Positions 1 through 64,000 of a stretch of 64,000 nucleotides of DNA are shown one piece after another. The notes beneath the pieces were generated by a model. It was given only the letters and a program-made list of their open reading frames with translations. It was not told where the DNA came from and searched no databases. Source of the stretch: Clostridiales bacterium (GTDB lineage: Bacteria > Bacillota > Clostridia > Oscillospirales > CAG-272); assembly GCA_021202555.1 (NCBI GenBank), contig JAJQCT010000029.1, positions 170-64,169 of the forward strand, in the 5' to 3' direction. Both the position numbers and the translations under genes were made by a program. Each line of letters begins with the position of its first letter. The stretch's first letter is position 1.

Positions 1-399
1 CTCAACCTTGCCGTAAAGCTCAGACGTGGATGCCTGATACACCTTTGTTTTGTTCGTGAACTTCAGGATGCGTACCGCTTCCAGAATACGCAAAACGCCG
101 AGAGCGTCCACGTCACCGGAATATTCCGGCACGTCAAAGGAAACCTGCACATGACTCTGCGCCGCAAGGTTGTAGATTTCGTCCGGCTGAACAATAGAGA
201 TGATGCGAATCAGGGATGACGAATCGGAAAGGTCGCCGTCATGCAAGGTGATTTTGCCCATCAGATGGTCGATGCGACCTGTGTTCGAGATGGATGCACG
301 GCGGGTGATTCCATGTACCTCATATCCCTTTTCGAGCAGGAATTCTGCCAGATACGACCCATCCTGCCCTGTGATGCCTGTGATTAATGCTGTTTTCAT
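1..399 (-). CDS. gmd: GDP-mannose 4,6-dehydratase (5' part; runs off window start)
   Basis: Manual translation from ATG at 399: [36 protein letters not shown]...[15 protein letters not shown]...[10 protein letters not shown], the canonical Gmd motifs. RBS AGAGGGGA upstream. Not in the ORF track because it is truncated. Confidence 0.95.
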
Positions 400-523
400 G
401 TTTCCCCTCTTTGTCTTTATGTCTCAAATTCAGTTGAATAAAAAACTACATCACGCAAATTCGCGAAAGCTCTGCTTTCAAATTCCACCTCCCGAATGCG
501 GGATAGAATCAAAAAATCGCAAT

Positions 524-548
524 AAAAAAGCCCCTCGCTGGGAGGGGC
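524..548 (-). terminator. Intrinsic terminator between the recombinase operon and gmd
   Basis: Minus strand GCCCCTC-CCAGC-GAGGGGC-TTTTTT. Confidence 0.75.
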
Positions 549-604
549 GCACTGTCATCTTCATCGCAAAAAGCTTGCCGGCGGTGCAAAATTCACATAT
601 TCAG

Positions 605-2308
605 TTACAAAAAATTTTGCCCACCGCCTCTGGCTGCCCCCCCCCTGCCACAGGAGACCGCGGGGCGGCAAAAAAAACCCCCATTTATTTTAAATCCCCA
701 AAACCCCCCTATCCTATATACCCCCCCCCCCGCAAATGCGTTTATAATCACATCATGCCACTGCCATGTAATTTCGATGTGACGTTTATCGTATACGGTC
801 ACCCGCTCAATGAAGCTCTCGGCGATGCGCCTCGTCAATCCCTTCTCATTTTCAAAAAGATTCACTCGTTTTGAAATCTCCATCGATTCAGATATAATGC
901 CTGCGCTGCGAAGCTTTCCCAAGCACGCGGTGATTTCGTCTGACCTCGTTCTTATTTCACTTTGTTTTGCTGTCAGAGCCTCTTTCTGATTCAAAAATTC
1001 CTCCTTTCCGATTCGCCCCTCACTGTAAGCCCTGCAAAGCGCGCTCTTCCGTTTGCCGATTTCCTTCATTTCAATATCAGCCATATCCGCCCTCTCCCGC
1101 AGCAGCCGCAAATTGTCCCATCGCGTCTGCTCCGCATTTTCTGCGTCTCCCGAAATTATACGCACGAGCGAAACCCACATTCTTATTGCGAAAAAAATCG
1201 TCTCGCTCAATTCTTTTTCGTCAGTATATTTTCTCATACAGCCCGCGTCAATACCCGTCGCAGCACGATGCTCGCAGCGAAATCTGCCCCTGCCGTTATT
1301 TTTTGAATACCACATTGCATAGCCGCAGAAGCCGCAGAACAATAATCCCTTCAGCGGATAGTCGTTCGACCCGACGGGCACACGTCTTACAGTATTCATG
1401 CATTCCTGCGCCGCACGGAACACCTCCATACTCACGATTGGGGGATGATGATTCAAAATGCGCAGCGGCGCGCCGGACGCTTCTGTTTTACGAAATCCGG
1501 GGACAATATTCGTCCTTTCCTGACCGATATATGTTCCCGCGTAAGTCTCGTTTGATATAACATCCCTTACCTTTGCGCTGTCCCATCCCGCGTATTCTCC
1601 GATTTCCCCGAAGCTTTTCTCCTTGCCGTAAACATGGTGTGAGCGGTTGTACGCCTCCCGCGTCAGTACGCCCTCCGCGTTAAGTCTCCTCGCTATCGCG
1701 CCCGGATTCATACCCCCGCACGCCAGCTCAAAAATATACCTTACAATCGCCGCCGCCTCCGTATCGATTATGACGGAGGAGGGATTTTCGGGGCAGCGAA
1801 GATACCCGAACGGTCTTGCCGCCGCCACATATTCTCCGCTCTGCCGTTTCATATGAACGGTGGATTTGATTTTTCGCGAAAGATCGCGGCTGTAGAAGGT
1901 GTTCACGATATTCTTCACCGCAACCTCCATCCGGCGGTCACTTTTGTCTTGGCTGTCGTATGAATCGGCAACAGAAAGAAATCGCACGCCGAGAAGCGGG
2001 AACAAAAGCTCCAGATAATCCGCCGCCTCCATATAATTTCTGCCAAATCGCGAAAAATCCTTGACAATAACGGTATTTACTTTGCGCCGCACAATAAGCT
2101 CCAGCATTCGCTGAAAAGCGGGTCTGCCAAACGTCATACCGCTGTAGCCGTCGTCGATAAATTCCTCCGATTCCTCGTTTTTTAAATCAGAATGCTCCGA
2201 TATGTAATCGTAAAGAAGCTTCCTCTGATTCTCCACACTGTAGCTCTGTGACTTATACTCTCCTATGTCCTCGTCAGACTGCGAAAGCCTTATATAAAGC
2301 GCTATCAT
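605..2308 (-). CDS. Large serine recombinase (resolvase + recombinase + zinc-ribbon + coiled coil)
   Basis: YIRLS catalytic motif, DDGYSG, RPAFQRM, VKDFSRFGRN, LFCGFCG zinc ribbon. The last ~45 aa are low-complexity and lie over homopolymer runs, so they are unreliable. Confidence 0.93.
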   Translation of the reverse strand: MIALYIRLSQSDEDIGEYKSQSYSVENQRKLLYDYISEHSDLKNEESEEFIDDGYSGMTFGRPAFQRMLELIVRRKVNTVIVKDFSRFGRNYMEAADYLELLFPLLGVRFLSVADSYDSQDKSDRRMEVAVKNIVNTFYSRDLSRKIKSTVHMKRQSGEYVAAARPFGYLRCPENPSSVIIDTEAAAIVRYIFELACGGMNPGAIARRLNAEGVLTREAYNRSHHVYGKEKSFGEIGEYAGWDSAKVRDVISNETYAGTYIGQERTNIVPGFRKTEASGAPLRILNHHPPIVSMEVFRAAQECMNTVRRVPVGSNDYPLKGLLFCGFCGYAMWYSKNNGRGRFRCEHRAATGIDAGCMRKYTDEKELSETIFFAIRMWVSLVRIISGDAENAEQTRWDNLRLLRERADMADIEMKEIGKRKSALCRAYSEGRIGKEEFLNQKEALTAKQSEIRTRSDEITACLGKLRSAGIISESMEISKRVNLFENEKGLTRRIAESFIERVTVYDKRHIEITWQWHDVIINAFAGGGVYRIGGFWGFKINGGFFCRPAVSCGRGGAARGGGQNFL

Positions 2309-4044
2309 TGATTTTCCTTCGCCTCCGTCACATACTCACGTATCAGCCGCTCCGCGTAATCCTCAAGCCCGAATGTAACCGACAGGTATCCGCTCACGCC
2401 ATATTCCACGCGCTCCACCATCGCCTCCGCAAGCCCCCTCGTCAGTCCCGCGCAAAGCAGCCTCTCCGCTACATTTTCCTCATCTGACTCAATTATTTCA
2501 ACCGATGAATACGGCGCGAGCATTACTGTCCCGCCTTCCTGCGGCGAGCCTCCCGCACCGTCAAAAAGCGTCAATTTAAGCGCGTCGCATGGGTCGGCGA
2601 CAGTATCTTCCTCAATTTCGGCAAGCCTCTCCCTGACCTCGCGCAGTCTTTCAAGGTATGCTTCCCTCGCCTCCGCATAATCGTCCCCGACTGATTTTTT
2701 ATCCGCGAAATCCTCGTAAAGCCGGTGCAGCCCGTTTTTTATGTTCGTCTCCTCCGCCAGCAGCAATTCCGTTTCCGCACGCCTATGCTTAATTGCCTCA
2801 CACGCAGCAGATTTTATCACGCCGTCATCAGCCTCAACTAAAATTCGGCATCTTATAAGGTCGAGCAAAATTTTTCTGACCGTGCGGTCGGAAACGCTGC
2901 GAGCCTTAGCGCAGCAGGAGGGCGCATCCGCGTCGCCGCGCCTGTAATTATAGTAATTTCCGCAAATATAAGACCGACGCCGAACATCCCCGCGTCTTGA
3001 CACACGCGAATAAAGCATCGCGTGTCCGCATTCCGCACAAAAAATCAGCCCGTTCAGTACGTCGGGATTTTTCTCCCTTATCTCCGCCTTGCCGTCAACG
3101 GCTTCTTTTCTCCTGCGGGAGTTATAATCGCGTATCTCACGCACAGCCTCGAAGGTCTCTTTGTCCGTCAGCGCGTCGTGAGTGTCGGGAAAGGTCATAA
3201 TCTCCCCTTTTCCGTAGACGTTATATACGGTTTCCCCTATGTACGTGCGGTTTTTCAGCAGATTTCCCACCGTGTAATTGCTCCATTTTCCCGTTGTCTT
3301 TCTTTCACGCTTATATCCGAGCTGCCTTTTTCTTTCAAGGGGCGTCGGCGCGCCGAGAGCTTCCAGCCTGCGCACAGTCTCCGTCACGCCAACTCCCGCT
3401 GCCGTCCATTTGAACATCAATCGCACAAAATCCGCGGTCTCGGGATCGGGAATCAGCCTGTAACTGCAATCCGGCATTTTAAGATACCCGTATGGCGCAA
3501 GATTGATACCCGCCACTCCCCTCATATGATTCAATCTTATCGTGTTTGTTATCTTCTGACGAATGTCTATAATGTACATTTCGTTTACCATGTTTTTTAT
3601 CGGTACCATGATGCTGTTCATCCCGTCGTCGTCAATGCTGTCATATCCGTCGTTGACGGAAATAAAGCGAATGCCCTTTTTCGGGAAGAGCTTTTCAATG
3701 TAATATCCCGCGTCAACATGATTTCTCCCGAACCGCGAAAGATCCTTGACGGCGATACAGTTGATTTTGCCCGCATCCACATCGTCCATCAGCCGTTTGA
3801 ATTCGGGACGGTCAAAGCTCATCCCCGACCGCCCGTTATCCACGTAGCATCCGACAAACCGAAGCTCCGGTCGTCGCTCTATATATTCCTTCACATACCG
3901 CACCTGATTTTGAAGCGAGCGCGAATCGTCAAGACCGCTGTTTTCATGTGAAAGCCGCGCATAGACGGCTGTATTCCACACTTTTTTTCTCGTCCGTTCA
4001 ATATACCGCTCTGTTGATTTCGGTATTCTGTCACGTCTCCCCAT
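2305..4044 (-). CDS. Large serine recombinase
   Basis: YARLS, DNGRSG, RPEFKRL, VKDLSRFGRN, IFCAECG. 4-bp stop/start overlap with the downstream recombinase. Confidence 0.93.
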   Translation of the reverse strand: MGRRDRIPKSTERYIERTRKKVWNTAVYARLSHENSGLDDSRSLQNQVRYVKEYIERRPELRFVGCYVDNGRSGMSFDRPEFKRLMDDVDAGKINCIAVKDLSRFGRNHVDAGYYIEKLFPKKGIRFISVNDGYDSIDDDGMNSIMVPIKNMVNEMYIIDIRQKITNTIRLNHMRGVAGINLAPYGYLKMPDCSYRLIPDPETADFVRLMFKWTAAGVGVTETVRRLEALGAPTPLERKRQLGYKRERKTTGKWSNYTVGNLLKNRTYIGETVYNVYGKGEIMTFPDTHDALTDKETFEAVREIRDYNSRRRKEAVDGKAEIREKNPDVLNGLIFCAECGHAMLYSRVSRRGDVRRRSYICGNYYNYRRGDADAPSCCAKARSVSDRTVRKILLDLIRCRILVEADDGVIKSAACEAIKHRRAETELLLAEETNIKNGLHRLYEDFADKKSVGDDYAEAREAYLERLREVRERLAEIEEDTVADPCDALKLTLFDGAGGSPQEGGTVMLAPYSSVEIIESDEENVAERLLCAGLTRGLAEAMVERVEYGVSGYLSVTFGLEDYAERLIREYVTEAKENQ

Positions 4045-4611
4045 TTATCCCCTCTCCTCTCCGTTTTGCGGCGTCAGAGCGCACATATCGCTCGATTTTT
4101 CGTTCTCCTGACCATTATACGCACGGCGCATCAGAAAGCTGCGATATTCAGAGCGCCTTTGCTTAAAATATCTCCCCTCCGCCGCACTCGCCGCATCCGC
4201 ATAACTGACATTTCCCGTATCAAAGCCTGTCTGCACATCCGCAAACCGAATCCCGCAGGGAATAAAAAACTCATTGACCGCGCTTTGCAGCGCATAGACC
4301 GTGGGCGCCACAGTGCCTGCGGCATAGATAACGACAGCCTCAATCGCACCCGTCTCCGCGTCGTCAAGCAGTCGTTTCCACGCCTCATTATTCTCGGCAA
4401 TCCACGCATTTCTCTCCCTGATGTCGGGAACCCTTCTCACCGCCGCCCGCGTATCGCGGTAAATTCGGGTCAGGCGCAGCGTTTCGTCCGCCCTCACGTA
4501 ATCTCTGCAAGCCGCCTCCGCATAGTTTATATCCACAAAATCTCCCCATACGCTCGGTGCAATATAAAGCGCTGTCCTTTTCTTCTCATCAGCCCTCGTC
4601 ATGCCCGTCAT
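4045..4611 (-). CDS. Degenerate resolvase-N-terminal-like protein
   Basis: RTALYIAPS resembles RTAxYxRxS; AWKRLLDDAETGAIEAVVI resembles FxxLLxDxxxGxIxxVIV; FFIPCGIRF resembles FPxxGIRF. Lacks the Arg of YxRxS and the DLSRFGR motif. Confidence 0.6.
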   Translation of the reverse strand: MTGMTRADEKKRTALYIAPSVWGDFVDINYAEAACRDYVRADETLRLTRIYRDTRAAVRRVPDIRERNAWIAENNEAWKRLLDDAETGAIEAVVIYAAGTVAPTVYALQSAVNEFFIPCGIRFADVQTGFDTGNVSYADAASAAEGRYFKQRRSEYRSFLMRRAYNGQENEKSSDMCALTPQNGEERG

Positions 4612-6244
4612 CTTCCCCTCCGTTCATAATCGTATCATAAATCGCGTCAGTGTCCCTGAACGCTATTTCCGCGCGTCCGTCACCATATATGAAAATCTTA
4701 TCAAAAAGCTCCGCTATTATGGGACGGTCGAGCGAAATTATGCTTCCGTTTTCACGAAAACTCCGAATCCACTCAGCCTCACGATAAGCGTCAAGCTCTC
4801 GCCTGCGATCCTCGGTCACACGCTCAAAAGCCGCCGCGGCGCTTTCGATTTTTCGACCGTACATCGCTGAATATTCGGAATATTCCTCCTCCGTCAGAAT
4901 ACCTGAAGCACTGCTCTCGTAAAGTCCGGATTTAAGCTTTGTGTATCGCTCGATTTCCTCACGTATCCGCAAAAGCTGCTCATCCAGACGGACAACCCGC
5001 ATTCCGCGTTCGGGAAGGCGACCGGCTTCGTCGAGCAGCCGCTCCTTTTTCACAAAAAGAGCAATTTGCGCGCAAACAGCGTCCAAAACGGATTTGTATG
5101 CCCTCTCCTCCGCGATGCGTCCGCCACGCCTCTCCGTGCCCCTGCAGTCGGGACAGCAGTAATATTTGTACCTTTTATCCTTGTAGCGGGATGCCCGGAT
5201 TACAAGCTGCCTGCCGCATTCGCCGCAAAAAAGAAAGCCGGAGAAGAGTTCAGCGCGTTCCCTGCCTTCGGCTAACCTTGTATCTCTTTTCATAAGTTCC
5301 CGCACCGTGAAAAATACCTCAGCGTCAACTATTGCCTCGTGCGTTCCCTCCGTCCTCGTCCATTCGTCGGGCGGCAGATACACATTTTCACGTGACCTGT
5401 AATCGATCTTTTTCCATTTTCCCTGAACGAGCGTGCCGATATAGCACTCATTATGAAGGATTCGATAGACGATTCCCTTTGACCACATTGCTTTGTCCCC
5501 GCGCTTGAAATAGCCCGAAATCTTCTCCCCGTTTGAAGTCCTCTGCTCGTATGGCGACAGCACTCCCTGACTGTTCAGCTTATCGGCAATTGATTTATAG
5601 CTGTATCCTTCAAGCTTCCAGAGAAATATCTGCCTTACGTGCGGAGCCGTAGTTTCATCCGGAACGAGCCTTCCCCTGTCGCGCTTGTCCCTGCAATATC
5701 CGTAGGGCGTGAAATTCGCCACGCACTCGCCGCGCCTGCGCTTCGCTTCAAGTTGTGTCTTGATTTTCACGGAAATATCCCGACAGTAGATGTCGTTTAT
5801 GAGGTTTTTCATAGGCAAAATGAGTGCGTCCGATTCCGAGCGTCTGCAAAGACTGTCGTAGCAGTCGTTCACGGCTATCATCCTCACGCCCATAAGCGGA
5901 AAAATGCGCTCAAGATACCGTCCGACCTCAATGTAGTTTCTACCGAAGCGCGAAAGATCCTTTACGATAACGCAGTTCACCGCGCCGCATTCAATGTCAT
6001 CGTACATTTGCCTGAATGCGGGTCTGTCAAAATTCGAGCCGCTCCAGCCGTCGTCTACATACTCCTCCACCACACAAAATTCGCTCTTCCCGCTGACAAA
6101 ATCCTCGATAAGCCTGCGCTGATTCACAATCGAGTCGCTCTCCTGCTTGTCCCCGTCATCCTTTGAAAGGCGCAGATAGACTGCCGTGCGGTAAACGGTG
6201 ACTCCCCGACGCGCGGCGCCTTCAAAATCATTTTTTGCTGCCAT
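4589..6244 (-). CDS. Large serine recombinase
   Basis: YLRLS, DDGWSGSNFDRPAF, VKDLSRFGRN, LFCGECG. RBS GGAGAG. Confidence 0.95.
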   Translation of the reverse strand: MAAKNDFEGAARRGVTVYRTAVYLRLSKDDGDKQESDSIVNQRRLIEDFVSGKSEFCVVEEYVDDGWSGSNFDRPAFRQMYDDIECGAVNCVIVKDLSRFGRNYIEVGRYLERIFPLMGVRMIAVNDCYDSLCRRSESDALILPMKNLINDIYCRDISVKIKTQLEAKRRRGECVANFTPYGYCRDKRDRGRLVPDETTAPHVRQIFLWKLEGYSYKSIADKLNSQGVLSPYEQRTSNGEKISGYFKRGDKAMWSKGIVYRILHNECYIGTLVQGKWKKIDYRSRENVYLPPDEWTRTEGTHEAIVDAEVFFTVRELMKRDTRLAEGRERAELFSGFLFCGECGRQLVIRASRYKDKRYKYYCCPDCRGTERRGGRIAEERAYKSVLDAVCAQIALFVKKERLLDEAGRLPERGMRVVRLDEQLLRIREEIERYTKLKSGLYESSASGILTEEEYSEYSAMYGRKIESAAAAFERVTEDRRRELDAYREAEWIRSFRENGSIISLDRPIIAELFDKIFIYGDGRAEIAFRDTDAIYDTIMNGGEDDGHDEG

Positions 6245-6274
6245 AAATTTACTCTCTCCTTTCCAAACATCAGC

Positions 6275-6565
6275 TCATCCGCACACGGTGCGAATGTAAT
6301 GACAGAGTGAATCCTCCATGCTGCGCCTCCCCGCGAAGCTCACCTTAACGACTATACCGCCATCCAGATAACAGTACGGGTTTTTAATCTGGCGGATAAA
6401 GTCAAGAACCCGCTCCAAGGGCGGCAAAGACGTGTCGATTTTGACCTCGGCAATATCAACAAGCGTCGATACGTCAACCGTCCGCACATCCACCCTCTTC
6501 ATTTCCTCCAGCCGTGCCAGAAGCTCGGCTGCCTCTTCCTTTGTCAGTCTCCTGTTCTCGCTCAT
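6275..6565 (-). CDS. DUF6870-like small protein typically preceding serine-recombinase triplets
   Basis: VDVRTVD..LVDI.EVKID..LP..ERV.DF..QIKNPYCY..G.IVVKVSF pattern recognised from memory. RBS GGAGGAG. Confidence 0.75.
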   Translation of the reverse strand: MSENRRLTKEEAAELLARLEEMKRVDVRTVDVSTLVDIAEVKIDTSLPPLERVLDFIRQIKNPYCYLDGGIVVKVSFAGRRSMEDSLCHYIRTVCG

Positions 6566-6646
6566 GCGATCTCCTCCATTTGAAAAATTTAGGAGGGGCT
6601 TTCGTCCCTCCGGAATAACATTTTAATTCGGTTATAAAATATGCAC

Positions 6647-6753
6647 ATTATGTACGTTCCTCTCGGTTTCGTCAAGGCTACCCCGACCTATTTAACAAAT
6701 TTTCCTTTTGGGAACAGTGTATTCAGTATATATTATTGCCCGAAGCTTGTCAA
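6647..6753 (-). promoter_or_regulatory. Two tandem sigma-70 promoters for the recombinase operon
   Basis: Minus strand TTGACA-17-TATACT (6753-6725) and TTGACG-17-CATAAT (6675-6647). Confidence 0.65.
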
Positions 6754-6886
6754 GCGCCATTTAATAAATTGTGTTACTTTACCAATAAACAGCTACTCAA
6801 AGTCATATTTTTGGCGAAAGCTGCATGGAAATCAGTCGAGGCGACCACTTTTTTCCGAAAATAACGTAATGTTCACAAATTTGCTA

Positions 6887-6915
6887 TTGACAAATCGTCG
6901 ATTTTGTGGTATAAT
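6887..6915 (+). promoter_or_regulatory. Consensus sigma-70 promoter of the Shango-like operon
   Basis: TTGACA-17 bp-TATAAT with extended TG. Confidence 0.85.
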
Positions 6916-6955
6916 AGCACGATACGAACGGATGTTCATGAGGGGAGGCGGTTCA

Positions 6956-8845
6956 ATGTCAAAAATCGAAAACAGTGAGGACGATTTTTGGAATCTGTCC
7001 CCGTTTTTGCCCAAAAGAGACGCGGACGACCGCGCGGTGCGCTCAAAATCTGATGCTGTCGCGCGTGACACCTCGGCGGTTGACATTGAAATTCCCGTTG
7101 ACGTAAAAACAGATGTTAATATTACCGGCGACGGCGGCGCAAAGCCATCAATAAGCAGGCTCGCGCTGCGCTTCCGAGAGGTCGAGGTCAAAGGTACCGC
7201 CGCAAGACAGAATACCGAGCCGAAAAAAAGCGCTTACAAAGACGAAGCTTTGCGTGAGGCGCGTCCAAAGCAGGTATCGATTCCGAAGCTGAATCCGAAG
7301 CCGCTTCCGACGACTGAGGGCAAAGCGAAATCCGAGCGGGAAAGCGTCAGCCCGGGCTTCTTTTACGGACGGCGCGGCGAGACGGAGGCGCCCGAATACG
7401 AGTACGAACTGACAAACTGCCTTATCACAAAGGCTTCCGTATTCAAGATACGCTCAACGCACGATTTTTACTCGGGTTTTCGTTCGGACGCAAAGCGCTA
7501 TTTCGGCGTTGTCGGAAAAAAGGCGGAATTTGCGCCGTATTTCTCGTATACGCCGCAGTACCGTCAGATGAGCACCGCTCAGCTTGCGTACTATTTCTGG
7601 TGGCGCGAAAACGTCCGCGCATCCATATATCCCGACACGGACTACACCTATATTCTCCTTTACATTTTCGAGATAATCAATCTTCCCGACCTTATTCCTC
7701 CGAGCAAGGGGCTTGACGCTTTGTGCAGCATTTGGCTCGCATACAGGGAAAAATACAACGCGATTGACAAAAACCTTGAGATTTGGGTCATGGACTATTG
7801 CCTTTTGTATAAGCTTCCCTGCCCGACCGACAAGCTGAAGCCGATACTCGGTGAAATAGTCTCAAAAAAGAATATGCGGTACTTTTACGTGACATATAAG
7901 GACGGCAAAATCGACGCAAAAGCGCTCATTGAAATTTTCTCGGATTATATGTGGAAAGACAGTGTATTCGACAAAGAACCCGAGTCAGGCGAGAAAAGCC
8001 GCAGGGATCCCGATTTTTACAGCCGCCTTATCATCGGAGCCCTTGAATATGTCATAAACGAAAAGCAGCTTCTGAGGATTGAAAAATCGGATTTCAAGCC
8101 TTCATGGGCGCTGCACTATCTTTACTGCGGAGCGCTCGTATCAGACAGCGTAAACCGCCATATAAGGCTTGAATACCTGAAGTTCAATCGCGAAAGCGAG
8201 CTTCGCACGCCGATTACGGCAGCTGTAAAATATTCAGAAAATAAGGTGCGCGCATATCTCGGAATCCGTTCAAGACTACAGGCAAAGGGGCTGCCTCCGA
8301 AAATCGCGGAGGCAATCGACGAGTATTTTGAAATAAAGCTGCCTATGCCTCAGGCAGTGAAGAAAAAGCCGCAGGACGACGAGGAGGAGGAATACGCCGC
8401 CGAATATGAGCCCGAATCTGACGTGCTTGACATCACCTCGGCAAGGGATATTGAGAATAAATCGTGGGAAATCACCGAAAAGCTCACGGAAAGCATGGCG
8501 GCGGAATCCGAGCCGGAGGCGACATCGGCAGATGCGGAAAAAGCAGAGCACGAAACCGTGACATATGTCGAAATTTGTGCAAGCGACGACGAGAAGGGCG
8601 ATGCGAGCGAAACGCTTCGCGGTGCGCTTGACGATACCCTGCTGCGGTTTCTCGATACGGCGCTTTCGGGCGACGGTGCGGCTCAAAGTGAGCTTTGCCG
8701 AAAATCGGGAATATACGCCGACAGCGCCGCCGCAAAAATAAACGAAACCGCCGTCGATATAATCGGCGACATTGTGCTTACGCCGTCAGAAGACGGGAAA
8801 TATTACGTAATAATTGAGGATTACAGAGAGGAGGCGTCAGTGTGA
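6956..8845 (+). CDS. TerB_N/TerB_C domain protein, Shango SngA-like
   Basis: PYFSYTPQYRQMSTAQLAYYFWWR...TDYTYILLYIFEIIN (TerB_N-type) and C-terminal INE.AVD.IGDIV...IIEDY (TerB_C-type). Start reassigned to ATG 6956 after RBS GGGGAGG and the promoter. Confidence 0.8.
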   Translation: MSKIENSEDDFWNLSPFLPKRDADDRAVRSKSDAVARDTSAVDIEIPVDVKTDVNITGDGGAKPSISRLALRFREVEVKGTAARQNTEPKKSAYKDEALREARPKQVSIPKLNPKPLPTTEGKAKSERESVSPGFFYGRRGETEAPEYEYELTNCLITKASVFKIRSTHDFYSGFRSDAKRYFGVVGKKAEFAPYFSYTPQYRQMSTAQLAYYFWWRENVRASIYPDTDYTYILLYIFEIINLPDLIPPSKGLDALCSIWLAYREKYNAIDKNLEIWVMDYCLLYKLPCPTDKLKPILGEIVSKKNMRYFYVTYKDGKIDAKALIEIFSDYMWKDSVFDKEPESGEKSRRDPDFYSRLIIGALEYVINEKQLLRIEKSDFKPSWALHYLYCGALVSDSVNRHIRLEYLKFNRESELRTPITAAVKYSENKVRAYLGIRSRLQAKGLPPKIAEAIDEYFEIKLPMPQAVKKKPQDDEEEEYAAEYEPESDVLDITSARDIENKSWEITEKLTESMAAESEPEATSADAEKAEHETVTYVEICASDDEKGDASETLRGALDDTLLRFLDTALSGDGAAQSELCRKSGIYADSAAAKINETAVDIIGDIVLTPSEDGKYYVIIEDYREEASV

Positions 8846-10272
8846 CTGTCAATAACAAAGAAAAAAACGCAGATGTCAAGGACAACAAGCGAGTGCCGAA
8901 GCGCATACTTTCGGGGCTTATGAATTCCCTTTCAGCCGGTGTCGTGCCGCGTTCCGGCGCGCCATATATCGCAATCGGACGCACGGACGAAATATCGGCG
9001 CTTCTCTCCGACCTTGACCGCACAGCAGGCGGCGAGGCGGCGATGAAGTTTTTGATAGGGCGATACGGCTCGGGCAAAAGCTTTCTGATACAGCTCATGA
9101 GGGGATACGCGCTTGAGCGCGGATTCGTCACAGCCGACTGCGACCTTTCGATAGAAAGGCGCCTTGCGGGGTCAAACGGGGGAGGTCTTGCGACTTACCG
9201 CGAGCTTATCAGGAATCTGGCGACAAAGGCATCTCCCGACGGCGGCGCGCTGACAGGCATTTTGTCGTCGTGGATATCCGACATCAAGTCAAGGCTTGTC
9301 ATGTCGGGGCTTGAGGTAGGCTCGGATGAATTCAACAAGCGCGTAAAGGCGGAAATTTTTTCCGTGCTTCACAAAATCGAAAACGATGTCGGCGGATTTG
9401 AAACCTCATACGTCATATCGACGTATTTTACCGCGTGCGAATGCGGCGACGAGGAGACAAAAAGCGCCTGCGTCAAATATCTTCGCGGCGAATTTTCATC
9501 AAGGCGCGACGCAAGAGCGTACCTGCCCGGCGTAAGCTCAATAATAACCGACGAAAACTGGTACGACAGAATAAGGCTTCTCGCGGGTCTTTTCGCCGAA
9601 ATAGGCTACAGCGGATTTGTCGTATTTATCGACGAGTGCGTGAACCTTTACAAAATCCCGAACAAGATAAGCCGCGAAAACAATTACGAGCGCATTCTCA
9701 CAATGTACAACAATACTCTTGAGGGCGGCGCCGCGCATCTCATGATTGTGATGGCGGGAACGCCTCAGTTTCTCGAGGACAGGCGGCGAGGACTTTTCAG
9801 CTATGAGGCGCTTCACAGCCGTCTTTCGGACGGCAAATTCGACACGGGCGAATACGTCAACATGATGGGTCCCGTCATAAGGCTGAAGCGGCTGTCAAAA
9901 AGCGAGCTTCTTGCGCTTGTTCTGCGCGTGACCGCGCTTCATTCGCAGTACTATAATTGGACGCCGAGAATTGCCGAGGACGATCCGGAGAAATTTGTCG
10001 CCGCGTGTCTTTCAATGGCGGGCGCGGAAATAATGGTGACGCCGCGGGAAATAATACGCGACTATATTCACGTTCTTAATATACTTTACCAGAATCCGAC
10101 CGCAGAATTTTCGGATATTGTAAAATCAAGCGTCACGCTCACTCCGGCGGGCGAGGACGACGAAAATATCGAGGCGGAGGCGGATGATGACAATGACGGC
10201 GGCACGGATGCCGCTCCCGAGGCGCGGCGCGACACGGGTCGCAATTTTAACCCCGAGGACATCATTCTCTGA
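8842..10272 (+). CDS. DUF2791/BrxD-family P-loop ATPase, Shango SngB-like
   Basis: SLSAGVVPRSG, Walker A GRYGSGKS, Walker B VVFIDE, RRGLFSYEAL.SRL. GTGA overlap with the upstream gene. Confidence 0.85.
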   Translation: MTVNNKEKNADVKDNKRVPKRILSGLMNSLSAGVVPRSGAPYIAIGRTDEISALLSDLDRTAGGEAAMKFLIGRYGSGKSFLIQLMRGYALERGFVTADCDLSIERRLAGSNGGGLATYRELIRNLATKASPDGGALTGILSSWISDIKSRLVMSGLEVGSDEFNKRVKAEIFSVLHKIENDVGGFETSYVISTYFTACECGDEETKSACVKYLRGEFSSRRDARAYLPGVSSIITDENWYDRIRLLAGLFAEIGYSGFVVFIDECVNLYKIPNKISRENNYERILTMYNNTLEGGAAHLMIVMAGTPQFLEDRRRGLFSYEALHSRLSDGKFDTGEYVNMMGPVIRLKRLSKSELLALVLRVTALHSQYYNWTPRIAEDDPEKFVAACLSMAGAEIMVTPREIIRDYIHVLNILYQNPTAEFSDIVKSSVTLTPAGEDDENIEAEADDDNDGGTDAAPEARRDTGRNFNPEDIIL

Positions 10273-10274
10273 CA

Positions 10275-12548
10275 ATGGGCGGCTCGGAGGAATACACGGC
10301 GAACGAGGTATTTGAGCTTTTCTCGCCGTTCATACAGGATTTTATATACAGTCACGGCTGGAGCGAGCTGCGCGAAATGCAGATTTCAGCCGCAAAGACG
10401 ATTTTCCGCACGGACAATGACCTGCTTTTGACATCGGGCACGGCATCTGGCAAGACGGAGGCGGCGCTTTTCCCCATTCTCTCGCAGTTTTACGAGGACC
10501 CGCCCACATCTGTCGGCGCGCTCTATATAGCGCCTCTCAAAAGCCTTATAAACGACCAATATCAGCGTGTCGGTGAGCTATTGTCCATGACGGGAATAAA
10601 CGTCACGTACTGGCACGGCGACGTGGCACAGTCGCATAAAGCAAAGCTTTTGAAAAAACCGTCGGGAATACTTCAGATTACGCCCGAATCGCTTGAGGCA
10701 ATGCTCATGAGGCGCTCGGCGGATCTGGTGCGCCTTTTCTGCGATCTGCGCTATATCATAATCGATGAAATCCACACGCTCACAGGCACAGACAGGGGAA
10801 ATCAGGTCATATGTCAGATTACACGCCTTTCGCGCATGATAGGACACAGCCCGCGCAGAATCGGGCTTTCTGCTACTGTCGGCAACGCTGTACTTGCGGC
10901 GGATTGGCTCACGGGAGGCGACGACAGAGAGTGTGACATTCCGACTGAAGCAAAGCGCCCCGTAAAATGGCGGCTCGGCGTTGAGCATTTTTATATTGCG
11001 AGTGAAAAAACGCTTCCTTCAGGCGTTCACGAGGTGAGAAAATCCCCTTCCCTCGGAGATATGGAGCCTGACGCCTCACAGCTTCCCGCATCAATCGACC
11101 CCGGATACGAATATATCTACGACTGCACAAAGGATATGCGCGCGCTCGTCTTTTCAAATTCGCGCGAGGAAACCGAATACGTCTGCGCGACGCTTCGACA
11201 AATAGCGAAAAACCGGCGTGAGGACGATGTTTTTTACATTCATCACGGCAATCTTTCGGCGTCAATCCGCGAGGAGGCGGAGGCAGTTCTGAAGGATGAG
11301 GAAAGGCGCGCCGTTTTGTGCGCGACGACAACAATGGAGCTTGGAATCGACATCAGCAGGCTCGAACGAATCGTGCAGAACGGCTCGCCTATTTCGGTAT
11401 CGAGCTTTTTGCAGCGTCTCGGGCGCTCGGGGCGCCGCGGTGAGCCGCCCGAAATGATGGTGGTGCTTCGCGAGGACAACCCGCCGCCGAATACCCCGCT
11501 GCCGCAGCTTATCCCGTGGGAGCTTCTGCGCGCAATAGCAATAATACAGCTTTATATCGAGGAGCGCTTCATCGAGCCGCCGCCGGTGCGCAAAATGCCA
11601 TTTTCGCTTCTCTTTCAGCAAACCCTTTCGATGCTTTATTCATCAGGCGAGCTGACGCCAAAGGAGCTTGCCGACCGCATTCTGTCACTGCCGCCGTTTG
11701 AATTTATCGGGCGCGAGGACTACAGAACGCTTCTTATCTCGATGATAAAGAACGATTTTATCGAAATGACGGACGAGGGGGGTCTTATCGTCGGAATAAA
11801 GGGCGAGAGACTTACGGCGGGATTCCGCTTTTATGCCGTATTCAAGGACGCGGAGGACTTCACCGTCAGATGCGAATCGGGCGAGGTCGGCACAATAACA
11901 AAAGCGCCGCCGATTGGCGAACGCTTTGCCCTTGCGGGAAGAGTATGGGAGGTAGAGGAGCTTGACATTCCGCATAAGCTCATTTACGTGAAGCCCGTCG
12001 GCGGAAAAATGGAAATCGCGTGGCCGGGCGAGCTTGGCGAAATTCACACGAAAATACTCGCGCGTATGTACCGCGTTTTAGCGGAGGATACGGTTTATCC
12101 CTACCTGAAGGATGGCGCCGCGGCGCGGCTCGATGCCGCGCGAAGCACGGCGAGAGCTACGGGAATGCTCGATTTTCCGCTCATTTCGCTCGGAGGTATG
12201 TCATACTGCTTTTTCCCGTGGCTCGGCACACGCTCATTCCGCACGCTGCGCCGATATATCTCGAAAAAGTCGGGTGAATACAAAATCTCGGGAATTGAGT
12301 ACGAGGGAAGCTGCTATATCACATTCAGAATGGAACGCGGCTCCGCTGAGGCGCTTTACCGCAACATAAAGACGGATTTCATCCGCGGCGTGGATCCCGC
12401 AGACCTTGTGGGGCAGAATGAAACGCCCGCGTTTGACAAATACGACGATTACGTCCCCTCGGAGCTTCTGCGAAAGGCTTATATCGCGGAAAAGCTCCGA
12501 ACGGACGAAATTAAAGAACGCGCCGAAAACGATTTTAAGATCATTTAG
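10275..12548 (+). CDS. Lhr-like DEAD/DEAH-box SF2 helicase, Shango SngC-like
   Basis: GTASGKTE, APLKSLINDQ, TPESLE, DEIH, LSAT, HHGNLS, ELGIDI, QRLGRSGRR. Confidence 0.9.
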   Translation: MGGSEEYTANEVFELFSPFIQDFIYSHGWSELREMQISAAKTIFRTDNDLLLTSGTASGKTEAALFPILSQFYEDPPTSVGALYIAPLKSLINDQYQRVGELLSMTGINVTYWHGDVAQSHKAKLLKKPSGILQITPESLEAMLMRRSADLVRLFCDLRYIIIDEIHTLTGTDRGNQVICQITRLSRMIGHSPRRIGLSATVGNAVLAADWLTGGDDRECDIPTEAKRPVKWRLGVEHFYIASEKTLPSGVHEVRKSPSLGDMEPDASQLPASIDPGYEYIYDCTKDMRALVFSNSREETEYVCATLRQIAKNRREDDVFYIHHGNLSASIREEAEAVLKDEERRAVLCATTTMELGIDISRLERIVQNGSPISVSSFLQRLGRSGRRGEPPEMMVVLREDNPPPNTPLPQLIPWELLRAIAIIQLYIEERFIEPPPVRKMPFSLLFQQTLSMLYSSGELTPKELADRILSLPPFEFIGREDYRTLLISMIKNDFIEMTDEGGLIVGIKGERLTAGFRFYAVFKDAEDFTVRCESGEVGTITKAPPIGERFALAGRVWEVEELDIPHKLIYVKPVGGKMEIAWPGELGEIHTKILARMYRVLAEDTVYPYLKDGAAARLDAARSTARATGMLDFPLISLGGMSYCFFPWLGTRSFRTLRRYISKKSGEYKISGIEYEGSCYITFRMERGSAEALYRNIKTDFIRGVDPADLVGQNETPAFDKYDDYVPSELLRKAYIAEKLRTDEIKERAENDFKII

Positions 12549-14061
12549 CAGAGAGGGATTTTACGGCAAGAGCAATATTTTTCACGGTGTCCCCCGAGGT
12601 CATGCCTATATCACCGACCTCATCCGACGCCATCTCTCCCGCGACCCCGCAGACATACGCGGCTGCGGCGACAGTTTTCGGCGTCATTTCACAGTATGAC
12701 ATAAGCCCCGCGAGCGCGCCCGAAAGCACGTCCCCGCTGCCAGCCGTCGCCATGCCTGCCGAGCCGCGATTGACAATGTAAGTCTCCTTGCCGTCGGTTA
12801 CAACAGTTCCCGTCCCCTTAAGGAGAACGATTACGCCTGTCTGTTTCGCAAATTCGACGGCACAGCCTACAGGATTTTCAAGCACACCCTTGACGGGGAT
12901 TCCCGAAAGGCGCGAAAACTCTGCCGGATGAGGCGTTATTGTTACTTTATTTCTTCTGAAGGAGAAAATTTCAAGACCGTAATCTGCGACAGCGTTCAGC
13001 CCGTCGGCATCGATTATAACCTGAAGCGACCGCGTTCCGAGCGTGTGAATGAGGATTTTGAAGTTGTCTTTTCCCTGCCCCCATCCCATTCCGAGGGCAA
13101 CCGAGGACGCCTTTGAAAGCGCCGCGTCGAACAGAGGCGGGCTGTATACCATATGTCCGTCCCTGTCGGGAATGGGGAAAAGCGTGCTTTCGAGCAGATA
13201 CGGCGACACGGAGTTGACAATCGATTCGGGAACGCACAGTCTCGATATTCCACAGCCCATGCGCAGCGCGGAGGAGGAGAGATTCGCGAGCTTTGCCGCG
13301 CCCGAATATTCGCGGCAGCCGCCGATTATAACGGATGTGCCGTATGTTCCCTTATGGGAATTATGGGGACGCTTTGCGAATATGTCGTGAAAATCATCCT
13401 CATCGGGAGCGCAAACGCACGCGCCGTCGGGAGATATTCCAATATCGGCAAGCGTCAGCTCACCTATAAGGTCGCGAGCGCCGCCGAGAAAATGACCGTA
13501 CTTATAAATTCCCACAGCGACTGTAATATCAGACCTCACTGCCGACATATATTCGCCGGAATCCGATTCAAGCCCGCTGTTGATGTCGGCGCTTATGACA
13601 AAAGCGCCCGATTCGTTTATCCTGTCGATAGCGACAGCGGCATACGACTGCGGCAAGCCATGAAATCCCACGCCGAATATGCAGTCGAATATTATGCCGA
13701 AGCCCCGCAAATCGGTGTTCTCGTCAACCTTCGTAAATTCGGCGCCCGCCGACCTTGCGCGTTCAAAATAATATTCTCCGTCGGCGCTCTTTTTATCAGT
13801 CGTCGTAAATACGCGGCACGGCGTGCCGCCCTTTGCGAGAAGCTCCGCGACGGCGTACCCGTCGCCTCCGTTTCCGCCGCCGCCAGCAACTACGGCTACG
13901 GCGTCGGATTTGCTTTTGCCTGTGCGTTCGAGCACCGACAAATACGTCTCGTAAAGCGCCGCACCCGCGCGTCCCATAAGCGTCTGAGTTCCGCCCTCAA
14001 TCCTGTTTGCCGCTGAAGTATCGCATTTTCTCATTTCATCCGCGGACACAAGTGTTTTCAT
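12541..14061 (-). CDS. nnr: Bifunctional NAD(P)H-hydrate epimerase/dehydratase
   Basis: GGGGNGGDG (YjeF_N), HKGTYG, IDADGLN, TPHPAEF, ATAGSGDVLSG. Confidence 0.93.
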   Translation of the reverse strand: MKTLVSADEMRKCDTSAANRIEGGTQTLMGRAGAALYETYLSVLERTGKSKSDAVAVVAGGGGNGGDGYAVAELLAKGGTPCRVFTTTDKKSADGEYYFERARSAGAEFTKVDENTDLRGFGIIFDCIFGVGFHGLPQSYAAVAIDRINESGAFVISADINSGLESDSGEYMSAVRSDITVAVGIYKYGHFLGGARDLIGELTLADIGISPDGACVCAPDEDDFHDIFAKRPHNSHKGTYGTSVIIGGCREYSGAAKLANLSSSALRMGCGISRLCVPESIVNSVSPYLLESTLFPIPDRDGHMVYSPPLFDAALSKASSVALGMGWGQGKDNFKILIHTLGTRSLQVIIDADGLNAVADYGLEIFSFRRNKVTITPHPAEFSRLSGIPVKGVLENPVGCAVEFAKQTGVIVLLKGTGTVVTDGKETYIVNRGSAGMATAGSGDVLSGALAGLMSYCEMTPKTVAAAAYVCGVAGEMASDEVGDIGMTSGDTVKNIALAVKSLSAK

Positions 14062-14161
14062 ATGATGTCTCCTTTAACAAAATTTTTGAAATCAGCTTAT
14101 TAAAGCCTGAAAGTTTATCTTCACTATACAATAGCGCGCTAAAATATAATGTGTCACCTAT

Positions 14162-14383
14162 TGAGCGCTGTACCGTGAATATTGCGCTGCGCGCAATATT
14201 CATCTAACTTGAACGACAAGGCTGTGCCTTGTTGTTCAATGTTATTATATCATAAAAATGAGCGCTGTACCGCAAATATTCGATACGAATCTATGATTCG
14301 TATCGAATATTTGACAGACTTGATAAATGGGCTATGCCCATTTATCAATGTCTTATTATATCATAAAATGCGTCCGGGTTCAA
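14162..14383. repeat. Two tandem units of a promoter plus double-hairpin repeat
   Basis: TGAGCGCTGTACCG at 14162 and 14259. Hairpins at 14176-14202, 14209-14239, 14273-14313 and 14320-14348. Each unit ends TG(TC)TTATTATATCATAAAA. Confidence 0.9.
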
Positions 14384-14406
14384 ATCCGGAATAATATGCG
14401 AAAGGT

Positions 14407-15021
14407 ATGCCGTCAATGAAAAAATACACGAAGGTCACCTCAAAATCAAAGCTTATCGCACTCGTTCCCGCAGAGCGAGAGAGCGATATTCCCGAGGCGG
14501 GTACAAAGGTTCCCGCCGACGGCTTTGTCATGTCAGACGATATTCCGCGAAGCTGGGCGGTGTGCGGCGAGGATTCCCTCTGCGTCGCCTTCGCGAGGGT
14601 TGAGGTATCGAAAAGCGACCGTCGCGATGTCACTGTCGAATACACTATTTACGACGGATACGAGGGGTGCGGGTATGCCGCGGATATTCTCTCGACCTTA
14701 TCGGAAATTATCTTTTCGGAGAGCGGAAAATACACGATTTACTCCCCGGTCGACGCGGAAAACGAGGCGTCTGTAATCGCGCATGAGTCATGCGGATTTT
14801 ACGCGAAGGAGGGGGAGGAACACGACGGCGTGATTTTATACGTTCGCGAGCGTCCCGCATCAGCTTATACGCCGACACTGATGTGCCTCGGAATAGCCGT
14901 CGGAATGGCTGCGGGGCTTGCGGTCGGTCATATGTCTTACGGAATGTGCGTCGGCATGATTCTGGGCGCCGTCGGCGGCGTCATACTTGACGGACGTGAG
15001 CGAAAGAGACGGAAGAAATAA
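14407..15021 (+). CDS. RimJ/RimL-type GNAT acetyltransferase with C-terminal glycine-zipper membrane segment
   Basis: YEGCGYAA and ENEASVIAHESCGF GNAT motifs; C-terminal LGIAVGMAAG...GMCVGMILGAVGG. Confidence 0.7.
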   Translation: MPSMKKYTKVTSKSKLIALVPAERESDIPEAGTKVPADGFVMSDDIPRSWAVCGEDSLCVAFARVEVSKSDRRDVTVEYTIYDGYEGCGYAADILSTLSEIIFSESGKYTIYSPVDAENEASVIAHESCGFYAKEGEEHDGVILYVRERPASAYTPTLMCLGIAVGMAAGLAVGHMSYGMCVGMILGAVGGVILDGRERKRRKK

Positions 15022-15042
15022 CTTTTTTGAAGGGAGCGGACA

Positions 15043-17502
15043 ATGACGCCCGAGTTTACTTTTAATAATGACGCCGTGAATATCACGGTGCGCTCGCTCG
15101 TCGATTTTTTGTGCCGCTCGGGCGACATCGGCGGGGTCTCCTTCGGCGTGACGCCGAGGGAGGGGGAGCTTGCGCACAAGCGCCGTGAGGACGATTCCGG
15201 GCGCGCGCTGACGGAATACCCGCTTTCGCTTGACCTGACCGTCGGCAGCACGCCGTTTCATCTGACGGGTCGCGCAGACGTAATCATCCCCTCCGAAAGT
15301 GAAGGCGAGCCTGATATAATCGAGGAAATCAAGACGGTTTCCTCATCGTTTTACGGAGGCACCGCGGATATCCCCGCAGGGCATATAGCGCAGGCGGTAA
15401 TTTACGCCTATATGTGGTGCGCCGAAAAGGGAAAAAAACGAGCGGTCGTCCGCATATCGTATGTGCCGAAATCAATCGGTCGGGAGCGCAGGTTTGAGTG
15501 CCTTTTTTCATACGGCGAGCTTCGCGCCGAGTCCGTCGGGATTTTACAGGATTTTTTGCCTTGGGTTTCATATTTTCGTGAAAGAGAACTGCTTTCGGAG
15601 CGCATAAAAAAGCTTCGGTTTCCCTACGGTCGCGCGAGGGAGGGGCAGGTTGATTTCATGGAAGCCGTAATGCGCGCCGCGCGCAGAAGGTCGCGCGTCA
15701 TGATTGAGGCGCCGACGGGAATAGGCAAGACCATGGCGGCGCTTTTCCCCGCCGTCAAAAGCGTCGGGGCGGGATATACCGACAGAATATTTTATCTGAC
15801 CGCAAAGGGCTCAAACGCCTATACGGCGGAGGGTGCATCGGCGGAGCTTATATCGCGGGCAGACGGACTTCTGGGAATTACGCTCGTATCGCGCGACAAG
15901 CTTTGCATTATGTCAAAGGACATTCGGCTCGAGGGTGTCACAGGATGTCCCGGAGCCGAGGTCTGCGCCCGCGCAAAGGGGCATTATGAGCGCGTGAACG
16001 CAGCTCTCATGTCACTTGTTTTCGGGCAGCACGCGCACATTACGCCCGAGGTAATAAAGGACGCGGCAAAAAAGCACAGCGTCTGCCCATACGAGCTTGC
16101 GCTTGAGGTTTCGGATTTCGCGGACATCATTATCTGCGATTACAATTACGTATTTGACGCGACATCATCGCTTAGGCGATTTTTCGCGCAGGGCGATGAA
16201 AACACGCACAAGGGCGAGCGATATATGCTTCTTTGCGACGAGGCTCACAATCTCGCGTCGCGCGCACGGGATATGTTTTCGGCGTCGCTCACCTCGCCGA
16301 AAATAAAGGCGCTTTTATCGCTGACCGACAAAGACGGTGAGCTTTACGACGATGAGCTTCATGAAAAGCTTGATTTCCTTTTGAACAAGATGTCGGATAT
16401 AAAAGTACTCTGCTCCGATAACGCCCGTCTCGCAGACGGGGGCGTTCGTCACGGATATTATAAGTCGGGCGAGCCCTTTTTGGACGCGGCGGCGGCGGCA
16501 GCAAATGCGGCTGCCTCGGCAAGAACGCTTCTTTACCGTTCGAGGACTGCAAACGCCAAATTCCGCGCCGCACTGTCGGAATTTGTATTTTCGGCAGGCG
16601 ATTTTTCGGACAGTTCCGAACGGTTTGACAGGCGTTATGTTGCGTTTGCGGAGCTTCGCGGCGAGGAGATAAAGCTCTCGCACATCTGCCTTGACGCATC
16701 AATCGCGCTGTCAGAGACATTTTCGCGATTTTCATCGTCCGTTCTCTTTTCGGCAACGCTTGAACCGCCCGATTATTTCGCTCGCGTGCTTGGTTTAGGC
16801 AGCGAATGCGATACGCTCAAGCTTCCCTCTCCGTATGATGAGGAAAATCTCGAAATTATCATCGCCGACAAGGTAAGCACACGATTTGCCGACAGAAACG
16901 CGAGCGCAGATACAATCGCAGAGCTTGTATTCGCGGTCGCCGAGGCTCACACGGGAAATTATATATGCTATTTGCCGTCATATAAGTATCTTTCGCTTCT
17001 GCGCGACAAATTTGGAAAGCTTTACGGCGGCAAGGAGATCGATGTGACTGCTGAGGAGCGGACGGCTGGCGGATTTGACAGAAAATCGTTTCTTTCGGGA
17101 TTTGTGCCGTCTCCCGAGCGCTCGCACGTCGGATTCTGCGTTCTCGGCGGCGTTTTTTCGGAGGGAGTTGACCTTTCGGGAGACAGGCTTTCCGGCGTTA
17201 TCATCGTCGGCGTCGGTCTGCCCGGTATTTCATCGGAGCTTAATCTTTTGTCGGATTATTACGACGGGATATGCGAGAGAGGTCATGAATTTGCCTACAT
17301 TTTCCCCGGGATGAACCGCGTGCTTCAGGCGGCGGGGCGCGTAATCCGCAGCGAAAATGACAGGGGAATTGTACTGCTCATTGACGACAGATTCGCGTCG
17401 CCGCAGTATATATCGATGCTGCCGCCGCGAAAAAAAAGACCGTATCTCATCGGCAATACGTCGGGTCTATACCGTGTTCTGCATGATTTTTGGGAAAAAT
17501 AA
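15043..17502 (+). CDS. DinG/XPD-family Fe-S helicase with N-terminal PD-(D/E)XK nuclease domain
   Basis: GRAD...IEEIKT...HIAQAVIYAY (nuclease); APTGIGKT, CPYE, DYNY, DEAHNL, FSATL, SEGVD, QAAGRVIRSEND (helicase). Confidence 0.9.
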   Translation: MTPEFTFNNDAVNITVRSLVDFLCRSGDIGGVSFGVTPREGELAHKRREDDSGRALTEYPLSLDLTVGSTPFHLTGRADVIIPSESEGEPDIIEEIKTVSSSFYGGTADIPAGHIAQAVIYAYMWCAEKGKKRAVVRISYVPKSIGRERRFECLFSYGELRAESVGILQDFLPWVSYFRERELLSERIKKLRFPYGRAREGQVDFMEAVMRAARRRSRVMIEAPTGIGKTMAALFPAVKSVGAGYTDRIFYLTAKGSNAYTAEGASAELISRADGLLGITLVSRDKLCIMSKDIRLEGVTGCPGAEVCARAKGHYERVNAALMSLVFGQHAHITPEVIKDAAKKHSVCPYELALEVSDFADIIICDYNYVFDATSSLRRFFAQGDENTHKGERYMLLCDEAHNLASRARDMFSASLTSPKIKALLSLTDKDGELYDDELHEKLDFLLNKMSDIKVLCSDNARLADGGVRHGYYKSGEPFLDAAAAAANAAASARTLLYRSRTANAKFRAALSEFVFSAGDFSDSSERFDRRYVAFAELRGEEIKLSHICLDASIALSETFSRFSSSVLFSATLEPPDYFARVLGLGSECDTLKLPSPYDEENLEIIIADKVSTRFADRNASADTIAELVFAVAEAHTGNYICYLPSYKYLSLLRDKFGKLYGGKEIDVTAEERTAGGFDRKSFLSGFVPSPERSHVGFCVLGGVFSEGVDLSGDRLSGVIIVGVGLPGISSELNLLSDYYDGICERGHEFAYIFPGMNRVLQAAGRVIRSENDRGIVLLIDDRFASPQYISMLPPRKKRPYLIGNTSGLYRVLHDFWEK

Positions 17503-17529
17503 AATCCCCGAATATGAGTTCGGGGATTT
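17501..17529. terminator. Bidirectional terminator hairpin
   Basis: AAATCCCCGAA-TATGAG-TTCGGGGATTT between convergent genes. Confidence 0.7.
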
Positions 17530-17555
17530 GTTCTATTCGGGCTTCAAAAGGGCAT

Positions 17556-17768
17556 TCATATTTTTGCCCGTTCCTCCATCGCTTCCTCAAGTGTTATATC
17601 GTCGGAAATGCAGCCGAAAAGCGATTTCATTGCTTCGACGCGATCCTGATTGTTGTTTACAAGCTTGACGCTTACCTTTCCGTTTTGGGAAATAAATATA
17701 TCTTCCGTTTCCGCAAGAACAAGGTATTTGCCCAAATTCATCTTTAATTCGGCAGCTGTAACGGTCAT
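17556..17768 (-). CDS. Phd/YefM-family antitoxin (orphan)
   Basis: MTVTAAELKMNLGKYLVLAETEDIFISQNGKVSVKL is a typical Phd N-terminus. Own TTGACA-17-TATAAT promoter at about 17827-17799 (minus). Confidence 0.85.
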   Translation of the reverse strand: MTVTAAELKMNLGKYLVLAETEDIFISQNGKVSVKLVNNNQDRVEAMKSLFGCISDDITLEEAMEERAKI

Positions 17769-17867
17769 ATAATCACTACCTTACATCGTTATGATAATAT
17801 TATACCCGAATCAAGCAAAATTGTCAACCGGCACAAACAAAATATACAGTCGCGGCAAATCCGAGCA

Positions 17868-19397
17868 TTACGGGAGCGGATACCTTTCCGCCAAAATATA
17901 GTCGGCGTCGTCGCGGCGGCGCTCGAAAAGCGCCTCTATATCGAAATCCGACTCCTCGCCGTCATATATATTGTCGCGCAACAGCCCGTATGTCGCCGAA
18001 TCGATTGACAGCGAATCATATCCGAGCGAGAACGAGAAATCGTAAAACACGGAATCGTATATTATCTCAATCATGTCAAGGGAGGATTCGGAGCGGACGG
18101 TGGAGTACATATGATACTGCACGTATGAATCGCGAAGATAGCCGTATGACGCGGCGGCAAGCGCACGGATGAGATACGACGTACCCGTATAATCCGTGAT
18201 GTTCGCGGGTGCCGCGAGCACGGCGCCATCCGATATGAGCGAGAAGTAGCCGCTCTGCGATTCCGAACCCTTCGGAATCGGGACGACCGTCCATTCTATT
18301 CCCGTCAGGGCGAGCGCGTTCATGTCGCCGAGCTCACCCACGTAAAATACCGCGTCCTCGGATAAAAACGGGTCAATCGACGCAAGGCTATCGGCATACG
18401 ATTTTGTGACTGTATATATCATGTCAGCCGCCTCGGACGCGCCCGACGGCAGACAGACTGTCGGCACGGTCTTTTCCTCATTCGACACAAAATGAAGCCC
18501 GAAGGAGGACGTTATGAGGTCGGCTACATCGTCTGTCGTGCCAACGCGCCATGTAATACTTCCGACCGAAAGCATTTTGTCCCACGTCCATTCCCCCGAT
18601 TTAACGAGGGATTCGGCTGTCTTTTCCGAATATTCAGAAAACAGCTTTGAATTGACAAACACGCACGGTATTTCGTCCGGGTCTACCGTCGCATAGCTCA
18701 CAACGCCGTAAAGACTGTAAGCCGCAGAGAGCTGTAACGTCGCGTCAGTCAGAATGAAATCATCCTCCACGTCGAAAAACGGGAGAGAGTAGAGATTTGA
18801 AAGATACCCCGCGACGGCAAAGACTTCAAGCTCATCCTGTTCAAGCATGAGAAGATTCGCGTAATAATCCTCGCCCGCAATTGCCGACGCAAGCTCCGTT
18901 TCCATTTCCTCGGCTGTAAGTACAGAGTAGTAAAGCTTACACGAAAGCTTTTCCTCAACCATTAACGTGCGCTCGTAAAGCGCCTCGGAATACGAATCGC
19001 TCCCGTCGCCGTCGTCTGTCGCCGTCACGAAAATGAGATTTTTTGCATCCTCACTCGTGCATTTGATGAAAAGGGATTCGCCGTCGAAGCTGTATTCGCC
19101 AAGCCCCTCAAGATACTCGGTCGCATCGGAAAGCCCCGTATACTCATATATTCTGAAGGTTTCCGCAGATGTGTCGGTCACATCGGTGTCGCTCTCGGTC
19201 TCTTCCTCGGAGCCTGCCTCCGATACGTCCGAAAGCGTTTCCGCAGGGAAAATATTGTCAAGATTTATCTGAAATCCCGAGCAGGCTGTAATGAAAAATA
19301 AAAGCGAGAGGGAGAGCATTATAATAAACGCAAGCCTCACAGTCCCGCAAACCGCATCACCGAGGACGCATTTGCCTTTGTTTTTGCCGTTATTCAT
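17868..19397 (-). CDS. Extracellular solute-binding-type lipoprotein (very acidic)
   Basis: Start reassigned to MNNGK (ATG 19397, overlapping the upstream stop). Lipobox ITAC; VKSGEWTWDKM and VPIPKG motifs of clostridial solute-binding proteins. Confidence 0.7.
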   Translation of the reverse strand: MNNGKNKGKCVLGDAVCGTVRLAFIIMLSLSLLFFITACSGFQINLDNIFPAETLSDVSEAGSEEETESDTDVTDTSAETFRIYEYTGLSDATEYLEGLGEYSFDGESLFIKCTSEDAKNLIFVTATDDGDGSDSYSEALYERTLMVEEKLSCKLYYSVLTAEEMETELASAIAGEDYYANLLMLEQDELEVFAVAGYLSNLYSLPFFDVEDDFILTDATLQLSAAYSLYGVVSYATVDPDEIPCVFVNSKLFSEYSEKTAESLVKSGEWTWDKMLSVGSITWRVGTTDDVADLITSSFGLHFVSNEEKTVPTVCLPSGASEAADMIYTVTKSYADSLASIDPFLSEDAVFYVGELGDMNALALTGIEWTVVPIPKGSESQSGYFSLISDGAVLAAPANITDYTGTSYLIRALAAASYGYLRDSYVQYHMYSTVRSESSLDMIEIIYDSVFYDFSFSLGYDSLSIDSATYGLLRDNIYDGEESDFDIEALFERRRDDADYILAERYPLP

Positions 19398-20475
19398 TTG
19401 TTTCACTTTCCTCGTATCCCGCCGCCGCGGTGTCCGCAACATCCGAATTTTCCGTATCGCTGCCGTATGAAACGGTGACGACAAAGCCGTCAACATTATT
19501 TCCCTCGATTTTATATTCGAGCGCGTCTGACGGTATGGGAATTTCCGTCGTCTCCTCCGTATTCTCCGAGGACGCGGCGACAAAGTAAAGCACGTAAACC
19601 GTTCCGTCCGCGCTCGACGTAAATTCATAAGGAGACTCGTATGTGTAATCGCGCAGCATATCGACATATTCCTCGTGGCAGAGATTTGTCGTCATCATAA
19701 TCTCCGCGTGAGGCGCGCCGACGTAGCGGTAATGCCAATATTCGTATGAAATCTGCGTTATCGCTTCCTTGCCCGCCTGATAGCGCTGAACAAAGCCGTA
19801 TCGCCAGCAGTTTTCGATGAGCCAGAGCGAATCGTAATTCTCGCCGATTGAGGCAATATCGAAGGCGTAGCCCGTGTGATGCTCGCTGTAGCCGGGAACG
19901 GCGACATACGCATTCGCGTAATCCTCGCCGTAAAGCTCGGTGTATTCCTCCATTATCGAGACCTGCTCCTCGTATGTTCGCGCGGCGCTGTTTATTATCG
20001 CGCCGTCGTCTCCCGTCGCCTCGGCGTAGGCGTCGAGAAATTCGTTTAAGTATTCAAGCACCGACGCGGCGCAGGAAATCGAGGAGGAGGCGAGCGAATA
20101 GCTGTCTGATTTGTCCTCGTTATGATAAAGCGATACGGTCGCCTCGGCGTAATCGAAATTGAAGGCGTATTGATAATTGACGAGAACCATGTAGCCCGAG
20201 TAAATTTCGCTGTTTGAAACAGAGACGGATATATATTCCTCCCCCTCGGGATCTGTCTCGGCGCTGCTGCCGGTCGTGCCGTTATCCGCCGCAGAATCGG
20301 TCGAGCCGGCGCTTGTCAGCTCGTCGGTTTCCGTTCCCTCGGACGGAGAATATTCGATATTACATATAAAGTACACCGTCAGAAGTATCGCCGCCGCAGC
20401 GAATATTATAAGCACAATCATTCCCGACGTAAGCTCGGGTCCCGAATTTCTGACGTTGCGTCGTCTGTCAGACAT
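19390..20475 (-). CDS. M15B (VanY-like) D-Ala-D-Ala carboxypeptidase
   Basis: N-terminal TM segment; SAART.EEQ, PGYSEHHTGYAFD, YGFVQRY, YEYWHYRYVG. Confidence 0.9.
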   Translation of the reverse strand: MSDRRRNVRNSGPELTSGMIVLIIFAAAAILLTVYFICNIEYSPSEGTETDELTSAGSTDSAADNGTTGSSAETDPEGEEYISVSVSNSEIYSGYMVLVNYQYAFNFDYAEATVSLYHNEDKSDSYSLASSSISCAASVLEYLNEFLDAYAEATGDDGAIINSAARTYEEQVSIMEEYTELYGEDYANAYVAVPGYSEHHTGYAFDIASIGENYDSLWLIENCWRYGFVQRYQAGKEAITQISYEYWHYRYVGAPHAEIMMTTNLCHEEYVDMLRDYTYESPYEFTSSADGTVYVLYFVAASSENTEETTEIPIPSDALEYKIEGNNVDGFVVTVSYGSDTENSDVADTAAAGYEESETNE

Positions 20476-20510
20476 GAGCGCCTTCCTCCTTGATTTTTGT
20501 GGATTAAACG

Positions 20511-20542
20511 CGCCGCCGCAAAATATTCATTTTGCGGCGGCG
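20511..20542 (-). terminator. Hairpin/terminator downstream of pnp
   Basis: CGCCGCCGCAAAAT-ATTC-ATTTTGCGGCGGCG, 14-bp stem. Confidence 0.65.
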
Positions 20543-20571
20543 AGGTTTCACTTTATTTTTGTGTCTTTTTT

Positions 20572-20626
20572 GCGATTACTCGCAGCGATGATTACTCGCG
20601 GCGATTATTCGCGGCGATTACTCGCG
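20572..20626. repeat. 4 x 13-bp tandem repeat containing the pnp stop codon
   Basis: GCGATTACTCGCA / GCGATGATTACTCGCG / GCGATTATTCGCG / GCGATTACTCGCG. Confidence 0.85.
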
Positions 20627-22711
20627 TTCAAGGCAAGCCTTGCGCGAGAGGTTGAGACGACCTCTTTCATCGTTTCCGAGGCATTTTACCGTCATCATGT
20701 CGCCTACCTGACAAACGTCCTCCACCTTTTCGGTGCGCTTGTATTCAAGGTCCTTGATGTGTACCATTCCCTCGGTGCCGGGAGCGATTTCAACGAATGC
20801 TCCTATCGGTATTATGCGCGTTACACGTCCCGTATAGACAGCGCCGACCTCCGGCTCGAATATGATTCCCTCGATAATCTTCTTCGCCTCGTAAGCGGCG
20901 TCGCGGTTGACGGCTGAAATATAAACGGAGCCGTCCTCCTCGATGTCGATTTTGGCGCCCGTATCGGCAACTATCTTCTGAACAACCTTGCCGCCCGTGC
21001 CGATTACATCGCGAATCTTTTCAACGGGGATATGAACCGTTATCATCTTCGGCGCATACTCGGAGACTTCCTCTCTCGGAGCGGGGATAGCCTTGAGGAG
21101 TACCTCATCTATGATGTAATCCCTGCCCTTATGCGTTACTTCAAGCGCTTCCTTTATAATCTCGGGAGTAAGACCGTCGATTTTAAGGTCCATCTGGATT
21201 GACGTGATTCCCTTGTGCGTTCCCGCAACCTTGAAGTCCATATCGCCGTAGAAGTCCTCAACGCCCTGAATGTCTATCATCGTCATCCAGCGGTCGCCCT
21301 CGGTGATAAGTCCGCAGGAAATTCCCGCGACGGGAGCTTTAATCGGAACGCCGGCGTCCATAAGCGCAAGCGTGGAGCCGCAGACGGATCCCTGCGACGT
21401 AGAACCGTTCGAGGAAACGACCTCGGAAACGACGCGAATCGCATACGGAAATTCGTCAACAGACGGCAGTACGGGTATGAGCGAGCGCTCCGCAAGCGCG
21501 CCGTGACCTATTTCACGGCGACCGGGCGTGCGCGTCGATTTTGCCTCTCCCGTCGAATAGCCGGGCATATTGTAGTGGTGCATATAGCGCTTTTCGGTCT
21601 GGTCATCGATTCCGTCAAGCTCCTGCGCCATATCGATAGACGCGAGTGTGCAGATTGAAAGAACCTGTGTCTGACCGCGTGTGAAAAGTCCGGAGCCGTG
21701 AACGCGCGGAATTACGCCGACCTCAGACGCGAGCGGGCGGATTTCGTCAAGCCTGCGTCCGTCAACGCGCTTTCCGTCCTCAAGGAGCCAGCGGCGGACA
21801 ATGCGCTTCTGAATCTTGTATACAAGCTCGTCCATCTGCGCTTCGACATCGGGGTATTTTTCAGAAAATTTCTCGATTATCGCGTCCTTTACGGGTACCA
21901 TTCTCGCATCGCGGACGTTCTTGTCGTTCGTATCAAGCGCGAACATAACGTCATTCTCGCAGAACGCGAAAATTTCCTCGACCATATCGTGATCAAGCTC
22001 GCCCGACGGGAAGTCGAATTTGGGCTTGCCGACCTCGGCGATTATGCCGTTTATAAATTTAAGAAGCTCGCCGTTCGCCTCATGTCCCATCATTATCGCG
22101 GTAAACATATTGGCATCGGTAACCTCGTTGGCGCCAGCCTCAATCATGACGACCTTCTTTTCGCTTGACGCGACTGTGAGGTCAAGCGTGCTTACCTCGC
22201 GCTGCGCCTTTGTCGGGTTGATTACGGGAACGCCGTCAACGATTCCGACCTTGACGCCCGAAATAGGTCCGTTCCACGGAATATCCGATATGGAAAGGGC
22301 GATTGACGCGCCTATCATTCCGGTGATTTCATGCGAGCAGTCGGGGTCTACCGACATAACCGTGAGCGTGAGCGCCACATCGTTGCGCAAATCCTTCGGG
22401 AAAAGGGGGCGAATCGGGCGGTCGATGACGCGCGCCGTCAGCACAGCCTTTTCGGACGGTCTACCCTCGCGGCGAAGATACGCTCCCGGGATTTTGCCCG
22501 CGGAATAAAGACGCTCCTCAAAATCGACCGACAGCGGGAGAAAATCTATTCCCTCACGCGGCTTTTCGGACGCCGTGGCGCAGGCAAGCACAGTCGTCTC
22601 GCCGTATTTTACAAGGCAGGAGCCGTTTGCAAGCCCCGCAACCTTTCCAACCTCGACGGTAAGCGGGCGACCCGCAAGCTCCGTCTCGAATTTTCTGTAG
22701 TTTTCAAACAT
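20618..22711 (-). CDS. pnp: Polyribonucleotide nucleotidyltransferase
   Basis: DFLPLSVD, RREIGHG, SNGSTS, DMDFKVAG, KH and S1 domains; downstream of rpsO. Confidence 0.98.
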   Translation of the reverse strand: MFENYRKFETELAGRPLTVEVGKVAGLANGSCLVKYGETTVLACATASEKPREGIDFLPLSVDFEERLYSAGKIPGAYLRREGRPSEKAVLTARVIDRPIRPLFPKDLRNDVALTLTVMSVDPDCSHEITGMIGASIALSISDIPWNGPISGVKVGIVDGVPVINPTKAQREVSTLDLTVASSEKKVVMIEAGANEVTDANMFTAIMMGHEANGELLKFINGIIAEVGKPKFDFPSGELDHDMVEEIFAFCENDVMFALDTNDKNVRDARMVPVKDAIIEKFSEKYPDVEAQMDELVYKIQKRIVRRWLLEDGKRVDGRRLDEIRPLASEVGVIPRVHGSGLFTRGQTQVLSICTLASIDMAQELDGIDDQTEKRYMHHYNMPGYSTGEAKSTRTPGRREIGHGALAERSLIPVLPSVDEFPYAIRVVSEVVSSNGSTSQGSVCGSTLALMDAGVPIKAPVAGISCGLITEGDRWMTMIDIQGVEDFYGDMDFKVAGTHKGITSIQMDLKIDGLTPEIIKEALEVTHKGRDYIIDEVLLKAIPAPREEVSEYAPKMITVHIPVEKIRDVIGTGGKVVQKIVADTGAKIDIEEDGSVYISAVNRDAAYEAKKIIEGIIFEPEVGAVYTGRVTRIIPIGAFVEIAPGTEGMVHIKDLEYKRTEKVEDVCQVGDMMTVKCLGNDERGRLNLSRKACLERE

Positions 22712-22742
22712 TCTGGAATTCCTCCGTTAAAATATATTCTGA

Positions 22743-22826
22743 ACGAAGGTCTGCTTCGGATTAACACTTAAATAAACGCGCACTTGTGTGCGTTTGTCTA
22801 AATGCTGATCCACAGCACACCTTCGT
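22743..22826 (-). promoter_or_regulatory. Long irregular stem in the pnp leader, probable RNase III processing site
   Basis: ACGAAGGT...AAACGCGCA-CTTG-TGTGCGTTT...ACCTTCGT extended inverted repeat; position matches the known pnp leader architecture. Confidence 0.6.
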
Positions 22827-22849
22827 ATCATTCGATTAAAAAAGGTTCG

Positions 22850-22882
22850 GCACACAGCCGAAGCTGCGCCGCGGCTGTGTGC
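22850..22882 (-). terminator. rpsO terminator hairpin
   Basis: GCACACAGCCG...CGGCTGTGTGC, followed on the minus strand by a T-run. Confidence 0.6.
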
Positions 22883-22941
22883 ATATGCTTCCCTTTTCGC
22901 AGATACAGAAGTTGCTTTCTTAGAAACTGCTTTCTTAGAAA

Positions 22942-23211
22942 TTACTTTCTGATTCCGAGCTCTCTGACTATCGTGCGGTAGCGCTCGATGTCAACCTTCT
23001 GGAGATAAGCGAGCAGACTTCTTCTGTGTCCGACCATCTTGAGAAGTCCTCTGCGGCTGTGGTGATCCTTCTTGTTCACCTTGAGATGCTCCGTCAAGGA
23101 GTTGATTCTCGACGTAAGGACTGCGATCTGCACCTCGGGGCTTCCTGTGTCGCCCTCGTGAATCGCGTACTTTTCGATGATTGCCTGCTTTTCTTCCTTT
23201 GTGAGTGCCAT
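22942..23211 (-). CDS. rpsO: 30S ribosomal protein S15
   Basis: [10 protein letters not shown]...[15 protein letters not shown]. Confidence 0.99.
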
Positions 23212-23219
23212 AACCCTTC

Positions 23220-23337
23220 ACCTCATTCATTAAATTGCGTATCGGCTCAGGGGGCGGAGGGTGAATGCTTTATCCGCCGACCGGGCGCGACCGCTTCAAA
23301 ACGGGTTTATTATATCACAAAAAAAGCGATTTGTAAA
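23220..23337 (-). promoter_or_regulatory. rpsO promoter and probable S15 autoregulatory leader
   Basis: TTTACA-17-TATAAT (23337-23309); GC-rich structured 5' UTR. Confidence 0.5.
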
Positions 23338-23380
23338 CCGCAAAAGCAGATTTTTTTCGTTTCTTAAAAAATTAACAATT

Positions 23381-23749
23381 TCACCTCCCGCCGCGAAAGC
23401 TTCGGACAAGAGAAAAAATTCCCGAAGCGGCGAAAAAAGCGCCCATTATATATCGGATAAGCCCTCGGGAGAAATTCAGCGAGAGCGAGGTGCCGATGAG
23501 AGCGCCGACGGCGCCTCCAATCGAAAGGGCGGCGATAACGGCAAAATTCAGGCGTCTGTACATTATATGAAGCGGGAGTGAGGCGGAGGAGGCGGCAATA
23601 AAGAATATCAGGTTATAAAGCTGCGCCTCGCTCTGCGGGATGTCTGAGGCAAAGGTGAGATATATGATGAAAAGTCCGCCGCCTCCAAGTCCCATTCCCG
23701 AAAGCGCCGCTGAGACGAACGCTGCGGCGGCAAAAAGAAGGCGCGTCAA
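23381..23749 (-). CDS. TauE/SafE (TSUP) family half-transporter
   Basis: LSGMGLGGGG motif, hydrophobic. Confidence 0.85.
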   Translation of the reverse strand: MTRLLFAAAAFVSAALSGMGLGGGGLFIIYLTFASDIPQSEAQLYNLIFFIAASSASLPLHIMYRRLNFAVIAALSIGGAVGALIGTSLSLNFSRGLIRYIMGAFFAASGIFSLVRSFRGGR

Positions 23750-24162
23750 AAAAGTCCCGCCTCACGCAAAATCATTGAGACGCCAGCCCAGACGGTGAGG
23801 CATGAAAAAAGGCGCGTAAGCCAAAGAGAGCTTACTTTATCGAGAAAAAAAGCTCCGAGCGCGCCGCCCGCGACGGCGGGAACGACAAATTCGGCAATAT
23901 CATCTCCGTCAAAGAGGCTCTCGCCCGCTGCAAAGGCGCGCAGAACGACTGATACAATCGTCATCGGAAGCACAGACGCGACAGCGGTCGCGAATACATC
24001 GTGCGGCTCGTCCGAAATCGCCGTTCCGTGAAAATTTTCCCGTATCGCACCAACGGCGTAAACTATGACGACACCGCCGCCGACACCGATAAGCCCGTTC
24101 AGAATCCCCGCTATAGTTCCGCAGAGAAGGAGCGCCGCCGTCCCGATTTTGCTTTTTGTCAA
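23746..24162 (-). CDS. TauE/SafE (TSUP) family half-transporter
   Basis: AGILNGLIGVGGGVVIV motif, hydrophobic. Confidence 0.85.
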   Translation of the reverse strand: MTKSKIGTAALLLCGTIAGILNGLIGVGGGVVIVYAVGAIRENFHGTAISDEPHDVFATAVASVLPMTIVSVVLRAFAAGESLFDGDDIAEFVVPAVAGGALGAFFLDKVSSLWLTRLFSCLTVWAGVSMILREAGLF

Positions 24163-24392
24163 AATAATTCGCCTCCCCTCTCCCTTATCAAAGAAATATC
24201 ATCTTAAAGGTTCATTTTTTGCGCATGAGAATTAACATTCGCGCACTTGTATTTTTGCTCAAAGCATGATACAATATGCATATCGAAAACTTTCGCTTCG
24301 CGAATTTTTCGGACGGTTGACATTTTGTTTTATCGGAAAAGCAGAATCAGCAATATTACAAGCATATAATCGGAAGGAGCGGCAGCAAAGGG

Positions 24393-27122
24393 ATGTCCGA
24401 GAAGAAAAGCGCGGCGACAGGGACAAGAGCGCTTACAAAATCGACAAAATCAAAGAGCGGCGCGCAAAAAAGCACGGGCAGCGCAAAAAGATACAAAGCA
24501 AAACCGGCAGCGTCTCAGGAAGAGCGCTCACACTCGATTATAAATCAGATACTTCCGTTTATTTTTCTCGTGTGCGCGCTCATTCTTGTGATAATTCTCG
24601 CGTTTGACGAAAGTGCATTTGTTACATCGTTCATCAAATCGCTTCTTTTCGGGCTTTTCTCATACGCATCGTACCTGATTCCCGCGCTGCTTGTCATTCT
24701 TGCGGCGTTCTGGCAGTCAGATGTGATTTCAAAGCGAACGACTTGGAAGCTCTGGTGCGCGCTCGCGGTTCTCCTTTTCACCTCGACCCTCTTTCATCTG
24801 ATTTTATCGGGAGCCGCGGCAGAGTTCAATCCGATTACGCTTTACGAAACGGGCGAGAGCACGTCGGGAGGCGTTTTCGGGGGTATTCTCGCGTCAATTC
24901 TCATCTCATGCTTCGGCAAGGTGATTTCGTATATTATCGTCATCGCGGCGCTCTTTATACTTGTTCCCGTGATATTCGGAATGACGCCTGTCATGATTTA
25001 CCGCTTTTTCAGGCGTCGAGCGGTGCATAAAATCGAGAATGTGCGCGAACGGCGCGAGCTTGAGCGCCTGTCTCCCGTTCCAAGGGAAGCTGTAAGCCGC
25101 GCGGAGGACGCCGCCGGCGGCGCGTATTCCGACAAGACAAGGATGCGCGGAAAAAGGCGGAAATTCGATCCCGACGTGGACGTTCCCGAGGACAAGAAAA
25201 CAGAGAAAAAATCAAAGCGCGAGAACGACGAGGCTCCGGAGGAGCGCGAGGCGAGGCTTGCCGCCGAGGTGATGAAGCGCTCAAACGAGAAATTCGGCGA
25301 GCAAAAGCTTCCCGACGAGAAAATCGACGCCACTGAGAATTGTGAAATCGAAAGCAACGGCGACGGCGAAAACGTAAATGAAAGCGGAAATGAAGGCGAG
25401 GACGCAATTTATCCCGCATACCGCAGTGAGGAGGCGGACGAAGGCATTCTCATAGACCTTGAGAAAATTTTCACAAACCCCGACAAGCTGCGCTCATTCG
25501 GAGAGGAAAAGCGCACGGCGGAGCCGATAAAGGCGGAGCGCAGTGCGGTAGTCGCCGAGGCTGACGCGGGCGAGAAAAGGATTGCCGAGGACACCAAGGC
25601 GGGGGATGCGGCGGACAGCACGGTTCCCGTATATGAATTTCCGCCGCTCGAGCTTCTGACAATGCCGCCGGAGGCTACTGCTGCAAGCCGCGAGGAAATC
25701 GAGACAAAGGCAAAAAAGCTTGTAGACACGCTTTCGAGCTTCAATGTACATGTCAGGATTTCGGACGTTTCGCGGGGTCCTACAATCACAAGATACGAGC
25801 TGACGCCCGAATCGGGGACGAGGGTGCGCGCGATTTCAAACCTTGTCGAGGATATTTCGCTCAATCTGGCGTCTCCCGGCGTGAGAATCGAAGCACCGAT
25901 TCCGGGAAAATCCGCTGTCGGCGTCGAGGTGCCGAACAGCAAGCGCGAAAACGTCTATCTGCGCGCGCTCATTTCGACGGAAAAATTCAAAAACGCGAAA
26001 AGCAGGCTGACGGCTGCGCTCGGCGAGGACGTGGCAGGCGATCCGGTTTACTGCGATATAGCGAAAATGCCTCATCTTCTCATATCCGGAGCTACCGGAA
26101 TGGGAAAATCGGTATGTCTCAACGCGATTATCGTGAGCCTTCTTTACAAGGCGGAGCCGACCGAGCTGCGGCTTATAATGATAGACCCGAAAAAGGTCGA
26201 GCTTAATTTGTATAACGGGATTCCTCATCTTCACGTTCCCGTCGTGTCAGACCCGAAAAAGGCTGCGGGCACGCTCTCATGGGCTGTCACGGAGATGGAT
26301 AAGCGCTACGCCGCTATCGAGGACGTTGGAATGCGCAATATCGAGGGGTACAACGAAATAACGAAAAACGATCCCGAAAAGGAATTTATGCCGCAGATGA
26401 TAATCATAATCGACGAGCTTGCCGATCTCATGATGACTGCTCCCGACGACGTTGAGACGTCAATCTGCCGAATAGCGCAGATGGGACGTGCGGCGGGACT
26501 TCATCTTATAATCGGCACGCAGCGTCCGTCCGTTGACGTAATAACGGGGCTTATCAAGGCGAATATTCCCTCGAGAATCGCGTTCAAAATGTCGTCTCAG
26601 GTTGACAGCAGAACCGTCATCGACATCGGAGGCGCCGAAAAGCTTCTCGGATTCGGCGATATGCTTTACGCGCCTGTGGGTGTCATGAAGCCGGTGAGAA
26701 TTCAGGGCGCTTTCGTTACCGAGGAAGAGGTTGAGGCTGTCACGGACTTCCTTCGCGGAATCTGCCCGACGCCAAACTACGACAGCGGCGCCATCGAGGG
26801 AATCGACGAGGCGGCGGCAAGATGCGGTCAGAAGCGCTCCAAGGGTGCGGCGGCGGCAGCAGCCGACGATGGAGGCATGGATTCAGACCCCATGCTCATG
26901 CAGGCGCTCGAGCTTGCGGTTGAATCGGGCAAAATTTCGACCTCTCTCATTCAAAGGCGTCTGTCGCTCGGATATGGGCGAGCGGCGAAGCTCATCGACA
27001 GGCTTGAGGCTATGGGATATGTTAGCCCGCCCGACGGTCAGCGTCCGAGAGACGTTCTGATAACGCGGGATATGTACCGCGAGCTTATGATGAGGGGCGA
27101 CATCACGGAAGACGACGGTTAA
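24393..27122 (+). CDS. ftsK: DNA translocase FtsK/SpoIIIE
   Basis: N-terminal TM segments, IEAPIPGKSAVG, GATGMGKS, IIDELADLMM, TQRPSVDVITG, gamma domain QRRLSLGYGRAA. Confidence 0.97.
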   Translation: MSEKKSAATGTRALTKSTKSKSGAQKSTGSAKRYKAKPAASQEERSHSIINQILPFIFLVCALILVIILAFDESAFVTSFIKSLLFGLFSYASYLIPALLVILAAFWQSDVISKRTTWKLWCALAVLLFTSTLFHLILSGAAAEFNPITLYETGESTSGGVFGGILASILISCFGKVISYIIVIAALFILVPVIFGMTPVMIYRFFRRRAVHKIENVRERRELERLSPVPREAVSRAEDAAGGAYSDKTRMRGKRRKFDPDVDVPEDKKTEKKSKRENDEAPEEREARLAAEVMKRSNEKFGEQKLPDEKIDATENCEIESNGDGENVNESGNEGEDAIYPAYRSEEADEGILIDLEKIFTNPDKLRSFGEEKRTAEPIKAERSAVVAEADAGEKRIAEDTKAGDAADSTVPVYEFPPLELLTMPPEATAASREEIETKAKKLVDTLSSFNVHVRISDVSRGPTITRYELTPESGTRVRAISNLVEDISLNLASPGVRIEAPIPGKSAVGVEVPNSKRENVYLRALISTEKFKNAKSRLTAALGEDVAGDPVYCDIAKMPHLLISGATGMGKSVCLNAIIVSLLYKAEPTELRLIMIDPKKVELNLYNGIPHLHVPVVSDPKKAAGTLSWAVTEMDKRYAAIEDVGMRNIEGYNEITKNDPEKEFMPQMIIIIDELADLMMTAPDDVETSICRIAQMGRAAGLHLIIGTQRPSVDVITGLIKANIPSRIAFKMSSQVDSRTVIDIGGAEKLLGFGDMLYAPVGVMKPVRIQGAFVTEEEVEAVTDFLRGICPTPNYDSGAIEGIDEAAARCGQKRSKGAAAAAADDGGMDSDPMLMQALELAVESGKISTSLIQRRLSLGYGRAAKLIDRLEAMGYVSPPDGQRPRDVLITRDMYRELMMRGDITEDDG

Positions 27123-27182
27123 ACCGCAGTTAAACCGCGGTTCAACCGTGAATGAAACGCGAATGAAACGCGGATAAAGTGC
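27117..27182. repeat. 6 x 11-bp drifting tandem repeat starting at the ftsK stop codon
   Basis: GGTTAAACCGC AGTTAAACCGC GGTTCAACCGT GAATGAAACGC GAATGAAACGC GGATAAAGTGC. Confidence 0.75.
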
Positions 27183-27227
27183 GGATTTCTCATGTGAAAA
27201 ATATCAGATTGAAAGTGAGGACGAACG

Positions 27228-27599
27228 ATGGCTGACGGAAATGACTATAAAATCTGCCCCGTTTGCGGGACGTACAACACAAAGGAATGCAAAACCTGCG
27301 AATGCGGTTACGTTTACGGCAGGAGCGACACGGGCATAACGGAAAAGGAATTAAAATCAAAGGAACGGATGAAGTCCTTGAGAAAGCTTCTGCTCGGATT
27401 TATCATGGCGGCGATTCTCTTCTTTTTGTTCGTTCTCACAGCAAGGTACGGCACGATTGTCTTGTTTTATGTTGTCGGGATTGCGGGAGGTCTCGCAGTT
27501 CTGCTGCTTTTAGCGTCGGTGGTGATGGGTAAAATTTCGAGGCGAAACGAGAGAAAGAACACGGGCGGCAGCGACCCCGGTGTCGGAAAAGGAGAATAA
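27228..27599 (+). CDS. Hypothetical zinc-ribbon membrane protein
   Basis: CPVCG...CKTCECG followed by two TM helices; RBS GAGG. Confidence 0.7.
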   Translation: MADGNDYKICPVCGTYNTKECKTCECGYVYGRSDTGITEKELKSKERMKSLRKLLLGFIMAAILFFLFVLTARYGTIVLFYVVGIAGGLAVLLLLASVVMGKISRRNERKNTGGSDPGVGKGE

Positions 27600-28258
27600 T
27601 GGGACGGCTTATTGTCATTGAGGGAGTCGACGGCGCGGGGAAAAGGACGCAAAGCGAACTTTTGCGTGACTATTTTATCTCGCGCGGCGTTCGCGTCCGC
27701 GAGCTTGACTTCCCTGTTTACGATTCTGAAAGCTCCCTTTTCGTGAGAATGTATTTGTCGGGGGAGCTTGGCGGCTCGCCCGACGACACAAATGCATACG
27801 CGGCGTCGATGCTTTTCGCTGCCGACAGGTATATATCGTACAGGCGCGACTGGAAAGCTGACGCTGACGATGAGAACACGGTTATTATCGCGAACAGGTA
27901 CACGACATCGAACGCGATTCATCAGCTCTCAAAGCTGCCTCGCGAGGCATGGGACGATTTTCTCGCATGGCTCTTTGATTTTGAATTTTCAAAGCTTTCG
28001 CTTCCCTCACCCGACGAGGTGATTTACCTTTCCGTTTCGGCTGAAATCTCAATGGAAAGTGTGCTTTCACGCTCAGAGCAAACGGGTCAGAAGCGCGACA
28101 TTCACGAGCTTGACGCGGATTATATGCGCCGCTCGTGCGAGGCGGGGCTTTACGCGGCAAATTCACTCGGGTGGAAAATTATCGAATGCGGGAGAGACGG
28201 AAAGCTTCGCGGGCGCGATGAAATATTCAAGGATATTCTGACGGCGCTCGGAATCTGA
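27599..28258 (+). CDS. tmk: Thymidylate kinase
   Basis: IEGVDGAGKRTQ, FPVY, ADRY, NRY, DIHE. Confidence 0.93.
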   Translation: MGRLIVIEGVDGAGKRTQSELLRDYFISRGVRVRELDFPVYDSESSLFVRMYLSGELGGSPDDTNAYAASMLFAADRYISYRRDWKADADDENTVIIANRYTTSNAIHQLSKLPREAWDDFLAWLFDFEFSKLSLPSPDEVIYLSVSAEISMESVLSRSEQTGQKRDIHELDADYMRRSCEAGLYAANSLGWKIIECGRDGKLRGRDEIFKDILTALGI

Positions 28259-28268
28259 AATTTTATTT

Positions 28269-28844
28269 TTGAAAGGCGGAAACTTCAAAATGATTATAAT
28301 GTTTTTGGCTGACGGATTTGAGGAGGGCGAGGCTATTGTCCCGCTCGACATTCTGCGGCGCGCGGGCGCCGATATAAAAACCGTCGGGGTCGGCAGACAG
28401 AGGGATTCAAAAGCTCCCGTGAGGGGCTCGCACGGAATAGACGTGACACCCGACCTCTGCGAGGACGAAATTCCCGACGGGATGACAGAGATGGTGATTT
28501 TGCCCGGCGGAAAGGTCGGCTCCGACAATCTTTACGCATCTGCTGTCGTAAGGGATACGCTTTTGGCGGTGAATGAAAGCGGAGGATGTCTTGCGGCGAT
28601 TTGCGCGGCTCCGTACATTCTCGGCGAGTACGGCTATCTTGAGGGCAAGCGCGCCGTTTGCTATCCCGGATTTGAGTCAAGGCTGAAGGGAGCCGTCATA
28701 TCGGACGCACAGGTCGTCACGGACGGAAACGTCATAACCGCCGAGGGTATGGGTGCGGCGCATGAGTTCGGGCTTGCGCTTGTCGCAAAGCTTTACGGAA
28801 AGGAGCGGGCGGACAAAATCGCCTCGGAAATAAGATACAGATGA
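28269..28844 (+). CDS. DJ-1/PfpI (YajL/ThiJ) family protein
   Basis: GFEEGEA, ILPGG, AAICAAP; the true start may be ATG 28289. Confidence 0.9.
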   Translation: MKGGNFKMIIMFLADGFEEGEAIVPLDILRRAGADIKTVGVGRQRDSKAPVRGSHGIDVTPDLCEDEIPDGMTEMVILPGGKVGSDNLYASAVVRDTLLAVNESGGCLAAICAAPYILGEYGYLEGKRAVCYPGFESRLKGAVISDAQVVTDGNVITAEGMGAAHEFGLALVAKLYGKERADKIASEIRYR

Positions 28845-29437
28845 ACACGATGAAACTTCAAAAGGCTGCAATGCGCGAAAAATACAAAAATGAGCGAAAG
28901 CTCATCGGAGATGATGAGCGCCGCGCGATGAGCGATGAAATCTGCCGACGCGCGACGGCGCTTTCAAGCTTCAGGCTGGCGCAGACGGTGCTTTTATACG
29001 CGCCGAAATCACATGAGGTGGACGTTTATCCTATCGCGAAGGAGGCGCTCGCTCGTGGAAAGCGCGTAGCCTTTCCGCGCTGCGGCAAAAAGGAGGACGG
29101 CACGATTTTGATGACGTTTCATACCGTAAGCTCTCTCTCGGAGCTTCATCCGGGAAGCTTTGGAATAATGGAGCCTGAAGATGACGCGCCGCTTTACGAA
29201 ATAGACGCTGACAAAAGAAGCTCGATTGCATTCGCTCCCGGAATCACGTTTGACCGTCACGGCTACAGAATCGGCTACGGCGGCGGATATTACGACAGGT
29301 ATTTCAGCTCCTACACGGGAACCATTGTCGGCGTGGTGTTCTCGCAGCTTCTGACGGATGAGATTCCGCATGGCAAATACGACATCAAAGCGGGACTTAT
29401 AATTACCGAAAAGGGAGTGACGGCAACTGAAGGCTAA
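28841..29437 (+). CDS. 5-formyltetrahydrofolate cyclo-ligase
   Basis: PG..FDRHGYRIGYGGGYYDRY, IPHGKYD. Confidence 0.95.
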   Translation: MNTMKLQKAAMREKYKNERKLIGDDERRAMSDEICRRATALSSFRLAQTVLLYAPKSHEVDVYPIAKEALARGKRVAFPRCGKKEDGTILMTFHTVSSLSELHPGSFGIMEPEDDAPLYEIDADKRSSIAFAPGITFDRHGYRIGYGGGYYDRYFSSYTGTIVGVVFSQLLTDEIPHGKYDIKAGLIITEKGVTATEG

Positions 29438-29477
29438 GGGACTTAACGCCGCCCCGACGCTGGCGGCGGTAATATTC

Positions 29478-30335
29478 GTGCTTTTGATTTTATCGGGGTA
29501 TCTCGGCGGCGACGCGCTCGGGGATAATCCGTATCTTTCCGTAATCGTAATACAGCTTCTGATATTTGTCCTGCCCGCGCTTTTCTTTTGCAGGCTGCGC
29601 GGCAAGGATTACGGCAGAAAAATCCGCATATCATTTTTTGAGCTTGGCACGATTCCGTTTATCATTATCGCGTGCGTCTCGCTCATGCTCGCGTCATGCG
29701 CCGTCAAATTCGGAATTTATTCGCTTTTAGACTACACCGTCAGCTCGTCGGATATTTACGGATACGCGGTTGAAGGCGAAATTTCGGCAGGCGACGGCGG
29801 CGCAGAAGCTGTCGCGGCGATTTTCGCGTTCGCGATATTTCCGGCTGTCACCGAGGAGCTTGTGTTCCGCGGAATAATGATTGCGGAATATGAGGAATGC
29901 GGCGTTATCGGAGCTGCGCTGATGAGCTCGCTGCTTTTCGCTATGCTGCATCTCGAGCCTGTGCTTTTCCCCGTATATTTTGTAAGCGGGCTGATTCTTG
30001 CGCTGTCTGTTTACGTCACGCGGTCGATTCTCGCGCCTATTTTAATCCACACGGTGAACAATATTTTTTCGCTTTTTTTAGAGGATTATCTTTGGGAGCG
30101 GATTTTGCAGCCGAGAAATCTCGTGGTGTTCGCGTTTTTAATTGTTTCGCTCACGCTGCTCGCATTCACTCTGATGTTCGGCGAGGCGTGCAGAATATAC
30201 CGCTCATACGGAAAGGACGGCGTGCCGAGCGAATACGTGATACCGAAAAAAAAGCGCACTCCGACTGTTTACGCTGTTATGACGATACCGTTTGCAATAT
30301 GTCTTGTGATTTTCATATTCGCGGCGGTGATTTAG
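29478..30335 (+). CDS. CPBP (CAAX/Abi) intramembrane metalloprotease
   Basis: EELVFRG, FAMLH, HTVNN; reading frame is open back to CTG 29427. Confidence 0.9.
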   Translation: MLLILSGYLGGDALGDNPYLSVIVIQLLIFVLPALFFCRLRGKDYGRKIRISFFELGTIPFIIIACVSLMLASCAVKFGIYSLLDYTVSSSDIYGYAVEGEISAGDGGAEAVAAIFAFAIFPAVTEELVFRGIMIAEYEECGVIGAALMSSLLFAMLHLEPVLFPVYFVSGLILALSVYVTRSILAPILIHTVNNIFSLFLEDYLWERILQPRNLVVFAFLIVSLTLLAFTLMFGEACRIYRSYGKDGVPSEYVIPKKKRTPTVYAVMTIPFAICLVIFIFAAVI

Positions 30336-30375
30336 CGGGGAGCGGCTTGAATATCGAAAAAAAGGGGGTGATATT

Positions 30376-31800
30376 ATGAACGGCTCTGACAATTTGAGTT
30401 CGGGAAAAATAAATAGCGGCGCAAATGACATCGGCGGCGTTTCCGATGAGGAAAGCAAAACGCAGCTTCGCGGCGCAGTTTCAGATTCGGGGGAGAGCGA
30501 CGCGCCCCCGTCGCAGCCGAAAGTCAATCCAAAGGACAAGCCTAAGGACAGTGAGATCATGCACGGCTCTTATCATGAAAAGAGGGCGGCAGCCGTCGAA
30601 AAAAGTGCTGGCGAGGAGGGCGGCAAAATGAGGCAAAAAAGCAGGAAAAGCGATTCTGCCGGCAAGACGCTTTCGGGACTTTTGCGCGGCGTAATTTATA
30701 TTTTGTTCGTCTCAATCACGGGAATAAGTATTGCTGTTTTCGCCGTCATCCCGATAGCAAACGATATGTTCGCGTTTGTAAAGGACGAGGAAATTGTGGA
30801 TATAACGATTCCCGAGCTTGCAACCATAAACGATGTGGCGGAAATACTTTATGAGAACGGACTTATCGAGTATCCCGAGATTTTTAAGATATATGCGAAT
30901 TTTCAAGGCGACGACGGCGAGTTTGTCGCGGGGGAATATTCCCTTTCGACGACGCTGAATTACGGTCAGCTTCTCGATTCCTTCAAATCGACGGAAACGA
31001 CGGAAATCATATCGATTACAATACCCGAGGGATACACTACGGATGAGATTATCGCGCTTTTCGTGGAAAACGGAATTGGCACCTACGACGGATTTGTCGA
31101 GGCGATAAACGAATACGACTGGTCGCTTGAGTACAGCTACTGGTTTATCGACGAGCTTGAGGAAAACGGCTATTCGGACTCGCGGCATTATCGGCTCGAT
31201 GGGTACCTTTTCCCCGACACCTATTATTTTTACACGACAGCGTCGGAGGTTTCCGTCATAGCGAAGCTGCTTGACAATTTCGAGACGAAATTCCCCGACA
31301 CATACCGTGCGCGCGCCGAGGTTCTCGGAATGACCGTCGATGAAATCGTGACGCTCGCGTCAATGATTCAGTCGGAGGCGAAATATCTCTCGGAATACGC
31401 GCTCGTATCCTCAGTATTTCACAACAGGCTCGACAACAGTGATTCATACCCGTATCTCGAATCAGTCGCAACGATTATATACGCGATTTATCACGACACG
31501 GGCGAGCGTCCGACGACGCTTGAAAGCGTCTCGTACAATTCGGATTACAACACTTACACTCACACGGGACTTCCGCCCGGAGCTATATGCAACCCCGGCT
31601 ATAACGCTCTGACATACGCGCTTTATTCGACAGAATCGGATTACTTCTACTTCGTGACCAACACGGACGGATATTCCGTATTCTCGACGACATACGCCGA
31701 GCATCTTGCCGCGATTGAAGCGGTTGAAAACGGCACGGCAATCTCCACGGTAATTCAAAATGCGTATTCGGAATACGATGATGAGGGGGATGATGAATAA
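30376..31800 (+). CDS. mltG: Endolytic transglycosylase MltG
   Basis: TIPEG, LDGYLFPDTY, LASMIQSEA, VFHNRL, YNTY..GLPPGAICNPG. Confidence 0.93.
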   Translation: MNGSDNLSSGKINSGANDIGGVSDEESKTQLRGAVSDSGESDAPPSQPKVNPKDKPKDSEIMHGSYHEKRAAAVEKSAGEEGGKMRQKSRKSDSAGKTLSGLLRGVIYILFVSITGISIAVFAVIPIANDMFAFVKDEEIVDITIPELATINDVAEILYENGLIEYPEIFKIYANFQGDDGEFVAGEYSLSTTLNYGQLLDSFKSTETTEIISITIPEGYTTDEIIALFVENGIGTYDGFVEAINEYDWSLEYSYWFIDELEENGYSDSRHYRLDGYLFPDTYYFYTTASEVSVIAKLLDNFETKFPDTYRARAEVLGMTVDEIVTLASMIQSEAKYLSEYALVSSVFHNRLDNSDSYPYLESVATIIYAIYHDTGERPTTLESVSYNSDYNTYTHTGLPPGAICNPGYNALTYALYSTESDYFYFVTNTDGYSVFSTTYAEHLAAIEAVENGTAISTVIQNAYSEYDDEGDDE

Positions 31801-32086
31801 AAACACTCACCGAGAACAGGACGTGCGTTTGCGCTCTAATCATTTCCATGTATGACACTGCGGTTATTTTGGAATTATAAGTTTGAAAGACAAATCATTC
31901 AAATTCTTCGTTATTCCGCTTGAAATGAATTGCCGAAGCGATTCGGTCAGGTGCGCCCGCAGGATAGAGGCGGCGCGGAATCGCGGGCTTCAAGGCAAAC
32001 CGCATTACAGAAAGGAAAGGAAGCTTTCGGGGCTTTTATTTACCGCGTTGGGAAACGAAAGCCGCCCGAGAGCTGTGAGACAAGAG

Positions 32087-32281
32087 ATGGAAAACAGTAC
32101 GGCAGACAGACTTCCCGAAGGGCTTGTCATGGCGTTCGCGCATGATACAGATGCGCTTGTGAGATTTACACGAATGTCAAACGAGGCGCAGGATGAAATC
32201 ATCAGGCGCGCGGCGAATGTGAAAACGGAGCGCGATATGAAGCGCCTCCTTAAAAGTATTCCGTATAATACAGTAGAATAA
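32087..32281 (+). CDS. Small hypothetical protein (64 aa)
   Basis: MENSTADRLPEGLVMAFAHD.DA..RF..MS...QDEII.RA..VK...M, resembling a common clostridial small protein; followed by a terminator. Start reassigned from 31883. Confidence 0.65.
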   Translation: MENSTADRLPEGLVMAFAHDTDALVRFTRMSNEAQDEIIRRAANVKTERDMKRLLKSIPYNTVE

Positions 32282-32283
32282 AA

Positions 32284-32320
32284 CATTAAAAAAGCAGCGG
32301 ATTCCGCTGCTTTTTTAATG
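32284..32320. terminator. Bidirectional intrinsic terminator
   Basis: CATTAAAAAAGCAGCGG-ATT-CCGCTGCTTTTTTAATG. Confidence 0.85.
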
Positions 32321-32352
32321 TCTTCACTCAAGTTAGGCGCTGCTCGATAAGA

Positions 32353-32724
32353 TTATAATTCACCTTCGCCGTGGGTTTCGTGCTTGCGCGATTCATGCTT
32401 TTCGTAGTAGCCGATGAGATTTCCGGCTTTGTCCCTCAGCGCGACGATATAAACATCGCTGTCAGCCCCGTCCCATGTTTTGCTGTATGTATACACGCGG
32501 TCAAGAGCGGGATTTTCGCGGAAGCTTTCGATGACGGACAATATTATTTCCCTTGAACGCGGATTATGGCAGTCGAAAATCGATTTTTCCACAAGCTCCG
32601 CTCCGCCGCGCTTTTCGTATCTTTTCACGGCGGTGGGGTTCATGTATACGATGATATGCTCCGCGCTGCAAATGACAATCGGTTCCCTGTCCGCGTCAAT
32701 CAGCGCCTTGAAATAATCGTTCAT
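32353..32724 (-). CDS. Stand-alone PAS-domain protein
   Basis: PIVIC...IVYMNP.A......EL..KSIFDCHNP...LRD..GNLIGY. Confidence 0.8.
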   Translation of the reverse strand: MNDYFKALIDADREPIVICSAEHIIVYMNPTAVKRYEKRGGAELVEKSIFDCHNPRSREIILSVIESFRENPALDRVYTYSKTWDGADSDVYIVALRDKAGNLIGYYEKHESRKHETHGEGEL

Positions 32725-32772
32725 TTTCGTTCTCTCCAGTCTTTTTTTCGGAAAATTGCGTACCTTCGCCGC

Positions 32773-33486
32773 TTACACCGCAGCATAAAGAATGTCTTCC
32801 GCACCATATGGGACACGGTCGGCAATTTTTCCGTTTTCAAATAAGAATGCGCCGCCGACAGCATCGGGATTTTCCGAAATCGAATTGACAAGAAGCGCTT
32901 TTTTTGCGGCGAGATTTGACCTCTCGGCGTACTCCTCCTCACAGCTTTTCCACTCGGCGGCGGAGAATGTAACGTAAATCGACCAAAGCAAAATACCGTC
33001 CGTCCTGAAGCGTTCGGGGCATTCCCACATATCGCCGCAGAGAGCGATTCTGAATTTTTGTCCCTTGTAGATAAAATCCTCGCTTATTTTTCCCTCACGG
33101 TAATGCTCATCCGCAAGAGCGGTGTCCTTCCAGCCCGACGATATACGGCGATAATTATGAAGTATCGCGCCGTCGGCTATGACGGCGCATGAGGAATAAA
33201 GGTCATTGCCGTCGCATTCAACGTATCCGAGACATAAATCGACGCCATATCTGCGCGTCATGGCACATATTTTGCGGAAAATGTCATCGTCACGCGCGAT
33301 GCCGACATTAAGGTCGTGCGGATAATTGAAATTCAGAGCGTCGAAGCCCTGCAAAAACGTCTCACCAAAGCAGACAATGTCAGCCCACCCGTGCGCGGCT
33401 TGCAAAGCCCGCTCAATCTGTGAAATATTGAACGCGGTATCGCCGTTGACAAAGCGATATGCCGCAAGTGCGATTGTTAGGGGCAT
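32773..33486 (-). CDS. Carbon-nitrogen hydrolase (nitrilase-family) protein
   Basis: VCFGETFLQG (catalytic E), YRRIS, IALCGD (catalytic C). Confidence 0.85.
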   Translation of the reverse strand: MPLTIALAAYRFVNGDTAFNISQIERALQAAHGWADIVCFGETFLQGFDALNFNYPHDLNVGIARDDDIFRKICAMTRRYGVDLCLGYVECDGNDLYSSCAVIADGAILHNYRRISSGWKDTALADEHYREGKISEDFIYKGQKFRIALCGDMWECPERFRTDGILLWSIYVTFSAAEWKSCEEEYAERSNLAAKKALLVNSISENPDAVGGAFLFENGKIADRVPYGAEDILYAAV

Positions 33487-33499
33487 GAGGTTATTCCCA
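33385..33499. repeat. 115-bp direct repeat, left copy (nitrilase 5' end plus TGGGAATAA)
   Basis: Identical to 37611-37725 by base-by-base reading. Confidence 0.95.
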
Positions 33500-33589
33500 T
33501 TCGATTCTCACAAGCGCGCACTAAACAAATTTGCTTTTGTAATTTAGCTGTGAGTTTCTGTTTTATTTGTATTATCGGAAAGACGCAAA

Positions 33590-33880
33590 CTATCCGATTT
33601 TTGTTGTCATTCTGTTGCCACGGTTATATATTTTTTCACCCAAAGCTGGTGGTGTGTTTATCTCGGTATCGCAAATAATTCCATTTGTTTCAATAATAAT
33701 CGCTGAATTTCTCAAAATTTCTATGAAACAATCCGAAACCGAAGTTGATGAGCTATTATAATTTGCCGCCGCTGTTTCACTATATGCGTTATACTGTAGT
33801 TGTTGTATCACCAGATTCATTCTACCGTTCGGTATTAATTGAATCAAATTCGTGTTTCCAACCTTCAAATGCTCTATCAT
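33590..33880 (-). CDS. Hypothetical protein (islet, uncertain start)
   Basis: ORF downstream of the protease pseudogene; no recognised motif. Confidence 0.3.
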   Translation of the reverse strand: MIEHLKVGNTNLIQLIPNGRMNLVIQQLQYNAYSETAAANYNSSSTSVSDCFIEILRNSAIIIETNGIICDTEINTPPALGEKIYNRGNRMTTKIG

Positions 33881-34841
33881 CGTTAATTCGTTGTTGCTGT
33901 CCGGCAGGAGTTTGTATTGTTTGCATTACAATTATTCCTTGCGAAATGAAAGAATAACTTCCTCCTGGCAAACTTTCAAGTAACCCCCCCCCCTTTTTTT
34001 TTGATAGTATATTCACCATTATGTTTTTTTTCATAGCACGAGGGGCAAATGTTTCGCCAAATCCAAGTTCAGCACTTATACATCATATATAGCTTTGATA
34101 ACACCATATAAGTTTTCATCAGGCTTGATTATATTCAGCCCTAAAGTGTTTTTTGCTTTCCAACGATTAATAGTATAATCATGACTGCCAAATTCACTAC
34201 AAAGGAACGAAATAATCTGTTTTATCTTATTAGGATCGGTAATTTAATTAATCAATAGCTTTCCAGCAAACATCTTGATTTGTGCTCTTGAACGGTATAC
34301 ATTGCCAAGAACAAGTGGATGAACACTATCGGACAGCTTTATAAGAATATTAGCAGGAGCAAGGTCTTCCTTTATTGACAGTTCTTCCTTAGCAAATTCT
34401 AAATATCCCTTAACAGCTTTACGCTTACTGGCATAGTTGCTGTTGGATTATTTGGGATTTGCGGATTTAAGGGAATATTTATGCTGGGATCAATCGGTCC
34501 TAGAGTAGCTTGCTTGGTCATAATTATTGAATTAGCACCAATACATATCAAAGTTCCTGCACTATACGCTTTATGTAGAATAATAACTTGTAGCTCATCG
34601 CAATACTGCCGCAAAAGATTGATGATATTCCACGCTGCCGCAGTATCCCCTCCACGAGTGTATAAATACAACAAAATTTTAGGTATAACGCCAATTTTAT
34701 CTAAGTGATTAATAAATAAGTCTATCACATCCTGTACAATTTGTGTTTCAAATCCCTTTCGATCACTGGTACATATGTAATAACTTTAGCGTTCAAGGAA
34801 TTTTCTAACTCTTTATATAAATCCAATCTGTTTGTGTACAT
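33822..34841 (-). pseudogene. SDH_sah / ClpP-fold serine protease, disrupted
   Basis: MYTNRLDLYKELE...LYTRGGD...AYSAGTLICIGA...LGPIDP...HPLVLG.VYRSR...GSHDYTINR...FEGWK pieced together across at least three frameshifts and two internal stops. Confidence 0.8.
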
Positions 34842-34850
34842 TAATTTTCC

Positions 34851-35561
34851 TCACTTCAAATGCTCATGCAAAATTCGCTTTATGGTTTCTTGTGCTGTTT
34901 CTTCGCCAGCTAAGCTAACCAGCCTATTATAATCCTCTATTTCACCGCCAGTAAATATGATGGATATAACTTTCTCCACTCGTCCTGCAACATGATCATA
35001 GTCCTCGGGATGTGCCCAAAAACAACGCAAACAAAAATCTCTATCTTTTTTCTCCCAATTTGTACAATGCTCACATGTCCATGACTTAGCTCTGTTTGCA
35101 GAAGGGCTAAGAAGCATAAAATAATCAATATCTTTTTCATCATGTTCGCCCCCGATTTCGTAGGGGACTCTGTGATCAACCTGCAAGATAGTGTCATCCA
35201 TTTTTTCAAGATAGATAAAACATTTTGCGCCGTATTTCTCAATCAAAGCTTGCATTAATGCCTTGGAGAGAACAGTTCGACCAGATGCTTTGGAAAGAGC
35301 GTTTTTGGCGTCATCGGGATTGCCAAATTTATATGCCGCAATACTTCTACCATCTGCACCTTGTACTCTATATGTCACGAGGGGAATACCATATTCTCTC
35401 ACATCTCGAACGGCTCTTGGTGGATGATTATACCCATAAACATCCTTTAATTCTTGAGATGTAACATAACCATTTTTTAGAATATGCTGAATAACTGTGC
35501 GTGGTCTCTTGGCGGTTACCGACTCCAATAACGCCAGGAATTCCTTAGAATATTCACTCAT
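34851..35561 (-). CDS. HNH restriction endonuclease, SphI-like
   Basis: GYNHPPRAVRD, LQVDHRVP, ANRAKSWTCEHC.NW..KD...C..CFWAHPE.Y.HV match R.SphI as recalled (not searched). Confidence 0.8.
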   Translation of the reverse strand: MSEYSKEFLALLESVTAKRPRTVIQHILKNGYVTSQELKDVYGYNHPPRAVRDVREYGIPLVTYRVQGADGRSIAAYKFGNPDDAKNALSKASGRTVLSKALMQALIEKYGAKCFIYLEKMDDTILQVDHRVPYEIGGEHDEKDIDYFMLLSPSANRAKSWTCEHCTNWEKKDRDFCLRCFWAHPEDYDHVAGRVEKVISIIFTGGEIEDYNRLVSLAGEETAQETIKRILHEHLK

Positions 35562-35587
35562 GCCATTGCCTCCAATAAAGATAGTTG

Positions 35588-36466
35588 TTAGGGAACACTG
35601 TTAAAAATAGGCAACAGTGCCTCGCTAATGTATAATGCTTCAAAAGTTGTTGATTTTTTCCCCAACAACAATGCTTGGCTGGAAAGACCGGCATTTAGCA
35701 TGAATTTCTGGCAATGCAAGCTGGAAGGAAGTTCCTCTCCGTACTCTTTTCCGCCACATTCACCATCATAGCTAATTAAGTAGTCAATGCCTTTTCTTTC
35801 AAGTATTTTAATGGATTCCGCAAATTCATCAAAGGGGACACCGGCAAAATATCTGTTATCTCTTACATTGCTAACACCTTGATATGGTGGATCCATATAA
35901 ACCAAATCGCCTTGCTGTGCCATTTCTAAAACCTCATGGTAATCAAGAAATGAAAAAGTAGCCTTTCCATTCATAAGTCGTGAAATTGCATAAACATTTG
36001 GTGCCAGTGTTTTAGGACTTGTTCCGTGTCTGCGTTTATCGGGCGATTGGTTAAAGTTACCGTTTTTGCCATATCTCACGGCTCCTTTAACACAGCGTGC
36101 AAGCAAATAGAGCATATTTTCTGGAGTTTCTTCTCCGTTATTAAATTTCTCTCTTATAACAAAAAAATGTTGAACATGATCATCTCCATACAAAAACTGT
36201 TCTTCCCATATTTTTGCGTAAGCATCAATCAATTCTTGAGGGTGTTCAATAGCAAATTGAAGCATTTTCACTAACGGAGCATTCAAATCATTTATATGAA
36301 AACTACTTGTTCTATTCTCATACGCAACTGCAACACTTACTGCTGCCATACCGGCGAAAGGCTCAATCAACCGATTAAACTTATTTGGCATAAACTGAAG
36401 AATTTGTGGTGCCAATACTCTTTTTGAACCTTGATACTGTACAATATGAGGTATTTTCCCGTTCAT
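35588..36466 (-). CDS. D12-class N6-adenine DNA methyltransferase
   Basis: YQGSKR, IEPFAG, INDLN, YMDPPY, ISYDG; directly upstream of the HNH gene. Confidence 0.92.
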   Translation of the reverse strand: MNGKIPHIVQYQGSKRVLAPQILQFMPNKFNRLIEPFAGMAAVSVAVAYENRTSSFHINDLNAPLVKMLQFAIEHPQELIDAYAKIWEEQFLYGDDHVQHFFVIREKFNNGEETPENMLYLLARCVKGAVRYGKNGNFNQSPDKRRHGTSPKTLAPNVYAISRLMNGKATFSFLDYHEVLEMAQQGDLVYMDPPYQGVSNVRDNRYFAGVPFDEFAESIKILERKGIDYLISYDGECGGKEYGEELPSSLHCQKFMLNAGLSSQALLLGKKSTTFEALYISEALLPIFNSVP

Positions 36467-36677
36467 TTCTGTACCTCCGTTTTTCTAATTCAACTATCTC
36501 TCCTAAAACACAGTCTAAAGTAATACATATTTTGCACAATATTTCCACGGAAACATATTCATTTCGTCCCATTTTAGCTATAATATTAAAGCTTACACCA
36601 GATGCATCTTTTAATTCAGTACGATTCATTTTTCGATCTGTAAGCATTTTCCAAAGTTTATCATATGAAACAGGCAT
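36381..36677 (-). CDS. Cro/C1-type HTH regulator (reads through into the MTase start)
   Basis: MPVSYDKLWKMLTDRKM.RTEL....G.S...IAKMG.NE.VS.E.L.KIC..LDC..GEIVE. Confidence 0.8.
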   Translation of the reverse strand: MPVSYDKLWKMLTDRKMNRTELKDASGVSFNIIAKMGRNEYVSVEILCKICITLDCVLGEIVELEKRRYRNERENTSYCTVSRFKKSIGTTNSSVYAK

Positions 36678-36808
36678 TATATCGCTCCATTCTGCTTGTT
36701 TGGACATATTGTAACACAAAATGCACGAAGTTTCAAGATGTTCTCACAAAAACATGAGTCCGAATTGTAAAAAAGCCCGAAGGATTGCTCCCACAGGCGG
36801 CGGTACGG

Positions 36809-37045
36809 TCAATTCTCAAAGGGCTTATACACGGTCACGGCTTTTAGATACTTTACTGGATCGCCGTTCAGTATCAAATCCGCAATTCCAGCGGAGCATT
36901 ATAAACAGGGTAGTACAGCTCTGACCGTTCATACATATTGTCTGCAACCTCAATTTCCACAGCGGTACAATCAATGGAGATCAGCGTTCCGTCCTCCAGC
37001 CGTAGCTCCACAGCAGAAGCCGCATTTTCAAATCAGTTCTGACAT
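36809..37045 (-). pseudogene. DUF6061-like protein, frameshifted
   Basis: Manual translation AVELRLEDGTLISIDCTAVEIEVADNMYERSEL...DLILNGDPVKYLKAVT, with frameshifts near the 5' end and near 36885. Confidence 0.65.
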
Positions 37046-37563
37046 AATATTTTCACCCATTCCTCTTTCAAAAGACCATAGAAATAGAGGTCTGCCCAAT
37101 TTCCGTTGTTGTCTTTTGTTTGACTTCTTTGTACGCCCTCTGATTTCATGCCGAGCTTCCGCATAAGCCCAACCGATTTGACACTGTCAATAGTTTCCGC
37201 AAAAACCTTATGGGCATCAAGCTCATAAAACGCATAATCAATCACGGCTTTGCAGGCTTCGTATGCGTAGCCCTGCCGCCAATAGCTGCGATTAATAAAC
37301 CAACCCATTTCATAAACGCTCGGTCGGGTTTCACTTAAAAGAATATAGCCAATCACTTTTTTCGACTGCTTGTGAACTGCCGCAGCCGCGCCGTTTTTGC
37401 CAATGCAAAAGCTATGCAAAAACTCTTTTGTTTTCCGGAAGTCATAGGCAGACTCACAATTTTTCATTGTTTCGGAGTCGCCTAAAATTTCGTAAAGGTC
37501 ATCGGCATCATCCGGGGTGAAATTGCGGATGATAAGTCTTGTGGTTTCAATATGTTTTGTCAT
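37033..37563 (-). CDS. RimJ/RimL-type GNAT N-acetyltransferase
   Basis: IETTRLIIRNF, EMGW...YWRQGYAYEA, LMRKLGM..EG; start reassigned to MTKHI. Confidence 0.9.
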   Translation of the reverse strand: MTKHIETTRLIIRNFTPDDADDLYEILGDSETMKNCESAYDFRKTKEFLHSFCIGKNGAAAAVHKQSKKVIGYILLSETRPSVYEMGWFINRSYWRQGYAYEACKAVIDYAFYELDAHKVFAETIDSVKSVGLMRKLGMKSEGVQRSQTKDNNGNWADLYFYGLLKEEWVKILCQN

Positions 37564-37610
37564 TATGGAATATTGCAATATATGCATTTTGCTTCGGTCA
37601 AAGTCGTATG

Positions 37611-37725
37611 CCACCCGTGCGCGGCTTGCAAAGCCCGCTCAATCTGTGAAATATTGAACGCGGTATCGCCGTTGACAAAGCGATATGCCGCAAGTGCGAT
37701 TGTTAGGGGCATGAGGTTATTCCCA
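37611..37725. repeat. 115-bp direct repeat, right copy (guaA stop plus truncated nitrilase 5' end)
   Basis: Identical to 33385-33499. Confidence 0.95.
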
Positions 37726-39258
37726 CTCAATAGTTGCCGGTGGCTTTGATGTAATATCATACACAACGCGGTTGACGCCGGAGACCTCGTTCACAATGCG
37801 CGTTGACGTCGCGTCAAGCACGTCGTAGGGGATTCGCGTCCAGTCCGCCGTCATGAAATCCGACGTTGTGACGGAGCGCAGGGCGACCGTGCAGTCGTAG
37901 GTTCTCCCGTCTCCCATTACGCCGACGGAGCGCATATTCGTGAGTACGGCGAAGTACTGATTCATCGTGCCCTCAAGCCCGGCAGCGGCAACCTCCTCGC
38001 GGAAAATCGCGTCCGCCTCGCGCAGAAGATCGGCGCGCTCCTTCGTCACCTCGCCTATTATACGTATGCCAAGCCCCGGTCCCGGGAACGGCTGACGCAT
38101 GACAAGATATTCGGGCAGTCCCAGCTCACGCCCGAGAGCGCGCACCTCGTCCTTGAAAAGCAGGCGAAGCGGCTCGATTATTTCCTTGAAATCGACGTAA
38201 TCGGGCAGCCCGCCGACGTTGTGATGGCTCTTTATGACTGCCGCATCTCCCGTCCCCGATTCGATAACGTCGGGGTATATCGTCCCCTGCGCGAGATAAT
38301 CGACCGCGCCTATTTTTTTGCTTTCCTCCTCAAATACGCGGATAAATTCCTCGCCGATGATTTTGCGCTTTTGTTCGGGTTCCGTCACGCCCGAAAGGCG
38401 TGAGAGAAATCTCGCCTCCGCGTTCACACGGACAAAATTGATATTCCACTTTGAAAATGCGGCTTCGACCTCGTCGCCCTCGTTTTTGCGCATAAGACCG
38501 TGATCCACAAAAACGCACGTAAGCTGCTCGCCGACCGCCTCTGCGAGAAGAGCCGCCGCCACCGACGAATCAACACCGCCTGAAAGCCCGAGAAGCACGC
38601 GCCCGCCGCCGATTTCACCGCGAAGCGAGGCGACGGCGCTTTTGCAGAAATCTCCCATCGTCCAGTCGCCGTGCGCGCCGCACACCTCGTAAAGGAAATT
38701 GCGTATCATCTCCTTGCCGTTTTCGGTGTGATTCACCTCGGGGTGAAACTGCACGCCGTAAAATCCGCGTCCGACATCCGCAATTGCCGCAGTCGGACAC
38801 ATTTCCGTGTGCGCCGCCGTCACAAATCCGTCGGGCACCCTCTCCATGTAATCCCCGTGGCTCATCCACGCGACGCCCTCCGCCGGAAGTCCCTTGAATA
38901 TCGGGAATGAGGTATCGTAATGCGCCTCTGTTTTGCCGTACTCGCGCGCTGTGTCTGAGGTCGCCTCGACAACCAAACCGCCGAGCATATGCGCCATGAG
39001 CTGACAGCCGTAGCAAATTCCCAGAATCGGCACTCCCCACTCGAAAATCTCCGCGCTCACCTTTGGCGAGGAGTCGAGATAGACGGAATTCGGTCCCCCC
39101 GTGAAGATTATCCCTATCGGGGACATTTCCTTTATTTTTGAAATCGGCGTTGTGTAAGGCTTTACCTCGCAGTATACGCCGCATTCGCGCACCCTGCGGG
39201 CTATAAGCTGATTGTACTGCCCGCCGAAATCAAGCACGATTACGGTTTCATGAGCCAT
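37717..39258 (-). CDS. guaA: GMP synthase (glutamine-hydrolysing)
   Basis: [41 protein letters not shown]. Confidence 0.99.
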
Positions 39259-39288
39259 AAAAATCACCCCTGTTTGTTTTATGAAAGT

Positions 39289-40566
39289 TTATCTGTAGAT
39301 TATATCGTCCCTTGACGGACCGTTTGACACCATTTTAATCGGAATGCCTATATGCTCCTCGGCAAATTCTACGTAGCGGCGCGCGTTTTCGGGAAGCGCC
39401 GAATATTCCTTTATACCGCGGATGTCGCACTTCCAGCCGGGAAGCCTTTCAAGTATCGGCTTGCAGCGCTTGAGCTTCGATGTCGGCGGGAAATAATCGA
39501 TTCTCTCGCCGTCAAGCTCGTAAGCGACGCATACGGGGATTTCGTCAAGATATGAAAGCGCATCAAGGACAGTAAACGCGACCGATGTCGCCGACTGCAC
39601 AAGGCAGCCGTAGCGCGATGCAGGAAGATCAAGCCATCCCATTCTGCGCGGACGGTGCGTCGTCGCGCCGTATTCGCCCCCGTCGCCTCCGCGGCAGCGA
39701 AGCTCGTCCGCTTCGTCTCCGAATATCTCAGACACAAATTCTCCCGCGCCGACAGCGCTCGAGTACGCCTTTACCGTCGCGATAATTTCCTTGATTTCGT
39801 AAGGCGGCACGCCGGCACCGACGGCGCCGTAGCCCGCAATCGTGTTCGATGAGGTAACCATCGGGTAAATTCCGAAATCAGTGTCCTTGAGCGAGCCAAG
39901 CTGCCCCTCAAGCAAAATTGTCTTGCCCTCGCGCACCGCGTTATGAACGAACGTGAGCGTATCTGCCGCGTATGGAGCGAGCGCCTCCTTATATTCCATG
40001 AGCTTATCGTAAATATCGGAGGCTGAAAGCGGTTCACGACCGTAAAGATTGACATAAAGGCAGTTTTTAACGGCGAGCATCTGCTCGATGTGAGCCATTA
40101 TGCTTTCCTTGTCGTCGTAAAGCTCGCTCACCTGAAAGCCGATTTTCGCAAATTTATCAGAGTAAAACGGCGCGATTCCGGATTTGGTCGAGCCGAATGA
40201 GCGCGAGGAAAGGCGCTCCTCCTCCATCGTATCAAGCTCGACGTGATATGGCATAACGAGCTGACAGCGGTCGGATATGAGGATTTTCGGTGTCGGAACG
40301 CTGCGCGATCTGAGGCTTTCAAGCTCGCCCAAAAATTTTTCGACCGAAAGAGCGACGCCGTTGCCGATTATGTTCGTAATGTTTTCGTGAAATACTCCGC
40401 TCGGGAGCTGATGAAGCACAAACTTCCCGCGGTCGTTTATTATCGTGTGTCCTGCGTTGCTGCCGCCCTGAAAGCGAATCACGACGTCAGACTGTCCTGC
40501 CAGAACGTCCGTTATTTTGCCCTTGCCCTCGTCGCCCCAGCAGGCGCCCACTATTGCTTTAACCAT
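39289..40566 (-). CDS. purA: Adenylosuccinate synthetase
   Basis: WGDEGKGK, QGGSNAGHT, EYGATT.RPRR.GWLD. Confidence 0.97.
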   Translation of the reverse strand: MVKAIVGACWGDEGKGKITDVLAGQSDVVIRFQGGSNAGHTIINDRGKFVLHQLPSGVFHENITNIIGNGVALSVEKFLGELESLRSRSVPTPKILISDRCQLVMPYHVELDTMEEERLSSRSFGSTKSGIAPFYSDKFAKIGFQVSELYDDKESIMAHIEQMLAVKNCLYVNLYGREPLSASDIYDKLMEYKEALAPYAADTLTFVHNAVREGKTILLEGQLGSLKDTDFGIYPMVTSSNTIAGYGAVGAGVPPYEIKEIIATVKAYSSAVGAGEFVSEIFGDEADELRCRGGDGGEYGATTHRPRRMGWLDLPASRYGCLVQSATSVAFTVLDALSYLDEIPVCVAYELDGERIDYFPPTSKLKRCKPILERLPGWKCDIRGIKEYSALPENARRYVEFAEEHIGIPIKMVSNGPSRDDIIYR

Positions 40567-40596
40567 GCTCTGTATCTCCTGTAAAGATAATAAAAT

Positions 40597-42030
40597 TTAT
40601 ACGTTTATCGAAACGGCTTTTATGTCCTCACCCTCATACTCTGCGAGTACGGGCGCGACCTCATCCGAAAGAAATGCCTCGGTCTGCTCGGGTGCGCATC
40701 CCACGTAGCGTGACGGCTCGAGTATTTTATCAAGCTCACCGCGCGTCACGGAAAAGGCGGGGTCGGCGGCAATTCTGTCGAGCAGATCGCACTCGGCGCC
40801 CTCCTCTTTGATTCGCCTCGACGCCTCCATTGAGTGAACGCGGATTTTTTCATGAAGCTCCTGACGGTTTCCGCCGCGCATAACGGCGTCCATCATGATA
40901 TTTTCAGTCGCCATGAACGGAAGCTCCGCTAAAAGGTGCTTTTCTATCACCTTAGGATAGACTATAAGACCGTCTGACACGTTCACGTAAAGGTTCAGTA
41001 TCGCGTCAGTCGCGAGAAACGCTTCCGGCACCGATATTCGCTTGTTAGCCGAATCATCAAGCGTGCGCTCAAACCACTGCGTCGCCGCCGTGAGCGCCGG
41101 ATTCTGCAAATCCGAGATTACATAGCGCGAAAGCGACGCTATGCGCTCCGAGCGCATCGGATTGCGCTTGTACGCCATCGCCGAGGAACCTATCTGTCCC
41201 TTTTCAAACGGCTCCTCGATTTCCTTCAGGTGCTGAAGAAGCCTTATGTCGTTTGAAAATTTCGCGGCGCTCTCGGCAATCCCCGCAAGCACGGCGAGAA
41301 CGTCGAAATCAACCTTGCGCGAATACGTCTGCCCCGAAACGGCGTAAACGTCGGAAAATCCCATCTTTTCGGCAATTTTGCGGTCAAGCTCGCGCACCTT
41401 TCCGACGTCTCCCCCGAAAAGCTCAAGGAAGCTCGCCTGCGTCCCCGTCGTCCCCTTTGATCCGAGAAGCTTCAGTCTCGATTTGCGGAATTTCACGTTT
41501 TCAAGGTCGGAGAGAAGGTCTGAAATCCAAAGCGTCGCGCGCTTCCCGACTGTCGTCGGCTGCGCCGGCTGAAAATGCGTAAACGCGAGCGTCGGCTGGG
41601 ACTTATATTTCTCCGCGAAATCGGCAAGCACGCGAATCACCGCGACAAGCTTTTTCTCGATTACGCAAAGCGCCTCTCTCATTATGATAAGGTCGGTGTT
41701 GTCCCCGACGTAGCAGGACGTTGCGCCGAGGTGAATTATTCCCGCCGCCGACGGACACTGCTGTCCGTAAGCGTAAACGTGGCTCATCACATCGTGGCGC
41801 ACGATTTTTTCGCGCACCTCGGCGACCTCGTAGTTGATGTCGTCGGCGTGTGCCTTCATCTCGTCGATTTGCTCCTGTGTCACGGGAAGTCCAAGCTCAT
41901 GCTCCGCCTCGGCGAGCGCAATCCAAAGCCGTCTCCATGTGGAAAATTTGAAATCGGGCGAGAAAAGACGCTTCATCTCCTCGTCTGCATACCGCTCCGA
42001 AAGTGGCGATACATATGTATTTTTCTCCAT
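40597..42030 (-). CDS. purB: Adenylosuccinate lyase
   Basis: RHDVMSH, IHLGATS, THFQPAQ, GSSAMAYKRNP. Confidence 0.97.
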   Translation of the reverse strand: MEKNTYVSPLSERYADEEMKRLFSPDFKFSTWRRLWIALAEAEHELGLPVTQEQIDEMKAHADDINYEVAEVREKIVRHDVMSHVYAYGQQCPSAAGIIHLGATSCYVGDNTDLIIMREALCVIEKKLVAVIRVLADFAEKYKSQPTLAFTHFQPAQPTTVGKRATLWISDLLSDLENVKFRKSRLKLLGSKGTTGTQASFLELFGGDVGKVRELDRKIAEKMGFSDVYAVSGQTYSRKVDFDVLAVLAGIAESAAKFSNDIRLLQHLKEIEEPFEKGQIGSSAMAYKRNPMRSERIASLSRYVISDLQNPALTAATQWFERTLDDSANKRISVPEAFLATDAILNLYVNVSDGLIVYPKVIEKHLLAELPFMATENIMMDAVMRGGNRQELHEKIRVHSMEASRRIKEEGAECDLLDRIAADPAFSVTRGELDKILEPSRYVGCAPEQTEAFLSDEVAPVLAEYEGEDIKAVSINV

Positions 42031-42072
42031 ATTAAGTAACCATTCCTTTTCCGAAAATTGTACGTTCCGCGT

Positions 42073-43290
42073 TTACCTTCCGTATTTATCGACAATACGT
42101 GACAGCGCGCGTTTTGTGTTTTCGCGCGAGCCGAACGAGGTAAGCCTGAAATAGCCCTCGCCCTCCGCTCCGAATCCTGCCCCGGGGGTGCCGACGACGG
42201 CGCATCCTTCAAGCAGCGCGTCGAAAAATTCCCATGAGCCGACCCCGTCGGGGGTTTTCATCCAGACATAGGGCGAATTTACTCCGCCGTAAGCCTCAAA
42301 TCCCGCGGAAAGAAGTCCCTCGCGTATGATTCTCGCATTTTCAAGATAATATTCGACGTGAGCCTTAACCTCACGCTGTCCCGCCTCGGAATAAACAGCC
42401 TCGGCGGCGCGCTGCGTCACATAGGAAACGCCGTTCATTTTCGTCGACTGCCGTCTTGACCACATTTTATGAAGGCTCACGCCGCCGCGGACAAGTGATT
42501 TCGGAATCACCGTATAGGCGCATCTCACACCTGTAAATCCCGCAGTCTTTGAAAAACTGCGAAATTCTATGGCACACGTTTCGGCTCCCTTTATCTCGAA
42601 TATCGAATGAACAGTGTCGTCCTCGGTGATAAACGATTCGTAAGCAGAATCATAGAGAATGACCGCTCCCGTGTCGTTCGCAAAATCGACCCATTTCTGA
42701 AGCTCGCGCTTCGGTATGCTCACGCCGAGGGGATTGTTCGGGAAGCAAAGGTATATCATATCGACGTGAACGGCAGGAAGTTCGGGAAGAAAGCCGTTTT
42801 CGCGGCGGCAGGGCATATAGACGATGCGCGACCATTTGCCCCCCTCGTAGTCTCCCGCGCGTCCGGCAATCGCGTTTGAATCGACGTACACGGGATAAAC
42901 GGGGTCGCATACGGCAAGCACGGCATCATCCGAGAAAAGCTCCCCTATCGATGATGAATCGCTCTTGGCGCCGTCCGAGACGAATATCTCATCCGCTTCG
43001 ATTTGCACGCCGCGCGCCTCGTAATCGTGCTTTTTTATCGCCTCACGCAGAAAATCGTATCCGTAATCGGGCGGATACCCGCGAAACGTCTCGGCGCGCC
43101 CCATCTCGTCGGCGGCTTTTTTCATTGCCTCAACGCAAGCCGCGGGAAGCGGGAGCGTCACATCCCCGATTCCGAGACGTATAACATCCGCCGAAGGATT
43201 GTTTTTTTCGTATTCACTGACGCGCCGCCCTATTTCCGCGAAAAGATACGACGCGGGCATTTTCACAAAGTTTTCGTTGATTTTAGCCAC
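42073..43290 (-). CDS. dapL: LL-diaminopimelate aminotransferase
   Basis: SYLF, LGIGDVT, SDGAKSD, CFPNNP, SFSKTAGFTG.R; GTG start at 43290 after GGGGGA. Confidence 0.95.
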   Translation of the reverse strand: MAKINENFVKMPASYLFAEIGRRVSEYEKNNPSADVIRLGIGDVTLPLPAACVEAMKKAADEMGRAETFRGYPPDYGYDFLREAIKKHDYEARGVQIEADEIFVSDGAKSDSSSIGELFSDDAVLAVCDPVYPVYVDSNAIAGRAGDYEGGKWSRIVYMPCRRENGFLPELPAVHVDMIYLCFPNNPLGVSIPKRELQKWVDFANDTGAVILYDSAYESFITEDDTVHSIFEIKGAETCAIEFRSFSKTAGFTGVRCAYTVIPKSLVRGGVSLHKMWSRRQSTKMNGVSYVTQRAAEAVYSEAGQREVKAHVEYYLENARIIREGLLSAGFEAYGGVNSPYVWMKTPDGVGSWEFFDALLEGCAVVGTPGAGFGAEGEGYFRLTSFGSRENTKRALSRIVDKYGR

Positions 43291-43310
43291 GCTTATTTTT
43301 CCCCCAAAAA

Positions 43311-44153
43311 TCATATTTCAATCGTGCCGTCATACACAAGCTCGGCGGCACCAGTCATAAATACGCTGTCATCGTCCTCGATTTTTATTTTCAGATCCCC
43401 GCCGCGAAGATGTACAGTCGCCTCACTGTCAGTGTACCCGCATATGTAAGCGGCGGCGGCTGACGCGCAGGCACCCGTACCGCAGGCGAACGTCTCGCCC
43501 GAGCCGCGCTCCCATACGCGCATAATTAGCTCGCGTCTGTTTTTTATTTTAACAAATTCGACGTTCGCGCGCTCGGGAAACATCGGGTGATTTTCAATTT
43601 TCGCGCCGAGCGTCAGAACGGGAAAGCTCTCGGCATCCCCATCGAGGAAAATCACGCAGTGCGGATTTCCCATAGAAACGCACGTCACGATAAATTCCAT
43701 GCCGTCAACCGAAAGCGGAGCATTTACCGTTTTCGGGAGAAGCGTCGGAATATCGTCCTTGTACGTTGAGAATTTCCCCATATCGACGCACACCTCAGAA
43801 ACGCGCCCGTCAGCTCCCGTATCGAGGTAAAGCGTCTTGATTCCGCTTCGCGTCTCGACTGTGAGAGTTCGCTTTTGCACGATTTTTCTGTCGTAAACAT
43901 ATTTCCCGACGCAGCGTATTCCGTTGCCGCACATCATGGCAAGTGAGCCGTCTGCGTTGTAAATTTCCATTTTGCAGTCCGCTCGCTCGGAGGGAGCGAT
44001 TAAAATTATGCCGTCCGCGCCCACGCTGTAGCGTCGGCGGGAAAGTCGGCGCGAAAGCTCGGGCAGGTCGATGCCGCTTATGTCCTCGCGAAAGCAGTCT
44101 ATGTAAATATAATCGTTCGCAAGCCCATGCATTTTGGTAAAGTGAAGCGTCAT
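43311..44153 (-). CDS. dapF: Diaminopimelate epimerase
   Basis: FTKMHGLANDY, MCGNGIRC, SMGNPH, ERGSGETFACGTG; start reassigned to MTLHF. Confidence 0.97.
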   Translation of the reverse strand: MTLHFTKMHGLANDYIYIDCFREDISGIDLPELSRRLSRRRYSVGADGIILIAPSERADCKMEIYNADGSLAMMCGNGIRCVGKYVYDRKIVQKRTLTVETRSGIKTLYLDTGADGRVSEVCVDMGKFSTYKDDIPTLLPKTVNAPLSVDGMEFIVTCVSMGNPHCVIFLDGDAESFPVLTLGAKIENHPMFPERANVEFVKIKNRRELIMRVWERGSGETFACGTGACASAAAAYICGYTDSEATVHLRGGDLKIKIEDDDSVFMTGAAELVYDGTIEI

Positions 44154-44271
44154 AAATGCATCCTTTCCAAGTTGTTTTAATTTGTTTTGCTTTGTTTTTC
44201 CCCCCCCCCGCATATCGGGTCATATCGGGTTATATCGGGCGCCGCGGATTATTTGCGGCATTACAAAGAAA

Positions 44272-44313
44272 AAACACACTCCATCGGATATATGCCTCAC
44301 CGATGGGGTGTGT
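44272..44313 (-). terminator. tRNA-Gln terminator
   Basis: ACACACTCCATCGG...CCGATGGGGTGTGT hairpin with an adjacent A-run (T-run on minus). Confidence 0.65.
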
Positions 44314-44315
44314 GA

Positions 44316-44386
44316 CTGCGGAAGAAGGATTTGAACCCTCACAAACAGAGTCAGAGTCTGTCGTGCTGCCATTACACAATTCCGCA
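44316..44386 (-). tRNA. tRNA-Gln(CTG)
   Basis: TGCGGAA...ACAGA-CTCTGAC-TCTGT...GGTTCAAATCC...TTCCGCAG cloverleaf; no encoded CCA; promoter TTGACA-17-TATAAT at 44467-44439. Confidence 0.95.
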
Positions 44387-44614
44387 TTATTCGCTTGTTC
44401 CGCGCCGAAGCACAGCCTGCTCCCCCGCCGCGTATGTAATTATAGCACGCTGATTTTCGTTTGTCAAGCGTTTTTTCAAAAAAATTTGGACTTGCGGCGA
44501 TTTTTTTCGGGCTTTCCGGGTCATATCCTTTTGTGACAGGGAGCATAAGCAAAAAAATTTTCAAAAAGCACTTGACGAATGCGCTGTTTTATGCTATAAT
44601 CTTGCTTGCGCCGT

Positions 44615-44700
44615 GGAGAGGTATCGAAGCGGTCATAACGAGGCGGTCTTGAAAACCGTTTGGGCGCAAGCCCACATGGGTTCGAATCCCATCCTCTCCG
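44615..44700 (+). tRNA. tRNA-Ser(TGA)
   Basis: GGAGAGG...GCGGT-CTTGAAA-ACCGT, long variable arm GGGCGCAAGCCC, GGTTCGAATCCC; promoter TTGACG-17-TATAAT at 44572-44600. Confidence 0.96.
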
Positions 44701-44704
44701 AATA

Positions 44705-44745
44705 AAAAGCACGGGGAAAGCATTTGCTTTCCCCGTGTTTTTTTT
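44705..44745. terminator. Bidirectional terminator
   Basis: AAAAAGCACGGGGAAAGCA-TT-TGCTTTCCCCGTGTTTTTTT. Confidence 0.85.
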
Positions 44746-45424
44746 ATTTTACGGAATAAACCGAAAGCTCCGAATATTCGCCTATCATCGGCGCGAGCTG
44801 GCGAAATCCGATTTTGCCGCCGCCGAGCAAAGCTCCGTAGGTTTTCCCGTCGTCGTCAAATGTGAAAATCAGAAGCTCGTTCACGTAAAACTCAACGCGG
44901 GCGCCGTGCTTTACGACGCCGATTTTATATGGCTCCTTTGCGTCCTCGACATTCGGAATCGGGTCGCCGCCCTGCGCGGTGAGATAAAATCCGTAGCTTT
45001 TGCGCAGATTGCAGGTGTGAAACGCGCGCTCGTCGGGTTCCTTTCGCCTGAAATATGAGATATGAAAGGCGTTGATGTCACCGTGATGATACTGCGGATA
45101 TTCTCCCGTGCGCGGGGAGAGCGCCGGCGAGAACAGATCCTCGCCGCCTCTGCCCGACGCGGCAAAAAACATCATCGCAAGTCCCGGCTCTCGCAGCGGG
45201 CGGAAATTCCATTCGATTACAACGTCGGACGGGAAGGTTTCGGGACACCAGAGAACGTAATTCGCGCGCTGCCCCTCGCTTTGCGGCATGGCATTTTCAA
45301 GACGCATTTTCCCGTCGGGAAAGGATATGTCGGCGCTGCCCTCAAGCACGAAGCCTTCGATGTCCCGCTCGCACGAAAGCACATTTTCGTAAATAAGCTC
45401 GGCGTCAAGTCCGTATTTTTTCAT
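44744..45424 (-). CDS. DUF1961/YesU-family protein
   Basis: VLWCPE.FP, PGLAMMFF, YHHGDINA.H.SYFRR, CNLRKSYGF, GGKIGFRQ.AP. Confidence 0.85.
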   Translation of the reverse strand: MKKYGLDAELIYENVLSCERDIEGFVLEGSADISFPDGKMRLENAMPQSEGQRANYVLWCPETFPSDVVIEWNFRPLREPGLAMMFFAASGRGGEDLFSPALSPRTGEYPQYHHGDINAFHISYFRRKEPDERAFHTCNLRKSYGFYLTAQGGDPIPNVEDAKEPYKIGVVKHGARVEFYVNELLIFTFDDDGKTYGALLGGGKIGFRQLAPMIGEYSELSVYSVK

Positions 45425-47655
45425 ATAAGCTCCTCACTTTCACACGGTATAATGTTTATTCGGGCGTCTCCGTGAATTTTGCCGTCCCTCGTCCTCGCGC
45501 GGCACATAACCTCGCCGCAAATCCCGTCCTTCGAGCGCACCATGAACGCGGCGTGACCGCCTTCAAGCGCAATAGCTCTCTCGCCTATAAATTCGGCATT
45601 TTCCGAAACCTCGATTTCGATTTTGTCGTCCGCACCTTTCAGTACCGTGCCGTTTTCATCGACAAGCTCAATCCACACATTTGTCAGATCCGCCCCGTCG
45701 TCGACAAGCGTCAAGTATTCCGGCGTAAGCCTTAAAGAGGACGGGGTGCCGGGCGTTTTTCTGACACAGCGTGAGACCTCTGCCCCATTCCTGTACCCGA
45801 CGGCTGAAAGCTCGCCTGCCTCACACGCTATGCCGTGAAACAGAAACGCGGGATGCGGAAGATTCATGTACAAATTCGGGCGCATACGTCCCGCCGATTT
45901 GCCGTTCATGAAAAGCTCGACCTCACTGCAGTTGCCGAGAACGAGTATATCTCTCATATTCCGCCCGCCGTCCGGACTGCAAACGATATACAAAACCTCC
46001 TCGTCCGCGGGGTCCTTCTGCGAGCGGTAAAGATACGAAACAGGCTTCGGATAGCGGAATATATCGTAAAGCCCGCTATAAAAAACGTGACCCGTTTTCG
46101 TGTAGTTGACCTCATTATTGTAATCGAACATACTCCAGCCGAATCCGCCGGCGCAGAAATTGTTTCCGAGGTAATAATCCATCGCCCCGGCAAAGGAATC
46201 AATGAATTTTCGCGCCCCATCGTCGTCGGCGCCCGGAAAGCCGTCACCAGACCACCAGTCCATCGAATGCTCCGTTATTATAAACGGAGTGAATCTCGGA
46301 CGCTCGGGATACGTGTAATTTACGGCAAAAACGTCCTCCTGAAATTCGCTGTCCATGTACGATTCGAGCCGCCTCACGCCGTGCGTCGGGCGCGTCGGGT
46401 CGAGGCGCTTTGAAAGCGCGTTCGATTTTTCGTAAAGCTCACGGCTGTCGAAGGATTCGTTGACGCGCACGCCCCACGAGATAATCGAGGGGTGATTTCT
46501 GTCGCGGACTATCATCTCGGAAATGCTGAAAAGATATTCCTTCTGCCACTGCTCATCTCCGACGTGCTGCCATCCGGGCGCTTCTTCAAGCACAAGCAGC
46601 CCTATTTCGTCGCAGCGCGACAAAAACGCGGGGCTTTGTGGATAATGCGAGCATCGCACGGCGTTGAATCCGCATGATTTAATCAAATCCGCGTCGGCAC
46701 GCTGAAGCTTGTCGCACACAGCGCGTCCGATCCACGCCCACATCTCGTGTCGGTTTATACCGACAAGCTTGATTTTCCGTCCGTTGAGATAAAACGCAGA
46801 CTCGCTCTCGCCGCTCGTAAACATAGAGCTTCTCACGCCGAAGCGTTCGAGGCGAAAATCGCGTATTTTGCCGCATTCGAGGTATACGTTCGCCTCATAA
46901 AGGTGCGGAGAATCGATGTCCCACAGCCTCACATCTTCCGAAATATTTGTCGAAAGCGGCGCGGTGACCGTGCTGTCGGGCGCGATTTCAAGCGTTTTTT
47001 CAACATTTTCGGATGATTTTGCGCCGCAGTACGATATAAATGCGGAAAGCTTCACCGCTGCGGCGCGCCCCGTCATGTTTTTAATCTCTGCGTTTACCGT
47101 GACGCTTCCGTTGACATCCGATGTCACAAAAACGTCACTTATGTAGACCTCGGGCGTGATTTTAAGCCTCACATCGCGGACAATTCCGCCAAAAAGGCAG
47201 TAATCGACCTCGCCGCCCTCCGGCGGTATGTCGGCGTGACGGCGCGAATCGACGCGCACGGCGATGAGATTCACGCCTGTGTGAGCCTTATCCGTTATAT
47301 CGACGGAAAAGCCCGTATATGCGCCCCTGTGCGCTCCTGCGAAAATCCCGTTCACGTAAACCTCGGCGACGGTGGCAGCACCGTCAAATTCGAGAAACAA
47401 GCGCCCCGCTGTCATTTCCTCTGTCAGCGTGAGGCTTCGGAACCAGCATGACACAAAGCGGTACGAGTTGATCGAGTCCATGAAATCAACTCCCGCATCG
47501 GGGTCACTTTTGTGATTTTCGAGAAGTACATTCTCATGCGGCAATGTTACGTCCGCAAGCTCACGCGATGCGGGAAGCTCTGTCATTCCCGAAAGCTCCG
47601 CGTCATCTGCGAGATATTTCCATCTGCGATTCAGGTTATAGGTTTTGGATGTCAT
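45421..47655 (-). CDS. Glycoside hydrolase family 2 (beta-galactosidase-like)
   Basis: H.GAYTGF, GGIVRDV, GINRHE, NAVRCSHYP, RDRNHPSIISWG..NE. Confidence 0.93.
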   Translation of the reverse strand: MTSKTYNLNRRWKYLADDAELSGMTELPASRELADVTLPHENVLLENHKSDPDAGVDFMDSINSYRFVSCWFRSLTLTEEMTAGRLFLEFDGAATVAEVYVNGIFAGAHRGAYTGFSVDITDKAHTGVNLIAVRVDSRRHADIPPEGGEVDYCLFGGIVRDVRLKITPEVYISDVFVTSDVNGSVTVNAEIKNMTGRAAAVKLSAFISYCGAKSSENVEKTLEIAPDSTVTAPLSTNISEDVRLWDIDSPHLYEANVYLECGKIRDFRLERFGVRSSMFTSGESESAFYLNGRKIKLVGINRHEMWAWIGRAVCDKLQRADADLIKSCGFNAVRCSHYPQSPAFLSRCDEIGLLVLEEAPGWQHVGDEQWQKEYLFSISEMIVRDRNHPSIISWGVRVNESFDSRELYEKSNALSKRLDPTRPTHGVRRLESYMDSEFQEDVFAVNYTYPERPRFTPFIITEHSMDWWSGDGFPGADDDGARKFIDSFAGAMDYYLGNNFCAGGFGWSMFDYNNEVNYTKTGHVFYSGLYDIFRYPKPVSYLYRSQKDPADEEVLYIVCSPDGGRNMRDILVLGNCSEVELFMNGKSAGRMRPNLYMNLPHPAFLFHGIACEAGELSAVGYRNGAEVSRCVRKTPGTPSSLRLTPEYLTLVDDGADLTNVWIELVDENGTVLKGADDKIEIEVSENAEFIGERAIALEGGHAAFMVRSKDGICGEVMCRARTRDGKIHGDARINIIPCESEELI

Positions 47656-47718
47656 ATACGCTCCACTGAAAAGTATTTTTCATTGACAGGCGAGCAAATT
47701 ATTCGCCCGCAGTGACCG

Positions 47719-47746
47719 AAACGCCCCCGAAAATGGGGGGCGTTTT
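47719..47746. terminator. Hairpin immediately after the infB stop
   Basis: AAACGCCCCC-GAAAATG-GGGGGCGTTT. Confidence 0.65.
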
Positions 47747-50584
47747 TCATTCCGCTTCGATTTCAACCATGTGGAAGCATTCAAACACGTCGTGTTCCTT
47801 TATGTCGGAGAAGCGCTCAAGCCCGACACCGCATTCATAGCCCTGCATGATTTCGCGTCTGTCCTCCTTGAAGTGGCGCAGGGACGCGATTTTATCCTCG
47901 AAGATAACTACGCCGTCGCGCACGATTCTCACGTCGCTCCCGCGCAGAAGCTTGCCGTCCTGCACGTATGAGCCGGCTATCATTCCGACGTTCGGCACGT
48001 GTATCGTCTGTCTGACCTCGGCATGACCGAGAATCTCCTCCTTGAATTTCGGCGCGAGCATACCCTTCATCGCCGCCGTCATTTCCTCAACGCACTCGTA
48101 AATTATCCTGTATGTGCGGATTTCGACGTTAAGCCTTGCCGCCATGTCAATTGAAGCCTTATTCGGTCTGACGTTGAAGCCGACGATTATGGCGTTGGAC
48201 GCAGCAGCGAGCTGAACGTCGCTTTCGATTATGCCGCCGACGGCGGAGTGAATGATGACGATTTTCACCTCGTCGTTTGAAATCTTCTCAAGCGACTGCT
48301 TCACCGCCTCTGCGCTTCCCTTCACATCCGCTTTTACGATGATATTGAAATCCTTGATTCCCGACTCTATCTGTGCAAACATATCGTTGAGGCTCGCTCT
48401 CGCATTTGCGCGGAAAATCTCCTCTTTTTCGCGCGAACGGCGCTGCTCTGCAAGCTCGCGCGCCATTTTCTCATCCTCAACGGCGTTAAATTCGTCGCCT
48501 GCTGCGGGAACCTCCGAAAGTCCCGTTATCTCGACGGGAACTGACGGACCCGCTGTTTTAAGCGCGCGTCCCGTTTCATCCGTCATCGAACGAACGTGTC
48601 CGACGGACGTTCCGGCGATTACAATATCGCCTGATTTCAGCGTACCGTTCTGCACGAGAACAGTCGCGACAGGTCCGCGTCCCTTGTCAAGCTTCGCTTC
48701 AATTACAAGTCCCTGTGCACGCCTTGCGGGATTTGCCTTATAATCCTCAACCTCCGCGATGAGAAGAATATCCTCAAGCAGAGTGTCGATTCCCTGCTTA
48801 GTCACGGCGGACACGGGCACGCACATTACGTCTCCGCCCCATTCCTCAGGAACGACGTCGTATTTCGTCAGCTCCTGCATTATCGAATCGGGATGCGCGC
48901 CTGGCTTATCCATCTTGTTGATTGCGACTATTATCTGTACTCCCGCAGCCTTCGCATGGTTAATCGCCTCAATCGTCTGCGGCATGATTCCGTCGTCGGC
49001 AGCGACAACTATAATCGCTATATCTGTCGCCATCGCGCCGCGAAGTCTCATCGCCGTGAACGCCTCGTGACCCGGGGTATCAAGGAAGGTGATATATTTG
49101 CCGCCGACGCTTACGCGGTAAGCGCCTATATGCTGCGTGATTCCGCCCGCCTCGCCTGCGGTGACGTTTGTGTGTCTGATTGCGTCGAGAAGGGACGTTT
49201 TGCCGTGGTCAACGTGACCCATGACGCACACGACGGGGCTGCGTTCGACAAGGCTTTCCTCCGCGTCGTCCGTTGTGTCGAAGAGCTGCTCCTCGATTGT
49301 GACGACGACCTCGCGCTCGGCTGCGACGCCAAGCTCCTCCGTGATGAGATACGCCGTGTCAAAATCAATCGTCTGATTGACGGTTGCCATCACGCCGTTC
49401 GCGATAAGCTTTTTGATTACCTCGGGCGCGGAAATTTTAAGCCTTCCCGCAAGCTCGCCGACTGTTATCTCGTCGGGAATCGTAATTTTCAGGCTGCTGC
49501 GGCGCTGACGCTCGATTTCCTCCTTGCGCAGCTTATCAGTCTTTCTGCGGTCCTTGTCGCGCCTTTTGCCGCCGACAGCACGGCTGCCCTGCCTTGCGTT
49601 TCTTTGCTTCGTATATACGCTGTCGTCTCTGTCGGAAACGTAGCTTGTCAGATGCTCGTTGAATTTTTCAAGGTCAACCGAGCCTGATTTCGTATCGACG
49701 ATTCGCGTATTGCCCGTGCGGTGTCTCGCCTCTCCCTGAACGACCTTCTTTTTCTGCTTCTGCTCTCCCGAAAGACCGTCGGCAGGCTGCCACGGTCCGC
49801 GGTTTTTCTTGGGCGCTTCAACCTGACCGCGCCCCGTTATAACCTCGCCTGTCTGGGACTGCGGCTGCTGTTGCTGCTGCTGCGGCTGCTGACGGCGCTG
49901 ACCGTTCGTCCGCTCGCCCGCGCGCTCGCCGACCGCCTGCTTCTGACGTGAGAGATTTTCTTTATTGTCCCTGCTTTCCCTGCCGTCTCTGCCGTCTCTT
50001 GCGCGGCGCTCTGCGGGCTGCGGCTGCTGTCTTTCCTCATTTCTTTGCCTTCCTTCCGGGCGGCGCTGCGGCTGTTGCTGTTGCTGCGGCTGCTGACGCT
50101 TCCTTTCGGATTCGTTTTCCTTTGCGCGCTTCTGCTCGCCGCCGGATGTCTCGGGCTTCGGCTTTGATTCGGCGCCGCTTTTGATTTCGCGCTTTTCTTT
50201 TTCGATTTCCTTTTCTTTTTCCTTTGGCTTTTCCCGATTCGCCGTCTCTTTTTTGGGTGCCTCCTGCTTTTCATCCTTCGCGGGCGTCACCGGCACCTCG
50301 ACCTGCTTCTCCGCCGCGGGAGTTTCATCCGCCGCCTTTTTCTTTTCCGCGACAGCCTTTCTCGGTATATATGTTTTGCCGCTCACATAGCTGTCAAGGT
50401 CGTCGAGCTGATTTTCAAACGTGATAACCTCAAGGAAGAGATTAAACTCCGACGGCTCAAGCACCGCCATATGCGTCTTTCCCTCAATTCCGTATTTGCC
50501 GAGCAAATCAAGAATATCCTTGCTCTTTACATTGAAATCCTTTGCCAAACGATTGATTCTGTAATTTGTATTTTGCTGTGCCAT
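47747..50584 (-). CDS. infB: Translation initiation factor IF-2
   Basis: [34 protein letters not shown]; start MAQQN after RBS GGGAGG. Confidence 0.99.
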
Positions 50585-50645
50585 GAAAATCCTCCCACAC
50601 CGTAATTTCAGCGGATCGATTGGAAAATCCCGTCCCGATCCCTTT

Positions 50646-51008
50646 TTATTTCGGCAAAATCTCCTCGGATTTGCCGTCCGACAGAGCGTTCGCCGCGGCA
50701 AGCGCCGCATCCGAAAGCCCCTTATTTTTTATATATACCGCCGCCGTCATTCCTGTCCTGCCGACCGACGCGGAAATTTCGGCTCCCGTGACGCCGCACA
50801 TAACAAGCTCGGCTCCGTAAAACGCGCATTTGTCCGAAAGCTTCTTTTTCGTTGCCTCCGAAATGTCAGACGCCGCGAATACGGGGAAATCTCCGCCGCA
50901 CCGCAGAGCCTCGCACACGTTCGGCACGCCGACCGAAAGAAGTCCGCCCCGCTTGGCAATCCCGAAATACGAAAGCAAACGGTTCAGCTCTCGTTTGTTT
51001 CCGCACAT
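50646..51008 (-). CDS. ylxQ: L7Ae/YlxQ-family RNA-binding protein
   Basis: [20 protein letters not shown]; position between ylxR and infB. Confidence 0.85.
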
Positions 51009-51271
51009 TTTTCGATTTCCTCCGTCAAGCCCTCCGCAAGCCCGGGAGGTATCTCACACGCAAGACTTCTCGCGAGCCTGCCAGACTTTGCGGCTCGCCC
51101 GAGGCATTCGCGTTTTTTGCATATATACGCGCCGCGCCCCGATTTTTTGCCCGTCGGGTCAATCGAAACCTCGCCGTCGGGTGAGCGCACTATGCGTATA
51201 AGCTCGCGCTTCGGCTTGCGTTCCCCGCAGCCTATGCACTGACGTTCGGGCAGCCGACGTTCCTTCGTCAT
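50984..51271 (-). CDS. ylxR: YlxR/RnpM (DUF448) protein
   Basis: P.RQCIGC....KRELIRIV, GRGAYIC. Confidence 0.93.
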   Translation of the reverse strand: MTKERRLPERQCIGCGERKPKRELIRIVRSPDGEVSIDPTGKKSGRGAYICKKRECLGRAAKSGRLARSLACEIPPGLAEGLTEEIEKCAETNES

Positions 51272-51274
51272 CGC

Positions 51275-52333
51275 TTAAGTACCCTTTATATCTATCTTAT
51301 AGCCCGTCAGACGCGCGGCAAGACGCGCGTTCTGCCCCTCCTTGCCTATCGCAAGCGAGAGCTGCTCGGAATCAACGTAAACCTTCGCCGAGCGTTCCTC
51401 CTCCATATAGACCTCGTTTACGGTCGCGGGCGCGAGCGCAGCGCTTATATATTCCGCGGGGTCCTCGCTGTATTTCACAATATCGATTTTCTCCCCGCGA
51501 AGCTCGTCAAGAATCGCCGAAATTCTCGAGCCTCTGCTGCCTATGCACGAGCCGACCGCGTCTACGTTTTCATCGGTTGACATGACGGCAATTTTCGTGC
51601 GCGACCCCGCCTCGCGGCAGATTCCCTTGATGACTACCGTTCCGTCGGCGATTTCGGGAATTTCAAGCTCAAAAAGCCGCTTTACAAGGCTCGGATGCGT
51701 GCGCGAGAGTATTACGATGGGTCCCCTGCTTTCGCTTCTGACCTCGGAGATATAAACCTTGATTCTGTCTCCGACCTCGAACGTCTCGCCGGGTATCTGC
51801 TCATCCTTTATAAGCACCGCCTCGCTCGTCCCCGTATCGACGACGACGGAGCCGTCAGAATCATCGACCTTGACGACCTGCGCCGTGACGATTTCCTCGC
51901 GCTTCGTCTCGTATTCGCTGCGGACGTGCTTGCGCTCCTCCTCACGAATTCCTTGGATTATCACCTGCTTTGCCGCCTGAGCCGACAGACGCCTGAAATT
52001 TTTCGGCTTCAGCTCTACCTCGACCGTATCGCCGAGCACATATTTTTTCGAGCGCTTCTTCGCGTCCTCGAGGGAAATCTCGATTACCGGATCGGTAACC
52101 TCCTCCACAACCGTGAACTGCTGATAAACGTGAATTTCACTCTTTTCCTCGGAGATTTCAACGCGCACGTTCGCGTTTCCGTTTTCATGCTTATAAGCCG
52201 ATACGAGAGCAGCCTCTATGCGCTCAAGCATATATTCCTTTGAAATGTGCTTTTCCCGCTCAAGATCCTCAAGCGCGAGAAAAAGATCGGGCATTTTTTC
52301 GGCAGATGCCCTGTCATGCGATGCTTTGCTCAT
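51275..52333 (-). CDS. nusA: Transcription termination factor NusA
   Basis: AQAAKQVI, LFELEIPEI, REAGSRTKIAV, AIGKEGQNARLAARLTG. Confidence 0.98.
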   Translation of the reverse strand: MSKASHDRASAEKMPDLFLALEDLEREKHISKEYMLERIEAALVSAYKHENGNANVRVEISEEKSEIHVYQQFTVVEEVTDPVIEISLEDAKKRSKKYVLGDTVEVELKPKNFRRLSAQAAKQVIIQGIREEERKHVRSEYETKREEIVTAQVVKVDDSDGSVVVDTGTSEAVLIKDEQIPGETFEVGDRIKVYISEVRSESRGPIVILSRTHPSLVKRLFELEIPEIADGTVVIKGICREAGSRTKIAVMSTDENVDAVGSCIGSRGSRISAILDELRGEKIDIVKYSEDPAEYISAALAPATVNEVYMEEERSAKVYVDSEQLSLAIGKEGQNARLAARLTGYKIDIKGT

Positions 52334-52392
52334 GCAAAATCCGTTCCTTTCAATAAAAAATGAATAATATAGCCGGATAAATACGGTTATTC

Positions 52393-52878
52393 TCAATTAA
52401 ATTCGCCGAAATCGAAAAGCGTTTTGATTTTGGCGCATTCGCTACGCGGAATATTAAGCGTTCCGCTCTCGGTCAGAAGCGACAGCACGTCGTCCTTTTC
52501 GTTATATTCGGCAATTTCGCCGCGAAGCTTCTTTTTTCCGTCACGCGGCGCATAAAGACTTATTTCAACCTCCGTACCGCTGCCCGCATATGCCTCGATG
52601 TGACGCGGCTTTTTCAGCTCGCGCTCGACTCCCGCCGACGAAACCTCAAGCCGATACGATTCCTCGGTTGGCGGGTCCTCGTCGAGTATCGGGTCAAGCA
52701 AATCGCTCACGCGGGTGCAGTCGTCGAGCGATATTCCCGCCTCCGAGTCGATTTCGACGCGGAAATAAAGCTCCGTTCCCTCTTTTTCAAACGAAATGTT
52801 CCATACCTCGTAGCCAAGCCCGCAAATCAGGGGCGTTATCCGCTCCTCAAGCCTGCTCACCGCGTTCGATTTTGCCAT
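52393..52878 (-). CDS. rimP: Ribosome maturation factor RimP
   Basis: GISLDDC..VS, Y.LEVSSAG.EREL; start reassigned to MAKSN. Confidence 0.95.
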   Translation of the reverse strand: MAKSNAVSRLEERITPLICGLGYEVWNISFEKEGTELYFRVEIDSEAGISLDDCTRVSDLLDPILDEDPPTEESYRLEVSSAGVERELKKPRHIEAYAGSGTEVEISLYAPRDGKKKLRGEIAEYNEKDDVLSLLTESGTLNIPRSECAKIKTLFDFGEFN

Positions 52879-52983
52879 ATATCTGCCTCTCACTTTCATT
52901 TTGCGGGTATTCAATGCGCAAATCAGACGCCAAAGGGGGTTCAAACCGTTTGACAGCAGACGCGCATTCGAGGATAAAATCTC

Positions 52984-53023
52984 AAAAACAAAGAGCGAGC
53001 TGCACACTGTCACCCCACTCTTC
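52984..53023 (-). promoter_or_regulatory. rimP-leader attenuator hairpin
   Basis: Minus AAGAGTGGG...CTCGCTCTTTGTTTTT, similar to the conserved Firmicute rimP leader. Confidence 0.65.
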
Positions 53024-53141
53024 ACCATCACCTATCATATTATAACACAGATAAGCGCACTTTGCAACAATATTTTCAAAAAAACTTTTCGAGGCGCGGT
53101 ACAGCGTTAAAATCTCCCGACGGGCAATTGTCATGTTCACC

Positions 53142-53170
53142 TTGACAAGCCGTTCAAGTCCGGATATAAT
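53142..53170 (+). promoter_or_regulatory. Consensus sigma-70 promoter of the ROK gene
   Basis: TTGACA-17-TATAAT. Confidence 0.8.
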
Positions 53171-53205
53171 AAGACATGACGATATATCATTGAAGGAGCA
53201 TTCAC

Positions 53206-54594
53206 ATGAATCGATGTGGAATTAAGGTAGACATCAAAAACGTGCCGCTGCTGGACGAGGAATTTATACCGATTCTGAAATTCAACCGCGCGTTTCTCAA
53301 AACCGCGAAAAAGCCCGTTTCAATCGCCGTTGAGCGGGCGGACGGGCAGACAGCGGTATACCGCACATTTATACACGGCACGTCCGATATGAAATCAGCC
53401 GACCGCTACTACATCAACCGACTCGTTAAGACAATGCTCTGGATGAAGGGCGGATTCCGCGTTTTTGTTTCGGGCGACGAGGACACGTATGAATATCTGA
53501 AGGGCGCTTTTTCTCCCGGCGGCGAGCAGGACTTTGACAGGGATTTCATGTCGGGCATATTCGAGCATCAATTCGAGGTGCTTTATACTGACAAAATCCC
53601 CGAGGCAAAGGACTTGCCGAAGCGCATGGGAGGACATCTTGACGGCTGTCGGATAGGGTTTGACGCCGGCGGGAGCGACCGCAAGGTCAGCGCCGTCATA
53701 GACGGGGAAAGCGTATTTTCCGAGGAGGTCGTATGGTTTCCGAAAACAAGCTCCGATCCGAGCTATCACTACGACGGGATTGTATCGGCGCTCAAATCCG
53801 CAGTGGCGCATCTTCCGCGCGTCGATGCCGTTGGAATCAGCTCCGCCGGAATCTATATCGGAAACCGCACAATGAGCGCCTCCCTCTTTCTGAGTGTGCC
53901 GAAGGAAAAATTTGATGCCGAGGTCAAGGACATCTACATACGCGCAGTAAATGACACGTTCGGCGACATTCCCTTTGAGGTCGTCAACGACGGCGATGTA
54001 ACCGCTCTTTCGGGAATGATGAGCCTTGCCGACACAAACGTACTCGGAATCGCTATGGGCACAAGCGAGGCTGGCGGTTTTGTTGACAGCGAGGGGCGCA
54101 TAACAGGATGGCTCAATGAGCTTGCGTTTGTGCCCGTGGACTGCAGTCCCGACGCCGAAAAGGACGAATGGAGCGGAGATATAGGCTGCGGGGTCAAATA
54201 TTTCTCTCAGGATGCGGTAATCAGACTGGCGCCCCGCGCGGGCATTCGGCTTGAGGAGAGCTTATCCCCCGCGGAAAAGCTCAAAGCGGTGCAGGCGCTC
54301 GTGGAGGCGAGAGATTCTGCGGCGGAGGCGATTTATTCCTCGATAGGAACGTATCTCGGTCACACGCTCGCTTATTATTACGACCTCTACCGCTGCCGTC
54401 ACGTGCTGCTTCTCGGTCGCGTAATGAGCGGAAGAGGCGGCGACATTATACTTGACGAATGCAAAAGAGTGCTTCGCGACGAGTATCCGGAAACCGACGG
54501 CAAGCTTTTCCCCTCGCTTCCCGACGAGAAATTCAGGCGTGTCGGTCAGTCGGCAGCAGCGGCAAGTCTGCCGCAGCAAGCCTGCCGGAGATAA
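53206..54594 (+). CDS. ROK-family protein (long clostridial type)
   Basis: IGFDAGGSD, GISSAG, NDGDVTAL, AMGTSEAGG, NELAF. Confidence 0.85.
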   Translation: MNRCGIKVDIKNVPLLDEEFIPILKFNRAFLKTAKKPVSIAVERADGQTAVYRTFIHGTSDMKSADRYYINRLVKTMLWMKGGFRVFVSGDEDTYEYLKGAFSPGGEQDFDRDFMSGIFEHQFEVLYTDKIPEAKDLPKRMGGHLDGCRIGFDAGGSDRKVSAVIDGESVFSEEVVWFPKTSSDPSYHYDGIVSALKSAVAHLPRVDAVGISSAGIYIGNRTMSASLFLSVPKEKFDAEVKDIYIRAVNDTFGDIPFEVVNDGDVTALSGMMSLADTNVLGIAMGTSEAGGFVDSEGRITGWLNELAFVPVDCSPDAEKDEWSGDIGCGVKYFSQDAVIRLAPRAGIRLEESLSPAEKLKAVQALVEARDSAAEAIYSSIGTYLGHTLAYYYDLYRCRHVLLLGRVMSGRGGDIILDECKRVLRDEYPETDGKLFPSLPDEKFRRVGQSAAAASLPQQACRR

Positions 54595-54632
54595 AGCGGC
54601 AGCAAATCTGACGTTTCATATTCGAGGCGAGC

Positions 54633-54665
54633 AAAAAAGCTCCGGGGTTTTCCTCGGAGCTTTTT
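54633..54665. terminator. Bidirectional terminator
   Basis: AAAAAAGCTCCGGGG-TTTT-CCTCGGAGCTTTTT. Confidence 0.85.
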
Positions 54666-54680
54666 CGCGGTCAATTAAGA

Positions 54681-54860
54681 TTATTCGTCCTCTGCCGGCG
54701 CTTCTACGGGGCAAGCACCCGCGCATGAGCCGCAGCTGATGCAGGTATCGGGGTCGATTACGTACTTGCCGTCCTCGTCCTCGGAAATTGCCTCAACAGG
54801 GCATTCCGCAGCGCAAGCGCCGCATCCCAGACACTTTTCTTTGTCGATCTTGTAAGCCAT
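54681..54860 (-). CDS. 2[4Fe-4S] ferredoxin (59 aa; below the ORF-track cutoff)
   Basis: MAYKIDKEKCLGCGACAAECPVEAISEDEDGKYVIDPDTCISCGSCAGACPVEAPAEDE; RBS GGAGG. Confidence 0.96.
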   Translation of the reverse strand: MAYKIDKEKCLGCGACAAECPVEAISEDEDGKYVIDPDTCISCGSCAGACPVEAPAEDE

Positions 54861-54986
54861 GACCTATATCCTCCATTCCTTTCCGAAGCAAGCTTCGGAT
54901 AAAATCACACCTGCTTATTGTAGCACATTTTCGGAAATGTGCAAGCGCTTTTTTTAAAATTAACAATTTGTTTTCAGTGAGCCGCC

Positions 54987-56315
54987 TCAATCCTCGGGCG
55001 GCAGCTCGACGTTTTCATCGCCCTCGGCAGCCTTCGGCTGCTCCTTCGCCTTTTTATCCGCGCTTTTGCCCTTCGCGGCAAGCACCGTCACGTCGTCGCG
55101 CATAAATTCCCTTATGGGCGCGTCGTCGTTCGCACCTACCTTCACCTTAATTTTTCCGGTGAGCGGCTGCGATTCGGTGACCGTTCCGACGCCGTCGGGC
55201 GTTTTCACGACATTTCCGACGCGCGGCGTGCGCTTTATTTCCTCGGCGTATGAATCAGCCTCATACCTCAGGCAGCACATGAGCCTCCCACAAGCGCCCG
55301 AAATCTTTGCCGTGTTGAGCGAAAGTCCCTGCTCCTTTGCCATCTCAATTGAAACCTTGTTGAAATCGTAAAGGAAGGTCGAGCAGCAGAACGGGCGACC
55401 GCAAATTCCGATTCCGCCGAGCATTTTCGCCTCGTCGCGTATTCCTATCTGGCGAAGCTCTATTCTCGTGTGGAATACCGATGCAAGGTCCTTCACAAGC
55501 TCGCGGAAATCAACTCTACCCTCAGCGCTGAAATAAAATGTAAGCTTGCTGCCGTCAAAGGCATACTCGGCGTCGATAAGCTTCATGTCAAGCCCGTGCT
55601 TCGCAATCCTTGCGGCGCACACAACCATCGCCTCACTTGCGAACGAAACTCCCGATTTGTGCCTTTCCGTGTCCGCTTCCGTCGCGATTCTCACGACGGG
55701 GCGAAGCGGCGCCACAAGCGAGCTTTTCGGCTCTGATTTGTTTGCAATCGCGACGTAGCCGTACTCAATTCCGCGCGCCGTCTCGACAATTACCCTCGTT
55801 CCGACGGGGCATTTATATCCCATCGGCGCAAAATAGTATACCTTGCTGCCGTCCTCATCCTTGAATCTCACCCCGACAATATCGACACGTTCGACAGGCT
55901 CCTGCGATGAGGCGGAAGCCACCGCGTCGTTTTCGTCCTCAAACCAGTAATCTGACATGACGCGGTATCTGTTTTTATCCTCTGCCGCATTTTCTGGAGG
56001 CGCCGCGATTATCGCTTCCTCCTCCGGCTCCTCGAGCTTTGCGCCAGAGCCGCGTATCTGCTTATAAAGCGGTATTGGCTGCTCCTTTTTAGCCGTGTCG
56101 GCGCCCTGCCTGCCGCCCTGATTTGATGCCTTCTGATTCTGCCGCCGTCCGTTCTTCTGCGAATATTGACGGCGTGTCGGTGCGTCTGCCGCGTCGTCGC
56201 TCGCCGCGCCCTCATCAAGCTCCGCCGACACCTCGGACATAATATTTTTCGCGCCGCCGCGCTGCTTGCCGCCGCGCCTGTAATTTCTCCCGCCGCGATT
56301 CTGATAAGAGTTCAT
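54987..56315 (-). CDS. ricT: RicT/YaaT (PSP1) protein with long disordered N-terminus
   Basis: RVDFRELVKDLA, RQIG.RDEA, CGRPFCC, ISGACGRLMCCL.YE. Confidence 0.93.
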   Translation of the reverse strand: MNSYQNRGGRNYRRGGKQRGGAKNIMSEVSAELDEGAASDDAADAPTRRQYSQKNGRRQNQKASNQGGRQGADTAKKEQPIPLYKQIRGSGAKLEEPEEEAIIAAPPENAAEDKNRYRVMSDYWFEDENDAVASASSQEPVERVDIVGVRFKDEDGSKVYYFAPMGYKCPVGTRVIVETARGIEYGYVAIANKSEPKSSLVAPLRPVVRIATEADTERHKSGVSFASEAMVVCAARIAKHGLDMKLIDAEYAFDGSKLTFYFSAEGRVDFRELVKDLASVFHTRIELRQIGIRDEAKMLGGIGICGRPFCCSTFLYDFNKVSIEMAKEQGLSLNTAKISGACGRLMCCLRYEADSYAEEIKRTPRVGNVVKTPDGVGTVTESQPLTGKIKVKVGANDDAPIREFMRDDVTVLAAKGKSADKKAKEQPKAAEGDENVELPPED

Positions 56316-56394
56316 TTTTTATAACCATGACTTTCGCATGACGAAAGTCCCCCTTTCTGTTTTCTTTCGTATTTTCAAATATACACGCCAAAGA

Positions 56395-57417
56395 TTATTT
56401 TTTTGAATAAACGGAATTTTTGATTCCGACCGCAAGCGCCATCATCGCCGCCGTCGGGGATACGTTAGATTTTATCATTTCCTCAGCGTCCGTCACACAG
56501 TCAAGCGACCTCATAAGCCCTGCGGCGCTGTAATTCCCTCCGGCAGAAAGCGCCTCACTTCGGCTCTTGTAAAAAACATTTTCCGCACTTGCCGAACGCT
56601 TCGCCGCTATCATGTCGCGCAGGGCGCATTTCATGTCAGACAAGAGCGTCATCGCCGCGTCCGATTTCATCCTGCCGAGCCGATAAACTCCCGTATACGC
56701 GCTGCCTCCGCCTGACAGCATTGCTGCCAGAAGCTCGCGCGCCTTTGATTTTTCGGCAAGGCGCGCCGCGAGCTTTTTTTCGTTTTTCACGTACTCAGCG
56801 GCAAGCCTCGGGCTTCCGCCCGACAATAGATAAATCTCCCCCCAGTCACCGCCGCCGAATTTGCTGCCGCACGTTCGCTTTACAAAATCGAGTGTTTCGT
56901 CCTTTGTCGGCGCGCGCATATGAATCGCCGACGCGCGCGACCTGACCGTCGGCAAAAGCGACGAAATATCCGTCGTCAGAAGCAGATAAAGCACATATGA
57001 GGGCGGTTCCTCAAGCGACAAAAGAAGAGCATTTTCGGCGGATGCTGTCATTTTTTCGGCATCTCGGACGATATATATTTTGCGTTCCGATTCCGAGGGA
57101 ATTATCGCGGCATCCTCCCGCATCATGCGCGATTTGTCAACGCCGACGCTTGCACGCTCGCCCCTCTCGATTATCTTCACGTCCGGGTGAGAGCCCGCCT
57201 CAAGCTTAACGCATGACGGACATCTCCCGCAGGGAATCATCCCCTCTCCCGTGCAAAGCACGGCAGCCGCAAAATCAAGCGCGAAATCATATACCGAATC
57301 CGCGTCGTTGCCGTCGATTATATACGCATGACCGATACGGTCGTTTTTTATGTCGTTTACGGTGCGGTCGATAAGCTCTCCGCAGCCGCAAATATCGGAA
57401 AAACCTGCGCCCGGCAT
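56395..57417 (-). CDS. holB: DNA polymerase III delta' subunit-like
   Basis: HAYII, C....PCG.C.SC......HPDV, A.NALL..LEEPP, LLPTVRSR; upstream of ricT. Confidence 0.85.
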   Translation of the reverse strand: MPGAGFSDICGCGELIDRTVNDIKNDRIGHAYIIDGNDADSVYDFALDFAAAVLCTGEGMIPCGRCPSCVKLEAGSHPDVKIIERGERASVGVDKSRMMREDAAIIPSESERKIYIVRDAEKMTASAENALLLSLEEPPSYVLYLLLTTDISSLLPTVRSRASAIHMRAPTKDETLDFVKRTCGSKFGGGDWGEIYLLSGGSPRLAAEYVKNEKKLAARLAEKSKARELLAAMLSGGGSAYTGVYRLGRMKSDAAMTLLSDMKCALRDMIAAKRSASAENVFYKSRSEALSAGGNYSAAGLMRSLDCVTDAEEMIKSNVSPTAAMMALAVGIKNSVYSKK

Positions 57418-57493
57418 ATCATCCTCAAATCAAAGCAGTTCATTTTACATAGTAATTGTATCACGCGGCGAAAAGAAAGTCAAGAGGCAAACT

Positions 57494-58201
57494 TTACGTT
57501 CTCACAAGCGTCGGGCAAAATCCGAGATAATCCGCCGAAACAAGGTGAAATCTCACCCCGCGATACTCCGTGACGGCGGGCACCCCGTACCCGCCGTGAA
57601 TGTGACCGTAATAAACCTCAGTGACGCCGTGCGAGCAAATCACGTCAAATATCGGCTCGTTGACGGCTCCCATATAGTAAACGGGATAATGCAGAAAGAC
57701 TATGGCGCGCCCGCAGTCCGATTTTTCATTTGCCGCTGTCAGCGCCGTATCGAGCCGTGTCGCCTCGCGCTTTGAAAGTCGAAGAAAATCCGTCTCGCTC
57801 TCCCCCTCGCTCGGGAATTTGCCGCAGGTCATGGCGACGGCGGCGTTTTCAACCATCTCCATGCCGCCGCGCAGAAATCGTATGCTCCCGCATTCCCACT
57901 CCGCCAGAGCCGCATTCATTTTGGAAAGAGACGTCCACCAGAAATCATGATTTCCCTTGCCGATTATCTTTTTTCCGGGCAGAGAATTTATGAAAACAAA
58001 ATCGTTCCTCGCCTCATCGAGCGTGAGCGCCCACGAAATATCGCCGGGCAGAATCACAGTATCGTCATCAGAAACAACGCGCTTCCAGTTATTTTTGATT
58101 TTTTCGCGGTGAGAGCGCCAGCGCTCGCCGAAAATATCCATGGATTTTTCGCTTTTTCCGCTCGCGGGAAGATGTATATCCGAAATTGAAAAAATCGACA
58201 T
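57494..58201 (-). CDS. Metallophosphoesterase
   Basis: SDIH, GDISW, GNHD, HYP, GHIH. Confidence 0.9.
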   Translation of the reverse strand: MSIFSISDIHLPASGKSEKSMDIFGERWRSHREKIKNNWKRVVSDDDTVILPGDISWALTLDEARNDFVFINSLPGKKIIGKGNHDFWWTSLSKMNAALAEWECGSIRFLRGGMEMVENAAVAMTCGKFPSEGESETDFLRLSKREATRLDTALTAANEKSDCGRAIVFLHYPVYYMGAVNEPIFDVICSHGVTEVYYGHIHGGYGVPAVTEYRGVRFHLVSADYLGFCPTLVRT

Positions 58202-58294
58202 TGCGTCTCCTTACTTTATTTGGCTGAATAAAAAGCGAAAATATATCCGAAAATAATCTTGTACACGATACCTATAATATTTTGGAGGATTACC

Positions 58295-58510
58295 ATGCCT
58301 GTATACGGCGGAAACGAATATATCAATGTAAACACAGACGAAAAGGGCGGTCGCCCGCAGCACATACGCGGTGTCGTCTGCGATGTGAAAAACTGCGTCT
58401 ATCACGACGGGGACAGCTTCTGCACAGCGTCGCGAATCGCGGTGGGGCCTACCTACGCCACAAATTCGCGCGACACTGTATGCGCTACGTTCCGTGAGCG
58501 AACACTCTGA
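58295..58510 (+). CDS. DUF1540-family Cys-rich small protein
   Basis: C.V.NC.YH....CTA..I.VG......T.CATF; RBS GGAGG. Confidence 0.85.
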   Translation: MPVYGGNEYINVNTDEKGGRPQHIRGVVCDVKNCVYHDGDSFCTASRIAVGPTYATNSRDTVCATFRERTL

Positions 58511-58511
58511 C

Positions 58512-59993
58512 TTAAAGTGAGAATATGCTCTCCATTTCATCGGGGCAAACGGAGCGCTCGAATCTGACCTTCGCGGAAAGCGTTCTTTGGAGCGGCATGG
58601 GAATTTCACGTCCCGTCAGCTCCGAGAGCATACCAAGAGCCGATATTGAATCGGGCTTTTCGCAGCCTGTTATCGAGGAATAAACGTCGGCGGCGAATTT
58701 GAAGGGACTTGCCGTGCCGCACACGAGCATGGGAACCTCCACGCCGCGTTCCCCGATGAAGCTTTGAGCGGCGTGAAGCGCGACTGCCGTATGCGGATCG
58801 GAAAGAAAGCCGTACTCATGATAAAATTGCCTTATCGTTTCGGCGGTCACGCTCTCATTTGCGAAATATCCGACAAAATCGCGTCTTATCGCGCCGTATG
58901 TTTCGCTCGATACCGTATACTCGCCCGTCCCTGCGAGCTGACTCATATACCCGCACGTCTCGTCCGCTCCCGCGATAAAATAAAGCAGACGTTCGAGATT
59001 CGAGGAAATCAGAATATCCATCGACGGGGACATTGTGAGATAAAATTCGCGGTTTTTGCTGTATTTTCCCGTCGCCAGAAAATCTGTCAGCACATGATTC
59101 TGATTTGACGCGCATATGAGGCTTCCTATGGGAAGCCCCATTTTTTTTGCGATAAAGCAGGCGAGGATATTGCCGAAATTCCCCGTCGGAACTGTTACGT
59201 TCAGGGTATCGCCGTATTTTATGACACCTCTCCCGCAAAGCGTGCAGTATGCGGAGATATAATATACAATCTGAGGCGCAAGCCGCCCCCAGTTTATCGA
59301 ATTTGCGCTTGAAAGGAACACGCCCGCATCGGCAAGGCGCCTGTTTATCGCGCTGTCGGCGAAAATGCGCTTTACACCGCTTTGCGCATCGTCAAAATTA
59401 CCGCCCCTGACAGCGACGACATCGACGTTTTCGCCCGCCTGCGTCGTCATCTGAAGCTTCTGAATGTCGGAAACTCCGTTTTCGGGGTAGAATACGGTGA
59501 TTTTCACGCCCGGAACACCGCGGTAGCCCTCAAGCGCCGCTTTTCCGGTATCGCCCGACGTGGCGACGAGTATGTGCGCAGTCTTTGTCTCGCCGATTTT
59601 TTTCAAAGCAGCTGAAAAAAGCCTCGGCATGAGCTGAAGCGCCATATCCTTGAAGGCGCACGTCGGTCCGTGCCATAGCTCAAGCACAAAAACGCCGTCC
59701 TTTATCGTCGTCGTCACCTCCGCGCCGTCGGGAAAATTCTCCTCGGAATATGCCTCCCGGCAGAGCGTCAGAAGCTCCTCTTCTGAAAAATCGTCGAGAA
59801 ACATTGAAAGCACATACGCCGCGCGACCTACGTAGTCGAGCGCCGAAATATGCCGAAAATTCTCTTCATCAAGCGTCGGTATCGTTTCGGGAACGTAAAG
59901 CCCGCCGTCGGGCGCAAGTCCGCGGCAAATCGCCTCGGAGGGTGTCACGTATGTTTTGTTTTTCTTTGTATCTCTCGTGCTTACGTATCTCAT
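58512..59993 (-). CDS. thrC: Threonine synthase
   Basis: YVSTR, GLAPDGGLYVP, HGPTCAFKDMA, ATSGDTG, SANSINWGR, PTGNFGN. Confidence 0.97.
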   Translation of the reverse strand: MRYVSTRDTKKNKTYVTPSEAICRGLAPDGGLYVPETIPTLDEENFRHISALDYVGRAAYVLSMFLDDFSEEELLTLCREAYSEENFPDGAEVTTTIKDGVFVLELWHGPTCAFKDMALQLMPRLFSAALKKIGETKTAHILVATSGDTGKAALEGYRGVPGVKITVFYPENGVSDIQKLQMTTQAGENVDVVAVRGGNFDDAQSGVKRIFADSAINRRLADAGVFLSSANSINWGRLAPQIVYYISAYCTLCGRGVIKYGDTLNVTVPTGNFGNILACFIAKKMGLPIGSLICASNQNHVLTDFLATGKYSKNREFYLTMSPSMDILISSNLERLLYFIAGADETCGYMSQLAGTGEYTVSSETYGAIRRDFVGYFANESVTAETIRQFYHEYGFLSDPHTAVALHAAQSFIGERGVEVPMLVCGTASPFKFAADVYSSITGCEKPDSISALGMLSELTGREIPMPLQRTLSAKVRFERSVCPDEMESIFSL

Positions 59994-60009
59994 AAGCAAG
60001 CTCTCCTTT

Positions 60010-60417
60010 TCATGAAATCACAGCATTTTTAATGTGTCTGACGCGCGGCGCGCCGTCGGTCAGATAAACCTCGATAACGTCAATTCTTACGCGCCTTTCC
60101 GCGCACTCGCGCGGATGCTTTTTAATATATCCGTCCGCCGCGTATTTTAAGTTTTTCCGCTTTGTATATCCGACGGCGGACGCGGGTCGCCCATATCTTT
60201 CGGCAACGCCCGCATCCCGCGTTTTGACCTCGCAGAACACTACAGTCTCGCCCGCAGGGTCGACTGCGATTATGTCAATTTCGCAGTGTCCCGAATAATA
60301 ATTTCTCGCAATTACAGTATAGCCGTGGTATTCGAGAAATTCGACGGTGGTGTCCTCGCCCGCATCTCCCCGACGGCGCATTTCCGCGCCGTTTATCTCA
60401 CATCCGTTCGTCATCAT
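60010..60417 (-). CDS. yraN: YraN (UPF0102) family protein
   Basis: G..GE, NY....EIDII, FCEVKTR, RIDVIEV. Confidence 0.92.
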   Translation of the reverse strand: MMTNGCEINGAEMRRRGDAGEDTTVEFLEYHGYTVIARNYYSGHCEIDIIAVDPAGETVVFCEVKTRDAGVAERYGRPASAVGYTKRKNLKYAADGYIKKHPRECAERRVRIDVIEVYLTDGAPRVRHIKNAVIS

Positions 60418-61018
60418 TCAAAAACGAAAGAAACGTCCTTCTGTGGCACTCGGTGGGACCGAGGCGTTGCAGCGCCTCCATATGCTCCTTTGTGCCATAC
60501 GATTTATTCTTTGCGAACCCATAGCCCGGATATTCGCGGTCAAGCCCGACGAGAAGCCTGTCTCGGTATACCTTCGCTAAAATCGACGCCGCCGCGATTG
60601 AGGGCGATATTCCGTCGCCGTGAATTACCGTGCGCGCCGCTATCCCGTCAAATTCCGGCGATTTGTTCCCGTCAACAAGCACAATTGAAGGCACGACGGA
60701 AAGCTTTGAGACGGCGCGTCTCATCGCGAGCATGGCGGCGTTCAGTATGTTCATCTCATCGATTTCCGAAACGGATGCCTCGGCGATTCCGTAAGCCACG
60801 GCGGACGAAACAATAATATCGTAAAGCGTCTCGCGACGCTTCGCGGACAGCTTTTTGGAATCGTTCAGTCCCTTTATCATAAGCCCGTCGGGCAAAATAC
60901 AGGCGGCGGCGACGACAGGTCCCGCAAGGCACCCTCTCCCCGCCTCATCGCACCCCGCGATAACGCCATAGCCCATGGCGCGGCATTCGTTCTCTATCGT
61001 GTATTCAAGCTCAGTCAC
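60398..61018 (-). CDS. rnhB: Ribonuclease HII
   Basis: DEAGRG.LAGPV, DSKKLS, SIAAASILAKV.RD. Confidence 0.97.
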   Translation of the reverse strand: MTELEYTIENECRAMGYGVIAGCDEAGRGCLAGPVVAAACILPDGLMIKGLNDSKKLSAKRRETLYDIIVSSAVAYGIAEASVSEIDEMNILNAAMLAMRRAVSKLSVVPSIVLVDGNKSPEFDGIAARTVIHGDGISPSIAAASILAKVYRDRLLVGLDREYPGYGFAKNKSYGTKEHMEALQRLGPTECHRRTFLSFLNDDERM

Positions 61019-61907
61019 AGAGCGTCCCCCTCGCGGTCGAGACAGGCGTCTCGAGCGTTATTCTTCCGATTTTTGCCGCGCGGAACTCGTCGAGCAGCAT
61101 ATTTGCCGTGCGCTCCGTTGAAACCTCGCCGCCCGACACAAGAAATCCGCGCTTTTTGCCTATTAAATTCATAAGCTCAAAGTCGGAAAGCTCGTCCCTT
61201 GACGGGATTTGCTCAAGCTTATATCTTTCGCGCAAAAGCTCGGGATAAGTCTCGCGCAGCCGCCCGAGAAGCGCCGCCGCGAGCGTTTCCGTATCGAGTA
61301 TCGCGTCCTTTATTGCGCCCGTGAAGGCGAGATTTTCGCCTACGCGGCGTTCGTCGAATTTGTGCCACAAAACGCCCGGGGTATCAAGCAGATCAAGCCC
61401 CGTCTTTGTCGCTATCCACTGCTGCCTTTGCGTAACGCCGGGACGATTTTCCGCCTTTGCGCGGCGCTCGCCGGCGAGCCTGTTTATGAGCGTCGATTTT
61501 CCGACGTTCGGTATTCCGACAATCATCACTCTGATGTGCCGTCCCGTCATTCCCTTCGCCTCGCGGCGCTTTATCTTTTCAGACAGCATTTCCGTTATCG
61601 TCGGCGTTATTTTGGAGATTCCCGCCCCCGTCACGCAGTCAATGGGAAGCGGAACGGTTTGTCCGCGATTTTTGAAATAAGAAACCCATGCGTCGGTTTT
61701 TGATGTATCGGCAAGTCCGCTTTTATTCAGTACAGTAAGCGTCGGTTTCCCCGAAAGCAGCTTTGTAATTTCGGGATTGCGCGACGAATATGGGATTCGC
61801 GCGTCGAGTATCTCGATTACGGCGTCAACAAGAGCAAGGCTTTCCTTTATCTGCCGGCGCGTCCTTGCCATATGACCGGGAAACCACTGAATTTCCGTTC
61901 CGGGCAT
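61011..61907 (-). CDS. rbgA: Ribosome biogenesis GTPase RbgA/YlqF
   Basis: IQWFPGHM, DARIP.SS, GIPNVGKS, DTPG. Confidence 0.97.
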   Translation of the reverse strand: MPGTEIQWFPGHMARTRRQIKESLALVDAVIEILDARIPYSSRNPEITKLLSGKPTLTVLNKSGLADTSKTDAWVSYFKNRGQTVPLPIDCVTGAGISKITPTITEMLSEKIKRREAKGMTGRHIRVMIVGIPNVGKSTLINRLAGERRAKAENRPGVTQRQQWIATKTGLDLLDTPGVLWHKFDERRVGENLAFTGAIKDAILDTETLAAALLGRLRETYPELLRERYKLEQIPSRDELSDFELMNLIGKKRGFLVSGGEVSTERTANMLLDEFRAAKIGRITLETPVSTARGTLCD

Positions 61908-62644
61908 TATGAAAACCTCTTAAAATGAGTGAAGCTTGAAATATCAAACACCACCCGCCCGAATATCTGCCGCTCGTCAATCACTCCGAGCAGAATATTC
62001 CGGCTGTCCGTCGAATGGTTGCGGTTATCGCCCATAACGAAAACGCATCCTTCGGGCACCGTATAGGGGAATGTGATTCCCGTCGCCGTCACCGTTCTGT
62101 CTGAGGCGAGATAACGGTATTCCGACTCGTCAAGCACTACCCCGTCAACCGTCACAGTCCATGTTTCAAAATCGATGTCTATCGTCTGCCCTCCCGTGGC
62201 GATTACGCGCTTTACAAGCGCCGTGTCGCCCCAGTAATCGCTGTCGGTTTTCTGAAAAACCACAATGTCGCCGTACTGCGGCGAATAAAGAATATCAGAG
62301 ACGATGAGCGTATCCCCGTCGTAAAGCGTGTTGTTCATTGAATTTCCGTCAACGACTGCGAGCCTTACAAAAAACGTAAAGACTATGATTATGACAGACG
62401 TTGAAATCGCAAGCGTCTCCGTCAGGTCAAACAGCATTGAGAGCGGCGAGACCTTTTCCTCGCCCGACTTATCGTCTTTTTTCGGAGGTTCCCCTCCGCC
62501 GCCATCCGCTTTCCTTGGAATTTCCTCTTTTTTGCCCGCGTTCATGTTAAAATCTTCCGCGTCAACATCGATTCCCTTCAGATTGAAAAAATCTCCGTCC
62601 TGACCGTTTCCCATGCTGCCGTTCATATTGTTCTCGTTCATCAA
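61907..62644 (-). CDS. lepB: Signal peptidase I
   Basis: GNSM..TL, VKRVIA, FVMGDNRNHSTDSR. Confidence 0.95.
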   Translation of the reverse strand: MMNENNMNGSMGNGQDGDFFNLKGIDVDAEDFNMNAGKKEEIPRKADGGGGEPPKKDDKSGEEKVSPLSMLFDLTETLAISTSVIIIVFTFFVRLAVVDGNSMNNTLYDGDTLIVSDILYSPQYGDIVVFQKTDSDYWGDTALVKRVIATGGQTIDIDFETWTVTVDGVVLDESEYRYLASDRTVTATGITFPYTVPEGCVFVMGDNRNHSTDSRNILLGVIDERQIFGRVVFDISSFTHFKRFS

Positions 62645-62696
62645 TTCACCTCACTAAGGTCTCTGACCGTTTCTAAACGTCTTATTCGATAATATC

Positions 62697-62824
62697 GAGC
62701 GCTAAACCGCAAATATTCGATTCAAATCTATGATTTTAATCGAATATTTGACAGACTTGAATAATGAATCTGCGATTTATTATTCAATGTCTTATTATAC
62801 CATATAAAGCGCCAAACCGCAAAT
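62697..62824. repeat. Third copy of the promoter plus double-hairpin repeat, plus the start of a further truncated unit
   Basis: GAGCGCTAAACCG, hairpin 62710-62750, ACAGAC, hairpin 62757-62787, TGTCTTATTATACCAT, then AGCGCCAAACCGCAAAT. Confidence 0.9.
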
Positions 62825-62939
62825 GTTTTTTGAATCCTGACATGGACGGCAAAGTTGTGCGCATTTTTCGCGCTGAAAAAAATTTTTTTGAAAAATCGCG
62901 TTTTTAGGTGAGTACTTTTTCGTTTTTTTACGACTATAC

Positions 62940-63028
62940 AGTATAAAGGTCATGTGACCATGACCTTTATACTAACAAATATTTCGCTTGCGAAATATTG
63001 CTATTTCGCCTGCGAAATATTTGCCGGT
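62940..63028. repeat. Two adjacent palindromes (variant double hairpin)
   Basis: 15-bp perfect stem at 62940-62973; nested palindrome CAAATATTTCGC...GCGAAATATTTG at 62976-63023. Confidence 0.8.
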
Positions 63029-63159
63029 GAAATTATTTTGAAGGAGGGTTTATCATGAAAAATGCTCATTTTCGGCGTTTGCGCACGCCTTGATTTGACG
63101 TTTTGCAAAAAATCTTTTGTCAAATCAAGCATTTTGCAAAGGATTTTTTCAAGAAATGA

Positions 63160-63188
63160 TTGACAGACGCAAAAAGATGTGGTACAAT
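63160..63188 (+). promoter_or_regulatory. Sigma-70 promoter of the lipoprotein gene
   Basis: TTGACA-17-TACAAT with extended TG. Confidence 0.75.
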
Positions 63189-63251
63189 TTATATTGAAAA
63201 GGGCTTTGCGCCCGACATCATGTATTTTATTTTTCAAAGGAGGATTATGCC

Positions 63252-64000
63252 ATGAAGAAAATTTTGATTCTCATTCTCGCGCTTGCGATGTGCTTTTCGG
63301 TCGCATCATGCGCAGACAATGTGGATGCTGACGAGATAAAATCGGCAGACACCGACACGACCGCAATGGAGACGGAGAACGAGACTGACACAACCGACAC
63401 GACCGAATCGGAGACTGAAAGCAATACCAAATCACAAAAGATGAAACGGAAGAAGCGACGGAGAAGGAGACGATAACCGAAACGGAAGAAACTGCGGAGA
63501 CAGTGAGCAATACAGAAGAACAAACCATAACTTCCGACGACGATGGAGAGCTAAGCATTTTTCCATATGCCTGGCGCAGCATGAACGCGATGATTGTGAC
63601 ATGGGGCGAGATTGACGAACTATCATGGTCAATCGACTATAAGAGCGTTGGCGTTGAAAATGTCGAGATTCTTTCCGCAACGATGAGTGAAAGTATTCTT
63701 CATGACAATTATCTCGTTGAATATTCATACGAAGAAGTTGTTTCGGACATCGATTATTTGCTGATTTCCGACGAATATTTGGATGATATTGTCGAGGGTG
63801 AAACAGCGTTGGTTTTCACACACAATTCAGTAAGTTATACGTATGGAAATGACGACGGCGAATCAGTATTTGAGTTTTGCTTTGTGCTGAGATATTCGAT
63901 TATTCCGATTGTAGATGGAAAGCTTGTCCTGCCGGATGATTTCTCTAAATCGCTCACGTATTACTTCACGGAAGGCAACACGTTCATGGAGAAAAATTAC
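63252..64000 (+). pseudogene. Acidic lipoprotein with a 1-nt frameshift near 63430 (runs off window end)
   Basis: Signal peptide and lipobox MKKILILILALAMCFSVASC. The T/E-rich linker continues in another frame (DETEEATEKETITE...) that stays open to 64000. Confidence 0.7.

What the first reader, a model, noticed from the sequence alone, without database searches (positions are those of the whole stretch)
14162..14383. Tandem array of promoter + double-hairpin units with variable but self-complementary stems
Seen directly: two units starting 97 bp apart, each TGAGCGCTGTACCG-[hairpin A]-6-nt linker-[hairpin B]-TG(TC)TTATTATATCATAAAA. Stems are 12, 14 (one mismatch), 19 and 13 bp. Only the stem bases are conserved (A: (C/T)(A/G)AATATT...AATATT(T/C)(G/A); B: TTGA...TCAA). 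The inner stem differs completely between units yet still pairs. All four loops are 3 nt closed by C-G; on the minus strand they read C-GCA-G, C-ACA-G, C-ATA-G and C-ATA-G. Read on the minus strand, each unit starts with TG-n-TATAAT 4-6 nt before hairpin B; the outer unit has TTGAAC-17-TATAAT. Established: C-GNA-G triloops are exceptionally stable in DNA, and triloop hairpins act as cruciform-extruded signals in phage N4 vRNAP promoters. Inference: this is an unannotated family of either short (~70-80 nt) two-stem sRNA genes, each with its own promoter, or DNA cruciform/recombination sites in the attC or REP style (conserved ends, variable core). It is my best candidate for an undescribed system in this window.
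Basis: partly seen in the sequence, partly recalled or inferred. Interest (0 to 1): 0.8.

Follow-up and report, generated by a model that had tools for sequence, protein, structure and literature searches.

The report
Promoter-linked double-hairpin repeat family
The two units belong to a family of about 140 short repeats, scattered through this uncultured gut-type bacterium, in which two hairpins of variable sequence sit beside a promoter-like box just upstream of genes, much like the small repeat families known from other bacteria.

Summary
The finding is not a local oddity. A covariance model finds at least 143 non-overlapping units at 96 loci in this 1.97-Mb genome. It finds 38 hits in one sister species and none in 39 other relatives.

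A unit is a head box, hairpin A, a linker, hairpin B and an AT box. The stems covary heavily: 98.4% of cells are paired, and 90 of 144 hairpins are distinct. Stem bases, T-R-Y triloops, head and linker stay fixed.

Read on the opposite strand, the AT box is the organism's TRTGnTATAAT promoter type, and it points through the head at the neighbouring gene start. Between same-direction genes, 37 of 43 loci have this orientation. Downstream genes are functionally diverse.

The hairpins fold better on the unit (+) strand, where G·T mismatches outnumber A·C 26 to 7. There, hairpin B plus its U-rich tail looks like a terminator.

No HUH, IS110, TnpB, RT, rve or DDE_Tnp_1 gene and no second tyrosine recombinase was found. 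One orthologous site is empty and keeps a single promoter.

Verdict: a new lineage-specific, promoter-coupled interspersed repeat of the REP/BOX/Correia kind. It is not an attC site, and it is not a set of minus-strand sRNA genes. No RNA data exist, so which strand is transcribed remains inferred.

The parts
14162..14258 (+). Unit 1: head 14162-14175, hairpin A 14176-14202 (12-bp stem, loop TGC), linker 14203-14208, hairpin B 14209-14239 (14-bp stem with one G·T, loop TGT; stem extended by linker/tail pairing past a bulged T), AT box 14240-14258
   Evidence: CM R1 hit C38:14331-14426, 99.4 bits
14259..14369 (+). Unit 2: head 14259-14272, hairpin A 14273-14313 (19-bp perfect stem, loop TAT), linker 14314-14319, hairpin B 14320-14348 (13-bp perfect stem, loop TAT), AT box 14349-14369
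   Evidence: CM R1 hit C38:14428-14537, 117.6 bits
14355..14383 (-). Outer promoter-like site on the gene-sense (minus) strand: TTGAAC, 17 nt, TATAAT with TG, 10 of 12 matches. It reads through units 2 and 1 towards the gene at 14061-12541
14244..14252 (-). Inner extended -10 box TGATATAAT (minus strand), in the AT box between units 1 and 2
   Evidence: read from the sequence
14373..14390 (-). Small hairpin TCCGGA-TTTGAA-CCCGGA followed by a T-rich run, flagged terminator-like. It overlaps the -35 of the outer promoter
12541..14061 (-). Gene on the head side of units 1-2: bifunctional NAD(P)H-hydrate repair enzyme (YjeF_N + Carb_kinase). Its start lies 100 nt beyond the head of unit 1
14407..15021 (+). 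Divergent gene on the tail side: GNAT acetyltransferase, 38 nt after unit 2
62696..62810 (+). Unit 3: 19-bp hairpin A with one C·T mismatch, 14-bp hairpin B with one G·T, AT box TTATTATACCATA
   Evidence: CM hit C38:62865-62976, 117.9 bits
62809..62835 (+). Degenerate start of a further unit: head-like AGCGCCAAACCG plus the left arm of an A hairpin, with no right arm
   Evidence: similar truncated ends at other arrays
61907..62644 (-). Gene on the head side of unit 3: signal peptidase I (Peptidase_S26), followed by a GTPase gene

Best explanation
The units are members of a lineage-restricted, high-copy family of modular interspersed repeats. Each unit is a head box, hairpin A, a linker, hairpin B and an AT box, with an optional third hairpin. 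The family lives in promoter regions.

Shown:
- There are at least 143 units at 96 loci, as singles and as arrays of up to 5.
- The stems are held paired through many compensatory changes, while stem bases, triloops, head and linker are fixed.
- Units sit next to gene starts with the head towards the gene.
- On the gene-sense strand the AT box matches the organism's extended -10 promoter consensus (TRTGnTATAAT).
- Sites are gained, lost and remodelled between two sister species.

Inferred mechanism: each unit works as a one-way promoter cassette. The AT box fires through the head towards the adjacent gene, and in arrays it supplies several tandem promoters. The hairpin pair acts as RNA on the opposite (unit) strand. 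There, hairpin B plus the U-rich AT box forms a terminator-like back-stop for transcripts running away from the gene. Where the AT box is missing, the pair acts as a stable leader or intercistronic structure.

Spread and turnover most likely go through recombination between AT boxes and between units (gene conversion, unequal crossing-over), not through a dedicated transposase that is still present.
For: Family size and distribution:
- CM R1 gives 147 hits in G000, which reduce to 143 non-overlapping units at 96 loci.
- It gives 38 hits in G012 and 0 in 39 other relatives, 17 of them in the same genus.

Structure:
- On 23 units, 98.4% of cells are paired, 22 of 33 pairs have changes on both sides, and 0 of 500 shuffles reach this.
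- 90 of 144 hairpins are distinct, with 53 mismatches in 2101 stem pairs.
- The linker/tail extension of stem B covaries: G-C in 38 units and A-T in 28, of 71.

Position:
- Between co-directional genes, 37 loci are antisense (head to the downstream start) and 6 are sense (p = 1.6e-6).
- 36 loci are divergent and 8 convergent. The background for intergenic regions of 100 nt or more is 165/341/123 divergent/tandem/convergent (p = 0.004).
- 3 further apparent exceptions are tRNA genes that obey the rule.

Promoter:
- 93 of 143 tails hold a -10 hexamer matching at 5 of 6 or better on the gene-sense strand, 75 of them with TG. Random intergenic 33-mers give 20% and 3%.
- At several loci the head-adjacent box lies about 15-50 nt before an RBS and start codon.
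- The same box type precedes tRNA-Ser in the window.

Unit-strand folding:
- G·T mismatches outnumber A·C 26 to 7 over 72 units, and 22 to 6 over distinct hairpins.
- The unit strand is the negative-GC-skew strand at 46 of 70 loci, so replication bias predicts the opposite asymmetry.
- B plus tail is flagged terminator-like on the + strand in both window units.
- 5 units directly between ABC exporter genes, and the array in a tRNA-Arg leader, lie in sense orientation and lack the AT box.

Turnover:
- The G012 locus L136 has 2 units and 3 AT boxes. The G000 ortholog (C25) has one promoter and no unit.
- 9 of 17 G012 loci are occupied in both species, with different unit numbers or hairpin types.

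Downstream genes are diverse.
Against: - No RNA data exist for this organism, so no transcript start or end is shown on either strand.
- Only 26 of 71 tails carry a perfect TGnTATAAT, and only 23 of 93 arrays have a TG-extended -10 next to the head. The promoter module is therefore often degenerate or absent.
- The U-tract after B is interrupted (TGTCTTATTATA) and weaker than that of a bona fide terminator seen in G012.
- No strong unit-strand promoter is evident. There are only -10-like TATTAT, TATCAT and TAAAAT hexamers (82 of 143). The source of unit-sense RNA upstream of genes is therefore unclear.
- Copies are related, so the G·T against A·C counts are not independent. A looser parse gave a weaker ratio, 60 to 31.
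- Perfect palindromes can also be kept perfect by template-switch correction without any selection on RNA.
- Gene context rests on a crude ORF caller.
Confidence: 0.55

Rival explanations
1. Each unit is a gene for a small RNA of about 95-110 nt on the unit (+) strand. Under this reading the weak -10 (TATCAT, TAAAAT) in the preceding AT box starts the RNA at the head. The conserved single-stranded head is a seed or protein-binding site. Hairpin A is a structural module, and hairpin B with the U-rich tail is the terminator.
For: - G·T mismatches exceed A·C on this strand.
- B plus tail is terminator-like on this strand.
- A + strand promoter-like site, TTATCA-16-TAAAAT, lies in the AT box that follows unit 2 (14342-14369). 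In an array the box in this position precedes the next head.
- Unit-strand -10-like hexamers occur in 82 of 143 tails.
- Head and linker are conserved in both species.
- Unit boundaries coincide with a putative start and terminator.
Against: - About 140 copies with 90 or more different stems and no common target is unlike known sRNA families.
- The family is not found in 17 same-genus species searched.
- The unit-strand promoters lack TG and a good -35.
- The spacing between the box and the head varies by 2-6 nt.
- Units survive without AT boxes inside operons and in a tRNA leader.
- No RNA data exist.
Confidence: 0.2
2. One reading: minus-strand sRNA genes of 70-80 nt, each driven by its TGnTATAAT and consisting of hairpin B followed by hairpin A.
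For: There is a strong extended -10 directly before hairpin B. A hairpin at the very 5' end would stabilise an RNA in Bacillota (established knowledge, recalled).
Against: - In the two window units the scan finds no terminator-like site after hairpin A on this strand, and none was seen by eye in the other units printed. Transcripts would therefore run on into the next unit or the gene.
- The extended stem B includes the bases just downstream of TATAAT, so an RNA started there could not form it.
- Stem mismatches are C·A on this strand.
- The orientation rule fits promoters for the flanking genes.
Confidence: 0.07
3. The hairpins are single-stranded DNA recombination or transposition sites, in the attC, REP/RAYT or IS200/IS605-PATE style, and the family is a non-autonomous mobile element.
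For: - The hairpins have a conserved base, a variable apex and a bulged base in stem B.
- One linker type, ATCTAAC, fits the attC R'' consensus RYYYAAC (recalled consensus).
- There is an insertion/deletion polymorphism with AT boxes at both ends, and a precise 29-nt gain or loss of hairpin B.
- The distribution, one species plus its sister, is like that of parasitic repeats (abstract of PMC3049150).
Against: - G000 (97.8% complete) has no Y1 HUH, IS110, TnpB, RVT_1, rve or DDE_Tnp_1 gene. It has a single tyrosine recombinase, of the type that is the best match in all 5 genomes compared.
- The strand that tolerates G·T is mostly not the lagging-strand template.
- 9 of 17 loci are shared across species whose flanks are 70-90% identical, so mobility is low.
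- There are no terminal inverted repeats between unit ends (read).
- No Rfam family, attC included if held, matches at E up to 10.
Confidence: 0.12
4. The palindromes act as double-stranded DNA, as cruciforms upstream of promoters that sense supercoiling or serve as N4-like hairpin promoters. Alternatively they have no function and are kept perfect only by template-switch (quasipalindrome) correction.
For: - The palindromes are perfect, with 3-nt centres, and lie at about -40 to -120 of the head-adjacent promoter.
- In one orthologous hairpin the apical stem is about 50% identical, by eye, while the flanks are about 88-90% identical. This fits conversion or correction as well as it fits selection.
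Against: - A cruciform or neutral model predicts no G·T against A·C strand asymmetry and no fixed loop orientation. T-R-Y loops (TGT 60, TAT 57, TGC 35, TAC 8 = 160) stand against 16 inverted ATA/ACA loops among the 196 hairpins parsed.
- The centres of the short A hairpins are GC-rich, which is poor for extrusion (established knowledge, recalled).
- Nothing real was found in viral contigs.
Confidence: 0.08

Closest known systems
Pneumococcal BOX elements (boxA-boxB(n)-boxC), with RUP and SPRITE
   Same: These are small, modular, strongly folded interspersed repeats in a ~2-Mb Bacillota genome. They are present in one species and at lower density in its closest relative, and are almost absent from other congeners. 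Modules vary in number, no encoded transposase is known, and transposition is slow. They are thought to affect co-transcribed genes. SPRITE is terminator-like, with an 18-bp stem and a U-rich tract. (PMC3049150: abstract and passages read.)
   Different: No sequence relation was tested, because no BOX sequence was at hand. By the passages read, the regions downstream of coding sequences are the ones said to tolerate pneumococcal repeat insertions, with SPRITE most enriched there. This family is enriched beside gene starts. It carries a consensus extended -10 box. Its stems are hypervariable while the stem bases and triloops stay fixed.
Neisseria Correia elements / 'putative mobile promoters'
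   Same: These are repeats that bring functional promoters to neighbouring genes. Promoter reuse separate from the downstream gene has been described (PMC3575422, abstract and first paragraph read; a passage of PMC3049150 on Correia promoters).
   Different: Correia elements have terminal inverted repeats and TA target duplications (recalled). Neither is seen here. Here the promoter box itself flanks the array on both sides.
REP/BIME and REPIN elements with RAYT transposases
   Same: They are high-copy extragenic palindromes that persist for long periods, occur singly or in clusters, and act on mRNA stability or termination (recalled; abstract of PMC8049555 seen in the listing).
   Different: No Y1 or RAYT gene is present. 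Each unit has two different hairpins with variable apices, not one conserved palindrome. The family is linked to promoters.
Integron attC sites
   Same: They are folded hairpins conserved only at the base, with a variable centre and extrahelical bases, and they occur in arrays (recalled).
   Different: There is no integron integrase; G000 has a single tyrosine recombinase. Units lie upstream of gene starts and not behind promoterless cassettes. Each unit has two hairpins. No Rfam match was found.

Membership tests
REP/REPIN (RAYT-mobilised) | A Y1 HUH (RAYT) transposase gene in the genome, usually flanked by the repeats | tested here: not met
   PF01797: 0 matches in G000 (97.8% complete). The control search hit 6 of 14 known genomes.
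REP/REPIN (RAYT-mobilised) | High-copy extragenic imperfect palindromes | tested here: met
   143 units at 96 intergenic loci
Integron attC | An integron integrase (IntI-type tyrosine recombinase) with an attI site | tested here: not met
   PF00589: one match in G000, of the same type that is the best match in all 5 genomes compared
Integron attC | Position at the 3' end of promoterless cassettes in a one-directional array | tested here: not met
   37 of 43 tandem-context loci are antisense, upstream of the next gene. Only the ABC-exporter arrays resemble this layout.
Integron attC | R''/R' boxes (RYYYAAC ... GTTRRRY) and extrahelical bases | tested here: inconclusive
   The linker type ATCTAAC fits R''. 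The other linker type (ACAGAC) and the tails do not fit. A bulged T is present in 58 of 71 units. The consensus is recalled, not taken from a call.
MITE | Terminal inverted repeats and short target-site duplications; a related IS in the genome | tested here: not met
   Head and tail are not inverted copies of each other (read). No rve, DDE_Tnp_1, IS110 or TnpB gene was found. The flanking AT boxes of about 16 nt are far longer than usual duplications.
Pneumococcal BOX-type modular repeats | Homology to the boxA, boxB or boxC modules | not testable with these tools
   No BOX sequences or models were at hand. Only the architecture and distribution could be compared.
Known RNA families (Rfam 15) | A covariance-model match at or near the gathering score | tested here: not met
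   Window 13000-15500 at E up to 10: only mir-3145, 19.3 bits against a gathering score of 98. Whole window at gathering score: two tRNAs.
Phage N4 vRNAP hairpin promoters | A phage context, with short hairpins of 5-7 bp and 3-nt loops used by a virion RNA polymerase | tested here: not met
   The short hairpin A pattern gave 0 viral contigs. The 27 viral loci with the linker pattern gave 0 CM hits. Stems here are 12-20 bp and chromosomal. The defining features are recalled.

The most novel reading that the evidence does not exclude
The family is a promoter-seeking mobile cassette. Under this reading a roughly 100-nt double-hairpin module, possibly moving through a folded single-stranded DNA or an RNA intermediate, integrates at extended -10 boxes by an unrecognised or now lost enzyme. 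It duplicates the box and so multiplies and redistributes promoters across the genome. That would be a self-propagating 'mobile promoter' system, with attC-like hairpins that have a conserved base and a variable apex.
Probability: 0.12. Interest if true: 0.8.

Novelty: new variant of a known kind. Interest (0 to 1): 0.5.

Why it matters
If the reading holds, about one promoter region in fifteen of this small genome carries a copy of one repeated cassette. That estimate compares 96 loci with roughly 1,590 crudely called genes. Expression of many unrelated genes would then be shaped by a selfish or domesticated repeat. These include tRNA genes, a Glu/Gln-type tRNA synthetase, signal peptidase and ABC exporters.

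The family gives a clean natural data set for two open questions. The first is how promoters are copied around bacterial genomes. The second is how perfect hairpins are maintained: by selection on RNA, or by hairpin-templated correction. The data set holds 90 or more stem variants with a fixed base and loop.

Practically, these repeats break short-read assemblies of this lineage. Seven loci lie at contig ends. The repeats would be mis-called as sRNAs or terminators by automatic annotation.

Tried and rejected
- **Rfam.** There is no family match.
- **RNA evidence.** No RNA holder is listed for window:12000-16000, so expression could not be examined.
- **DNA contigs.** Contigs of 4 runs were laid. 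A strain about 96% identical covers both flanks. Its contigs stop matching at 14157 and resume at 14353. Summed depth over the units is about 60-fold the flank depth. No contig bridges the units, so nothing on copy-number polymorphism could be concluded.
- **Genome-contig scan with the linker pattern.** It gave 114 stretches, of which 80 were listed. Ten of these loci were checked with the CM, and only L031 (the sister-species MAG) was positive. The other 70 listed loci were not checked.
- **Viral scans.** The short hairpin A pattern gave 0 stretches. The linker pattern gave 27, and 0 of these 27 hit the CM.
- **Metagenome scan with the short hairpin A pattern.** It gave 2 contigs, and 0 of 2 hit the CM.
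- **Partner enzymes.** Y1 HUH, IS110 DEDD, TnpB, RVT_1, rve and DDE_Tnp_1 were not found in G000 or G012. Y1 HUH was searched in G000 only. Serine recombinases are present (5 in G000), but they also occur in non-carriers, so they do not track the family. A retroposition idea was dropped for lack of any RT gene.
- **Orthologs of the 506-aa gene.** In 4 other genus members they are about 47-54% identical, with different neighbours and no units. They are too distant to define an empty site.
- **Leader peptide.** An ATG-AGC-GCT-GTA-CCG reading at the unit junction was considered and rejected, because most heads are not preceded by ATG.
- **Looser hairpin parse.** It mixed in out-of-register pairs. 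Its mismatch counts are reported but not relied on.
- **Four G012 loci (L140, L219, L223, L225).** Their flanks map to separate places in G000, or no unit lies within about 1 kb. They were left unresolved.
- **Literature.** No paper describing this family turned up in three searches. These are word searches and cannot find a sequence, so the family may still be in print.
Full report
**1. The observation**

The repeat finder returns the 22-nt head-plus-stem-base repeat at 14162 and 14259, 97 bp apart. It returns the exact 16-nt tail repeat at 14242 and 14353. It also returns four inverted repeats with 3-nt spacers. Their stems are 12 bp (100%), 14 bp (93%), 19 bp (100%) and 13 bp (100%).

Each unit folds far better than shuffles. 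The energies are -40 and -47.7 kcal/mol, with z-scores of -6.75 and -9.56, and 0 of 200 shuffles fold as well. The minus-strand TTGAAC-17-TATAAT with an upstream TG is found by the consensus scan.

A third unit lies at 62696-62810 in the same orientation. It is followed by a truncated fourth: a head plus the left arm of hairpin A only.

Rfam gives nothing. At E up to 10 the only match is mir-3145, at 19.3 bits against a gathering score of 98. At gathering score the whole window holds two tRNAs.

**2. It is a genome-wide family**

The window is C38:170-64169 of a 1,970,604-base assembly in 40 contigs, with 51% G+C.

A scan for hairpins with a 3-nt loop, a stem of 10 bp or more and at most 1 mismatch finds 649. 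C-YRY-G and C-RYA-G loops dominate the list. Contig C38 holds 38 such hairpins, against 5 after shuffling.

I aligned 23 units and scored my structure on that alignment:
- 98.4% of 673 cells are paired.
- 22 of 33 pairs have changes on both sides.
- 0 of 500 shuffles reach this, and slid controls give 33-44% paired.

A covariance model built from the alignment gives 147 hits at E up to 0.01 in the genome. Only 150 of 1258 first-look candidates were scored, so this is a lower bound. The hits reduce to 143 non-overlapping units at 96 loci: 59 singles, 30 pairs, 5 triples, one array of 4 and one of 5. Seven loci touch contig ends.

A stricter parse gives 72 clean units. In these, 90 of 144 hairpins are distinct, and only 53 of 2101 stem pairs are mismatched.

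The fixed parts are:
- the head, (G/A)AGCGCTGTACCG;
- the base of A, YRAATATT;
- the linker, ACAGAC, TCAGAC or TCTAAC;
- the base of B, mostly TTGA;
- the T-R-Y triloops closed by C-G;
- the tail, TGT(C)TTATTATAYCATA.

Stem B runs 3-4 bp further past a bulged T, which is present in 58 of 71 units. This extension covaries: the linker/tail pair is G-C in 38 units and A-T in 28, of 71.

A third, optional hairpin module sits inside B in some units. Its motif occurs 17 times, and it accounts for the 147-nt CM hits.

**3. Distribution**

The degenerate linker pattern occurs 43 times in G000 and 11 times in G012, a same-genus assembly that is 61% complete. It does not occur in the 39 other relatives.

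The covariance model agrees. It gives 38 hits in G012 and none in 39 other genomes, 17 of them of the same genus.

G012 is the record titled 'MAG: Bacillota bacterium isolate U.5_11'. The positions in L031 equal those of G012:C33.

The wider scans added nothing real:
- The hits of the genome-contig scan were mostly single chance matches. Of the 10 checked with the model, only L031 scored.
- None of 27 viral loci scored.
- Neither of 2 metagenome contigs scored.

The family was therefore found in two sister species only.

**4. Where the units sit**

I used a crude ORF-based gene call: 1586 genes, 88% coding. By this call, the gene on the head side lies on the opposite strand at 79 of 93 loci.

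Orientation carries information only between co-directional genes. There, 37 loci have the unit antisense, with the head towards the start of the downstream gene, and 6 have it in sense (binomial p = 1.6e-6).

By region type the loci are 36 divergent, 43 tandem and 8 convergent. The background for intergenic regions of 100 nt or more is 165, 341 and 123 (chi-square p = 0.004).

Three of the apparent exceptions are tRNA genes (Glu, Val, Gln) whose starts face the head.

Head-side genes are unrelated in function.
- Of 20 sampled from 63 loci, 12 had Pfam matches. They are an aminotransferase, a ParA-type ATPase, a small exporter, a pseudouridine synthase, two ABC ATPases, an M20 peptidase, a starch synthase, VanZ, a mini-RNase III, prephenate dehydratase and a Glu/Gln-type tRNA synthetase.
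- The other 8 had no match.
- In the window, the head-side genes are an NAD(P)HX repair enzyme and signal peptidase I.

**5. The AT box as a promoter**

On the gene-sense strand the tail reads TTTTATG(A/G)TATAAT. This is the TRTGnTATAAT form typical of Bacillota, a consensus I recall and did not take from a call. The same box precedes tRNA-Ser in the window.

The counts for a -10 hexamer matching at 5 of 6 or better on the gene-sense strand are:

| Region tested | With -10 hexamer | With TG extension |
|---|---|---|
| Unit tails (n = 143) | 93 | 75 |
| 30 nt beyond the head (n = 93 arrays) | 47 | 23 |
| Random intergenic 33-mers | 20% | 3% |

A perfect TGnTATAAT is present in 26 of 71 tails.

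Many arrays are thus bounded by AT boxes on both sides. At several loci the head-adjacent box lies about 15-50 nt before an RBS and start codon.

The promoter module is frequent but not universal.

**6. Which strand folds**

On the unit (+) strand, stem mismatches are G·T or T·G 26 times and A·C or C·A 7 times over 72 units. Over distinct hairpins the counts are 22 and 6. A looser, noisier parse gives 60 and 31. In the 12 G012 units printed I read 3 against 0 by eye.

The unit strand is the local negative-GC-skew strand at 46 of 70 loci, and at 28 of the 39 loci with strong skew. Replication-linked C-to-T bias, and deamination of the non-template strand during gene-sense transcription, would both give the opposite asymmetry. 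This last step is inference from established mutation biases.

Three further observations point the same way:
- Loop orientation is kept. T-R-Y loops number 160 (TGT 60, TAT 57, TGC 35, TAC 8). The inverted ATA and ACA forms number 16, among the 196 hairpins parsed.
- On the + strand, B plus its tail is flagged terminator-like in both window units.
- The extended stem B includes the bases just after the gene-sense TATAAT. An RNA started there could not form the full stem.

**7. Sense-oriented copies**

Five units lie directly between paralogous ABC exporter genes on C14 and C23 (Pfam). They are in sense orientation, start at the stop codon, and have TGTCATGCAGGC in place of the AT box.

On C23, three to four units without AT boxes lie in the unit sense between a TTTACA-17-TAAAAT promoter and tRNA-Arg. 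The tRNA begins 10 nt after the last hairpin B. Unless a promoter has gone unseen, this array is transcribed in the unit sense as a tRNA leader.

So the AT box is missing exactly where a terminator, or an antisense promoter, would do harm.

**8. Evolution**

Flanks of G012 loci match G000 at about 70-92% identity. I compared 17 G012 loci with G000:
- At 9, G000 has units in the orthologous intergenic region: L142, L144, L146, L218, L220, L221, L222, L224 and L227.
- At 1 (L136 against C25), G000 has a single TTTTATGGTACAAT promoter 34 nt before the start codon and no unit. G012 has two units and three AT boxes, the last about 30 nt before the start codon.
- At 1 (L217 against C30), G000 has only a lone hairpin B directly after a TTGACA-17-TATAAT promoter.
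- At 1 (L226 against C3), G000 holds a different, local double-hairpin repeat.
- At 1 (L216 against C36), G000 has a larger deletion.
- 4 are unresolved.

Shared loci differ in unit number and in hairpin types.

In one orthologous unit (C36:102759 against G012 C179), head and promoter are about 88-90% identical. The apical stem of hairpin A is only about half identical, as estimated by eye from the alignment, yet it is paired in G000 and mostly paired in G012. Hairpin B is present in G000 only, as an exact 29-nt difference.

The unit consensus is the same in both species, and several stem types are shared.

This fits old, slowly moving repeats that are remodelled by gene conversion and hairpin-level insertions and deletions.

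**9. No partner enzyme**

G000 is 97.8% complete. It has no match to Y1_Tnp, DEDD_Tnp_IS110, the TnpB zinc-ribbon domain, RVT_1, rve or DDE_Tnp_1.

It has one tyrosine recombinase, of the type that is also the best match in the other four genomes compared. It has five serine recombinases, a family that non-carriers also have.

**10. Reading**

The safest statement is that the finding is a member of a new, lineage-specific family of promoter-coupled structured repeats. In kind, the family is closest to pneumococcal BOX/SPRITE, Correia and REP elements.

The BOX comparison rests on the abstract and passages of PMC3049150. Those elements show the same 'species plus nearest relative' distribution, modularity, strong folds and slow movement. 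By the passages read, the regions downstream of coding sequences are the ones said to tolerate such insertions.

The idea of reused or mobile promoters is in PMC3575422, of which I read the abstract and first paragraph.

My mechanistic commitment is a one-way promoter cassette. The AT box drives the adjacent gene. The hairpins act as RNA in the unit sense, as a back-stop terminator or a stable structure. This is inferred, and I put it at a little over even odds.

The main rival is that the units are + strand sRNA genes. No RNA run holds this organism, so the strand question stays open.

Three literature searches turned up no description of this family. Word searches cannot exclude one.

Noticed in passing
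window about 1832-6184 (G000:C38:2001-6353), minus strand: Three large serine recombinase genes lie in tandem (open frames of 576, 579 and 561 aa with Resolvase domains). A fourth large one on C1 has a repeat unit about 400 nt upstream. This may mark a mobile element at the start of the window.
   Followed up: partly
G000:C3:18080-18540: A second, purely local repeat: three tandem units of about 110 nt, each with two hairpins and a TCTTTTATTACC tail, in a convergent intergenic region. The second hairpin differs completely between units yet stays paired. At the orthologous place G012 has a degenerate unit of the main family.
   Followed up: partly
G000:C14:15150-24700 and C23:67000-73900: Runs of paralogous ABC exporter genes of about 600 aa. 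Several are followed at the stop codon by a sense-oriented unit without an AT box, and that unit is flanked by a direct repeat of about 28 nt of the gene's last codons.
   Followed up: partly
G000:C23:34819-35250: An array of three to four units without AT boxes lies between a TTTACA-17-TAAAAT promoter and tRNA-Arg(CCG), which starts 10 nt after the last hairpin. The units appear to form the tRNA leader.
   Followed up: partly
window 14373-14390: The hairpin TCCGGGTTCAAATCCGGA resembles a tRNA T-arm (GGTTCAAATCC). On the minus strand it is flagged terminator-like, and it overlaps the -35 of the outer promoter.
   Followed up: no
window 44587-44602: The promoter-type box TTTTATGCTATAATCT lies 12 nt before tRNA-Ser. 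It is the same box type as the units' AT box but has no hairpins, so the box is the organism's generic promoter form.
   Followed up: partly
G000:C28:150798-151325 and G012:C75:3407-3934: The only tyrosine recombinase gene of G000 has units about 1.2 kb away, and the same holds for its G012 ortholog. With one locus per about 20 kb this may be chance.
   Followed up: no
G000:C14 end (about 24840 onward) and G012 locus L217 positions about 2190-2280: A long poly-G run lies at a contig end right after a unit. A run of N lies inside a G012 array. Both are assembly artefacts or masked stretches at the repeats.
   Followed up: no
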